Positions 1 to 64,000 of a stretch of 64,000 nucleotides of DNA are shown here, in pieces. The DNA comes from Macrostomum lignano. Taxonomy: Eukaryota. Made by a program: the position numbers and the translations under genes. The notes below the pieces were generated by a model. It saw only the letters and a program-made list of their open reading frames with translations, ran no database searches and had not been told where the DNA came from. Positions within the stretch are counted from its first letter, which is position 1. Each line of letters opens with the position of its first letter. The stretch spans positions 372,001 to 436,000 of the forward strand of contig NIVC01000754.1 of the NCBI GenBank assembly GCA_002269645.1, given 5' to 3'.

Positions 1-3000
1 GCGCGTCTCTTTGCAGCGCGTCTCTTGGCAGCGCGTCTCTTTGCCGCGCGTCTCTTTGCTGCGCGTCTCTTTGCAGCGCGCCTACGTCTTCGGATTGCCA
101 GTTTGCGTCGTCGGATTGCGAGTCTGCGTCTTCGGATTGCAGCGCGTCTCTTTGCAGCGCGTCTCTTGGCAGCGCGTCTCTTGGCAGCGCGTCTGCGTCT
201 TCGGATTGCCAGTTTGCGTCGTCGGATTGCGAGTCTGCGTTTTCGAATAGCCAGTCTGCGTCTTCGGATTGCCAGTCTGCGTTTTCGAATTGCCAGTCTG
301 CGTCTTCGGATTGCGAGTCTGCGTCTTCGGATTGCAGCGCGTCTCTTGCAGCGCGTCTCTTTGCAGCGCGTCTCTTGGCAGCGCGCCTGCGTCTTCGGAT
401 TGCCAGTTTGCGTCGTCGGATTGCGAGTCTGCGTCTTCGGATTGCAGCGCGTCTCTTTGCAGCGCGTCTCTTTGCAGCGCGTCTCTTGGCAGCGCGCCTG
501 CGTCTTCGGATTGCCAGTTTGCGTCGTCGGATTGCGAGTCTGCGTCTTCGGATTGCAGCGCGTCTCTTTGCAGCGCGTCTCTTTGCAGCGCGTCTCTTGG
601 CAGCGCGTCTCTTTGCCGCGCGTCTCTTTGCTGCGCGTCTCTTTGCAGCGCGCCTACGTCTTCGGATTGCCAGTTTGCGTCGTCGGATTGCGAGTCTGCG
701 TCTTCGGATTGCAGCGCGTCTCTTTGCAGCGCGTCTCTTGGCAGCGCGTCTCTTGGCAGCGCGTCTGCGTCTTCGGATTGCCAGTTTGCGTCGTCGGATT
801 GCGAGTCTGCGTTTTCGAATAGCCAGTCTGCGTCTTCGGATTGCCAGTCTGCGTTTTCGAATTGCCAGTCTGCGTCTTCGGATTGCGAGTCTGCGTCTTC
901 GGATTGCAGCGCGTCTCTTGGCAGCGCGTCTCTTTGCAGCGCGCCTACGTCTTTGGATTGCCAGTTTGCGTCGTCGGATTGCGAGTCTTCGTCTTCGGAT
1001 TGCAGCGCGTCTCTTTGCAGCGCGTCTCTTTGCAGCGCGTCTCTTTGCAGCGCGTCTCTTGGCAGCGCGTCTCTTTGCAGCGCGTCTTCGTCTTCGGATT
1101 TGGAGTCTGCGTCTACGGATTACCGTGCGTCTCTTGGCAGCGCGTCTCTTTGCAGCTCGTCTCTTGGCAGCGCGTCTCTTGGCAGCGCGTCTCTTGGCAG
1201 CGCGTCTCTTGGCTGCGCGCCTACGTCTTCGGATTGCCAATTTGCGTCGTCGGATTGCGAGTCTGCGTCTTCGGATTGCAGCGCGTCTCTTAGCCGCGCG
1301 TCTCTTTGCTGCGCGTCTCTTGGAAGCGCGTCTGCGTCTTCGGATTGCGAGTCTGCGTCTTCGGATTGCAGCACCTCTTTTGGCAGCGCGTCTCTTGGCA
1401 GCGCGTCTCTTTGCAGCGCGTCTCTTTGCCGCGCGTCTCTTTGCCGCGCGTCTCTTTGCCGCGCGTCTCTTTGCTGCGCGTCTCTTGGAAGCGCGTCTGC
1501 GTCTTCGGATTGCGAGTCTGCGTCTTCGGATTGCAGCACGTCTCTTTGCAGCGCGTCTCTTTGCTGCGCGTCTCTTGGCAGCGCGTCTGCGTCTTCGGAT
1601 TGCCAGTTTGCGTCGTCGGATTGCGAGTCTGCGTCTTCGGATTGCAGCGCGTCTCTTAGCCGCGCGTCTCTTTGCTGCGCGTCTCTTGGCAGCGCGTCTG
1701 CGTCTTCGGATTGCGAGTCTTCGTCTTCGGATTGCAGCGCGTCTCTTTGCAGCGCGTCTCTTGGCAGCGCGTCTCTTGGCAGCGCGTCTCTTTGCAGCGC
1801 GTCTGCGTTTTCGGATTGCCAGTTTGCGTCTACGGATTGCTGCGCGTCTCTTGGCAGCGCGTCTCTTTGCAGCGCGTCTCTTGGCAGCGCGTCTCTTTGC
1901 CGCGCGTCTCTTTGCTGCGCGTCTCTTTGCAGCGCGCCTACGTCTTCGGATTGCCAGTTTGCGTCGTCGGATTGCGAGTCTGCGTCTTCGGATTGCAGCG
2001 CGTCTCTTTGCAGCGCGTCTCTTGGCAGCGCGTCTCTTGGCAGCGCGTCTGCGTCTTCGGATTGCCAGTTTGCGTCGTCGGATTGCGAGTCTGCGTTTTC
2101 GAATAGCCAGTCTGCGTCTTCGGATTGCCAGTCTGCGTTTTCGAATTGCCAGTCTGCGTCTTCGGATTGCGAGTCTGCGTCTTCGGATTGCAGCGCGTCT
2201 CTTGGCAGCGCGTCTCTTTGCAGCGCGTCTCTTGGCAGCGCGTCTCTTTGCCGCGCGTCTCTTTGCTGCGCGTCTCTTGGCAGCGCGTCTCTTGGCAGCG
2301 CGTTTGCGTCTTCGGATTGCTAGTCTGCGTCTTCGGATTGCAGCGCGTCTCTTTGCAGCGCGTCTCTTTGCAGCGCGTCTCTTGGCAGCGCGTCTCTTTG
2401 CCGCGCGTCTCTTTGCTGCGCGTCTCTTTGCAGCGCGCCTACGTCTTCGAATTGCCAGTTTGCGTCGTTGGATTGCGAGTCTGCGTCTTCGGATTGCAGC
2501 GCGTCTCTTTGCTGCGCGTCTCTTGGCAGCGCGTCTCTTTGCAGCGCGTCTTCGTCTTCGGATTGCCGCGCGTCTCTTTGCTGCGCGTCTCTTTGCAGCG
2601 CGTCTCTTGGCAGCGCGCCTACTTCTTCGGATTGCCAGTTTGCGTCTTCGGATTGCCAGTTTGCGTCTACGGATTGCCAGTTTGCGTCTTCGGATTGCTA
2701 GTTTGCGTCTACGGATTGCCGCGCGTCTTTTGGCAGCGCGTCTCTTAGCAGCGCGTCTCTTTGCAGCGCGTCTCTTTGCTGCGCGTCTTTTGGCAGCGCG
2801 TCTCTTTGCAGCGCGCCTACGTCTTCGGATTGCCAGTTTGCGTCGTCGGATTGCGAGTCTGCGTCTTCGGATTGCAGCACGTCTCTTTGCAGCACGTCTC
2901 TTTGCTGCGCGTCTCTTGCAGCGCGTCTCTTTGCAGCGCGTCTTCGTCTTCGGATTGCCGCGCGTCTCTTGGCAGCGCGTCTCTTTGCAGCGCGTCTCTT

Positions 3001-6000
3001 GGCAGCGCGTCTCTTTGCCGCGCGTCTTTTTGCTGCGCGTCTCTTTGCAGCGCGCCTACGTCTTCGGATTGCCAGTTTGCGTCGTCGGATTGCGAGTCTG
3101 CGTTTTCGAATAGTCATTCTGCGTCTTCGGATTGCCAGTCTGCGTCTTCGGATTGCCAGTCTGCGTTTTCGAATTGCCAGTCTGCGTCTTCGGATTTGGA
3201 GTCTGCGTCTACGGATTGCCGCGCGTCTCTTTGCTGCGCGTCTCTTTGCTGCGCGTCTCTTTGCAGAGCGCCTACGTCTTCGAATTGCCAGTTTGCGTCG
3301 TCGGATTGCGAGTCTGCGTCTTCGGATTGCAGCGCGTCTCTTTGCAGCGCGTCTCTTTGCAGCGCGTCTCTTGGCAGCGCGTCTCTTTGCAGCGCGTCTC
3401 TTTGCAGCGCGTCTTCGTCTTCGGATTTGGAGTCTGCGTCTACGGATTGCCGCGCGTCTCTTTGCAGCGCGTCTCTTTGCAGCGCGTCTCTTGGCAGCGC
3501 GTCTCTTTGCCGCGCGTCTCTTTGCTGCGCGTCTCTTTGCAGCGCGCCTACGTCTTCGGATTGCCAGTTTGCGTCGTCGGATTGCGAGTCTGCGTCTTCG
3601 GATTGCAGCGCGTCTCTTTGCAGCGCGTCTCTTGGCAGCGCGTCTCTTGGCAGCGCGTCTGCGTCTTCGGATTGCCAGTTTGCGTCGTCGGATTGCGAGT
3701 CTGCGTTTTCGAATAGCCAGTCTGCGTCTTCGGATTGCCAGTCTGCGTTTTCGAATTGCCAGTCTGCGTCTTCGGATTGCGAGTCTGCGTCTTCGGATTG
3801 CAGCGCGTCTCTTGGCAGCGCGTCTCTTTGCAGCGCGTCTCTTGGCAGCGCGCCTGCGTCTTCGGATTGCCAGTTTGCGTCGTCGGATTGCGAGTCTGCG
3901 TCTTCGGATTGCAGCGCGTCTCTTTGCAGCGCGTCTCTTTGCAGCGCGTCTCTTGGCAGCGCGCCTGCGTCTTCGGATTGCCAGTTTGCGTCGTCGGATT
4001 GCGAGTCTGCGTCTTCGGATTGCAGCGCGTCTCTTTGCAGCGCGTCTCTTTGCAGCGCGTCTCTTGGCAGCGCGTCTCTTTGCCGCGCGTCTCTTTGCTG
4101 CGCGTCTCTTTGCAGCGCGCCTACGTCTTCGGATTGCCAGTTTGCGTCGTCGGATTGCGAGTCTGCGTCTTCGGATTGCAGCGCGTCTCTTTGCAGCGCG
4201 TCTCTTGGCAGCGCGTCTCTTGGCAGCGCGTCTGCGTCTTCGGATTGCCAGTTTGCGTCGTCGGATTGCGAGTCTGCGTTTTCGAATAGCCAGTCTGCGT
4301 CTTCGGATTGCCAGTCTGCGTTTTCGAATTGCCAGTCTGCGTCTTCGGATTGCGAGTCTGCGTCTTCGGATTGCAGCGCGTCTCTTGGCAGCGCGTCTCT
4401 TTGCAGCGCGCCTACGTCTTTGGATTGCCAGTTTGCGTCGTCGGATTGCGAGTCTTCGTCTTCGGATTGCAGCGCGTCTCTTTGCAGCGCGTCTCTTTGC
4501 AGCGCGTCTCTTTGCAGCGCGTCTCTTGGCAGCGCGTCTCTTTGCAGCGCGTCTTCGTCTTCGGATTTGGAGTCTGCGTCTACGGATTACCGTGCGTCTC
4601 TTGGCAGCGCGTCTCTTTGCAGCTCGTCTCTTGGCAGCGCGTCTCTTGGCAGCGCGTCTCTTGGCAGCGCGTCTCTTGGCTGCGCGCCTACGTCTTCGGA
4701 TTGCCAATTTGCGTCGTCGGATTGCGAGTCTGCGTCTTCGGATTGCAGCGCGTCTCTTAGCCGCGCGTCTCTTTGCTGCGCGTCTCTTGGAAGCGCGTCT
4801 GCGTCTTCGGATTGCGAGTCTGCGTCTTCGGATTGCAGCGCGTCTCTTTGCAGCGCGTCTCTTGGCAGCGCGTCTCTTTGCCGCGCGTCTCTTTGCCGCG
4901 CGTCTCTTTGCCGCGCGTCTCTTTGCCGCGCGTCTCTTTGCTGCGCGTCTCTTGGAAGCGCGTCTGCGTCTTCGGATTGCGAGTCTGCGTCTTCGGATTG
5001 CAGCACGTCTCTTTGCAGCGCGTCTCTTTGCTGCGCGTCTCTTGGCAGCGCGTCTGCGTCTTCGGATTGCCAGTTTGCGTCGTCGGATTGCGAGTCTGCG
5101 TCTTCGGATTGCAGCGCGTCTCTTAGCCGCGCGTCTCTTTGCTGCGCGTCTCTTGGCAGCGCGTCTGCGTCTTCGGATTGCGAGTCTTCGTCTTCGGATT
5201 GCAGCGCGTCTCTTTGCAGCGCGTCTCTTGGCAGCGCGTCTCTTGGCAGCGCGTCTCTTTGCAGCGCGTCTGCGTTTTCGGATTGCCAGTTTGCGTCTAC
5301 GGATTGCTGCGCGTCTCTTGGCAGCGCGTCTCTTTGCAGCGCGTCTCTTGGCAGCGCGTCTCTTTGCCGCGCGTCTCTTTGCTGCGCGTCTCTTTGCAGC
5401 GCGCCTACGTCTTCGGATTGCCAGTTTGCGTCGTCGGATTGCGAGTCTGCGTCTTCGGATTGCAGCGCGTCTCTTTGCAGCGCGTCTCTTGGCAGCGCGT
5501 CTCTTGGCAGCGCGTCTGCGTCTTCGGATTGCCAGTTTGCGTCGTCGGATTGCGAGTCTGCGTTTTCGAATAGCCAGTCTGCGTCTTCGGATTGCCAGTC
5601 TGCGTTTTCGAATTGCCAGTCTGCGTCTTCGGATTGCGAGTCTGCGTCTTCGGATTGCAGCGCGTCTCTTGGCAGCGCGTCTCTTTGCAGCGCGTCTCTT
5701 GGCAGCGCGCCTGCGTCTTCGGATTGCCAGTTTGCGTCGTCGGATTGCGAGTCTGCGTCTTCGGATTGCAGCGCGTCTCTTTGCAGCGCGTCTCTTTGCA
5801 GCGCGTCTCTTGGCAGCGCGCCTGCGTCTTCGGATTGCCAGTTTGCGTCGTCGGATTGCGAGTCTGCGTCTTCGGATTGCAGCGCGTCTCTTTGCAGCGC
5901 GTGTCTTTGCTACGCGTCTCTTGGAAGCGCGTCTGCGTCTTCGGATTGCGAGTCTGCGTCTTCGGATTGCAGCGCGTCTCTTTGCAGCGCGTCTCTTGGC

Positions 6001-9000
6001 AGCGCGTCTGCGTCTTCGGATTGCTAGTTTGCGTCTACGGATTGCCGCGCGTCTCTTGGCAGCGCGTCTCTTTGCAGCGCGTCTCTTTGCAGCGCGCCTA
6101 CGTCTTCGGATTGCCAGTTTGCGTCGTCGGATTGCGAGTCTGCGTCTTCGGATTGCCAGTTTGCGTCTTCGGATTGCTAGTTTGCGTCTACGGATTGCCG
6201 CGCGTCTCTTGGCAGCGCGTCTCTTTGCAGCGCGTCTCTTAGCAGCGCGTCTCTTTGCTGCGCGTCTCTTTGCAGCGCGTCTCTTTGCAGCGCGTCTCTT
6301 TGCAGCGCGTCTCTTTGCTGCGCGTCTCTTTGCTGCGCGTCTCTTGGCAGCGCGTCTGCGTCTTCGGATTGCAGCGCGTCTCTTTGCAGCGCGTCTCTTG
6401 GCAGCGCGTCTCTTTGCAGCGCGTCTCTTTGCAGCGCGTCTTCGTCTTCGGATTTGGAGTCTGCGTCTACGGATTACCGCGCGTCTTTTGGCAGCGCGTC
6501 TCTTTGCAGCGCGTCTCTTGGCAGCGCGTCTTTTGGCAGCGCGTCTCTTGGCAGCGCGTCTCTTGGCTGCGCGCCTACGTCTTCGGATTGCCAGTTTGCG
6601 TCGTCGGATTGCGAGTCTGCGTCTTCGGATTGCAGCACGTCTCTTTGCAGCGCGTCTCTTTGCTGCGCGTCTCTTGGCAGCGCGTCTGCGTCTTCGGATT
6701 GCCAGTTTGCGTCGTCGGATTGCGAGTCTGCGTCTTCGGATTGCAGCGCGTCTCTTTGCAGCGCGTCTCTTTGCAGCGCGTCTCTTGGCAGCGCGCCTGC
6801 GTCTTCGGATTGCCAGTTTGCGTCGTCGGATTGCGAGGCTGCGTCTTCGGATTGCAGCGCGTCTCTTTGCAGCGCGTCTCTTTGCAGCGCGTCTCTTGGC
6901 AGCGCGTCTCTTTGCCGCGCGTCTCTTTGCTGCGCGTCTCTTTGCAGCGCGCCTACGTCTTCGGATTGCCAGTTTGCGTCGTCGGATTGCGAGTCTGCGT
7001 CTTCGGATTGCAGCGCGTCTCTTTGCAGCGCGTCTCTTGGCAGCGCGTCTCTTGGCAGCGCGTCTGCGTCTTCGGATTGCCAGTTTGCGTCGTCGGATTG
7101 CGAGTCTGCGTTTTCGAATAGCCAGTCTGCGTCTTCGGATTGCCAGTCTGCGTTTTCGAATTGCCAGTCTGCGTCTTCGGATTGCGAGTCTGCGTCTTCG
7201 GATTGCAGCGCGTCTCTTGGCAGCGCGTCTCTTGGCAGCGCGCCTACGTCTTTGGATTGCCAGTTTGCGTCGTCGGATTGCGAGTCTTCGTCTTCGGATT
7301 GCAGCGCGTCTCTTTGCAGCGCGTCTCTTTGCAGCGCGTCTCTTTTCAGCGCGTCTCTTGGCAGCGCGTCTCTTTGCAGCGCGTCTTCGTCTTCGGATTT
7401 GGAGTCTGCGTCTACGGATTACCGTGCGTCTCTTGGCAGCGCGTCTCTTTGCCGCGCGTCTCTTTGCTGCGCGTCTCTTTGCAGCGCGCCTACGTCTTCG
7501 GATTGCCAGTTTGCGTCGTCGGATTGCGAGTCTGCGTCTTCGGATTGCAGCGCGTCTCTTTGCAGCGCGTCTCTTGGCAGCGCGTCTCTTGGCAGCGCGT
7601 CTGCGTCTTCGGATTGCCAGTTTGCGTCGTCGGATTGCGAGTCTGCGTTTTCGAATAGCCAGTCTGCGTCTTCGGATTGCCAGTCTGCGTTTTCGAATTG
7701 CCAGTCTGCGTCTTCGGATTGCGAGTCTGCGTCTTCGGATTGCAGCGCGTCTCTTGGCAGCGCGTCTCTTTGCAGCGCGCCTACGTCTTCGGATTGCCAG
7801 TTTGCGTCGTCGGATTGCGAGTCTGCGTCTTCGGATTGCAGCGCGTCTCTTTGCAGCGCGTCTCTTTGCTGCGCGTCTCTTTGCAGCGCGCCTACGTCTT
7901 CGGATTGCTAGTTTGCGTCGTCGGATTGCTAGTTTGCGTCGTCGGATTGCTAGTTTGCGTCTACGGATTGCCGCGCGTCTCTTGGCAGCGCGTCTCTTTG
8001 CAGCGCGTCTCTTGGCAGCGCGTCTCTTTGCCTCGCGTCTCTTTGCTGCGCGTCTCTTTGCAGCGCGCCTACGTCTTCGGGTTGCCAGTTTGCGTCGTCG
8101 GATTGCGAGTCTGCGTCTTCGGATTGCAGCACGTCTCTTTGCAGCGCGTCTCTTTGCTGCGCGTCTCTTGGCAGCGCGTCTGCGTCTTCGGATTGCCAGT
8201 TTGCGTCGTTGGATTGCGAGTCTGCGTTTTCGAATAGCCAGTCTGCGTCTTCGGATTGCCAGTTTGCGTCGTCGGATTGCGAGTCTGCGTCTTCGGATTG
8301 CAGCACGTCTCTTTGCAGCGCGTCTCTTTGCTGCGCGTCTCTTGGCAGCGCGTCTGCGTCTTCGGATTGCCAGTTTGCGTCTTCGGATTGCCAGTTTGCG
8401 TCTTCGGATTGCCAGTTTGCGTCGTCGGATTGCGAGTATGCGTCTTCGGATTGCAGCGCGTCTCTTCGCTGCGCGTCTCTTGGCAGCGCGTCTGCGTCTT
8501 CGGATTGCCAGTCTGCGTCTTCGGATTGCAGGACGTCCCTTTGCCGCGCGTCTCTTTGCTGCTCGTCTCTTGGCAGCGCGTCTGCGTCTTCGGATTGCCA
8601 GTCTGCGTCTTCGGATTGCAGCGCGTCTCTTCGCTGCGCGTCTCTTGGCAGCGCGTCTGCGTCTTCGGATTGCGAGTCTGCGTCTTCGGATTGCAGGACG
8701 TCCCTTTGCCGCGCGTCTCTTTGCTGCTCGTCTCTTGGCAGCGCGTCTGCGTCTTCGGATTGCCAGTCTGCGTCTTCGGATTGCAGGACGTCCCTTTGCC
8801 GCGCGTCTCTTTGCTGCTCGTCTCTTGGCAGCGCGTCTGCGTCTTCGGATTGCCAGTCTGCGTCTTTGGATTGCAGCGCGTCTCTTCGCTGCGCGTCTCT
8901 TGGCAGCGCGTCTGCGTCTTCGGATTGCGAGTCTGCGTCTTCGGATTGCAGGACGTCCCTTTGCCGCGCGTCTCTTTGCTGCTCGTCTCTTGGCAGCGCG

Positions 9001-9250
9001 TCTGCGTCTTCGGATTGCCAGTCTGCGTCTTCGGATTGCAGCGCGTCTCTTCGCTGCGCGTCTCTTGGCAGCGCGTCTGCGTCTTCGGATTGCAGCGCGT
9101 CTCTTCGCTGCGCGTCTCTTCGCAGCGCGTCTGCGTCTTCGGATTGCCAGTCTGCGTCGTCGGATTGCAGCGCGTTTCTTTGCCGCGGGTCTGCGTCTTC
9201 GGATTGCAGCGCGTCTCTTTGCTGCTCGTCTGCGTCGTCGGATTGCGAGT
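1..9250 (-). repeat. Coding tandem repeat (15-nt KRRAA and 21-nt IRRR(R/K)LA units) with higher-order duplications
   Basis: Plus-strand units gcagcgcgtctctt(t/g) and gcgtcttcggattgc(c/g)agt(c/t)t. Near-identical ORF-track blocks are offset by 3466-3467 nt (841/4308, 1120/4587, 1306/4773, 1672/5139, 2125/5592). Confidence 0.97.
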
Positions 9251-12200
9251 CTGCTTCTTCTCTGGCGTCTTCTGCTCTTTTTTGAGGTCTGTCTCTGTCT
9301 CCTGTTCTTTTTCGGTGCCTTTCTCTGGCGTCTTTTGTTTCTTCTCGCAATCCTCCTGCGTCTCGTCGCGGCCTTTCTCTGGCGTCTTTTGGCCGCTCTT
9401 CGTCGCATTTGTCGCCGCTTTATAAGCAGTCTCTTTAGCTTCTGGATCTCTTTTCCCGACTTTAAAGGTTTGTTATTGCGACGTTTGATTAGCAACCGAA
9501 CACTGCGCCTCACGATTTCGTTCTGCAATTTCTTCTCCTTGGCGCACTGGGCTTCTCTTCGCCTTGCTCTTAGGCGCCTTCGTTTCAGAGCTGCCGTAAT
9601 CCAAACCAGCCGTCGTCGCAGGCTTTCGGTGTTCAGCTGCAGCTGCCGGGTGAAGCTTCGAGCCCGTCTTCGCTTAATAACGCAAGCTTTGTGCCTTGCA
9701 GTGGCCAAGTTTAGCTGGGCAGTGAAACTCTTTACCTTAGCCAGGTGTTGCTTGCCAAGGCGTGCGACGGTGCTGCGGTATCTGGCGTCCACGGCGGCGC
9801 GAACCGCTTTCAGCTTGGCGTCAGTCATCTGGCATGAGTGCCTGACCAGCATGTACTTGTAGGTGCCGGGGCAAGGATCACCAAACACGGAATTGCTGGA
9901 CTGCAGTTTGCAAGACTGTTTGCCGTCACAGGCGGCTCGTACCTTGACAACCGCATTTCGAGCCTGGCACTTGATGGTGCGGATTTGCGGATGAGGACAG
10001 CTGGCGGCGTCCTTTCGACCGTAGAAGACGCTGAGCAGCTTAATAACGTAGCCAGCTGGGCAGGTGATGCTCTGGACGTGATTCTCACAGGTTCGAGTCT
10101 CGGGTTTGGCTGAGGGAGGCGTTTGATGGTTGGAACATTTAATTTCGGAAACTATTTTTCCGGTACTGACTTTTGTCAGGTCTCATGGGTGTGAAATGCA
10201 TGGCAGCTCTCAGAAAATCAGTATTTTAACATCCTGTGAACTCACTGACAATCCGCTTTCCAGCAACGCCAGCCAGCTCCGAAGTCTTGGCTCGCTGCGC
10301 ATTTGCCAACGCAGTCTTATGCCTTTGCTGCTCCTGGGCCAGCGCCTGTTTCAGTGCTCTGCTCTGGCCACCCTGACAGGACACTGAAATTCATGGGATA
10401 GCAACGAATCTTAAAGCGGAGATACTAATAGAAGTGCATATTTCATTTCGTTCAATCTACAAGCGTAAAAGGCTAACGGCGACCCAATTTTTCTAACTAA
10501 ATCTCCATGAACTATACTGATAGTACGCTCGTAATAGTAATTGATCACCCCTGCCCTAACAGGAAGATGTGCAACCGACAACTCAGCCGCAGCTATTGCC
10601 CGGCGCATCTGAAGGCTGCGTACGGCTGTTCAGTCCAAGAACTGGGGGGTCGCCACACACACCTTCAATTACCTCAGCTAATGCTGGCACCCATTTTACA
10701 GCTGGGTGAACTGAAGCAATGCAGAGTTAATTGTCTTGCTCAATGACACAAATTGTTCCATTTGGGTCGAGAATCGAACTCTCAACCTTTCAGTCGTGAG
10801 TCCGATGCTCTAACCACTAGACTAGAACCCTTTCGGCTACAACCCCTCCATAAACTAGAATAGCCGAATACCACCCACGCAAGGGACCGATATGACCCTA
10901 AGCTAAGATTTTGACTGTGATTTTGAACGCTTCAATTTAGAATCTTATTGGCTTGCTTACTGCCTCCGATGCACCGCTTATATCGCCTCTTCTCAGTGAC
11001 AATCTTGGCCTTCAGTCCGATCTTCTTCGCTCTGAATTGGGCCATAAGCTGGCGTTTGCTAGAGCGGTACCTTCTCCTGACAGCCTTGAGTCGGTTTCGA
11101 ACCTGTCCGGGTCTCTGCACGCATCTGTAGCTGATCTGCAGGTACTTGAAGGTGCCGGGGCAGGGGTCGCCGAAGATAGAATTTCTGGCGGGCACCTGAC
11201 AGGACTGGCGGCCTCGGCAGCGGGACTTGGCGATGGCCAGCGCTTTCTTAGCTGCACAGTTCGTGCGGGCGGACAGGCGGCCTCGGGGGCAGAACTTGGT
11301 GGACTGGCGGCCATACATCGCCTGCTGGATGCTCACGGTGTAGCCCTTGGGACAGGCGAAGGTTCCGACGCTGTGCTCGCAGGTGCGGCGCAGAGGCATC
11401 TCTGGGGAGGCGAGATTGGGCAAGTAAATGACTGGTACCGTGGCGTCATACTCTGACAGAGTGATGGCTCATTTGAGTCATGGATTCATGGTCAATCTGG
11501 TCATAGAATCATAGCTTAAAATGGTCATAAAATCATAAATCACAATAGCCATAAAAACATAGCTCACAACGGTCATAAAACCAATAGCTCACAACAGTCA
11601 TAAAACCACAGCTCACACTGATCATAGAACCACAGCTCACACTGGTCATAGAACCACAGCTCACACTGGTCATAGAACCACAGCTCACACTGTTCATAGA
11701 ACCACAGCTCACAATGGTCGTAGAGCCATCACTAACTTAAGCCAAAAATCGCGTCTGCTAGGTCTGAGTCGTCATACAAAAGATGGATTCATAGCTCAGA
11801 ACCCCCGTAGTCATGCAACATGCAAAAAAGCTCACGTTTCTTCTGCTGCTGGCGGATCGCCTTAGCGGCCTTAGTGAAGGCAGTGCGCGCATTTCTAATG
11901 CCTCGCTTCAGTTGCTTCTTGGCCAGTTGAAGCTTCTTGATCAACAGCTGGGCCTTGGCCTTTCTGCAGCTGCCTGCAGGTGCGAGGCAGCGGTATTGAA
12001 GGTTAAAAGAAATTGAAATTAGAAAACTGTAGAAAAATCAAGAAGCAGGATCCAGGTACGTTAGCATGAGAGTCGGACGTGATACCGCAGGGAGTTGCCC
12101 ATACGAGCTTACCTGGCGGTCGCACTGGCCAGCCGATGATCTGCACCTCGCACAGGGTCAGAATGGTGCCGCCAGTGTTGACGATGCGCACCACGCGGCC

Positions 12201-12884
12201 GTTCATGTTGCAGGCGAGCTTCTTGACGTCGAACGGCTTGGCGGATTTGTGCACCGCGCAGACCCGTCCGTCAACCTGGACGGTGAAACTGTTCAGCCGT
12301 TCGGCGCAGCAGTCGCCACGGTTGAAGATGCGGATTGCCTTCACCCGGGAGACATTCTTGAGGGTGGCCTGCCACCAGGGCCGCGGCTGCTGCTTGGTAT
12401 GGGTGCACGAATTGCGGCCGTAGTTCCTCGCCGTATTTCCGTCCAGTGCGCGGCCGCATTGGCCGTTGAAGGCGACGGAGCTTTGAGTGCAGTTGAGTGT
12501 CTCGAGTATGCGACCTGTCAGTGGCGTAGCGGGATCATTCTGGAGCAGGCTGGCCTCAACCAGAACAGATCGCTCTAGAACCTAAACTAATGCTCTCAGT
12601 CAAATCAGATCACTCTAGAACCTAAACTAATGCTCTCAGTCAAATCAGATCACTCTAGAACCTAAACTAATGCTCTCAGTCAAATCAGATCACTCTAGAG
12701 CCTAAACTAATGCACTCAACCGAAGCAGATCACTCTAAACCAAGCTATCTACCGATCTAACCATCTACCGGAGCAGGTCACTCAGAGAGGATCATCACAA
12801 TGACTCACCAAGCGCAGCCTCCGAGCACAGGGCGATCACAGCCAGCCACAGGAGGCCGCCAGAAAACCTATTGAAGAGTCCCAT
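1..12884 (-). CDS. Giant secreted protein: signal peptide + F-type lectin domain + 2 SUEL (rhamnose/galactose-binding) lectin domains + >3000 aa Lys/Arg/Ala-rich repeat tail (3' end outside window)
   Basis: Manual exon model, all junctions GT-AG and phase 1. 12884-12809: MGLFNRFSGGLLWLAVIALCSEAAL, signal peptide. 12574-12113: FTL domain, CTHT...PWWQ...NRGDCCAERL, an exact H-X26-R-X-D-X4-R motif. 11973-11836: basic linker. 11452-10961: SUEL1, MYGRQ...FGDPCPGTFKYL. 10383-10246: linker. 10109 to <1: SUEL2, FYGRK...FGDPCPGTYKYM, then repeats. The ORF track 2698..9888 covers part of the last exon. Apparent 1-nt deletions at ~2917 and ~347 shift the frame; the KRRAA frame shows no stop to base 1. 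Confidence 0.88.
10550..10846 (-). mobile_element. tRNA-derived SINE copy 1 (intron 4 of lectin gene)
   Basis: Reverse strand reads TAGTGGTTAGAGCATCGGACTCACGACTGAAAGGTTGAGAGTTCGATTCTCGACC (A box, B box). It is followed by TGTCATTGAGCAAGACAATTAACTCTGCATTGCTTCAGTTCACCCAGCTGTAAAATGG (CORE/Meta-like central domain) and aligns by eye over ~280 nt to 30079-30370. Confidence 0.75.
11560..11715. repeat. 24-bp intronic minisatellite (catagaaccacagctcacactggt)
   Basis: About 6 tandem units in intron 3 of the lectin gene. Confidence 0.85.
12573..12740. repeat. 40-bp intronic repeat that includes the splice acceptor
   Basis: Unit ctctagaacctaaactaatgctctcagtcaaatcagatca, about 4 copies; on the minus strand each ends in TT/CTCTAG|AG. 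Confidence 0.85.
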
Positions 12885-13828
12885 GTCTTCAGTTCAACCA
12901 GTGTCGGACAAGCCACTGGTTCGGACGAGTGTCGCACAAGTTTTCTTCAGTTAGAGTAGCGCTGAGATTGAAACTCAGAAACTGAGTTTGCAGAGCTGAT
13001 CTTGGCCCTCGGATTGCCGCAAACTGACGCAGCTTTTATCTAGAATAAAATTCGCTGACGCAGCAACCGCTCAACAACCATTGAGCTCTCCGTGAAAGTG
13101 TCGGATTTCGCCCCCGGCGTTCCATCGCGCCATTCTCAATCTGCAGTTTGGCATTTTAGTCAAAGACAGCTGCCGTTGCTGCATAGAGTGCAGCTACTTT
13201 CAGCTGAAACCTGAGCCATTTTTTTCATTTTTCAGTTCTTTCGGCATCCGAACTTCAAGAGCGCAACAGAAGTTACTTTTTTGCGGCACCAGGTGCAAAA
13301 GTTTCAAAAATTGAAGCCCTCAAGTGCACAGTGAAAATTAAGCTGGGATCAAATTTTCTGACAAAATAAGAAGATTAAATTTCTTCAAAAAAGTGTTTGA
13401 GAACTTTTTGTTGACGCAAGCAGATTTTTCAATTTTTCGCCTTTTGAGTCCCCTGGGAGAAATTCAAGTCGATGTTGCGGCCCAAGAAGAATCTCGACTG
13501 ACTTTTGCTCTCCCCAACCAGATCTTGTCGGTAAAAATTTAGTATTTTCGCGACCCATTTATAACAAAAACTTGGTCTAAACAACGATCGTATGAAAGAG
13601 ATGACTAAGATGTCCTTATATTTTGCAGTGCAGATAGTTATGAGCATATGTGACTCACCTGACTGGTTAGCTGCTTAATTATTGATTGTGAAAGGTAGCA
13701 AAATTAGCATGGAACAACCATGCGGGAGAGAGCCTCAACTATAAAATATACATTGAGAAGCATCTCGCATCGACTCAAGCTGGAATTCAGAAGAGCAAAG
13801 ACTGCACACTGAGTAACTGACCAGGCTG

Positions 13829-14749
13829 ATGGGGCGAAAACTTTGTACTGCTGTTGTACTCACTGCTTTGATCCTGATTTTCCTGACTGCTCAAGCAGAC
13901 CAGTCGTCGGGTAAGCAAGTTTTGTATGTTTAGGTTGATGTAGAATGCATAATACGTACGATTTGCATTTACAAATTTACACCTGATTTCAAGCTTCTTG
14001 TGCTGTACAAGAACTGCTTCATGCACTCAGCACCAATATGTTGGTGAAACATAAACCATTCAGTGATCTACAAATCCATCAGTGACCCACCGATCTGTCA
14101 GTGACCCGATTCTATTCACTGAGTGACCTCAGATCTGCAATGACCCCCATATCCTTCATTCAGTGACCTCATATCATTTAGTGACCCCAATATCATTCAC
14201 TCAGTGACCTCAGATCTTCAGTGACCCAAATATCATTAACTCAGTGACCTCAGATTCATCAGTGACCCCAATATCATTCACTCAGTGACCTCAGATCTTC
14301 AGTGACCCAAATATCATTAACTCAGTGACCTCAGATTCATCAGTGACCCCAATATCATTCACTCAGTGACTTCAAATCGTGCTACTCCATCATCCAGCCG
14401 CAGTTTGCTTCACGCTGTACCTCAGCCGAGCCACAAGCTTGGCAACGCGTCAGCAGCTGCGGGTGCAGTTCTGCGGCCAAGCCGACTCCATGCTGGCTTT
14501 TGAATTTGCCGACGAAATCGTTAGCGGAGGTCGGCCGGGAGCTGGCCTGAGACTGCGGCTGCCAGCGGGGGAGTTCAGGGCCAACTTCAGCCTCAGGGCG
14601 TGTCGCTACACAGTTGCCTGGCTTAGCGGCTTCCAGGTAAGCATCGGCGAATCAGTCAGTCAGTCAGTCAGTCAATCAATAAATCTATCTATCTATCTAT
14701 CAATCTATCTATTTATCTATCTATCTATCTATCCATCTATCTATCTATC

Positions 14750-14809
<60 letters not shown>

Positions 14810-14810
14810 C

Positions 14811-14850
<40 letters not shown>

Positions 14851-14973
14851 GTCTGTCTATCTATTTGTCTATCTATCTATCTATCTATCTATATATCGAT
14901 CATCTATATATCATATTATATCAAGTTTTTAATTTACTACTTTTACTACTTTTTCTTTCAGACCTGTTTCTAA
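13829..14973 (+). CDS. Small secreted protein of unknown function (~110 aa, 4 Cys in mature part)
   Basis: Exon 13829-13910 encodes [27 protein letters not shown] (signal-peptide-like; donor gtaagc, phase 1). Exon 14398-14636 is in phase (AAVCFTLYL...[14 protein letters not shown]|gtaagc). Terminal exon is 14962-14973 (TCF*) after a strong polypyrimidine acceptor; an alternative terminal exon is 15089-15124. Confidence 0.6.
14060..14372. repeat. Intronic minisatellite built on cagtgacc
   Basis: Repeated cagtgacc(c/t)...atatcatt units. Confidence 0.8.
14654..14900. repeat. (TCAG)n/(TCTA)n microsatellite
   Basis: Direct inspection. Confidence 0.95.
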
Positions 14974-15574
14974 TACCCAATGAAAAGAGCGAATTTCTTT
15001 GGTGGGCACTACTTCAAGTAAACTGTGTGCATGTCACAGTGGCTCGCTGGTCTATTTTCTTATTTCTTTTCTTTTTTTACATCTTCAGGCCCGTAGGCCA
15101 GTTACTTCATTGGAATATGATTAACCACTGAAATAAATCTGCCATTAAAGTAAAATGCTTTAAAGTAACGCAGCATGAAGTTCTTTGTAAATCTGCAATG
15201 CGACTGAGTTTCATTCAAAAGTTTTGTAATATACAGTACTGTATGTCATGCAGTTACGGGCCCACTCATCATTGCAAATCAGCTCAATTGATGCAGCTCT
15301 AAATGAATGTACGGGCTGGGCTGTACATTGGATAAAGAGATAAGAGAGACAAAGCTGCATTATCCTCATCTGAGGCTCGCCTGCAGCTTGGAGAGCAACT
15401 TTTGGGAAAAGAGAATATTCCTGGCTTTTATTTCCTGGCTGGTCATAAACTCTTCTTCCCCTTGTCCTGCGGTTGTCGTAGCAACATGGGGATGAGGGGA
15501 CACGAAGCGATTGAGGAAATAAAAAAGAGAGGCCCGCTGGCTCATGAGATGCGGTGTGGCACCCCGAGGCCGAG

Positions 15575-17591
15575 ATGACAGCCCAGCAGCTGCAGCAGCA
15601 GACGTCTGCTCTTGCTCAAGCAGAACGTCGCAATAAGGCGGAGTCTGAGGCCCTGCAACATCGCCTGAGCTACCTGGAGTGGCGCCAGCGCGGCCTAGTC
15701 ACCAGGCACAACTTCCGGGCAGACGATCTGCGAAGGAATGCCAAGATTTTCGACTACACTTCGGGTAAGCTTTGCAGAGTATTTTGCGATGCCTTTCCTA
15801 GCAATCGACTGTATAGTCCGACACTATATCTTTCCGACACTGCATATCTCCGACACTGCATATCTCCGACACTGCATATCTCCGACACTGCATATCTCCG
15901 ACACTGCATATCTCCGACACTGCATATCTCCGACACTTCATATTTTCGACACTGCATACCTTCGACACTGTATATCTCCGACACTGCATATCTCCGACAC
16001 TGCATATCTCCGACACTGCGTATTTCCGACACTGCTTATCTCCGACACTTCGTATTTCCGACACTGCATATCTCCGACACTGCATATCTCCGACACTGCA
16101 TATCTCCGACACTGCATATCTCCGACACTGCATATCTCCGACACTGCATATCTCCGACACTGCATATCTCCGACACTGCATATCTCCGACACTGCATATC
16201 TCCGACACTGCATATCTCCGACACTGCATATCTCCGACACTTCATATTTTCGACACTGCATACCTTCGACACTGCATATCTCCGACACTGCATATCTCCG
16301 ACACTGCATATCTCCGACACTGCGTATTTCCGACACTGCTTATCTCCGACACTTCGTATTTCCGACACTGCATATCTCCGACACTTCGTATTTCCGACAC
16401 TGCATATCTCCGACACTGCATATCTCCGACACTGCATATCTCCGACACTACATATCTCCGACACTGCATATCTCCGACACTACATATCTCCGACACTGCA
16501 TACCTCCGACACTGCATATCTCCGACACTGCATATCTCCGACACTGCATATCTCCGACACTGCATATCTCCGACACTGCATATCTCCGACACTGCATATC
16601 TCCGACACTGCATATCTCCGACACTGCATATCTCCGACACTGCATATCTCCGACACTGCATATCTCCGACACTGCATATCTCCGACACTGCATATCCGTG
16701 ACAGGCCTAACCTTCGCCCTAGCTCTAAAGGAAGTATGAAGTGCCGAAGTTATGAGAGAAGATACGAAGATATGGAGATGTGTAATTTTGGAGATATGAA
16801 GGGTCGGAGGTATGAAGTGTATGCCATGAAATTTTGGAGAAATTAAACTCCTTACTTAGAAAATGTCGAATTTTTATGTCGAGGCTGGTGGCCTGGTGTT
16901 AGGGAGATTTTCTGTTCTATCTCAAGTTTTTAGCTGTCCATGTTTCGAAGTCCTAGCAGAGTCCTAAGCGGATAAATGAGAATGAGAAACAAAAACCACT
17001 CTCAATATTCAATGCTCAATCAGGTGAATGAAAGGCCCGAGTCAACTCATGACGCACTCAATTCCAACAGGCAGCAGTCACTGCTCGGAGGCCTGTGAGT
17101 CAAAGCCCAGCGGCTATCCTCAGCTGCACGTCAGGAAGGACTACTCAACGCCCAAGCTGATGAGTTCCAGCGGTTTCCAAACCCCGGAGCCAATCAAAGA
17201 GCAGTCAGGACAGCAGCGCACTCTCAAATGGGACTCAAAGTGCGCCCGGACTCTTGCCGAACCCGCTCTAGACGAGCAGCTATTCTCCATGGCCAACATG
17301 CGACGCTGGAGAAGCCAGGGCGGTTCGGGTCTCGGTCGTCAGGCCAATCACCTTCATCTGCCCAGCCTGGAAGCCATCAACGAAGGTGCCGCCGTTCGTA
17401 GCTACCGACTCAGCCGACGGAGAGCTCAATTCTTGGCAACCAGGGCGCGTCACTGCTCTGGACGGTTGCGCCTGCTTGAGCTGAAGAAGCGACAGGCAGT
17501 TGCCGACCAGGCCGATGCTGCCTCCACAACCAGCGAGGTCGAACTGCTGCCGAAATTGAAAGGCTTTGGAGAGCTGATGAACCTTCGCTAG
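15575..17591 (+). CDS. Hypothetical two-exon protein (~236 aa), no recognised domain
   Basis: Exon 15575-15764 (MTAQQLQQQ...KIFDYTS G|gtaag, phase 1) joins in frame to acceptor ccaacag| at 17071, continuing to the stop at 17591. Both segments are GC-rich and coding-like. Confidence 0.5.
15830..16697. repeat. 16-bp minisatellite (ccgacactgcatatct)n
   Basis: About 54 units filling an intron; produces the spurious HCISPTLHISDTAYLR ORFs. Confidence 0.97.
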
Positions 17592-18289
17592 ACAGTCCAT
17601 ATAAGCGTCTGAAGCTCGTGCAAAACAATTTTAAGCATAAGGACACGGGTTTTCATTGTATTAGCGCGATAGTAACATTGCCCAGTTCTTTAGCACTAAA
17701 TTAAACATGACTCGACTAATACACTTTCGAGTTAAGAATAAAACAACTGTATGTGTTTCGCCAAATAAAGTCAAAGAAATATTGTTGGAGTTAAGGAATA
17801 GTTGACTGCAGGAGACAGGAAACATGTACGCTGTGTTAGTATACATGCAGGACGAAGCGTTGGATTTCGCCATAGACTAAATCCATCGAAATGCGCTATG
17901 ATAGAGACAGGAATTGAAGAGAATCAACTTTAGACATTCCGGCAAGTTTTGCAATGAAGTGAGTGAGTGCAGAGTTTGTCTATTTGGGTTTTTTAATACA
18001 ATGCGTTTGAAAAAAAATTTTGTGTGTTAGCAGATAAAAGAAAATACGAGCTAAATTATATACTCGCTTCACACCTCATTTCCACAAAAAAATTCTCATA
18101 AAGACTTGTTGATATTTGTTATCTGCAAAGCTGCTAAAGTGAAAATGATGGTAAGAATCGAGAGTGCTAAACTGTGCGTTACGGGTTAGAATACAGAGTC
18201 AGACCATTTTGACAAAAACATTTCGTTGTCATTAGTTGTGTCGATGTATCAGAGGCGAGACTCAGTAAGCCATACACAGCATCCGGAAT

Positions 18290-20067
18290 CTACTTCCTCG
18301 CTGCGTTCATCGCTCGTGCACGTCGCAGATGCATCTCCTCGTCGGGAGCCACCAGACTGTGCCAGCAGCACTTCGACACCGCCTGCTGCTGCTGCTGCGC
18401 CTTTGACTCGGTGATGCTCAGCCAGTGTTCCCGAGCTAGTCGGAAGCGCCGATCGCTCTCGCCACTCGCTCCGTCATCATCGGCTGAAAGCTCAACCGAG
18501 CCGACCGCTTGCTTACTGCGCAGGAAGTCGCTGACGTGCACCAGGCTGAGCCGGAGGGCGCAGTGCCGAAGTCGATCAGCTGGCATGGCTGGGAAGCTGA
18601 ACTCCTCGTTAAAGTAGGGGTTGCGGCTCTTATCCACAGTGTCGCTCCGTTTGACGTGGATCGGTCCGTTCGGCTCCATCAGCATCAGCTCAACGTAGGT
18701 GTTGGGCAGGTTGTGCTTGTCCAACTGTCCGTCGGACTGTTTCAGGTGAACACCTGTAGGTTTATTCAGCAATTTAATAAACTTTCTGCTGCATAGAATG
18801 ACTCAGGCTACTTAATTAGGTCACATTGCCTAAACAGGGTAAAAGCTACATTCTGCAAAGCTCCTATCGCAGCTATAGGGGATTAGGGTCGCAATTTAGT
18901 CTAGAAAATGGGAGTTTAGAGTGTTCAGGCTCGAGTTGTCTCTGGCTTAAAGTTTCTACTCCATATACTTTCTGGGCCAGTGCCAAAGTTCTTCACACCT
19001 TTGCACTCGATAACTCGTACCATCAGCGGCGCTTCATCAGCGCCGCCCCGACGCAGCAGCACGCAGATTTCGCCTGGGCCGCAGTCTGCCGCCAAGCCGC
19101 GCTTCAGCCTGCGGCGGAACACGTGCTTCTCATCCGTCGCAGTGTTGAGCAGCAGGTCGTCGATCTCATTTCCGTAGCGCCGATCCTCCAGATTGTGCCG
19201 GCACCGGGCCAGGAGCGCCGGCTCCTTGGACACTTCGTCGCGGTCGTAAACTTCGAACTTCACCGCGGCCTTGGTGAGGTCGGCCTTGGCCAGCTTGAAG
19301 CTGCAGGGATAGTTGAACTCCGGACTGGTTGTGCCTCGCTCCACAGGCGTGGCGATTGCCTCCGTCTCGCTCAGGGCAGCGCCGGCCCCGTCCTTGCTCA
19401 CAATCCGGACCAGAATATAAGGGTTGAGCGTGCCCGATATGTTTCTAGGCAGATCTGTGCAGCCTTTCACAAGCACGGTGAGTTCTTCAGTATCCTGGTT
19501 GTAGGTCATCAGGTACCGGATGACACCGTAGGGCGAGGGGCAGTCAGCGATGGCGGCCTCCTGGCAGAGTGAGCCGCCGTCGGACGAGCCGTCTCCCAAA
19601 TCGGCCTTGCCACCGGATGAAAATCCTTTCCGACATGGGCAGTCGACGCTGTTGCACAGCGGCGTGCAGACGATGCACAGAAGCACCAGGACGACAAGCG
19701 ACACGCATCCGGCGGAGATGCTGGCGATGAAGAATGGCTTGGAAATCCACCAGTACTTCGGTTTCGATGTAGTCTTGCCCCGTGATTTCGTTTCAATTGG
19801 CGACGCACTGCCGATGGCTGATTCCGTAGATCCGTTGATGCGGCTTGTCGACGATGATTTCAAAGCACTGGTAACGATGCTCTTCAGCTGGAGCAGTTGC
19901 TCTCGCTGCTTCCCGGTGGCATGGTGCTTGACGGGAGTCGGGACAGGAGTTGAGTACTCCAGCTCACATGTCACCGGTTGCGCGATATGAACGATGAAGA
20001 AAATCAAAAGAAATAGTTTAAATCTGCTGAAAACTCTAACAGAGTTTGTCAAAGGTGGCTTCACCAT
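18290..20067 (-). CDS. Synaptotagmin-like membrane protein with tandem C2 domains
   Basis: Exons 20067-18969 and 18753-18290 (phase 1). N-terminal hydrophobic segment; TM helix FFIASISAGCVSLVVLVLLCIVC; C2A (YNQDTEELTVLVKGCTDLP...NPYILVR...TTSPEFN...FEVYDRD); C2B (LMVRVIECK...NTYVEL...SRNPYFNEEFSF...VGSVEL). Confidence 0.85.
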
Positions 20068-21451
20068 CTTCTAATCCGAGTCTTGACAGCAGAATCTCTT
20101 TCACTGCTTTGAGAGTTTACGCTTTTATGACAAAGATTTCTTTACCTTGACCCATTCAATATCAGCTAAAATTGGACTGCCTAAAGGTAGATGCTTGAAT
20201 GAAGCGAAGAATCTAAATAATATAGACTTTATTGTGCTCTGGCCCAGATGCAGAAAGTTGTTGCAGTATAAATCTCAAAATTCTTCTCTTATTGTCCAGT
20301 CCACCTAATTTGCCTATCTTGAGTGTCTCAGACCTCGACTGGGCCTGGCTGGCAGCGCAGCGACAAAAGAAGCACGTTAAAGCAGAGCAATGTGCAGAGC
20401 TGCTCAACTTTTCCGGCCCACTCCCCCTTATTTACATTTACGCCCCACTGCGCCTGCATACCTGCAATTGTTGCTAGTTTGAAGCAACCTCGTTAATCTA
20501 AGCATGCTGCTTGTTGTTTCGCCGACAACTTAAAAAACGAATATTTTACTACTAGTAGCGTATATAAAATACATTTTCATTGTCTTTTGGGATCGTGGGA
20601 AAGAATCACTGTAGAACGATGGTTTCGCAGGGAAGTGACTTCGAATGAATTCAATATTGCTGAGTATTTGGCTGCCTATCCTTAACTCTTCTTAACTGTC
20701 GTGCGATTTACACCCATAAAGACACCCTACAGCCCTCCTCGAACATGATTACTAGCCTAAAGCTTCTGTCCTTACGTTTGTGGAGTCGTGGATTCGTGTG
20801 GATTCTTGTGGAGAACGTGTGAATTCTACCTCCGTCAGTCAGGACAGCCTACCTGATCTCTGAAAGAATCTGCGGCGTTGCTTGCAGGGTTGCCCTTCAC
20901 TCTATGAGAGCGGTCCTGCAGTCTGAGGCGCTACCAAACCACCAGAGGTTGGTGGTCCAGACCGTCTTGTTTTGCAACAACGATGAGATTTTGGGGCCGA
21001 CGGACGTCGATCTTTGGGCATAGAAGTCACGGCAAGTCACACCGGGCTGGTCCATCTAATCGACCTTTTCAAGCTATATCAACTGCTTCTAGTCCTCCTA
21101 AAGTCTAAAATTTGAACTTCAATTCAAACATAGATTCTATTTCTGTAGAATTAAATTGTCTGCATCAGAAAATCAATTCCAATCCAGTCCTATCCAAGAA
21201 TTAACCACATAAAGAGACAATCCGGTGTGGAGCATGTACATGTAGATAAACACAGACTTCTTCAACACGACTACACTACTGCAGTTAAGTAGCAACATGA
21301 GATTGTTTATGACTGCGTGTTTCTCATACTAGACATATACAATAGAGTCTATAAAAGCTTGAGCAGTCAAAAGCCTCCGCTCTCAGCTCAACACCAGGCA
21401 ATAGCAGTTCAATTTTTCCTCTCGAAAAAATCCGCTTGTTTCCAAACGATA

Positions 21452-24400
21452 ATGGGCTCTGGTAGCTCAGTAAATTCCCAGGTAAGAAGCTTATGAAGCA
21501 CGTCTAAGTACCATTCTTTTACAATAGTCAAGATGTATTAAAGGTATAATGCTATTTGAGGATCGTTATTACAGGCATATTGCCGTTTGAGGATCGTTAG
21601 TACAGGCACAATCCCGCTTGAGGATCGTTAGTACAGGCACAATCCCGCTTGAGGATCGTTAGTACAGGTACAATGCCGCTTGATAATCGTTAGCACAGGT
21701 ACAATGCCGCTTGAGGATCGTTAGTACAGGTACAATGCCGCTTGAGGATCGTTAGCACAGGTAAAATGCCGCTTGAGGATCGTTAGCACAGGTACAATGC
21801 CGCTTGAGGATCGTTAGCACAGTTACAATGCCGCTTGAGGATCGTTAGTACAGGTACAATGCCGCTTGAGGATCGTTAGAACAGGTACAATGCCGCTTGA
21901 GGATCGTTAGTACAGGTACAATGACGCTTGAGGGTCGACTGACGAAGCTCTTTTTAGAACGTATCATTCTTTCGCTTTGAATCTTAAACTTTATTCTTAG
22001 GCAAAATCTGACACGGTTGATGAGTCAGCAGCCTTGCAGCGACTCGCTAAGCTTGTCATTCAAGGCGACTTTGGACAAGTGCGACAGCTGGCGATGCGCC
22101 GGTTAGTAAAGTCAAAAGATGGAAGTGGACGCACCGTTTTGATGCTAGTGGCTGACACTCGTGGAACTCCTTTGCAAGCTGAAAAGTGCATCTTGTACTT
22201 GTTTGAGCTCGGCGCGGATCCTAAAGCATCTGACGCAGAGGGCAACACGGCTGCTCACCTGGCAGCCCGCCGGGACCACGTGCGAGTGCTGGCGCTGCTG
22301 CCTTTCGAGGCGAAGTGGCTGCAGAACGAGCGGGGACGCACTCCGCTGATGGAGGCGGTGCTTTTTGGCAGCTGGAAATGCGCCAAGCACCTGCTGCACC
22401 TGCTGAGGCAGGAGAGGTTCATAGACGAGTACAGAGGCGTCAGTACAGCACGACAACTAGGCAGGTTTCTAAAGGCCAGCTACACTGGCGATATGAGTCG
22501 AAACCCGATGAGGCAGAAGTTTTTTGGAATGAAGGACCAAAATGGTCAGACGGCGCTGGAGCTGGCGAAATTCAAGGGCTACTCAGAGCTGGCCAGCTAT
22601 ATAGAACGGTGAGTGAGTCTGGTGTGTAATCTGCCCTGCTTTACTTTCTGGCTTTACAGAATATCATTCTCAAGAATAGCTGGTTTTGTCAATACGAGCG
22701 TATAACACGAGATTTTTTGGATTTTTTCTGCAGCGAGATGCGTCTGGATGTGGTCGCGATTGGGTTAATCAACGGTCTGACGAAGCAGGTAAGCCTCGTT
22801 CGCTGGTGCGTGTCTCTTATTTACCATGTGGCAATGCATCTACTACTTAAGGGATCGGCAAACTTTTTTACCTCAAGGAAGGGCCAGATAAAGAACCTAG
22901 CTGCGGTCTAGATGAGAGAGGAAATGAGATAATAGATGAGGGAGAAGATGGGGAGAGAGGAGAAAAGAGAGTTGAGAAGAAACCTCCTGATCTACTTAAC
23001 GTCGATTTCCTGTTAACTAATCGCTGCAGGAAGAGGCCGACAGAGAGAAGCTGGAGTGCCTGGCCCGGGAGGGCAACGTGGCGACGCTGCTGCGGCTGGT
23101 GACGCGCGCCAACTGCGATCTGCCTAGCAGAGCCGGTCACACCATGCTGATGCATCTAGTTCGGAGTGTCGAAATTGAAAACGCGTCCGTTTGGAAGCAG
23201 CTGCTGAACCTGGCTGACCCAACCTGCGCCGATATAAATGCCAACACCTGTGTGCATCACGCAGCCGAGGCAGGAAACGACTCGGCGATTGTCGCACTGC
23301 TAAATGCAGGAGCCGCCGCCAATGCCACAAAGGACAACGGCGAGACTCCCCTGATCGCGGCAGCCTCCAACACGCCCATTCGAAGAGCCTTCTTGACAGG
23401 GTGGTTCCTGTTGGCTGGAGGCGCCGATTGGAGTCTGAAAGACTCCCGTGGCTGCACTGCCTATGAAATTGCCCTCGAATATGATAAGGAGGATCTGACC
23501 GACTTACTGCAACCGTGAGTTTACATTTACCGCTCTTTATGGGCAAGTAATTTGCTCTGAAGGTGTTTCTACGAGCGTAAGTTGCCCTTGACTTCACTTG
23601 CTGATCGAAGTGACACGGGAAGATATTAATATAACAATCAAGTTCAATATAGCTCGCATGACCTGCAACATCGAAAAGTCGCCATCACAGAAGATTCCGT
23701 CTGTGATCGCTACTTTCGAAAGCGCTGGTAAAGTCTCAATCTTTGCGAGTGACGCAACTCAGCTACGCCACGGCAGACTTGAGTTGAGGAATGAAGTGGG
23801 GGGAAGCGGTGTGCGAGGGTTGGACGGATTAAAGCTACCCGAGTGGCGACGTTGCTATGTTGCTGAGTATATTTTAGGACTTTCGGATGTTTTAGTACAT
23901 TTCCCATCGAAAAAAGGTTATCAAAGAGTTGATTTTGTACTTGGCTCATATTGTCCAACTGCAAAACTGCTTGACAAATCTAACGTGCATCAGTAACAAT
24001 TACCTTTTCGCTTGCCTGTTTCAGGTACCAATCGAAAAAATTCTTTGACGAGACTCCGAATCTGCCGTAAGTGTTGATTGAGATTTGTCTTGTACTTATA
24101 GCTCGTACTAGTAATTTTAAGTATAGGCGGATTGTTTAGAACAATGCTCTCATCCTTGTAGATGGAAAACGCGGCGAGGAGCTCAGACAGACGACATCTG
24201 GGACGAAGATGAGAGCTGGCAAGTCATACTACTGCAGATTGAGAGTTGGACCAGTGAAGGACACTCTGGTTTTATAGATTTATGCGACCTATTTCTAGAT
24301 TCAGAAAGCTAAAAATTGATAAAAAGCAACAGGTTAACGAGTATAGTTAGTACTTGAATTTAATCTGATTTAATCAATTTCAGGTCGCCTGAAAGAGCGG

Positions 24401-25986
24401 AATTTCCGGAAGTTCAGCCGTCAACAGGCTCTCAAAGCGGTGCTACGACCAGACAGACGAACTGGTAAGCCACGAGGTCTCGCTTGCTTGCTTAAATGTA
24501 CTATTGGATTTTTTATTTGAGACATCGTCGAGACTATAAATAAGGTCTAAGTTAGGCTTAGTGTTCTTTTATTGGCTTAAAAAGACTGAATCTGAGGAAG
24601 TCCATAGACCCGAGGAAGGCCAATGATCTAATGAAGTCCATAGATCTGAGCTATGGAAGCCCATAGACCTGAGAGGAAGCCCATAGATCTGAGGAAGCCC
24701 ATAGACCTGAGAGGAAGCCCATAGACTATAAACTTTTAAATCTGTGAAAGCAGCTTTTCTCGTGAATAAATTATATGAACCCACGAAATTATTTTACCTT
24801 TTTATAAAAACTATTAGGTATATAAATAATAAAATATAGAAAAATATATAAGGTTGGAGAGAATTTCTCGGGTTTGGTAATATATAATTCAGTTTCAATC
24901 GCTATGCCCAATTCCAGGAGCGAAGAGGAGTTCTACCCAGTTACGAACCGCAGGGATTCTGCATCATCATCAACATTGGCAAATACGAAGAGTTAAAGCA
25001 CAAGGAGGGAGGCACAGCCATCATCGATCCAGAGATACGTGAAGGATCGGCGAAGGATGTGCAGCTAGTGAGACAAGTATTCGAGGAGCTTCGTTTCATT
25101 GTCAAAGTTCGGGAAGACCTCAAAACTCAGGAGATCGACGACTATCTCAATGACGTAAAGAGATCAGAGGAGCTCAACAAGCACGGCAGTTTTGTCTGCT
25201 TTTTAATGGCTCACGGCAGCCACGACTGCATCTACGGAGCCGATTGGGTTCCTTATCCCATCGATAGGATCGTTGATAAATTTCAGGTAATTTAAAAATG
25301 CAGATTTTTATTGACAAAAACTACGGTAATTAGTCTACCAGTCTTATTGTCGTCAATGGTAATTATTTGTATTGTACTTTTCTGAGTATCTGGGTGGTCT
25401 TAAGCGGGTTGAGGGACGCTACACAATCGCAAAAAATGTGTAATTTGTTACTCTAGGGAAAAATCTGCAAACTAATTTTCACGAATTCGCTGTTTCAGTC
25501 CTACTTCTGCCAGGCTCTGTCCAGGAAACCGAAAATCTTCTTCATTCAAGCCTGTCGCACCAACACTTTAGCCGCTGCACGCTCCACCATTCGCTCCGAC
25601 CGAGTCCCAGCCATGGGACAAGGCCAGACTCGCTCCACTCAAGAAGCTGGAGAGTCCAGCGTGACCTTCGATGCAGCCGCACTTGCTCCCCTGAGAAACC
25701 GAGACTTATGTCCGGCCGAAGGCGACTTTCTGCGCTGTTTCGCCAGCACACCGGGCTCCGTCGCCATAAGAGACACCCACAGGGGCTCGCCATTTGTGCA
25801 GATTCTTTGCCGCTTCATGCAGCAGCACTACAAGGTGCACGACGTGTCGCACATCATGACAAAGTAAACAACTTTCTGCAGAAGAATTCTGTTGAGACCG
25901 GCGATGGCAAGTTGCAGTCTATTGTGACGCAGAAGGTGGACCAGCTGGCACGCCGGGTCAGCTTTGATCCCAGCAGGGCCAGCTAG
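21452..25986 (+). CDS. Ankyrin-repeat caspase (putative fusion, ~870 aa), N-terminal myristoylation motif
   Basis: Phase-consistent exons 21452-21481 (MGSGSSVNSQ), 22001-22608, 22734-22788, 23030-23514, 23563-23576, 23611-23992, 24025-24066, 24162-24218 (GC donor), 24384-24464, 24918-25286, 25499-25986. Eight TPLH-like ankyrin motifs; caspase p20 with FLMAHG and QACRT; p10 with PAEGDFL...STPGSVAIRD...GSPFVQ. Restoring 1 nt at ~24949 and 1 nt at ~25863 gives 2613 nt (871 codons). Confidence 0.72.
21550..21932. repeat. 31-bp intronic minisatellite (gaggatcgttagtacaggtacaatgccgctt)
   Basis: About 12 units in intron 1 of the ankyrin-caspase gene. Confidence 0.92.
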
Positions 25987-27574
25987 GCCTCTCAAAGCCG
26001 GGTGACGTCTCAGTGAAGATTTTTTCTGAAGGAACTTGTTGTCAAATTGTTGTTAAAATGTACTCTTTATTCAGAATTTGACAGACCGTGATGATACGAA
26101 GTACGTTTTTCACCGGTCTCCTGCCCTTTAGGCCTATTTAATCTCGTCTTTTACGTCGTACTTTTTCGGTAGATTGATTTAAACAGTGTTTATTTGTTAA
26201 ATTTTTTGTTTGTATTCTTGAAATCTCAAAAACTGATTGCTGTTTTTTCGTTCTTGTTTTAGATGTGAAATCGAGCATCTTAAGATTCTGTGAACTGTGC
26301 TTTTGTGCTTAAAAGAATATTTATTTGTAACTACGCAATAATATATCTGCTTATTTCAAAATATTTATCAATTTTGCCCCCACCCTTGTGTTGTCGCTAA
26401 GGAAAAAATTGTGTCGCTAAAAGTGCATAAAAATGACGATGCTGTAAATATTTGAAACCGTTTTTTATTTATCCTAAATCCTTAGATATAGATTAATGCC
26501 TTAATTCATAGTCTTTCGTGTAGTAGCAAGCCGTGTGTGCGATGAAATGCAAGCTGCTAGACAATGAATGGAGCGGCTTCTCCCTCAGATCTGATGTGCC
26601 GAAAAGGTGCTTGGCATATTTTTACAACCCTGGGTCGCGCCTGGCCCAACCAACAAAAGGCTTGCACAACAATGGGCATAGAGTGAGTTCAATAGCGGCT
26701 TTAACTGCAAGCGGTTACCATAGTAACTGTACAGGAAATTGTCCAGGCCTCTCGGGCGCTGCTATGCTGATGTTCAATATTAAATTATAACAGTACTGTA
26801 CAGTTTAACTGCCACACACTTCCGTCTCCTCTCCCTGTACTGTACACACCGCTTTATCGATCGTCCCAAACCCCTTCTTGACTCCTAATTCCAGCCACCC
26901 CTGTCCCTTTATCTCTAAATAGGATGTCATTGGTTACGCTCAGGACAGGCTTCTTGCTCCAATACCTGGCTGCTCCTGCATTCTCGTTAATTTCACCCAG
27001 TAACAATAACAATAAAAAATAGTTCTGCCCGCGACTCTATAGACCATAGCGCTCACGTGATTTAAATTTTTTTTGTGCTTTAAAAGTACGTATAGAGTGA
27101 AACCATCTGCAACTATTACTGTTGTTAGTAGGCATTTGTGATTCGTTAGTGGCTTTAGCACAAGGGGGCTTTAGCATTAATGGCTTTAGCACTAGGAGCT
27201 TTAGCACCAAGGGGCTTTAGCACCAGGGGTTTAGCACCAGGGGTTTAGCACCAGGGGGCTTTAGCACCAGGGCTCCAGCTCAGTTCTAAGATAATCGATT
27301 GTTATCGTCACTTCATTTCAGAATTTCGAACCACTTGAGGTACTAAATTCACTAATAAATCGAAATTCTGGTCACTAAATATATCAAGCAGTTGGTCGGA
27401 CCCGCAAAACTCATCCTTACTATACACCAGAATTTAGAAATACCCGAATAGAGATTCCCTTTTCCATTTAAAGAAGTATTGTAGTATGAATGGAAAATAA
27501 TAGCAATTCCTTAATATTTCAGCCAATTACTTTCTCACTGAAATTGACGGACAATAATAGAACGAAGACCTCAA

Positions 27575-27780
27575 AAGAGGAGACAGGAGAGCAGATGAGA
27601 TGAGAGAGGAGAGGAGAGGAGATGAAAGGAAAGGAGAGCAGAGGAGGGGGGAGAGGAGAAGAGGAGAGGACAGGAGAGGTGAGAAGATGAGAGGAGAGCA
27701 GAGGAGAGGAGAGAGGAGGAGAGGAGAGAAGAGAGGAGAGAAGGAAAGGAGAGGAGAGAAGGGAAGAGGGAAGAGGAGAT
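27575..27780. repeat. GA-rich simple repeat
   Basis: (gagag/gagga)n run. Confidence 0.9.
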
Positions 27781-27785
27781 TCGAC

Positions 27786-27969
27786 TAGGGAGCTGCAAAG
27801 AGACACAAACCTCGTGCGGGCCGGATTGCAATGCTAATGCGAAGTTTTAAAGGACCAGAGAGCCAGACAAGGACTACTTAACAACAACAATGTTAAGTAG
27901 TACTTGGAGCCGGATAGATAGCCTTCGCGGGCCGCATGTGGGCCGCGGGCCAATGTTTGCTGTCCCCTA
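27786..27969. mobile_element. Probable hAT (Charlie-like) MITE remnant
   Basis: Imperfect terminal inverted repeats TAGGGAGCTGCAAA / TTTGCTGTCCCCTA and the subterminal motif gcgggccgcatgtgggccgcgggcc typical of Charlie-type hAT ends. No target-site duplication seen. Confidence 0.4.
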
Positions 27970-28255
27970 CCTTAAAAGACAAATAAAAGTGCATTGATGA
28001 CGCATTGCAAAATTGTACAGTATTATTCTCTATCTCCTACTTACGTCAGTAGCAAAAAGCTATTGCACGGAAAAAGAAATGACAAGTAATGTACGAGTAC
28101 TTCTAGAATAGAGTAAGAGATGGTAGGATAAAGTAACCCCCATTCTCATGGCAACCTGCACAAGCCTACAAAAGCAGTCACTGGGGCAGGTGCGCTAGTG
28201 GAGCGGATTCTGCTTTTTGTGCAAGCCAGCTCAGCTAAGAGATTTGACAAGTCCA

Positions 28256-29914
28256 ATGTCTTCTAAAAGAGCCACTGGTGTTGCAAGTCTCAATTTGGAA
28301 GTGAAAGAAATGTCTTCTAAAAGAGCCACTGGTGTTGCAAGTCACAATTTGGAAGTGGAAGCAAAGCTTAGCGGCACTACACGGTCCACTAGCCAATCTT
28401 CTAGTAATTATTCGACCCGAAGAACAAGAACACAGGTTGACGATGTGGATGAGCTATCAAATTACGAGAAACAGGAAAATTAGTATGTTTTTTACACAAA
28501 TTTTGAAGAAGTCTCGTATTTTTCGTCTTTAAAAAGTTAATAAAATTTGGCCAATATTGTTTGAGCAGCCGGAGTACGTCGTACGCAAAACCTCGGGAGA
28601 CGGACATTAACAATCCTGGGAGTTACGAGAGTCCAGACCTGTATCCACAAGGTGCCACCGGAGTCTCTCGAAAAAGTGGAGGACCGTCAATATGGTAATC
28701 TCAGAAGCTTCTCTCTGAAACTCTCTGAGTGTTCACTGAATGATTTCTTTCGTACTCGTATTTTAGGCTAGACGAGGACTACTACAAAGTGACCAATCCT
28801 CAAGGATTCTGCATCATTGTCAACATCAACAAGTACACGGCTACTAGCGATATCACAGTCAGCCACGAGGAGCGCGAAGGTTTCCAGCGGGATGTAGATC
28901 GAGTGACCGAACTCTTTGGGAAGCTCCAATTCCGCGTCAAAAAGCAGGAGGACCTCACTGCCGAGGAGATCGACGACTTTCTCAGCGAGGTGAAGCGATC
29001 GAAAGAGCTGGCCAGACACGGCAGCTTTGTTTGCTTTTTTATGGCTCACGGCAGCCACGACTGCATATACGGCAGCGACGGCGTCCCGTATGAGATCCGT
29101 AAACTTACCGAGAGGTTTCAGGTTAGCATTGAACATTCTGTCTGAACTCCTTGTTATTAGCAATTGGAAGAATGATCTTGCCCGACATTTGAGCACGCAG
29201 CCAAACCCAGAATTCCACACAGCTGGTGCACATATGCATCGTCTCTTTCATCGACGGACCTCTCGGCTGATGACGGTACATGTACAGTGTTCTACATACT
29301 CTAGCACAATGGTGGCATGAGTCAAAGAAACTTCCACTTGCTGAGATGCCGTTAAATTTACTTTTGCTCTGGTCTGCTTTTTTAAAAACATATTTTGTTC
29401 AAGCAATCTTAGCCTATGCTCAACCATACCTTCTCAGGCCTCCGTCTGCAAAAGTCTGGCTGGGAAGCCAAAGATTTTCTTCATCCAGGCCTGCCGCGGC
29501 AACAGAATCGGTAGTCGGAGCTCAAGAATGAAAACTGACAAGCTTTCTGCGCCAGCCTGCCGAAATGCTGCATCGGCAGTCGAATACTCCACTATGAGAA
29601 CTGATGAGCCGCCAGCCCCAGTGCTCGACCCGGCCATCCACCCCGCTGAAGGAGACTTCCTGCTCTGCTTCGCCAACACCCCGGGCTCAGTGGCGTTCCG
29701 AGACACCGCCGAAGGCTCCGTATTTGTGCAGACTCTGTGCAGTTATATTGAAACAGATTTCAAGCGGCACGATCTCGGCTACATCATGACCAAGGTGAAC
29801 CGGCACCTGCAGAAGGAGCCAGTCCAGATCGATAACAAACTGTACCACGTCGTACCGCAGAAGGTTGACCAGCTCGCTTATAAAGTCAGTCTCGATCCCA
29901 GGAGGGCTCTTTAG
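28256..29914 (+). CDS. Caspase (paralog of the upstream ankyrin-caspase) with Ser/Thr-rich prodomain
   Basis: Exons 28256(start uncertain)-28482, 28569-28694, 28767-29121, 29438-29914, all in phase. FFMAHG, KPKIFFIQACRG and PAEGDFLL...GSVAFRD...GSVFVQ motifs are intact. It shares intron positions (TG|G before p20; FQ| within p20) with the upstream caspase. Confidence 0.9.
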
Positions 29915-30078
29915 AAACTGAGACTGCAGCTTAAATGATAGCAAAAATTTGACAAAAGCAAAATAAACTTTTTTTGCTTGATCAAAACTTTTTTATCCGT
30001 TTGTAACCTTCTGTAACCAGCATATTGATACATATCTGCGAGTATATTCAATTTATGAACAAGTTAAGTTTAACCCAA

Positions 30079-30370
30079 GGGGGTTGCAGCCTTTGTGGTT
30101 AGAGCGTCTGACACACGACTGAAAGGTCGGGGGTTCGATTCTCGACCCATTCGCGACAATTTTTGTCCTTGAGCAGGACGCTTAACTCTACATTGCTTCA
30201 GTTCACCCAGCTGTAGAATGGCTGCCAGCATTAGCTGGGGTAATTGACTGTGGCGACCCCCCCCCCCCCAGTGCTTGGACTGAACAGCCGTACGCAGCCT
30301 TCAGATGCACCGCGCAATAGCTGTCGGTTGCTCATCCGCCCATTTGGGCAAATGTAATTAAATAATGTTT
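30079..30370 (+). mobile_element. tRNA-derived SINE copy 2
   Basis: GTGGTTAGAGCGTCTGACACACGACTGAAAGGTCGGGGGTTCGATTCTCGACC plus central domain TGTCCTTGAGCAGGACGCTTAACTC...CAGTTCACCCAGCTGTAGAATGG and an AT-rich tail; homologous to 10550-10846. Confidence 0.78.
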
Positions 30371-31064
30371 TAATTTTAATTTTAACAATTATAATTAAAC
30401 CTCTTTAGCCTCTATAAAACTCGAAAAAATGCCTCGTATTCCCTGGTTTTAAATTTTGCAACGCACCGTACAATGTATACAATATTTTTGCCTCTAATAT
30501 AAATGTATTATCGATACCAAATCCGCGAATTTACTGATGGAACGGCAAATTTTGTTTGGGATTTGTTCCCTAATTCTGTTTTCAATCTTATCAAGCGCTG
30601 AGGCAAGATCTACCGCTATTATACAGCGTTGAGTAAATTAAACCTGACAGAGATGTATTCCTTGATCCCATTCCTTGGCTACAACCCACACCCACACTTA
30701 GGGGTTCTCGGGTTCGCTAACGCTTTCGAACTCAAATTCCATCCTGCATCAGAAAGCCCTGGTGTGCTCACAATCAGAATCCAATATAGCTCTGACAGCA
30801 ATATTGATGGAGATGATGGATATTGGGATAACAATGGCTCTATTGCCTAGTTAAGAATTTACAACATCAACTGCAGGCTGCCTAACTAAGGCTATCGTAT
30901 GAGTGCACACCAGCCACTAGGGTAAACCGAACCATGCTCTGCATTCAAAGTACATTAAATCCAGTTGCGTACACAGCAACTTTAACTGGAGGAGTGGCAA
31001 CATTAATGGGGGTACCAATATTTGGTTTCTTAGTTCGCGCATCTATCTCGTACTTGTAGTTTGG

Positions 31065-31885
31065 TGCCCCTGTCTCTTGGTGTGGGTGCACTGTCTCTTG
31101 GTGTGGGTGCACTGTCTCTTGGTGGGTGTCCCTGTCTCTTGGTGTGGGTGTCCCTGTCTCTTGGTGTGGGTGCACTGTCTCTTGGTGGGTGTCCCTGTCT
31201 CTTGGTGTGGGTGCCCTGTCTCTTGGTGTGGGTGCACTGTCTCTTGGTGTGGGTGCCCTGTCTCTTGGTGTGGGTGCCCTGTCTCTTGGTGTGGGTGCCC
31301 TGTCTCTTGGTGGGTGTCCCTGTCTCTTAGTGGGTGTCCCTGTCTCTTGGTGAGTGTCCCTGTCTCTTGGTGTGGGTGCCCTGTCTCTTGGTGGGTGCCC
31401 CTGTCTCTTGGTGTGGGTGCCCTGTCTCTTGGTGTGGGTGCCCTGTCTCTTGGTGTGGGTGCACTGTCTCTTGGTGTGGGTGCCCTGTCTCTTGGTGTGG
31501 GTGCCCTGTCTCTTGGTGTGGGTGCACTGTCTCTTGGTGTGGGTGCCCTGTCTCTTGGTGTGGGTGCCCTGTCTCTTGGTGTGGGTGCCCTGTCTCTTGG
31601 TGGGTGTCCCTGTCTCTTAGTGGGTGTCCCTGTCTCTTGGTGAGTGTCCCTGTCTCTTGGTGGGTGTCCCTGTCTCTTGGTGGGTGTCCCTGTCTTCTGG
31701 TGTGGGTGCACTGTCTCTTGGTGGGTGTCCCTGTCTCTTGGTGGGTGCCCCTATCTCTTGGTGGGTGCCCCTATCTCTTGGTGGGTGCCCCTATCTTTTG
31801 GTGGGCGCCCCTTTCTTTTGGTGGGCGCCCCTGTGTTTTGGTGGGTGCCCCTGTCTCTTGGTGGGTGCCCCTATCTCTTGGTGAA
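31065..31885. repeat. ~19-21-bp minisatellite (ccctgtctcttggtgtgggtg)
   Basis: About 40 units, intergenic. Confidence 0.95.
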
Positions 31886-32249
31886 GCCACGGCTAATGCG
31901 CAAGAAAGTTGATAGGTTTACAGTAATTTAACAACCCTTTATGTTCTACTGTCGCTAGTAGCATTGCTTGATTTATAACTCTGTAGTTTTGCAAAAACTA
32001 TATAGTTAGAAGTTGTTGACATGTATTAAAATATCGCTCGCGTTTAAACAAACAATAGAGCTTAAAGCGATGAATACATACTTCAACTGCAGAAAAATTG
32101 ACTCATTCAAGAAGTTTACTAACTGAAAAACTTTACCAAGACGGTTGAAAAAAAATGAACTTCATACAAAAGTGCGTTTTCTTTCAATCAATCATCTACA
32201 CTGCATTTCGAGCTCCGATCCTCCATTTTCTCCATGTTCCTTCCAGACA

Positions 32250-32578
32250 CTCTCCCTATCTATCTCCCCCTCCCGCCTCTCTATCTCTTCCTCCCCGCCT
32301 CTCTATCTCCCCCTCCCGCCTCTCTATCTCTTCCTCCCCGCCTCTCTATCTCTCCCTTCCCGCCTCTCTATCTCTCCCTCCCCGCCTCTCTATCTCTCCC
32401 TCCCCGCTTCTCTATCTCTCCCTCCCCGCTTCTCTATCTCTCCCTTCCCGCCTCTCTATCTCTCCCTTCCCGCCTCTCTATCTCTCCCTCCCCGCCTCTC
32501 TATCTCTCCCTTCCCGCCTCTCTATCTCTCCCTCCCCGCCTCTCTATCTCTCCCTTCCCGCCTCTCTATCTCTCCTAG
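32250..32578. repeat. CT-rich ~22-bp minisatellite
   Basis: (ccctcccgcctctctatctct)n-like. Confidence 0.9.
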
Positions 32579-33406
32579 GTCTCTTTAGTTTCGGTTAAGG
32601 GTTAATATTTAGAAGTTTTTAAAAGATACGCTCGTAGTATTATAACAATGTAAAATTTCGAGTTTATTAAAAATCGCTCCCTACTTGTGGATAGAGAAAT
32701 TTTATTTGACTGCTTTTGTTTTGATTTTTTCAATTCAACATTTTTTAAGTTAGGTTAAGCAGTAACGTCAGTAATCCAAAATAATATCTTAAACGAGCAA
32801 AATCGTGTTTGTCCGAGAATGCGGGTTTTCTTGAGAATTTACACACTTCGGGGGGCCGTCATATGGGGGCGCGGGTCTGAATGTACAGTCTATATCGTCT
32901 CTATAACCCCTCCCCACTGGGTCGGGTCCGTTAGCCCGCCTCCCCCTGGCACAGCGTACACTCGCGCACAAGCTGTCTCAGTGTACATTGGAGAGAAGAA
33001 AGAGAGAGAGAGAGTTTTTATTACTGAACTTCCAAACCCAGAGGGCTGGGTGACCCCCTTTTCCAACTATTTATTAGTCGTTTTCAAGCGCAGCGTTCCT
33101 CCAGGCAATTACTATTTAGTTCCCACTTCCCGATATTAAGCCCCTGCAGCTCACGCAGGTAAATGACGCTTAGATTACGAAGATAAGAAAGGAGACAAAG
33201 TCAAAGAAGAGCAGAAGATCACAGCGCGCAGAGCAGGAGACGCAACAGCTGTTCTGTTGCCTTTGCCTTGCTGCGTAAGCTTTTGTGGTTAAAATGATTT
33301 GCAATGCGAGTATTGCAGCTATTGCTTGTTCTGACTGCGGCTCAACACGCATAGTTCTGTCATTTTACAATCAGAAATCGTTCATCCAGCCCATAGCAGC
33401 AAAGTT

Positions 33407-36400
33407 ATGAGCAGTGCAACTATTAAAAGTCAACAATCTGCATTGGAGCAGTCGCTTCCATCGATTGAACTGCTAGCATATGCTGCATGGTTTGTCATCG
33501 TGCTGGCTAGCGTGGGCCATGCTTTCAAGACTCAGATTATTCCTGAGAGCCGTGAGTAGCTATTTCTATTTTAGCTCTGAAGCCTGTTGATTCATGCTCC
33601 GTTCTCAGATCCTCAGTTGCTGGGTCAGCCTCCCAGATCCTCAGTTGCTTGGCCAGCCTCCCAGATCCTCAGTTGCTGGGCCAGCCTCCCAGAGTGTCAG
33701 TTGCTGGGCCAGCCTCCCAGAGTGTCAGTTGCTGGGCCAGCCTCCCAGATCCTCAGTTGCTGGGCCAGCCTCCCAGAGTGTCAGTTGCTGGGCCAGCCTC
33801 CCAGAGTGTCAGTTGCTGGGCCAGCCTCCCAGATCCTCAGTTGCTGGGCCAGCCTCCCAGATCCCCAGTTGCTGGGCCAGCCTCCCAGATCCTCAGTTGC
33901 TGGGCCAGCCTCCCAGGTCCCCAGTTGCTGGGCCAGCCTCCCAGATCCCCAGTTGCTGGGCCAGCCTCCCAGATCCCCAGTTGCTGGGCAGCTGGGCCAG
34001 CCTCCCAGATCCTCAGTAGCTGGGCCAGCCTCTCCCAGATCCCCAGTTGCTGGGCCAGCCTCCCAGATCCTCAGTTGCTGGGCCAGCCTCCCAGATCCCC
34101 AGTTGCTGGGCCAGCCTCCCAGATCCTCAGTTGCTGGGCCAGCCTCCCAGAGTGTCAGTTGCTGGGCCAGCCTCCCAGAGTGTCAGTTGCTGGGCCAGCC
34201 TCCCAGAGTGTCAGTTGCTGGGCCAGCCTCCCAGATCCTCAGTTGCTGGGCCAGCCTCCCAGAGTGTCAGTTGCTAGGCCAGCCTCCCAGAGTGTCAGTT
34301 GCTGGGCCAGCCTCCCAGATCCTCAGTTGCTGGGCCAGCCTCCCAGATCCCCAGTTGCTGGGCCAGCCTCCCAGATCCTCAGTTGCTGGGCCAGCCTCCC
34401 AGGTCCCCAGTTGCTGGGCCAGCCTCCCAGATCCCCAGTTGCTGGGCCAGCCTCCCAGATCCCCAGTTGCTGGGCAGCTGGGCCAGCCTCCCAGATCCTC
34501 AGTAGCTGGGCCAGCCTCTCCCAGATCCCCAGTTGCTGGGCCAGCCTCCCAGATCCTCAGTTGCTGGGCCAGCCTTCCAGATCCTCAGTTGCTGGGCCAG
34601 CCTTCCAGATTCTCAGTTGCTGGGCCAGCCTCCCAGATCCCCAGTTGCTGGGCGAGCCTCCCAGAGTGTCAGTTGCTGGGCCAGCCTCCCGGATCCTCAG
34701 TTGCTGGGCCAGCCTCCCAGATCCCCAGTTGCTGGGCCAGCCTCCCAGATCCCCAGTTACTGCGCTGCCAGCCTCCCAGATCCCCAGTTGCTGCGCTGCC
34801 AGCCTCCCAGATCCCCAGTTACTGCGCTGCCAGCCTCCCAGATCCTCAGTTGCTGGGCCAGCCTCCCAGAACCCCAGTTGCTGGGCCAGCCTCCCAGATC
34901 CCCAGTTGCTGGGCCAGCCTCCCAGATCCCCAGTTGCTGGGCTACAGCACTCAAGATCACTGCAAGACCCGGAGACCGCATCACCTTCCAGTTCTTCGCC
35001 TGGACGCGGCAAGTCTGACGGACGGTATGTTCGGATACAAAATGGTATGAAAACAAATTCGTCATAATTTGTTCTCAAGACTTTGTTTTTTTTAAGCCCG
35101 ACTTCAATCGATTAAATCGCGCGCAATTATTGCAGGACAACACCTTTATTGACTGGAATCTCTACCTGAGTATGTTTGCTCCCATGCTGGCCTTGCTGGC
35201 CTTGCACCTGCTAATTAGCAGATTAGCGATGCGCTTCTGCAACGCCCAGGTACGAAAAAGGGTCAAAAAAGGTCATTCCAGTCGAAAGAAAAACACAATT
35301 TAGGTTTATTTTACTGAAATACTGTGATATTTCGGGTTTATGATATTTCGGGTTTATGATATTTCGGGTTTGTGTGATATTTCGGGTTTATGATATTTCG
35401 GGTTTATGATATTTCGGGTTTGTGTGATATTTCGGGTTTATGATATTTCGGGTTTATGGTATTTCGGGTTTGTGTGATATTTCGGGTTTATGATATTTCG
35501 GGTTTATGATATTTCGGGTTTATGATATTTCGGGTTTATGATATTTCGGGTTTATGATATTTCGGGTTTGTGTGATATTTCGGGTTTATGATATTTCGGG
35601 TTTATGATATTTCGGGTTTGTGTGATATTTCGGGTTTATGATATTTCGGGTTTATGATATTTCGGGTTTATGATATTTCGGGTTTGTGTGATATTTCGGG
35701 TTTATGATATTTCGGGTTTATGATATTTCGGGTTTGTGTGATATTTCGGGTTTATGATATTTCGGTTTATGATATTTCGGGTTTGTGTGATATTTCAGGT
35801 TTATGATATTTCGGGTTTATGATATTTCAGGTTTTTTTGATATTTCGGGTTTGTGATATTTCAGGTTTGTGATATTTCGGGTTTGTGATATTTCAGGTTT
35901 GTGATATTTCGGGTTTGTGATTTTTCGGATGTGTGATACTTAGGGTTTGTGATATTTCGGGTTTGTGATCTTTCGGGTTTTTGATTTTTCAGATGTGTGA
36001 TATTTCGGGTTTTTGTTATATTTCGGGTTTGTGATCTTTCAGGTTTGTGTGATATTTCGGGTTAGTGAAATTTCGGGTTTGTGATTTTTCAGATGTGTGA
36101 TATTTCGGGTTTGTGTGATATTTCGGGTTTGCGATATTTCGGGTTTGTGTGAAATTTCGGGTTTGTGATATTTCGGGTTTGTGTGATATTTCGGGTTTGT
36201 GATATTTCGGGACTCGGGTTTATGATGATATTTCGGGTTTGTGTGATATTTCGTGTTTGTGTGATATTTCGGGTTTGTGATATTTCGGGTTTGTGTGATA
36301 TTTCGGGTTTGTGATATTTCGGGTTTGTGTGATATTTCGAGTTTGTGATATTTCGGGTTTGTGTGATATTTCGGTTGTGTGATATTTCGGGTTTGTGTGA

Positions 36401-38870
36401 TATTTCGAGTTTGTGATGTTTCGGGTTTGTGTGATGTTTCGGGTTTGTGTGATATTTCGGATTTGTGATATTTCGGGTTTGTGATATTTCGGGTTTGTGA
36501 TAAATCGGGTTTGTGATGTTTCGGGTTTGTGAGATATTTTAGGTTTGTGATGTTTCGGGTTTGTGTGATATTTCGGGTTTGTGATTTTTCGGGTTTGTGA
36601 TATTTCGGGTTTGTGTGATATTTCGGGTTTGTGATGGCGACCCGTATTCACTGCACATTCAATTTCTCCACTACTTTTGTTTCGCTCAGGTGCACAGCTT
36701 ACTGTCGGCAATTTTCACCTTATTTGTCAGCTGTCAGGTGCTGTCAGCTCGCTGTACACTGCTGTATCTCTGCCTGCACCTCATCTGTATTACGACAGCC
36801 TCTCTGCTCGGCCACCTGGCTGTTTGGCTGTCCATCGGCCTGGCGTTCTGGCAGTTCAGCGGTGCCGCATTTGGCGACAACCATCAGCTGAGATCGGCAC
36901 TCCAGCTGGACTCAAGAGGCGCTCACCTGTACTACCCCGTCACTGGCTACCTGTACTGCAGGTTCCTGTCAATGGGACTGTGCCTGGCTGCTAGTCCCGC
37001 TTTCCTGTCTGACAGCAACCCTGTCAGACGGATAGTCAGATACTTACCGGTGTCTCTGCACTATGCATTCTATCTGCCCAACTTCCTCGGCGCCCCAGTG
37101 GTCACTATGGATGAGTTTCTGCGGCAGAAACAGGCCCCGAACCCCGCCGCTGTTCCAGTCCGCCAGATTTTATCTCGGCTGTTGCGCCTGTGCTTCTGGT
37201 TGGCATTTACCGTGTTCGTGCTGCACTGCTTCCATGCTGGAGCCTACCTGGAGACTCTGGGGATTAGACAGGTGAACTGGTGGTGTATTTTGCAGATCTG
37301 GTGCATCTCCATTGATTCCCAATTTATCATGTTCTTGTTTTCCCGGGGAATTCCACAAGAATCCCGATCTTAGATCCCCACAAGAATCCCGATCTTAGAT
37401 CCCCACAAGAATCCCGATCTTAGATCCCTAGAAGAATCCCGATCTTAGATCCCTAGAAGCCATCCCGATCTTAGATCCCCACAAGATCCCGATCTTGGAT
37501 CCCCACAAGATCCCGATCTTAGATCCCCAGGAAAGTCCCGATCTCAGATCCCCACAAGAATCCCGATCTCAGATCCCTATGAGAATCCTCGAAATCGAAT
37601 CGCAAAGCTTTAAATTGCTAATCTTCTATGTTCTCCCCCTACAGATCCGGCACCGCGGGCCCATAGACCCGGCGCACCTGGGCTTTGCACTGTACACCCG
37701 TGGCCAGCTGTTCCACCTGGAATACCTGCAGTACTACGGCTGGCCGGCGTTGTTCGCCAGCCTGGAGGGAGTCCAGCTGCCACACTGGCCCGCCTGCATC
37801 TGTGGCGTGGTCTCCTACAGGGAGATGTGGCGCCTCTTCGACCGCGGCTTGTTCGCTATCGTCCGCGACCACGTGTACATCCCGCTGGGGGCAGCCGGCT
37901 CAGTCTGGGCCGCCAGCTGCTCGCCACCGCAGCCTCCTTCGGCTTCATCTGCGTTTATCATGGCAACTATGACTCAGTGCAGGTCTGGATACTGCTCAAT
38001 CTGGGGCTCGTCTGCGCTGAACTGCTGGCTGTCCGACTCTACAGAACTGCGCTCAGGGAATCTTTGGTGAGAGCCACCATCAGCCTCCCAGATCCTCAGT
38101 TGCTGGGCCAGCCTCCCAGATCCCCAGTTGCTGAGCCAGTCTCCCAGATCCCCAGTTGCTGAGCCAGTCTCCCAGATCCTCAGTTGCTGGGTCAGCCTCC
38201 CAGATCCTCAGTTGCTGAGCCAGTCTCCCAGAGTGTCAGTTGCTGGGCCAGCCTCCCAGATCCTCAATTGCTGGGCCAGCCTCCCAGATCCTCCGTTGCT
38301 GGGCCAGCCTCCCAGAGTGTCAGTTGCTGGGATTAATCAAATATTGCCGTCACCCTCATCCCGCTCTTCAGCTCCAATGGCTCAGCCCGGCGTGTCTCCG
38401 CCGTCTGGTGGCGGCTTTCGCGGCGGCAAACCTCATTCCGCCTTCGATGGGGATTTTCTTTTTATTCTACGGCACCCCAATTGGGTGGCTGGTGATGAGG
38501 GAGATGCTGTGGCTGCCGCTGACAGGACAAGGTGAGTCCGGTTTGAGTCAGGCGGATAAGTAGTCGATTTGTCGGGTCGAAATGCGACTCAAACAACTGG
38601 GGTCAATTCGGGTCAAGCTACAAATACATATGTACTTTGATATGTTTGGGACTGATTTAGATCGGGTCAAAGTACTGCAATAAAGGTCAAGTCAGTCAGT
38701 CCGGGTGAATTATCATTTGAGATTACTAACCCAGAGCATTCTGCATTGAAATCAACAAACTTTCAGGCTCCATCAAGGGATTCCTGGTGCTTTATTCCGG
38801 CTTCTACTGCACTGTTCAGCTGGCTTTTGAGTACAAACGGAGGCGAAGCCAAGCTTTGAACAAAGACTAG
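33407..38870 (+). CDS. HHAT: Hedgehog acyltransferase-like MBOAT (HHAT/HHATL/Gup1 family)
   Basis: Exons 33407-33551, 34948-35012, 35136-35249, 36690-37271, ~37645-38065, ~38370-38531, 38767-38870. Motifs LPSIELLAY, QDNTFIDW, YAFYLPNFLGAPVVTMDEF, YREMWRLFDRGL...HVYIPLG and FICVYHG (MBOAT catalytic His). One apparent 1-nt deletion at ~37908. Confidence 0.82.
33600..34942. repeat. 28-bp satellite (ccagcctcccagatcc(t/c)cagttgctggg)
   Basis: About 48 units in HHAT intron 1; the same family occurs at 38075-38330 and, inverted, at 47670-48130. Confidence 0.96.
35325..36632. repeat. ~16-18-bp minisatellite (gatatttcgggttt(at/gt/gtgt))
   Basis: 1.3-kb array in an HHAT intron. Confidence 0.96.
37360..37580. 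repeat. Intronic minisatellite (cccacaagaatcccgatcttagatc)
   Basis: About 9 units. Confidence 0.85.
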
Positions 38871-38974
38871 TCGAACAATAAAGACTATTGTTTGTTACAA
38901 TTGCTTATGTAACATCTACTAGATGGTAGATGCTCGAACAAAGACTACAAATAGCTGTTGATGCAGAACACAGA

Positions 38975-39300
38975 CTATAAATAGCTGAGGATCCAGACTA
39001 AATACTATAAATAGCTGAGCATCCAGAACAAAGACTATAAATAGCTGAGGATCCAGAACAAAGACTATAAATAGCTGAGGATCCAGAACAAAGACTATAA
39101 ATAGCTGAGGATCCAGAACAAAGACTATAAATAGCTGAGGATCCAGAACAAAGACTATAAATAGCTGAGGATCCAGAACAAAGACTAAATAGCTGAGGAT
39201 CTAGGACAAAGACTATAAGTAGCCGAGGATTAAGAACAAAGACTATACATAGCTGAGGATCCAGGACAGACTATAAATAGCTGGGGATTCAGAACAAAGA
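38975..39300. repeat. 30-bp minisatellite (atagctgaggatccagaacaaagactataa)
   Basis: About 11 units downstream of HHAT. Confidence 0.9.
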
Positions 39301-39744
39301 CTTAGTGCAGTACGTTAGCAGTTTACACACAAGGTTTTACCCTGACTTGCATGTTATAACTTCATTTAGTCTAATTATATTTAAACTTTCTTCCTATCAA
39401 CATTGACTGCACTGCATGTGAGTTTTGCAATTTTTGCAATTGCAAAAATTACTTCCTCGAATAAAGTACATTGTAAGCATAACTGTTTGTACGAGTATAT
39501 TTAATTTCGATATAAGTCGCGTGAATGCTGGCGTGAATTTTTCTAGTTTAATAAATATAATGTCAATGTCAATAAGACAATTTTCAAACAAAGATCTGTT
39601 AGTTTTGTTAACTGCTAAATTGCATTATAATTGCACAAGTTAGTCACAGTAAATGTAAACATTTTTATTTATGACATCGAGACACTAATTGACAAAATAA
39701 CCATAGAAAAAAGTATTGAATTATACAAAAGCAAAGTGCTTTCA

Positions 39745-40312
39745 TGACTTCTAGGGATCAGGGGTCATGACCTCATGATTCTAGGGATCAGGGGTCATGA
39801 CCTCATGATTCTAGGGATCTGGGGTCATGACCTCATGATTCTAGGGATCGGGGGTCATGACCTCATGATTCTAGGGATTAGGGGTCATGACCTCATGATT
39901 CTAGGGATTAGGGGTCATGACCTCATGATTCTAGGGATCAGGGGTCATGACCTCATGATTCTAGGGATTAGGGGTCATGACCTCATGATTCTAGGGATTA
40001 GGGGTCATGACCTCATGATTCTAGGGATCAGGGGTCATGACCTCATGATTCTAGGGATCAGGGGTCATGACCTCATGATTCTAGTGATCGGGGGTCATGA
40101 CCTCATGATTTTAGGGATCAGGGGTCATGGCCTCATGATTCTAGTGATCGGGGGTCATGACCTCATGATTCTAGGGATCGGGGGTCATGACTCATGATTC
40201 TAGGGATCTAGGGTCATGACCTCATGATTCTAGGGATCAGGGGCCATGACTCATGATTCTAGGGATCGGGGGTCATGACCTCATGATTCTAGGGATCAGG
40301 GGTCATGACCCG
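39745..40312. repeat. 30-bp minisatellite containing the palindrome GGTCATGACC
   Basis: Unit gattctagggatcaggggtcatgacctcat, about 19 copies. Confidence 0.95.
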
Positions 40313-40369
40313 TGGGTCCAGAGTCCACAGATCACGAACTACAAAACAGGCAGAACGTCAAATCCAGTC

Positions 40370-43300
40370 TCAAGACTTGAGCACCTTGATGAAAGCGTCG
40401 CGAGGAATTTCAACGTTGCCAACCATTCTTAGGCGTCGCTTGCCTTCGCGTTGAGCGGCCAGAAGCTTCTGTCGCCTAGTCCTGTCCGTGCCGCTTTTCT
40501 GCATCAAAATAATTGCAGCAACGCGTGAAAATGCAGGCCCTCTTATCTTAGATGTCTGATAGTACCCCTCTGAGCGATTTGATTGGCTGCGGCCATGCCT
40601 GTCTGTCTTGTCTGCCCCAAACCCCTCTGAGCGATTTGATTGGCTGCGGCCAAAACTCTATTTGGGTATTTCTGTCTTGGCTGACCCGAACCCTTCTGAG
40701 CGATTTGATTGGCTGCAGCCAAAACTCTATTTGGGTATGTCTGTCTTGGCTGAACCCGAACCCTTCTGAGCGATTTGATTGGCTGCGGCCGATTGTTACA
40801 ACAGATTTAAGCATTATCTGGATTTGGAACTCACAATTTTTTGCACAACATCCTTTCTGAACGGCTTGATCTGACTGCTTGCCACCACCTTGTTGTTGCC
40901 AGCTTTAATTTGCACTTTGATTAGAAACTGCTGTCGAGGCAACTCCTCGGCCAGCTTAGTTGCCATGACAACAGCCCTCTGCCTGGCCCTATCAGCCGGG
41001 ATCATCAGCGTGAGCTCGTCCACCGGTCGGTCATTCAGATGAGGCACCAGCTTCACCAGCTGGCAGCTCTGCCAGCCGGCCTCCTCGTAGTGGAAGCTGG
41101 CATAGCCGGAACTGCGAGTTTTCAGCACGTCCACCAGGTCGATGACGATCTCGCTGAGCGGCAGGCGGGCCTCCAACAGGATGCGATCGGAATCGATGTA
41201 GGACTGGCTTAGGATGCTGCCGCGGCGCTCCTGGATTCGGGATGTGGGTCGGTGAGGATTGGAGTGGGTTGGAGAGGATTGGAGCGAGTTGGTGAGGATT
41301 GGAGTGGGTTGGAGAGGATTGGAGCGGGCTGGAAAGGATTCGAACGAGTTGGAGGATTGGAGCGAGTTGGAGAGGATTGGAGCGGGCTGGAGAGGATTCG
41401 AGTGCATCGCAGCGCAGCACATGTGCAGCTGGTGGCCAGCGCACTCACCAGCATGAGCTGAGCTACAGCATCCAGATACTTGGCCGGGGTGATGACGGTC
41501 GCCCTACACAACGGCTCAAAGTGCTCGGCCACCTCCGAGTCTGGCGGCATCACGGATGGGCTGGTGACATCAACAATGCTGCCAGAGTGCAGCTGCACTC
41601 GGTAGGGAATCGAGGGCGCGGTCAGGATGACGTCAGCGTTGTACTCCTCCTCCAGGCGCTGCCGGAAGACGTCCATGTGCAGCAGGCCGAGGAAGCCAAG
41701 CCGCCAGCCGCGCCCCAAAGCCGGATTCGAGTCCGGGGCCACCGACACGGATGCGTCGTTGAGGGTGAGCTTGGACAGGGACGCCTCGAGGCTGTCGATG
41801 TCCTCTTGGGACACGGGGAACAGGCCGCAGAACACCATGGGCTGGGCAGGCTGGAGGGGTCAATTAGGTTGGGAGGTATCCGGGCATGACAAAAACTCGA
41901 GCTCCCTAGCAATCCGTCTCTATTTCCTGAAGATCCGCCCCTAGATTTCTACCAAATCCACCCCTAGATTACCTGAAAATCCGTCCGTAGATTACCAGAA
42001 AATCCAAACTAGATTCTCCGAAATCAGCCCCTAGATTCCCTGAAAATCCGCCCCTAGATTCCCTGAAAATCCGCCCCTAGATTCCCTGAAAATCGCCCCT
42101 AGATTCACTGAAAATCCGCCCCTAGATTCCCTGAAAATCCGCCCCTAGATTCACTGAAAATCCGCCCCTAGATTCCCTGAAAATCCGCCCCTAGATTCAC
42201 TGAAAATCCGCCCCTAGATTCCCCGAAAATCCGCCCCTAGATTCCCCGAAAATCCGCCTCTAGATTCACTGAAAATCCGCCCCTAGATTCCCCGAAAATC
42301 CGCCCCTAGATTCCCCGAAAATCCGCCCCTAGATTCACTGAAAATCCGCCCCTAGATTCCCCGAAAATCCGCCCCTAGATTCCCCGAAAATCCGCCCCTA
42401 GATTCCCTGAAAATCGCCCCTAGATTCCCCGAAAATCCGCCCCTAGATTCCCCGAAAATCCGCCCCTAGATTCCCCGAAAATCCGCCCCTAGATTCCCCG
42501 AAAATCCGCCCTAGATTTCCAAAACATCCGCCCCTAGATTCCTCTAAAATCCGTCCTAAGATTTACTAAAACCCGCCCAGATTCCCCAAAACCTCTCACC
42601 TGAAACGGTGTCAACGGCTCGTCTTTGGAATTTTCATCACTCGAACCGCCCCCGCCTACAACAGTATCGCCAACCAGAGCCTCTCTGGTGCTGCGCATAC
42701 TACTAATTAAGTAGCCAACCAGGCCGCAACTTAGCGAGTCGATGGGCTGCGGCTCGGGCCTGAACACGCCGACCTCTTTAACCGTGTGAGCAATTTTGGG
42801 TTGATGCAAGCTGCGAAATTCGTCACCAGGTTTTAGGAGGCCGGATTTGGCCGCCACAAGACAGACGGCGCCTTTGTAGGGCTCGAACCAGGAGTCAACG
42901 ATTAGGCCTTTGAAGCTGGACGAGCGGTGGTCGGCTTGATCAGCAGTGGAGGGCGGTGGTATTCGGTGAACAATGGCTTCCAGTAGCTGGTCAATGTTGA
43001 TGGCCTTTTTGGCTGACACCTCAATTACCTGGGAGGAGGGGTTAGGCGAGGGAGATGGTAGATAAGGGTGAGGGAGATGGTAGATAAGGAAGTGAGGTAG
43101 ATAACGGAATGAGGTAGATAAGGGAGTGAGGGAGATAACGGAATGAGGTAGATAAGGGAGTGAGGGAGATAACGGAATGAGGTAGATAAGGGAGTGAGGG
43201 AGATAAGGGAGTGAGGTAGATAAGGGATTGAGGTAGATAAGGGATTGAGGTAGATAAGGGAGTGAGGTAGATAAGGGATTGAGGTAGATAAGGGATTAAG

Positions 43301-43963
43301 GCAGATAAGGGATTGAGGTAGATAAGGGAGTGGGGTAGATAAGGGAGTGAGGGAGATAAGGGAGTGAGGTAGATAAGGGATTGAGGTAGATAAGGGATTG
43401 AGGTAGATAAGGGAGTGAGGTAGATAAGGGAGTGAGGTAGATAAGGGAGTGAGGTAGATAAGGGAGTGAGGTAGATAAGAACAAGAAATGGTGCAGGCAA
43501 TTCTCACCTGGTCAGGCTCAATGCCGAACAAACTCTGGAGCTGTTTTTTCACCTCATCCGGTTTGGCATTGGGCAGGTCGATCTTGTTAATCACAGGTAT
43601 GATCGGCAGCTCGGCCGTGAAGGCCAGGAAATAGTTGGCGATGGTCTGCGCCTGAACACCATCGTTGGCGTCAACCAGCAGCACGACGCCGTCCGAAGCG
43701 GCCACCGAACGGTGCACTTCGTGGCTGAAATCCACGTGACCCGGCGTGTCCACCAGGTTGAGCAGGTAGGTGGACCCAGTGCTGGGGGACTGGTAGAACA
43801 AGGCGACCGTCTGTGCCTTGATGGTGATGCCGCGGTCGCGCTCGATTTTCAGCCGGTCCAGCACCTGCTGGTTCTGGGGACCGGCCTGGATGGCGCCTGG
43901 GGGCAGGGTTGGGATGCTGGATGACAGACAGACAGACAGACAGACGGACAGACAGACAGGCAC

Positions 43964-44006
<43 letters not shown>

Positions 44007-44137
44007 CACAGCTCACCAGTGCACTCCAGCAGTCTATCAGAGAGTGTACTCTTCCCGTGGTCCACATGAGCAATGATGCTGAAGTTGCGAATCAAGCTGG
44101 TGTCGAACTTGCTGAGGTCAAGCGGTGCGGGCTGCAA
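40370..44137 (-). CDS. GUF1: Translation factor GUF1 (mitochondrial EF-4/LepA)
   Basis: [70 protein letters not shown]-terminal [24 protein letters not shown] (stop 40370-40372). Multi-exon; 5'-most exons not resolved. Confidence 0.95.
41935..42580. repeat. ~23-bp minisatellite (ccgcccctagattcc(c/t)gaaaat)
   Basis: Array in a GUF1 intron. Confidence 0.95.
43045..43480. repeat. ~20-bp purine-rich minisatellite (gaggtagataagggagt/att)
   Basis: Array in a GUF1 intron. Confidence 0.9.
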
Positions 44138-44881
44138 GGTGTTAATGAAATGCTGAATAGAATTAATTATAAAATCTATTTTTAGAACTCGATGGTCAGA
44201 ACTAAGCAGAGCGCAGGTCTCACTTTGCTAGCAGGCTTTGAGAACAGTCGATGCAGAGGTTTAAAAGCGAATTGCAGGGATCTGAAAGCAGACAATAACA
44301 GGCCAAGTCAATATTGAACAACCTACATACCTGCAGATGAAACTATTTTTAAGTTTACACTGTAAATTCTTACCGCAATAACCTTTCACACCTGCCGCAT
44401 AGATGAATCATAAGTATTGAGTAGGAAACGCAGGCTGCAATGGGTGCATTGTTGAGGTTACTCGTTGTTTGATTTTTAGTAAATGATTTCCAATCTTATT
44501 GCCGAGAGAAAAAAACAAAGAAAAAAGAAAATTGAAAAAATATTTTTACTCTTATGAGTGCATCACAAGTTTAATAAACAGAAAGGGCTAATTTACAACA
44601 GACTTTACAGAGTAGGAATACAAAGTTACAATTAGTTAGATGCCATTGCATCTTTGCATCAATCAATTGATCAACAAATCAGATCTAATCAATCAATTGA
44701 TCAATCAAGCTTTATTTCATCAATCAATCAATCAATCAATTGATCAACAAAGTTTGATTTGATCAACAAAGTTTGATTTCATCAATCAATCAATCAATCA
44801 ATTGATCATAAAATCATTCAATTCAGATTCATCAATCACACCTGGAGCAACGCACCAATGCAAACCGGTGGTCACACAAAG

Positions 44882-46390
44882 TTATTTCTTGGTCTCCTCC
44901 TTCGCCGTGGCCTCGGCCTTGAGCTGACTCAGCACTCCCCTAATAAAATCCCCAGCCTCTCCGAGCTTGGTCGCGTCGATCCCAGTCTCGTATCCGTTGC
45001 TGTGCAGCATAGCAACCACCGCCTCCGTGGCAACATTGCCCGATGCGCCAGGCCCGGCGTACGGACAGCCGCCCAGGCCGGCCACCGAAGCGTCGATGGT
45101 CCTGAGTTCGAATCTGAGCGCGGCGGAAATATTCGCCAAAGCCTGACCGTTGGTGTTGTGACAGTGAGCGGCCAGGTGGGTGGGGCGCAGGCCGGAGTTC
45201 AGCAGACTCTCGAGCAGGCGGCTCATCGTGTCCGGCGTGCCGACTCCGATGGTGTCGCCGAGGGAGACCTCGTAGCAGCCGAGCTCGAGGAGGCGGTGGG
45301 CCACGGAGGTGACCGCCGAGTGGCTGACCTTGCCCTGGTAGGGGCAGCCGAGGACGCAGGAGACATAGCCGCGGAGCGGCACCCTTGTGTATGTGGGGGC
45401 GGGGCAGGTGAGGCAGTTGCTAGGGAGGTTCTGTTAGTTACTTTTTAAGTCACCACCGCAAGTCGCAAGCAAAGTGTCTGGTCAGGAGTTCTGTTCTCAG
45501 GGGATGTTTACTCAGGAGAGAGGAATGTGCTCAGGACTGCGGAGTGTGCTCAGGAGTAAGGGGTTTTCTCAGGAGTGTGCTCAGAAGCGAGATGTGTGCT
45601 CAGAAGTGTGCTCAGGAGTGTGCTCAGAAGCGAGATGTGTGCTCAGAAGCGAGATGTGTGCTCAGAAGCGAGATGCGTGCTCAGAAGCGAGATGTGTGCT
45701 CAGAAGCGAGATGTGTGCTCAGAAGCGAGATGTGTGCTCAGAAGCGAGATGTGTGCTCAGAAGCGAGATGTGTGCTCAGAAGCGAGATGCGTGCTCAGAA
45801 GCGAGATGTGTGCTCAGGAGTAAGGGCTTTTTTCAGTAGTGTGCTCAGGATTGAGTGTGCTCAGGAGTGAGGAGTGTGCTCAGAAGTGTACTCAGGAGTG
45901 AGGAGTGTGTTCAGAACTGTGCTCAGGAGTGAGGAGTGTGCTCAGGAGCCGACACTCACTTGGCCTTCAAAGCAGCCTCGGCCACGGGCTTGAACCGCCG
46001 CAGGCTCTCCTCAACATCGCAGTTGACGTTGCGCCTAGAGAAAGCCTCAGACGCGGCGCCAAAGACGGCCACCTCGTCGGCGCCGGCAGCCAGGGCGGCT
46101 TCGAAGCCGCGCAGATTCGGGGTCAGGGCGGCGTACACCACGCCGGGTTTCTTGGAAATGCCGCCCAGCACCGCGTCGCTGCTGGCCATCTGCGGCACCC
46201 ACTTGCCCGACACGAAGCTGCCGGCCTCGATTTTTGTCAGGCCACTGGCCGACAGCAGGTCCACCAGGCGGATTTTGGCCGCCAGCGGCACCGGCTGCTT
46301 CTCGTTCTGCAGCCCGTCGCGGGGCCCCACCTCGTACACTGTGACCCTGCCACGGCCCCTGGCCTGCCCGCTTAGCAACCGGCGAAGCAT
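44882..46390 (-). CDS. HMGCL: Hydroxymethylglutaryl-CoA lyase, mitochondrial
   Basis: Exons 46390-45960 and 45383-44882 (phase 2). EVGPRDGLQNE, GSFVSGKWVPQMA, SLGDTIGVGTP, AAHCHNTNGQA, SVAGLGGCPYA, GNVATE motifs; Arg-rich MLRRLLS leader. Confidence 0.95.
45480..45950. repeat. 20-bp minisatellite (gtgctcagaagcgagatgtg)
   Basis: Fills the HMGCL intron. Confidence 0.92.
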
Positions 46391-46449
46391 GGATGGGGCT
46401 TCGGGGAGGGCAAACTGGCTGATGCGGCTGACTGGATGCTGCGGGTTGA

Positions 46450-46682
46450 ATAGATAGATAGATTAGATAGATAGATAGATAGATAGATGGATGGATGGAT
46501 AGATAGATAGATAGATATATGGATAGATAGATAGATGGATATATAAGATAAATGGATAGATAGATAGATGGATGGATAGATAGATAGATGGATAGGTAGA
46601 CAGACAGATAGATAGATAGCTAGATAGATAGCTAGATAGATAGATGGATAGATAGACAGATAGAAAGATAGACAGATAGCAA
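46450..46682. repeat. (GATA)n microsatellite
   Basis: Direct inspection. Confidence 0.95.
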
Positions 46683-47002
46683 GTCTTGGCCAAAAGAAAA
46701 AAGCAATAAGCAGCACTCATTGATAATAAATGCGTCTGTTAAAGAACAATTTTACGAATTTCACAATAGATGCGTCATATTTTGATATTTATTTGGTACA
46801 TATCATCAATAAATATTGAACTATTATCCAGTGTAAACTGTATAAATATGCTGACACGAGCTAAAAGTAAATCAAATAACTGATCTGCAGTCATCGGGAA
46901 GGATAGAAGGACTTGAAACAGTCACGCCCAAACCGTTGAACCCTGAGTACAGGGTGCACATCGGCCCCGACTTTCTTATCTCCAGCTGAGCACACAACTC
47001 AG

Positions 47003-49546
47003 TCACACGAAACCATCCAACTTTGAGTAAATCTTCAATCGTTCAACCGAAGCTTGAACAGACTGTTTCAACTGGGATCCCTCCGGGTGCACATCCGGGC
47101 ACAGGCAGGTGAGCACAGACTCAGCCCAGGCAGCAGGAGTGAGCAGGCAGCCGCTGAACAGGCGACAGACCTTTGCCAGGCACAACGGGCACAGCTCCAG
47201 AGGCTGGGTGAGCGCGGCCGCCATGGACTCGCTGCCGTTCATGTTGCAGGCGAAGCAGCAGCAGTGGTCCAGGCCCAGCAGGTGGCCCAGCTCGTGGCTC
47301 AGCACCTTGCGCACCCGCCAGTCGGCGCTGGTCAGCGGGTTGCCGCCGGCTCCGTCCGATTCTCCGTCGTCAAGGACGCCATCGTTGATAGGCGCCGAGG
47401 AGCCTCGGCCGAAGCACACCACCGCCGCTTTGTGCATCGCCGATGACTGGCCGAGAATGAAGGCGCCGTTCTGTCCAGGCCCCAGCATGTCCGGCCCGGG
47501 GTACAGGTCCGTGTGGCACACGCCCACCTGGACTGAGGCACCGGTTGCTGCGGTGGCGGTAGGGTGATGCAGCAGCAGGCAGCGGAGCAACGAGCCCGCT
47601 TCGAAGCGAATGGAGCCTTTGATCTCCTGGGTAAGAAGCGGTGCTTGGGGAATTTAATTTGTGTGAGCAGCTCGGGATCTGCGAGGCTGGCCCAGTAACT
47701 GAGGATCTGCGAGGCTGGCCTAGCAACTGAGGATCTGCGAGGCTGGCCTAGCAACTGAGGATCTGCGAGGCTGGCCTAGCAACTGAGGATCTGGGAGGCT
47801 GGCCTAGCAACTGAGGATCTGCGAGGCTGGCCCAGCAACTGGGGATCTGCGAGGTGGCCCAGCAACTGAGGATCTGGGAGGCTGGCCCAGCAACTGGGGA
47901 TCTGCGAGGCTGGCCTAGCAACTGAGTATCTGGAAGGCTGGCCCAGCAACTGGGGATCTGGGAGGCTGGCCCAGCAACTGACACTCTGGGAGGCTTGCCC
48001 AGCAACTGAGGATCTGGGAGACTGGCCAAGCAACTGAGGATCTGGGAGGCTTGCCCAGCAACTGAGGATCTGGGAGGCTTGCCCAGCAACTGAGGATCCG
48101 GGAGGCTTGCCTAGCAGCTGAGGATCTGGTAATCAAGCAGACACAACCGCACCCTGCGAACAACATCGTCCCGCGCAGCAAGAAAGCCGCACTCGGGCTG
48201 CAGCTGCAGGTCCAGGCAGGGAAAATAGGCCCTCAGGTAGGGCATGGCGTCCCTCAGGGCGGCCGAGAGCCGAGGCGGCAGCGGCTCCAGCTGGCGAATC
48301 AGGACAACCCGCTTGGCGCCTGACGAATCCGGGTTGAACCAGCTCAGCAGGTGGTTGAGCTGCATGCTCACCTGCGGGATTGATATTGATTAGAGAAATG
48401 GGGTGAGATTGATTAGATGGGAAAAGGGGTGAGATTAATTAAGAAATGGGGTGAGATTGATGGGAAATGGGGTGAGATTGATGGGGAAATGGGTGAGATT
48501 GATGGGGAAATGGGTGAGATTGATGGGAAAAGGTGAAATTGATTAAGAAATGGGGTGAGATCGATAGGGAAATAGGTGAGGTTGATGGGAAAAGGTGAAA
48601 TTGATTAAGAAATGGGGTGAGATCGATAGGGAAATAGGTGAGGTTGATGGGGAAATGGGTGAGATTGATGGGAAAAGGTGAGATTAATTAAGAAATGGGG
48701 TGAGATTGATGGGGAAATTGGTGAGATTGATTAGAGAAATGGGGTGAGATTGATTAGAGAAATGGGGTGAGATTGATTAGAGAAATGGGGTGAGATTGAT
48801 TAGAGAAATGGGGTGAGATTGATTAGAGAAATGGGGTGAGATTGATTAGAGAAATGGGGTGAGATTGATTAGAGAAATGGGGTGAGATTGATTAGAGAAA
48901 TGGGGTGAGATTGATTAGAGAAATGGGGTGAGATTGATTAGAGAAATGGGGTGAGATTGATTAGAGAAATGGGGTGAGATTGATTAGAGAAATGGGGTGA
49001 GATTGATTAGAGAAATGGGGTGAGATTGATTAGAGAAATGGGGTGAGATTGATTAGAGAAATGGGGTGGATTGATTGAGAAATGGGGTGAGATTGATTAG
49101 AGCAATGGGTGAGATTGATTAGAGCAATGGGTGAGATTGATTAGAGCAATGGGTGAGATTGATTAGAGCAATGGGTGAGATTGATTAGAGAAATGGGGTG
49201 AGATTGATTGGGAAATGGGGTGAGATTGATTGGGAAATGGGGTAAGATTGATAGTGTAATAGGGTGAGATTGATTGGAACGTGAGATGAGATTGATAGTT
49301 TTGTCTCACCTTCCACCGACTGTAGGACTGCATTCTGCGCAGCTCAGCACTGGCTGGCTTCAGCTGCACAGCCAATGAGCTATCGGCAAGCAACCGCCTG
49401 AGTTCAGCCTCATCCTCAGGCTGATCTTCATTTGAGCTCCCAGCCGCCAACAGCCAGCGATGAAATCGGTGCGGCTCCAAACGCAGCAGGGACCGATTGG
49501 ATCGATAAAAGCCGTCCCTGGGACAGCAACTGCCGCAGCTGGGCAT
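47003..49546 (-). CDS. Archaemetzincin-like zinc metallopeptidase
   Basis: Exons 49546(start uncertain)-49310, 48371-48153, 47626-47003, phase 0. HELGHLLGLDHCCCFACNMNG...LELCPLC matches the archaemetzincin HExxHxxGxxHC-x-C-x-M...CxxC signature; also HTDLYPG. Confidence 0.85.
48385..49300. repeat. ~22-bp minisatellite (gagattgattagagaaatggggt)
   Basis: Array in archaemetzincin intron 1. Confidence 0.95.
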
Positions 49547-49664
49547 GCAATCAAATTCTGGCACTGAATTACCCGCGTTTTGATTGGCATGAAAGCGACA
49601 GTTGACTAAATGGTTTGGTCTGACTGGCTGGGGCAACACTTAGCCACTACTGATCTGTCATTCT

Positions 49665-50345
49665 CTAGAACAACTCTGATTGGCTAAGGCATCTCTTCGC
49701 CACTTCTACCCCTAGGAGAAATCCGATTGGCTAAGGCATCACTTCGCCACCTTTACCCCTAGGACAACTCTGATTGGCTAAGGCATCGCTCCGCCACTTC
49801 TAGCCCTAGGGCAACTCTGATTGGCTAAGGCATCACTTCGCCACATTTACCCCTAGGACAACTCTGATTGGCTAAGGCATCACTTCGCCACCTTTACCCC
49901 TAGGACAACTCTGATTGGCTAAGGCATCACTCCGCCACTTCTACCCCTAGGTCAACTCTGATTGGCTAAGGCATCACTTCGCCACTTCTACTCCTAGGAC
50001 AACTCTGATTGGCTAAGGCATCACTTCGCCAGTTCTACCCATAGGACAGCTCTGATTGGCTAAGACATCACTTCGCCACTTCTACCCCTAGGACAACTCT
50101 GATTGGCTAAGGCATCACTTCGCCACATTTACCCCTAGGACAACAATGATTGGCTAAGGCACCACTTCGCCACCTTTACCCCTAGGACAACTCTGATTGG
50201 CTAAGGCATCACTTCGCCACTTCTACCCCTAGGACAACTCTGATTGGCTAAAGCATCACTTCGCCACCTTTACCCCTAGGACAACTCTGATTGGCTAAGG
50301 CATCACTTCGACACTTTTACCCCTAGGACAACTCTGATTTGACTT
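49665..50345. repeat. 47-bp tandem repeat, each unit carrying a CCAAT box
   Basis: Unit ggacaactctgattggctaaggcatcacttcgccac(t/c)t(c/t)tacccta, about 14 copies; the minus strand reads TTAGCCAATCAGAG. Confidence 0.93.
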
Positions 50346-51319
50346 AAATTATCCAATGCCTACTGCTCAGTCTAGCACTAGAAGACAGCTCTGACTTGCC
50401 GCGAGTGTCATAGTGGATGAAATTACTCAGTCACAAGGAGACGTAACGGTGTCAAATTATCGATGAGAACATATTAATTCGGGGGCACAATAAACGAATC
50501 AATCAAACTTTAAATCAAAGCTGTTTTACTGTAAGATTTTTATTTGCATTTAGTTTTGCTGTTTAAAAAATCTCAATAAATTAGTGACCTACTTAAAGTA
50601 GCAAGTGCAAGACAAGAAAATTCAATGAAAATTTACTAATGTCTTTCTAAGAAAACAGAAGTGACAGCGTAAAAAGGGATTAATATTTATTTACAAAGCT
50701 AGCGAAGGTGCGCCAAATAAGCAGAAGCAAAACAACAGAAAAGCATAATTTGACTTGGCTAAATTTGTCTATCAAGCGATAACAATTTTTACAAGCACTC
50801 AAATTTGGAGTAGTTTAAGAGAAATAAGTAAATTAACAACAGCGGTCTAAAAGACTAGATATTCATTTGGTTATTAAATAAAATATTACTTTATATTAGG
50901 TGCGCCCGGAATACAGCAGAGATAACAAAGGAAATATTTTGTTCATAAATAATACAAGCGGACACACATGCATCAGAATAAGGGAACAGTAACAATAAGA
51001 AAAAGTTTGCATTGTTCTCAAAGGAAATTTATTCTCTCGCTTACAATCAAGCAGTGTTCGGGTTACTTAATTTATTAAAACTGCTGCATTTGTTCAACAC
51101 GAAAAAACAATAATTGCATTTTTAATTCATAGATAACAGTCATAAATTAGCTGTGCCGATTGCAGTGGGTACAAAACTAACTGAGACAGGGGTTGGTAGC
51201 AAGTGTCGCAAATAGGTGCAGTGCAGAGTCAATTTGCATTTAATACAGGTCACAGGGTGCGCCTTGTACGACTGCGGAAAGCATTGTGTAGCTGGGTTGG
51301 TGAGGGGGCGGGCACAGAC

Positions 51320-51443
51320 AGATACTAAGACAGGCACTAAGACAGACAGACAAAGACAGAAAGACAGGCAGCACAGCACAGAAAGACGGATACTAAGACA
51401 GACAGACAGACAGACAGGCAGACAGAAAGACAGACAGACATTA

Positions 51444-51480
<37 letters not shown>

Positions 51481-51579
51481 GGCAGACAGAAAGACAGACA
51501 GACATTAAGAGAGACATACAGACAGACAGTAAGACAGACAGACAGACAGACGGACAGAAAGACAGACAGACAAACAGGC

Positions 51580-51624
<45 letters not shown>

Positions 51625-51631
51625 CACACAC

Positions 51632-51669
<38 letters not shown>

Positions 51670-51693
51670 TCTCTGACAGTAAGACAGACAGGC

Positions 51694-51742
<49 letters not shown>

Positions 51743-51745
51743 CAC

Positions 51746-51783
<38 letters not shown>

Positions 51784-51825
51784 TCTCTGACAGTAAGACA
51801 GACAGGCAGACAGACAGACAGAAAC
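51320..51825. repeat. (GACA)n microsatellite
   Basis: Direct inspection. Confidence 0.95.
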
Positions 51826-52055
51826 AAAAACTTTAGCCTGTTTAAAAGAGAATAAACAAAAGTTTATACTAATTGAAACCAACAAAGCAGAGCAAAGCAG
51901 AGTGCTTAACCAGCGAGCGCTGCAGTGACATCATAAGAGAAAATCAATCATATAAAAAATGAATCATTTTTACTGCCAAATTAGGCCAACCCAAGCCGTC
52001 TGTCCATAGTGAAGAAAGTTTTCCAATGGCCACTCACTAGGCAAGTACATTATTG

Positions 52056-55000
52056 TCAGCAAGAAGTTTCATCCAGCGACGCAAATGCGGGATTGTCGCT
52101 GGAAGCTGACGCGCTGTTGTGCTCGCGCCGATGCAGATGGCCGTGCTGATGCCGCAGCCTGTGGTACTGGGCAACGTTGAAGTCGTCTTCTTGATTGTCA
52201 GAGCCGTCTGGCTGCTTCTCTGCTTCTTCTCCTTCTTGTTGCCTCCGTTCGTTGTCGTCATTGTCGAAATTCTCCGGCACGGAGACAACTACGGGAGGCG
52301 ATCTCGGTCGGCTGTCTTCATCTAGCGGCTGCTCAGTCGAAGCGGCAGCTCTGGCTAGCAGAGGCCCGCGACTTTCGTCAATGTCGGCCATTTCGGTGGC
52401 AGACTGGGAGACGCCTAGCAGGGTCTGCTGGGTGTTCACGTTAGTCAGGTGCGAGCTGTCAGCAGGCAGGGTGCTCAAAGGTATTGCGCTGCTGCCGCAG
52501 GGGCCTTTATCATCCTGAGAAACACGAAGTTGTGGCGTTCTGATGCTTAACGTTTCTTAGAGAAGGTTGCAGAAGCTGATGTACATTGGGGCAGAGAGTT
52601 AGTGAGGTATTGGGCCTAGATATACCTTGGTGCAGAGAGTTACATGTAGTAGGGTGGTTGAGCTAAATCTACATTGGGGCAGAGAGTTTGTGGGTGCTGG
52701 AGCTAGATGTACATTGGGGCAGAGCTAGTGGGCGGTGGAGCTAGATGTACATTGGGGGGGAGAGTTGGTGAGGTGGTGGCGCTAGATGAACATTGGAGCA
52801 GAGAGTTGGTGAGGTGGTGGAGCTAGATGTACATTGGGGCAGAGAGTTAGTGAGGGTGGACCTAGATGTACATTGGGGCAGAGAGTTAGTGAGGGTGGAC
52901 CTAGATGTACATTGGGGCAGAGAGTTAGTGAGGGTGGACCTAGATGTACATTGGGGCAGAGAGTTAGTGAGGTGGTGGACCTAGATGTACATTGGGGCAG
53001 AGAGTTAGTGAGGTGGTGGAGCTAGATGAACATTGGAGCAGAGAGTTGGTGAGGTGGTGGAGCTAGATGTACATTGGGGGCAGAGAGTGAAGCGTACACT
53101 CACCATGCCGTCAGGCCTGCTTCGATTAATAGTCTGCCCGCTGCCGCTTGCAGTAGTGCCGCCGCCGCCGCTGGCGCCGCCGCCGCCGCTGGCGCCGCCG
53201 CCGCCACCGCACACGGACACGAGAAACAGGCGAACCAGCCGCCTGTAGTGAGCACCCCTGCCCAGGTACACAACAGGTTTGAGCAGCAGGCACACAACAA
53301 ACAGGAAATTGGATACCACATAGAACAGCAGCTCCAGCTGAGTTCTAGCCGCTGGGCCGTGGGATCTGACAATGTGAAATACCAAATTGGGGAATCTGCA
53401 GACAAACACGAGGCCTCCAATCATGGCTACAATGTCGGCATTGACCGCCTCCTGTCTCAGCGTCCGGTCACGCTTCCGGTCGTCTGACAGAGCTTGACTG
53501 CGTCTGCTCGACGCTGCTCTTGCGTTACCTTCGCCGCTGCCTCCGCCGCGGTTCCTACTGGTGTTCTTGCTCACCATGTACTTGTCCAGCCGCTTGTACA
53601 GGCGGAAACAGGTGAACCCACCGATGGTGAGGTAGGGAATGAAGAGCTCGATTGGTACCTGTATAGATTTCAGTGAGGATACGGATATAATGATACTGTT
53701 CTCTCAGATTGAAAGTGATGCACTCAAGGGGGGGCATAGAAAGCTTTATGTAGAGGCAGGTCCGATACAATCAGGACAGAAAACTTCAGGTTCAATACAT
53801 TCAGGACAGAAAACTTCAGGTTCAATATACATTCAGGACAGAAAGATTCAGGTGCGATAGATTCAGGATGACAGAAAACTTCAGGTGCGGTAGATTCAGA
53901 ATGACAGAAAACTTCAGGTCCGATAGATTCAGAATGACAGAAAACTTCAGGTCCGATAGATTCAGAATGACAGAAAACTTCAGGTCCGATAGATTCAGAA
54001 TGACAGAAAACTTCAGGTCCGATATATTCAGAATGACAGAAAACTTCAGGTGCGATAGATTCAGAATGACAGAAAACTTCAGGTCCGATAGATTCAGAAT
54101 GACAGAAAACTTCAGGTGCGGTAGATTCAGAATGACAGAAAACTTCAGGTGCGATAGATTCAGAATGACAGAAAACTTCAGGTGCGATAGATTCAGAATG
54201 ACAGAAAACTTCAGGTGCGATAGATTCAGAATGACAGAAAACTTCAGGTCCGATAGATTCAGAATGACAGAAAACTTCAGGTGCGATAGATTCAGAATGA
54301 CAGAAAACTTCAGGTGCGATAGATTCAGGAGGACAGAAAACTTCAGGTCCGATAGATTCAGGAAACAAGCACCCTAACCATCAAGCTGCTCACACGCTCA
54401 CCTTGAGCAGCTGATCCTCAATCTTCTGAAAGGTGCTATCAGCTCCCAGCTGGGTGAGACGCAGGGCCCGCCTGCCCTGGCTGTCGCTGTGGAACCAGTA
54501 GCGAAACATCTTGGGCATTGAGTACAGCAGTAGGGCCCCCGCCAAACTGCTCACGGTTGGCAGTACAAATTTGATTTTATTCAATCCGCACCTGTGCTGC
54601 ACAAAGAGCACTATCAACAGGTACATACTGACTAGGTCAACCCATTCTAACAGGGGCTGGCCAATGGAGGCCAGGTACACGGTGAAGTTGTGGTACACCT
54701 GGCGCTGGACCGCCGCATCGCCGGGCAGGAAGTGAGTCACCGGCAGAAGCCCCAGCAGCAGGCAGGCGCAGGCGTCGAACAGGCACATGGCCGACAGGTA
54801 AAGCGAGGTGGCCGACCGTACCGACCTGAGGGACATTTTCATGGGGTTGAGTCCAGTTTTAAATGCACATTTCCGCCGACCCCTCAGGCCTGAGCACGCT
54901 TAAAACCATAAGAAATTGACACTGGCTAATATTACTAAAACAGTCCCCAAGTTAATGCGAAGGCGCAACAGATTGGACACAAAGACAGACAGGCGGACAC

Positions 55001-55148
55001 ATTCACACAGACAGACACATAGACAGACAGACAGACAGATACAGACAGACAGGCAGACACAGACAGGCAGAGACAGACAGACAGACAGGCAGAGACAGAC
55101 AGACAGACACAGACAGACAGACAGACAGGCAGAGACAGACAGACAGAC

Positions 55149-55183
<35 letters not shown>

Positions 55184-55236
55184 CAGACAGACAGACAGGC
55201 AGAGACAGACAGACAGGCAGAGACAGACAGACAGAC

Positions 55237-55267
<31 letters not shown>

Positions 55268-55270
55268 GGC

Positions 55271-55305
<35 letters not shown>

Positions 55306-55334
55306 GGCAGAGACAGACAGACAGACAGACAGAC

Positions 55335-55427
<93 letters not shown>

Positions 55428-57837
55428 AAGACACAGACAGGCAGACACAGACAGACAGACACACAGACAGACAGACAGACAGACACACAGACAGACAGGC
55501 AGACACAGACAGACAGACAGGCAGAGACAGACAGACAGACACAGACAGACATACCTGAAGCGGAACAGGGCCAGGAACACCAGCTGAGAGAACAGCGCGG
55601 CCAGGCACAGCACCAAGCCGAAGGGTCCAAGCAGCTGATGGCCCAGCGCAGCGGTTCTGTCGCTGCTGCACATGTAGGCATCGTAGCAGAGAACTCCAGC
55701 ACCGGCTGGCTGGGCGGTGGCAAACTCGGGTGCCGAGGTGGTGGCGGCAGAGGCTCTGAGCTGGCTATCGATGCAGGCGTTGATGCTGTGAAGGCAGTCC
55801 AAGTTGACGCCGCTGCCGCCGCCTGCAGCGCTGGGGCCGTTGGCAGAGTAAGCCGCGGTGGTGAAGTTCGCTCCGCTGCTGGCGAGGTTGCTGCAGGAAA
55901 CGCGTTGGATTGGTAGTGAGGGGTGAGTCAGCAGAGAGGTGGGTTCTTGTGTATTTAGGGGATCTACCCTGTAATTCAGTAGGAGCATCCACCTTATCTT
56001 CAGTAAGAGTAGGTTTGAGCATCCACCTTATCTTCAGTAAGAGTAGGTTTGAGCATCCACCTTATCTTCAGTAAGAGTAGGTTTGAGCATCCACCTTATC
56101 TTCAGTAAGAGTAGGTTTGAGCATCCACCTTATCTTCAGTAAGAGTAGGTTTGAGCATCCACCTTATCTTCAGTAAGAGTAGGTTTGAGCATCCACCTTA
56201 TCTTCAGTAAGAGTAGGTTTGAGCATCCACCTTATCTTCAGTAAGAGTAGGTTTAAGCATCTACCTGATCTTCAGTAAGAGTAGGTTTGAGCATCCACCT
56301 TATCTTCAGTAAGAGTAGGTTTGAGCATCTACCTGATCTTTAGTAAGAGTAGGTTTGAGCATCCACCTTATCTTCAGTAAGAGTAGGTTTGAGCATCTAC
56401 CTGATCTTTAGTAAGAGTAGGTTTGAGCATCTACCTGATCTTCAGTAAGAGTAGGTTTGAGCATCCACCTTATCTTCAGTAAGAGTAGGTTTGAGCATCC
56501 ACCTTATCTTCAGTAAGAGTAGGTTTGAGCATCTACCTGATCTTCAGTAAGAGTAGGTTTGAGCATCTACCTGATCTTTAGTAAGAGTAGGTTTGAGCAT
56601 CCACCTTATCTTCAGTAAGAGTAGGTTTGAGCATCTATATGATCTACAGTAAAAGGTTTTAGTATCTACCTGACCTTCAGTAAGAGTAGGTTTGAACATC
56701 TACCTGATCTTCAGTAAGAGTAGGATTCAGCATCTGCCTGACCTTCAGTAAGAGTGGATTTGAGCGTCTACCTGCCCTTCAGTAAAAGTAGATTTGAGCG
56801 TCTACCTGCCTTTCAGTAAGAGTGGATTTGAGCATCTACCTGACCTTCAGTAAGAGTGGATTTGAGCATCTACCTGACCTTCAGTAAGAGTGGATTTGAG
56901 CATCTACCTGCCTTTCAGTAAGAGTGGATTTGAGCATCTACCTGACCTTCAGTAAGAGTGGATTTGAGCATCTACCTGACCTTTAGTAAGAGTGGATTTG
57001 AGCATCTACCTGACCTTCAGTAAGAGTGGATTTGAGCATCTACCTGACCTTCCTGTCAAAAACTTAACCGTGACAAGAATCGCTATGAGTCACGAGCGCA
57101 TCGTGTGTGAGTTGCAGAATTGTGAAATAGTCGCGAAAATGTCATTCAAGAGTCGTTGTGTTAGTGCTTAACTTTCTACTAACTCAAGTAGACTAAATAG
57201 AGTTGTTATACGCGTAAATGCAAGATGCGATTCCAAATCATAAATTGACGCAGATGTGCTTTAGACGCAACTTAGTGATTCTAGCACGCCTCAGATATTA
57301 CTCTACGGCCCCAGAGTCGCAAACAATACGACGCAAGTGACTCAGGAACAGTTCTTGGCCTGGGTACCGATTTCCACGGACTTCAGTAAGAGTAGGTTCG
57401 AGCATCGACTCCATCTACTCAGCCCAGTGCCCCACAAAGTACTCGTACGAGAACACCTACGCGGCAACGGTGGTGGCAGCCGCAGCCACAGTGGAAGCCG
57501 CGGTGGATGTACCGCCACTCGAGCCCTCCGGCTGCGACACAGCGGCAGCGGCAGCCTGAGTAAACGCTGTATTGGTTGCTGAGGTGACCAACGATCTGGC
57601 AGTAGTATATGCGGTAGCAGTAGTACTTGGCTGTTGTATTGTAGTCGAAGGAACGGTAGTTGATTCCAAGGACAGATAATCTGCACACGCTTTGGAGTAG
57701 ATCCTAGGGACAATGCCAGTGCGACAAAATTTCAGATAGCTGGAGAACAGGCGCTTGCCTGCTTCCTTCTGCTCATCTGTCAGATTGTCGTAGTTTTCGT
57801 TAGTAAAATCTGACATTGTAACCTTTGGAGTAGGCAT
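52056..57837 (-). CDS. Class A (rhodopsin-like) GPCR, peptide-receptor-like, with long Ser/Thr-rich N-terminus
   Basis: Phase-consistent exons 57837-57461, 55890-55555, 54825-54402, 53658-53104, 52514-52056. Seven hydrophobic segments; TM1-TM2 FRFR|[19 protein letters not shown]4 [11 protein letters not shown]5 [10 protein letters not shown]6 [10 protein letters not shown]7 LKPVVY. Start codon uncertain. Confidence 0.8.
52575..53090. repeat. 39-bp minisatellite (ctagatgtacattggggcagagagttagtgagggtggac)
   Basis: Array in the last GPCR intron. Confidence 0.9.
53760..54365. repeat. 33-bp minisatellite (gatagattcagaatgacagaaaacttcaggt(g/c)c)
   Basis: About 18 units in a GPCR intron. Confidence 0.95.
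54985..55550. repeat. (GACA)n microsatellite
   Basis: GPCR intron. Confidence 0.95.
55980..57052. repeat. 34-bp minisatellite (gagcatccaccttatcttcagtaagagtaggttt)
   Basis: About 31 units with a sequence gradient along the array, in the first GPCR intron. Confidence 0.96.
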
Positions 57838-57984
57838 GATTGGCCTGTGAGTCTAGGGCTGTCTCTGAAATAGCAAGTAGTGGAAACCAGTTAACTCCAA
57901 CTCCAACTCCAACTCCAGATTTACTAATATTGTGACTGCATTCTAGCAGATAATCTGGAAGATATTTGGATCTAGATATGTAGG

Positions 57985-58415
57985 TGAGTGTACATTGGGG
58001 CAGAGATTGCGGGCTGGGGGTTGGCTGGCTCGTCGGCAGTGAGTGTACATTGGGGCAGAGATTGCGGGCTGGTCGGCAGCGAGTGTACATTGGGGCAGAG
58101 ATTGCGGGCTGGGGGTTGGCTGGCTGGTCGGCAGCGAGTGTACATTGGGGCAGAGATTGCGGGCTGGTCGGCAGCGAGTGTACATTGGGGCAGAGATTGC
58201 GGGCTGGTCGGCAGCGAGTGTACATTGGGGCAGAGATTGCGGGCTGGGGATTGGCTGGCTGGTAGGCAGCGAGTGTACATTGGGGCAGAGATTGCGGGCT
58301 GGTCGGCAGCGAGTGTACATTGGGGCAGAGATTGCGGGCTGGGGATTGGCTGGCTGGTAGGCAGCGAGTGTACATTGGGGCAGAGATTGCGGGCTGGTCG
58401 GCAGCGAGTGTACCT
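57985..58415. repeat. Composite minisatellite (gagtgtacattggggcagagattgcgggctggtcggcagc)
   Basis: About 9 units upstream of the GPCR start. Confidence 0.9.
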
Positions 58416-59183
58416 TGAATATATCATTTGTCTTACGATTACGATTCCTGAACTGATAACATAATTTAATATAAATAATGCAGGCAAAATTAGTATATTT
58501 AAAGAGAACATAAGCAAAAACAGAGTATTTTCTAGGAAAACACAATAACATCAGTTGCAACGCATCTTCAGTACGTCTTTTTTCCACAGCTTCTGTAAAA
58601 ATAAATCTTTTTGGGCATAAAAACAAAGTACAAATAAGAGCGAACGCAACGATCAATCAGCAATATTAGTTATCAACTGGACAGGATAGAACTGAGCCAA
58701 ATGCTTGCGATTTTACAGAAAGCAGACACATAAGTAATATCAGATAGCTGGAGCTAGCTCAAGATATACACAACATTGGTCTGATTATGTGCAGACAGAC
58801 AAACCAAAGCTGATATACTTCGAGAAGCTGAATTATATATTTAAATGTTAAATCTTTAATGTGTTTGATTATTATAATTGTTCGATTAGCGGTTGTTTAG
58901 ATCTTGATTAAAGACGGAAGTAGCAATTAAGGCACAAAAATACGGCTATAAAAATGCAAAATATTGTTGCCTAGAAAAAAAGTTCTTAATTTATTTTAAA
59001 CTGATATAAATATATATTAATAGGAACACGTACAGTCGCTGTCAAAAATTTGCGACCTCATAAAGAACACTAATAAATGGATAAACAGACACAGATACAG
59101 ATAGACACAAACGGCCGGATACGGTGCACGCAGACCGACGGATCAGAAAGACTCGCTAACAGAGACAGACAGCCGAATAGAAA

Positions 59184-59340
<157 letters not shown>

Positions 59341-59341
59341 G

Positions 59342-62300
59342 TTAATCAAGTGGCAGCACAGCGTGCAGGCAGCTGACCTCATCGGTCAGAGGCGGCACGT
59401 GCATCTGCATCCTGCTAATGTGGTGCGGATGCAGCGGCTGGTGTACGATCCGGTGATGCACAGAATACCGCTCCGAGCTCTCTAACTGGCTGAGTAGCAT
59501 CACCACCTGGCGGTGCAGAGGCGGTATGATGTCGGTGGACTCGATGGCGCCACGCGTGCTCACAACGTTCTCGGAGCCGTTGCACTCACACTTGACCAGC
59601 ATGCACTGCCGGGGGTCACGGTTGACCACCTGGCCAAAAAAGGGGGATTATCAACGCCGATTGTTAACCATTATTGATCCACTTTACTAATAACTCGATA
59701 CTATGCAGCGCATACCAGAAATTATAGAGAAGACAATTTTCGCAATGCTTAAAAATTGATTGCAAATATAGAAATATCGATTCCAAACATGAAAATATCG
59801 ATTACAAATATGGAAATATGCGTTACAAATATGGAAATACCGATTCTAAATATGAAAATACCGATTCTAAATATGGAAATACCGATTCTAAATATGGAAA
59901 TATCGATTCTAAATATGGAAGAATCGATTCCAAATATGGAAATATGGGTTACAAATATGGAAATGTCGATTCCAAATATAGAAATATCGATTTAAAATAA
60001 GGAACTATCCAATCCGAATAGGGAAATATCGAATCCGAATAGGGAAATATCGATTCCACATATGGAAAATCGATTTTAAATAAGATCAATATCGATTCCA
60101 AATAAAATATCGATTAAAAATATGAAAATATCGATTCCAAATACGGTAATTTCGACTTTAAATACGTGAATATCGATTCTAATTTCTAATTAATTCTCTA
60201 TTTTTCAATATAGAGATATCGATTTCTTAGTATGCAAATATCGATTCTAAATAAGGTAATATCGATTCCAAACACGAAATCGATATTTCCATATTTGGAA
60301 TCGATATTCCCATATTTGGAATCGATATTCCCATATTTGGAATCGATATTCCCATATTTGGAATCGATATTCCCATATTTGGAATCGATATTCCCATATT
60401 TGGAATCGATATTCCCATATTTGGAATCGATATTCCCGTGTTAGGAATCGATATTACCAAATATAAAAATATCGACTCCAAATATAGAAACACCTATCAC
60501 AAATACTCGTAAAAGATCATTAGTCTCACCACGCAGATCAGGCCAGCCCAGCCGGTAGTAAGATAGTAGCTATCCACGCCGGGCCTCAGCTGGCACCTGG
60601 GCGCGCATTTCTCGGCCAGTTTGCAGACCAGCTCGGCAAGCCAGTGCTGAGATCCGCACTGCATTTGCTCCAACAGCACCGGCTGTTGTGAGCTGTGCAC
60701 AGCCAGGTTCAGCTTCACTGGCTTGTCCAGAGTCCACTTATTGAATGACAGACAGGCCACGGTGTACACGCCGGGATCCAGCACGGCTGACAGCATAATG
60801 AAGTTGCGCACATATCGCTGGGTCTGGTGGATAATCCGGCCGGGTCTCAGGTCATTGTCGCCCTGACAGACAACCAGACAGAGGTCGCCAAGCACGATGG
60901 AATCGCTGTACCGGTTACACGGCTGCGGGCATGCGGCGCGTGCGATTGAGTGGTGGAGACGGAATGGAATCTAATGGAAAACATTTTATCTAGATAGATA
61001 TATAATTGTATATGGATAGATCTATAATTTCATCTAGATAGATCTATAATTGCATCCAGACAGATCTAATTTGAATCTAGATGGATCTAATTTGAATCTA
61101 GATAGATCTATAATTGTCTCTATATGGATCTAATTTGAATCCAGACAGATCTAATTTGAATCTAGATGGATCTAATTTGAATCTAGATAGATCTATAATT
61201 GTCTCTATATGGATCTAATTTGAATCCAGACAGATCTAATTTGCATCTAGATAGATCTAATTCGCATCTAAATAGATCTAATTCGCATCTAGATAGATCT
61301 AATTTGCATCTAGATAGATCTAATTAGAATCTAGATACATCTAAGTTGCATCTAGACAGATCTAATTAGAATCTAGATACATCTAAGTTGCATCTATATA
61401 GATCTAATTTGCATCTAGATAGATCTAATTTGCATCTAGATAGATCTAATTTGCATCTAGATAGATCTAATTTGCATCTAGATAGATCTAATTCGCATCT
61501 AGATAGATCTAATTTGCATCTAGATAGATCTAATTCGCATCTAGATAGATCTAATTTGCATCTAGATAGATCTAATTCGCATCTAGATAGATCTAATTTG
61601 CATCTAGATAGATCTAATTAGAATCTAGATACATCTAAGTTGCATCTAGATAGATCTAATTTGCATCGCACAATCAGTGCAAGCAGCAGCACCCACCTGG
61701 TACAGCACCAGATCCAGAGCAGTCCGCTCCAGCACAGTCATAGCGAACACCTCCAGTGGCTCCTTCGGTTTCAGCAGGCAGGACAGTCGAACTTCGTGAA
61801 CCTCTGACTCGTTCAGCGGGCAGTGCGCAATGTCTACCGAGTCGAAATAGGCCAACAGATCATCAAATCCGATCCAGAACAGGCCGCTATCCTGTTGATG
61901 GTCGCCGCTGCTCAGCACATCCGTGAGCTCCTGCCGGTACTGAGGCTCCAGCTCTGCCCAGCTGGCACGGTGGCCCGGGCTGAACCGGCCGCGCCATTCG
62001 CCACGGCCCCACGGGTTGCGGAGCAGCAGCAGCTGGTGGGGGCCGGCAGACCGCACCTGTTGGGAGGGTAAGACGCACATCTTAAGGCTAATCCTTATCA
62101 CAAGGCACATTAGTGAATAAAAGCGTCCACTAGGAAATCTCAAAGGTATTTAAAGAGTAAAAGTGCACAATGGGGAATAAGAAGTAAAAAAGTGCACAGT
62201 GGGGAATCCCAAGAGTAAAAGTGCACAGTGGGGAATCCTAAGAGTAAAAGTGCACACTGCGGAATCCTAAGAGTAAAAGTTCAGTGGGGAATCCCATGAG

Positions 62301-63534
62301 TAGAAGTGCACACTGGGGAATCCCAAGTGTAAATGTGCACATTGGGAATTCTCAAGAGTAAAAGTGCACAGTGGGGAATCCCAAGAGTAAAAGTGCTCAG
62401 TGGGGAATCCCAAGAGTAAAAGTGCACACTGGGGAATCACAAGAGTAAAAGTTCAGTGGGGAATCCCGAGAGTAAAAGTGCATACTGTGGAATCCCGAGA
62501 GTAAAAGTGCATACTGGGGAATCCCGAGAGTAAAAGTGCATACTGGGGAATCCCGAGAGTAAAAGTGCATACACGAACCTGCAGCACGGAGTAGGCATGC
62601 CTCGGATACAATCCCAGGGCTTGATAAGCTTCATCTGGCAGAGTCATCCGACCGGCGCCGCAACTCGCGCCAATGAGGCAGCCGCGCTCGGCGCCGCTGA
62701 GCAGTTTGGCCCAGATCAGCTCGCGCTCCTCCTGGTTGGACTGCACGGCGTCAGACTGCAGCTCGTAGGACTCGCAGGGGGCGCCAGTGAGAATTGCCAG
62801 GCCTTCCAGGCTGCGGCCGGAGGTCAGGGCGGCGTAGGAGCCGAACTCCTTCGCCAGGGCCTGGGGGTTAGCGAGATATAGGGGAATATTTTGGAATCTC
62901 CTTGAATTTTGGGATCAACAGGAAAGAATTCCTAGATTAAGATGCTTAGAATTTAAAACGAGATTGGCAAGACATTTTGGAAACAATAGGAATTTAGGGA
63001 ATCAAAGTCGGAATCAGAGTTGGAATTGGGAATCAGAGAATGGGTATTGGATATCACAGAATGAGTATTTGGGGATCACAGAATGGGTATTTGGGGATCA
63101 CAGAATGGGTAGTTGGGGATCACAGAATGGGTATTTGGGGATCACAGAATGGGTAGTTGGGGATCACAGAATGGGTAGTTGGGGATCACAGAATGGGTAT
63201 TTGGGGATCACAGAATGGGTATTTGGGGATCACAGAATGGGTATTTGGGGATCACAGAATGGGTATTTGGGGATCACAGAATGGGTATTTGGGGATCACA
63301 GAATGGGTATTTGGGGATCACAGAATGGGTATTTGGGGATCACAGAATGGGTAGTATAAAATCGCAATCACAAGTGCCAATTAATTACCTTTTCCACCAA
63401 GGCCACCCAGAGCTGCGCGCCTCTGCAATGCGAGTACACCAAAGTGCGGGTGTCTGCCCGGCAGGGGAAGAAGCCATCAATGTACACAGTTTTCCAGAGC
63501 CCGGCAACGCACAGCTGTACAGCGTACACGCCCT
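59342..63534 (-). CDS. CAPN15: Calpain-15 / small optic lobes (SOL) homolog, 3' portion (5' end beyond or near window end)
   Basis: Exons 63534-63389, 62860-62579, 62056-61697, 60922-60530, 59629-59342. QLWVALVEK|ALAK..GSY, HAYSVL (catalytic His), LRNPWG (catalytic Asn), G.FWI.FDD, and the SOL-homology C-terminus NVVSTRG..STDIIPPLHRQV...HVPPLT. Confidence 0.92.
59750..60480. repeat. 21-bp minisatellite (atcgattccaaatatggaaat) with an internally inverted block
   Basis: Forward units 59770-60270, reverse-complement units ~60280-60450. Confidence 0.88.
60985..61662. repeat. 21-bp minisatellite (atctagatagatctaatt(t/c)gc)
   Basis: Calpain intron; each unit contains TCTAGA and AGATCT palindromes. 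Confidence 0.93.
62160..62572. repeat. ~29-bp minisatellite (gagtaaaagtgcacagtggggaatccc)
   Basis: Calpain intron. Confidence 0.9.
63040..63356. repeat. 22-bp minisatellite (gggtatttggggatcacagaat)
   Basis: Calpain intron. Confidence 0.93.
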
Positions 63535-63794
63535 CTGGATTTACCTAGCAGAATGCAAATTTAAATGAAATTTCAGCATCCTGTTTTTGCCAGTGATTAT
63601 ATTTGATATTGCACGAAAAGGATGTGTCTTATCTTATTTAACTGTTTTGCGTGTGCTAAGATACCAAGACAATATTCATAACTTCATACCACAGCAATAA
63701 TAATGTAGCTATAAGTAAACTTTTAATCTTTACAGATTTCAATTCGCTTTCATCCATCTCTTTTATTCTCAATAGATTCTCTTTAATGTACCTC

Positions 63795-64000
63795 TCTCCC
63801 CAAACCCACTTATCTCCCCAAACCTGCTTCTCTCCAAACCTACTTCTCTCCCCAAACCTACTTCTCTCCCCAAACCTACTTCTCTCCCCAAACCTACTTC
63901 TCTCCCCAAACCTACTTCTCTCCCTGAACCTACTTCTCTCCCCAAACCTACTTCTCTCCCCAAACCTACTTCTCTCCCCAAACCTGCTTCTCTCCAAACC
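63795..64000. repeat. 18-bp minisatellite (cttctctccccaaaccta)
   Basis: Runs to the window end. Confidence 0.92.

What the first reader, a model, noticed from the sequence alone, without database searches (positions are those of the whole stretch)
21452..25986. Myristoylated ankyrin-repeat caspase: a non-death-fold prodomain architecture
Seen: an 11-exon model in which every junction is phase-compatible links MGSGSS (MGxxxS myristoylation consensus), two blocks of four ankyrin repeats, a ~130-aa unknown region and a complete caspase. The caspase has His in AHG, Cys in QACRT rather than QACRG, the S1 arginines in REGSAKD and SVAIRD, and a candidate linker site VTFD/A. Established: initiator caspases normally use CARD or DED prodomains. 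Inference: a membrane-tethered caspase activated through ankyrin-mediated sensing or scaffolding, a possible alternative immune or cell-death module. Two 1-nt deletions need resolving before calling it functional.
Basis: partly seen in the sequence, partly recalled or inferred. Interest (0 to 1): 0.75.

Follow-up and report, generated by a model that had tools for sequence, protein, structure and literature searches.

The report
Flatworm ankyrin-prodomain caspase, already annotated
This is a real, transcribed flatworm (Macrostomum lignano) gene for a caspase with an ankyrin-repeat prodomain, a kind already described in flatworms; its two apparent frameshifts are most likely assembly errors.

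Summary
The window is Macrostomum lignano assembly Mlig_3_7, contig NIVC01000754.1:372001-436000. The finding is GenBank gene BOX15_Mlig009377g2.

**Observation.** It largely holds. The gene has a MGSGSS start, two ankyrin clusters and a complete Asp-specific caspase domain (His, Cys in QACRT, both S1 Arg, VTFD|A). Two details are wrong: there are 9 exons, not 11 (one GC-AG intron), and the linker is about 60 aa, not about 130.

**Frameshifts.** Three sibling copies in the same assembly encode an intact 738-aa protein. The window copy has 0 private substitutions but 8 private short deletions. The frameshifts are therefore most likely PacBio consensus errors, not pseudogenisation. pN/pS among the copies is 0.11-0.30.

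**Novelty.** "ANK caspases" of flatworms are published (Lee 2014; PMC11463336). That paper calls them parasite-restricted, so several ANK-caspase families in free-living M. lignano correct it. This gene's double-ankyrin module is lineage-specific. It is shared with more than 50 paralogues, many fused to MAP3K-like kinases, and is joined to the effector at a phase-2 intron.

**Untested.** Myristoylation and the activation mode remain inferences.

The parts
21350..21357 (+). TATA box (TATAAAAG), about 30 nt upstream of the annotated transcript start
   Evidence: Read directly from the sequence. The GenBank partial CDS starts at 21386.
21386..21481 (+). Exon 1: 5'UTR plus ATG at 21452. Encodes MGSGSSVNSQ, which fits the N-myristoylation consensus G-{EDRKHPFYW}-x(2)-[STAGCN]-{P} with Ser at position 6.
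   Evidence: AF2 gives pLDDT below 50 for the N-terminal tail, so it is predicted to be flexible.
22001..22608 (+). Exon 2 (phase 0 to 2): capping helix plus ankyrin cluster A. Contains the family-invariant GSWKCAKHLLHLLRQ motif (22367-22411).
   Evidence: Pfam Ank_2 6.3e-14; AF2; invariant columns.
22734..22788 (+). Exon 3 (phase 2 to 0): beta-hairpin connector between the two ankyrin clusters (EMRLDVVAIGLINGLTKQ).
23030..23514 (+). Exon 4 (phase 0 to 2): ankyrin cluster B.
   Evidence: Pfam Ank_2 1.7e-11; AF2.
24025..24066 (+). Exon 5 (42 nt, phase 2 to 2): conserved YxxKxFFDEtP motif that ends the shared module. In paralogues the effector (kinase or caspase) is attached after this exon.
24162..24218 (+). 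Exon 6 (57 nt, phase 2 to 2): acidic linker WKTRRGAQTDDIWDEDES. The donor is GC (TG|gcaagt).
   Evidence: The GC donor is conserved in copy L001.
24384..24464 (+). Exon 7 (81 nt, phase 2 to 2): linker SPERAEFPEVQPSTGSQSGATTRQTN.
   Evidence: AF2 gives pLDDT about 25, so it is predicted to be disordered.
24918..25286 (+). Exon 8: start of the caspase large subunit. Holds S1 Arg (IREGSAKD, 25035-25058) and the catalytic His (MAHGSHD, 25206-25226). It is 1 nt short in this copy.
24948..24949 (+). CC run that is CCC in the three sibling copies. As assembled it shifts the frame and gives a stop at 24994-24996, which is the end of GenBank PAA77287.1 (500 aa).
25499..25986 (+). Exon 9: QACRT active site (25547-25561), long disordered inter-subunit linker with VTFD|A (25661-25675), small subunit with S1 Arg (SVAIRD, 25757-25774), and stop TAG at 25984-25986. 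It is 1 nt short in this copy.
25861..25863 (+). AAA run that is AAAA in the three sibling copies (siblings read IMTKVNNF).
28256..29914 (+). Tandem paralogue 'gene 2': an intact 4-exon, 395-aa caspase with a Ser/Thr-rich prodomain of about 120 aa and QACRG. Exons: 28256-28482, 28566-28694, 28767-29121, 29438-29914. The introns flanking the caspase exons have the same positions and phases as in gene 1.
   Evidence: It is not among the genes called in the GenBank record.

Best explanation
[quoted passage not shown] It is one of four syntenic copies, 98-99.5% identical, of a transcribed gene. The intended product is 738 aa, in this order:
- a Met-Gly N-terminus (MGSGSS);
- two ankyrin-repeat clusters joined by a beta-hairpin;
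- a disordered, acidic linker of about 60 aa, built from three phase-2/phase-2 cassette exons;
- a caspase-3/8-like domain with an intact His/Cys dyad (QACRT) and an Arg/Gln/Arg S1 pocket, so it is Asp-specific.

The two 1-nt deletions in this copy are most likely uncorrected PacBio/Canu consensus errors, not mutations.

**How the architecture arose (shown).** The double-ankyrin module is a lineage-specific unit. It is shared colinearly with more than 50 M. lignano paralogues. Each ends after the module, continues into a MAP3K-like kinase, continues into a caspase, or continues into kinase plus caspase. The effector is always joined at the same phase-2 intron after a conserved 42-nt exon. This is exon shuffling.

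**How it works (inferred, about 35-40% as a whole).** It is a long-prodomain, initiator-type caspase.
- Co-translational N-myristoylation puts the flexible N-terminus on a membrane.
- The ankyrin clusters bind a partner or ligand peptide and concentrate the protein.
- The flexible linker lets the caspase domains dimerise by proximity.
- The enzyme cuts itself at VTFD|A in the inter-subunit loop, and possibly at DIWD|E in the linker.
- It then cleaves downstream substrates after Asp.
For: **Identity.**
- Locus L003 of GCA_002269645.1 is 100% identical to window 15386-30996.
- The window's 9-exon translation is 500/500 identical to PAA77287.1, including the frameshifted tail.

**Intact siblings.**
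- PAA75565.1, PAA46841.1, PAA75242.1 and the ML2 models read NPQGFC and IMTKVNNF through both sites.
- All of them keep MGSGSS and QACRT.

**Error rather than mutation.**
- Over 4.16 kb the window copy has 0 private substitutions but 8 private deletions (seven of 1 nt, one of 2 nt). Its siblings have 14-19 private substitutions and 1-3 private indels each.
- Over a further 4.8 kb, the window and L001 differ by no substitution and only four 1-nt deletions.
- The assembly is Canu on PacBio reads, polished with Pilon (PMC5730564). Pilon is weak where reads map to several near-identical copies; that point is my own knowledge.

**Constraint.** pN/pS among the copies is 0.11-0.30.

**Domains and residues.**

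**Structure.**
- Ankyrin module: pLDDT 90.7, pTM 0.88.
- Best structural matches are DARPin-DARPin fusions, tankyrase ARCs and ankyrin-B.
- In the full-length model both linkers have pLDDT about 25 and pTM is 0.54, so no fixed Ank-caspase contact is predicted.

**Module sharing and exon phases.**

**Kinase type of the paralogues.** Best PDB matches are MAP3K2 and MAP3K5 at about 1e-27.

**MGxxxS motif.** It is also present in the divergent caspase-fused subfamilies P0013 (MGSAASS) and P0030 (MGSWFSK). It is absent from 8 full-length family members without a caspase.
Against: - No sequencing reads were available, so the error call is statistical, not direct.
- GenBank annotates this copy as a truncated 500-aa ankyrin-only protein.
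- Myristoylation, membrane location, oligomerisation and autoprocessing are all untested.
- One of the four full-length caspase-fused relatives with this module starts MSSSS, not MG.
- The Gly-to-Thr change in QACRG is rare, and its effect on activity is unknown.
- A sister paralogue (P0020) has QAGRG, so some family members are catalytically dead.
- The nearest solved structures are executioner caspases-3 and -7. The catalytic domain itself therefore does not argue for an initiator.
- No binding partner of the ankyrin module is known.
Confidence: 0.6

Rival explanations
1. This particular copy (g2) is a true, recently pseudogenised duplicate. The deletions are real, and the locus makes only a 500-aa ankyrin-only protein or nothing.
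For: - Both deletions are present in the deposited sequence, and GenBank annotates the truncated product.
- Other coding sequence in the window shows no frameshift: GUF1 matches TIGR01393 over positions 3-593 of 595 in one stretch, and gene 2 is intact.
- By position alone, two hits falling in 0.86 of 4.74 kb of coding sequence has p of about 0.03.
Against: - A branch with 0 substitutions and 8 deletions is not how sequences diverge. The siblings show about 1 indel per 10 substitutions.
- Haplotypes that are otherwise identical and were assembled twice differ only by 1-nt deletions, about 0.4 per kb.
- Six of the 8 private deletions lie where the contig switches from L002-like to L001-like sequence, which suggests a poorly resolved consensus.
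- There are no in-frame stops or other lesions, and all catalytic residues are kept.
Confidence: 0.12
2. The gene is intact, but the ankyrin module is not a membrane-proximal oligomerisation platform. It acts instead as a ligand or effector sensor, or as a decoy. On this view the gene belongs to an expanded, fast-evolving innate-immunity-like family that works like an NLR without the NTPase and couples recognition to a caspase or a MAP3K-like kinase.
For: - The expansion is large and lineage-specific: 52 clusters at 90% identity in M. lignano, with the next best hit elsewhere only 75 bits.
- The effectors are interchangeable.
- Copy-number and structural variation is seen between copies.
- Molluscs have caspase + STAND NTPase + ankyrin proteins of NLR-like layout.
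Against: - The ankyrin module is strongly conserved, with many nearly invariant columns, and is under purifying selection. It is not hypervariable, as sensor surfaces usually are.
- There are no expression or infection data.
Confidence: 0.2
3. The enzyme is an executioner-type or substrate-targeting caspase. The ankyrin module recruits substrates or holds the zymogen inactive, and an upstream protease activates it by cleavage.
For: - The catalytic domain is most similar to caspase-3 and -7 among solved structures.
- There are Asp sites in the linker (DIWD|E) and in the inter-subunit loop (VTFD|A).
Against: - A long prodomain and a long inter-subunit loop are typical of initiators (established knowledge of caspase-8, -9 and -2).
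- AF2 predicts no fixed Ank-caspase contact (pTM 0.54).
- In PMC11463336, ANK caspases group with DED caspases.
Confidence: 0.15
4. The fusion is an annotation artefact. The ankyrin protein and the caspase are separate products of a polycistronic, trans-spliced precursor.
For: - About 7% of assembled M. lignano transcripts are precursors that encode two or more proteins (PMC5730564).
- Several UniProt ML2 models at this locus are clearly wrong: P0006 mixes frames and P0350 merges genes.
Against: - One uninterrupted ORF crosses eight GT/GC-AG junctions with matching phases in three copies.
- The same junction is kept in paralogue subfamilies that share only 36-46% protein identity with this gene.
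- The caspase exon starts in mid-codon (phase 2), so it cannot be translated alone from that splice site.
Confidence: 0.03

Closest known systems
Platyhelminth 'ANK caspases' (Lee et al. 2014, Trends Parasitol; Genome Biol Evol 2024, PMC11463336)
   Same: A caspase whose prodomain is made of ankyrin repeats instead of CARD or DED, in a flatworm. It is proposed to be an initiator.
   Different: - The published clade is described as restricted to parasitic flatworms. This gene is from a free-living species.
- In my neighbour-joining tree the schistosomatid caspase P0194 has an ankyrin gene model ending 80 nt upstream. It groups with a different M. lignano Ank-caspase, Mlig019067 (bootstrap 90).
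- This gene sits in a Macrostomum-only clade (bootstrap 95).
- Its ankyrin module resembles that of Mlig019067 only at the level of single repeats (E about 1e-4).
- An MGxxxS N-terminus has not been reported for the published clade.
Death-fold initiator caspases (caspase-8/-10 with DED; caspase-2/-9, Dronc and CED-3 with CARD)
   Same: A long N-terminal interaction prodomain, a flexible linker, an Asp-specific catalytic domain, and an Asp site in the inter-subunit loop.
   Different: There is no death-fold domain. The prodomain is about 400 aa of ankyrin repeats. The active site reads QACRT. A lipid-anchor motif is present.
M. lignano 'kinase pro-domain caspase' (BOX15_Mlig018903; noted in PMC11463336)
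   Same: It lies in the same Macrostomum caspase clade. It has the same double-ankyrin module at the N-terminus (36% identity over 391 aa, E 1e-51).
   Different: A protein kinase domain lies between the ankyrin module and the caspase. It has no MG start.
Mollusc caspase + STAND NTPase + ankyrin proteins (Haliotis XP_048241358.1, Batillaria KAK7463151.1)
   Same: A caspase and ankyrin repeats on one polypeptide.
   Different: These are NLR-like proteins of about 2,000 aa with an nSTAND3 NTPase and more than 20 canonical repeats. The gene here has no NTPase.
Tankyrase ankyrin-repeat clusters (ARCs) and designed DARPin-DARPin fusions
   Same: They are the best structural matches. Both have two or more ankyrin clusters of about 5 repeats each, joined in series.
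   Different: The resemblance is in fold only (TM about 0.35, 19-25% identity). No shared function is implied.

Membership tests
Caspase (peptidase family C14A) | Pfam Peptidase_C14 match above the curated cut-off | tested here: met
   142.8 bits against a cut-off of 21.4, E 1.8e-41.
Caspase (peptidase family C14A) | Catalytic His and Cys, with Cys in a QACxG-type pentapeptide | tested here: met
   H in MAHGSHD and C in QACRT align to H121 and C163 of caspase-3. The fifth residue is Thr, not Gly. This is conserved in all copies and in Mlig001045.
Caspase (peptidase family C14A) | S1 pocket Arg/Gln/Arg that gives Asp specificity | tested here: met
   The R of REGSAKD, the Q of QACRT and the R of SVAIRD align to R64, Q161 and R207.
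Caspase (peptidase family C14A) | Proteolytic activity after Asp | not testable with these tools
   Needs recombinant enzyme.
ANK caspase (caspase with an ankyrin prodomain, as in PMC11463336) | Ankyrin repeats N-terminal to p20/p10 on one polypeptide | tested here: met
   One ORF over 9 exons in transcript-derived models of three copies. Pfam finds both Ank and C14.
ANK caspase (caspase with an ankyrin prodomain, as in PMC11463336) | Belongs to the monophyletic clade of neodermatan ANK caspases | tested here: inconclusive
   - Named neodermatan ANK-caspase sequences could not be fetched.
- One schistosomatid caspase with an upstream ankyrin gene model groups with Mlig019067, not with this gene.
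- The published tree puts Mlig018903, which is in this gene's clade, as sister to the ANK clade.
N-myristoylated proteins | Met-Gly start that fits G-{EDRKHPFYW}-x(2)-[STAGCN]-{P}, ideally with Ser/Thr at position 6 | tested here: met
   MGSGSSV is the first in-frame ATG. The same MGSxxS pattern is found in P0013 and P0030.
N-myristoylated proteins | Myristate actually attached to Gly2 | not testable with these tools
   Needs metabolic labelling and a G2A control.
Initiator caspases (functional class) | Long prodomain that mediates recruitment, with activation by induced proximity | not testable with these tools
   The long prodomain is present (about 450 aa before the catalytic domain). The mode of activation is unknown.
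Processed or unitary pseudogene | Disabling lesions that are real mutations, with relaxed constraint | tested here: not met
   - The lesions are private 1-nt deletions on a branch with no substitutions.
- pN/pS is 0.11-0.30.
- Private changes at otherwise invariant columns number 9, against 5-12 in paralogues.

The most novel reading that the evidence does not exclude
The double-ankyrin unit, with an N-terminal lipid anchor in some members, is a Macrostomum-specific signalling adaptor module. Exon shuffling at one phase-2 intron has joined it to a caspase, to a MAP3K-like kinase, or to both in series. The result is a large membrane-proximal death or stress-signalling family with no counterpart in model animals. 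Together with Mlig019067, the likely orthologue of the schistosome gene, it would show that ankyrin-prodomain caspases predate parasitism in flatworms and arose more than once.
Probability: 0.3. Interest if true: 0.55.

Novelty: new member of a known kind. Interest (0 to 1): 0.38.

Why it matters
- **Evolution of apoptosis.** A recent survey states that ankyrin-prodomain caspases are confined to parasitic flatworms and links their origin to parasitism. Several such families in free-living M. lignano, one of them probably orthologous to the schistosome gene, argue against that.
- **Experimental access.** M. lignano has transgenesis and RNAi. How a non-death-fold prodomain activates a caspase could therefore be tested directly in this species. 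The same holds for whether a caspase can be lipid-anchored.
- **Genome scanning.** Single-base frameshifts in this assembly should not be read as pseudogenes without comparing the sibling copies.

Tried and rejected
1. **Direct splice 23514 to 24918.** This skips the linker. It is phase-compatible and matches some ML2 models (P0004, P0039), but the transcript-derived GenBank models include exons 5-7.
2. **Exon 6 treated as a dead exon.** I first looked only for GT donors. The donor is in fact GC.
3. **Alternative path from exon 6 through a weak GT donor to exon 8.** This restores the frame without repair, but it loses the conserved EEFYPVTN and is unnecessary once the siblings are seen.
4. **Exon 7 read in another frame.** Rejected by the intron phase and by the GenBank models.
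5. **Pseudogene argument from intact GUF1 and gene 2 (p about 0.03).** Overturned by the four-copy comparison.
6. **P0006 (UniProt 'Polyprotein') as an independent check of the frameshifts.** It mixes frames and skips the second site, so it is uninformative.
7. **The look-up of encoding contigs for P0004 and P0006.** Nothing on record.
8. **Supplements of PMC11463336.** Not held.
9. **Literature search for Mlig009377.** No paper.
10. **Search for reports of naturally myristoylated caspases.** By title and abstract none of the ten listed papers concerns a lipid-anchored caspase, and the exact phrase 'myristoylated caspase' occurred in only one of them; I did not open them.
11. **Full-length profile search of 1.84 billion representatives.** Giant ankyrin proteins crowded the list. 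Of the 20 Ank/caspase candidates whose source I looked up, all ten 'ankyrin prodomain + caspase' hits were from M. lignano; the two mollusc hits were NLR-like.
12. **Bacterial-type promoter and terminator scan.** Not relevant to a eukaryote.


Full report
**Source and identity**

The caspase part of the model finds only Macrostomum lignano proteins as close relatives. A look-up of the GenBank protein PAA77287.1 (BOX15_Mlig009377g2) returned a locus of assembly GCA_002269645.1 (Mlig_3_7), contig NIVC01000754.1:387386-402996. That locus is 100% identical to window 15386-30996. The window is therefore NIVC01000754.1:372001-436000.

Translating nine exons of the window from 21386 reproduces PAA77287.1 exactly, 500 of 500 residues. 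This includes its out-of-frame tail ...FYPVTNRRDSASSSTLANTKS*.

**Check of the observation**

The exon table is below. All introns are GT-AG except one GC-AG after exon 6.

| Exon | Coordinates | Note |
|---|---|---|
| 1 | 21386/21452-21481 | 5'UTR and ATG |
| 2 | 22001-22608 | ankyrin cluster A |
| 3 | 22734-22788 | beta-hairpin connector |
| 4 | 23030-23514 | ankyrin cluster B |
| 5 | 24025-24066 | conserved 42-nt exon |
| 6 | 24162-24218 | linker, GC donor |
| 7 | 24384-24464 | linker |
| 8 | 24918-25286 | caspase, large subunit |
| 9 | 25499-25986 | caspase, active site to stop |

- Pfam finds ankyrin repeats in exons 2 and 4 and Peptidase_C14 (E 1.8e-41) in exons 8-9.
R of REGSAKD is R64, H of MAHGSHD is H121, C of QACRT is C163 and R of SVAIRD is R207.
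- VTFD|A aligns with the conserved xxTD|E site in the inter-subunit loop of the paralogues.
- MGSGSS is the first in-frame ATG, in a good Kozak context. A TATA box lies about 30 nt upstream of the annotated transcript start.
- AlphaFold2 folds residues 1-407 with pLDDT 90.7 and pTM 0.88. The fold is two clusters of 4-5 ankyrin helix pairs, each preceded by a long helix, joined by a beta-hairpin encoded by exon 3.
- The best structural matches are DARPin-DARPin fusions, tankyrase ARCs and ankyrin-B.

There are 9 exons rather than 11. The 'unknown region' is about 60 aa (exons 5-7) rather than about 130. The long ORF at 23592-23993 is intronic and has no Pfam match.

**The two frameshifts**

A CC run at 24948-49 and an AAA run at 25861-63 are each one base shorter than in the three sibling copies of the same assembly:

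| Copy | Locus | Contig |
|---|---|---|
| g3 | L001 | NIVC01000875.1 |
| g1 | L002 | NIVC01004683.1 |
| g4 | L004 | NIVC01000894.1 |

The siblings are syntenic, with the same C2-domain gene upstream. They encode an uninterrupted protein of 738 aa counted from MGSGSS.

I first leaned towards a pseudogene. GUF1 (TIGR01393 positions 3-593 of 595 in one stretch), gene 2 and the ankyrin exons show no frameshift. The four-copy alignment reverses that view.

- Over 4.16 kb the window copy has no private substitution at all but eight private deletions: seven of 1 nt and one of 2 nt.
- Each sibling has 14-19 private substitutions and only 1-3 private indels.
- Downstream, over 4.8 kb, the window and L001 are identical except for four 1-nt deletions, two in each.
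- The window copy is also a mosaic. It is L002-like before about 23.7 kb and L001-like after about 24.65 kb. Six of the eight private deletions lie in the switch zone.

Mlig_3_7 is a Canu assembly of PacBio reads polished with Pilon (PMC5730564). Residual single-base deletions in four-copy regions are what that procedure leaves; this last point is my own knowledge. I put about 85% on assembly error and about 12% on a real pseudogene copy.

In either case the gene as such is intact and under constraint. pN/pS among the copies is 0.11-0.30.

**One transcript?**

The GenBank annotation is a filtered genome-guided transcriptome. Names with the same prefix mark transcripts that are at least 95% identical. 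Models g1 and g3 carry the ankyrin module, the linker and the caspase in one ORF. The caspase exon begins in mid-codon (phase 2). The same junction is present in divergent paralogues. A chimeric model is therefore very unlikely.

**The family**

The ankyrin module is a lineage-specific unit. Fifty-two protein clusters of M. lignano match it at E below 1e-34. The best hit outside the genus scores 75 bits.

Members fall into these types:
- ending after the module;
- continuing into a protein kinase;
- continuing into a caspase;
- carrying an SH3 domain in front;
- in Mlig018903, carrying kinase and caspase in series.

The kinase is closest to MAP3K2 and MAP3K5 among solved structures (E about 1e-27).

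Exons 1-5 have the same lengths and phases in a kinase-fused member (P0015) and in caspase-fused members (P0020 and this gene). The effector is attached at the phase-2 intron after a conserved 42-nt exon that encodes YxGKxYFDEP. The linker exons are phase 2-2 cassettes. This is textbook exon shuffling. It also explains why some models lack the linker.

The MGxxxS start occurs in three divergent caspase-fused subfamilies with this module: this gene, P0013 (MGSAASS) and P0030 (MGSWFSK). It is absent from eight full-length members without a caspase.

In the full-length AlphaFold2 model the two folded parts are joined by a linker with pLDDT about 25. The inter-subunit loop is also disordered, and no fixed contact between the two parts is predicted (pTM 0.54).

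**Comparison with what is known**

Caspases with an ankyrin prodomain ('ANK caspases') were first noted in Schistosoma (Lee et al. 2014). They were analysed across 60 lophotrochozoan genomes in PMC11463336. That paper calls them a clade-specific feature of parasitic flatworms, with one annelid case. It reports for M. lignano only a 'kinase pro-domain' caspase, sister to the ANK clade. So the architecture is not new.

What the present analysis adds:

1. M. lignano, a free-living species, has at least six ankyrin-caspase gene groups with GenBank or UniProt entries. These are Mlig009377, 007583/016858, 006631, 000705/009621, 019067 and 001045, plus the Ank-kinase-caspase Mlig018903. Its 'kinase' prodomain also contains the ankyrin module.
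2. A rough neighbour-joining tree of catalytic domains was built (247 columns, 100 bootstraps). Most of these genes, together with Ras/Roc- and LRAT-fused caspases and the short-prodomain gene 2, form a Macrostomum-only clade (bootstrap 95).
3. In the same tree, Mlig019067 groups (bootstrap 90) with a schistosomatid caspase. Its gene model starts 80 nt after the end of an ankyrin gene model on the same strand, which suggests a split ANK caspase.
4. The ankyrin module of the window gene resembles that of Mlig019067 only at the level of single repeats (E about 1e-4).

The window gene is therefore an ANK caspase by architecture. It is probably not the orthologue of the published parasite clade.

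Outside flatworms, the profile search also found mollusc proteins that combine a caspase, an nSTAND3 NTPase and more than 20 ankyrin repeats. These have a different, NLR-like layout.

**Mechanism**

- *Shown:* the domain order, the catalytic and S1 residues, the disordered linkers, the shared module and its exon logic, and purifying selection.
- *Inferred:* N-myristoylation and membrane attachment; partner binding by the ankyrin clusters; proximity-induced dimerisation; autocleavage at VTFD|A; an initiator role.

I give the whole inferred chain about 35-40%. The main alternatives are a sensor or decoy role for the ankyrin module in an immune-like expanded family, and an executioner-type enzyme whose ankyrin module recruits substrates or inhibits the zymogen.

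**Verdict**

It is already present in public annotation, and it belongs to a published kind. The frameshifts are most likely artefacts. Interest is moderate. The value lies in correcting the 'parasite-restricted' claim and in offering a tractable organism for testing how an ankyrin prodomain, and possibly a lipid anchor, controls a caspase.

Noticed in passing
window 28256-29914 (+): A second, intact caspase gene lies 2.3 kb downstream. It has 4 exons and encodes 395 aa, with QACRG and a Ser/Thr-rich prodomain that contains a 54-nt tandem duplication. It is not among the genes called in the GenBank record. In UniProt A0A1I8IPY8 it is merged with gene 1.
   Followed up: partly
L002 9226-10594 (NIVC01004683.1), corresponding to a point between window 27209 and 28349: One sibling copy carries an insertion of about 2.5 kb upstream of gene 2. 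The insertion encodes an ankyrin half-module, 98% identical to residues 747-850 of A0A1I8IPY8. This is structural variation that gives the downstream caspase its own ankyrin block.
   Followed up: partly
window 1-9900: A large A-poor satellite with GC 0.60 and AT skew -0.59. It is built from 15-nt (TTGCAGCGCGTCTCT) and 21-nt (CGTCTTCGGATTGCCAGTCTG) units in higher-order repeats of 90 and 111 nt. It is open in several reading frames only because stop codons are absent.
   Followed up: partly
window 10000-64000, e.g. 21542-21937, 24600-24720, 33606-34942, 55983-57052: About 60 separate minisatellite arrays with 16-47-nt units. They include arrays inside introns 1 and 7 of the caspase gene and inside the introns of GUF1. 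The array length in intron 7 differs by 76 nt between copies.
   Followed up: no
window 40400-44230 (-): An intact orthologue of GUF1/LepA (translation factor EF4). It matches TIGR01393 over positions 3-593 of 595 at 689 bits. I used it as a control for frameshift errors.
   Followed up: yes
window 18290-20067 (-): A C2-domain gene (510 aa in GenBank) lies upstream, in divergent orientation. It is present in copies g2, g3 and g4, which shows that the copies are syntenic.
   Followed up: partly
window 47003-47590 (-) and 53005-53577 (-): One ORF has a Peptidase_M54 (archaemetzincin-like) zinc-binding region (E 8e-7). Another ORF has a very weak 7tm_1 match (E 0.009).
   Followed up: no
window 21940-26100 compared with L001, L002 and L004: The window contig is a mosaic of two sibling haplotypes. 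It is L002-like 5' of about 23.7 kb and L001-like 3' of about 24.65 kb. This is either a recombinant copy or a chimeric consensus.
   Followed up: partly
M. lignano proteins P0255 (BOX15_Mlig000293g2), P0096 and P0020: Other unusual caspase architectures occur in the same species: Ras/Roc GTPase + caspase, and LRAT + caspase. An ankyrin-caspase paralogue has its catalytic Cys replaced (QAGRG) and has lost the linker Asp, so it is a likely pseudo-enzyme.
   Followed up: no
L007 1-15495 (Heterobilharzia americana OX104127.1): The public annotation splits what looks like the schistosomatid ANK caspase into two adjacent gene models, 80 nt apart: an ankyrin model (494 aa) and a caspase model (254 aa).
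   Followed up: partly
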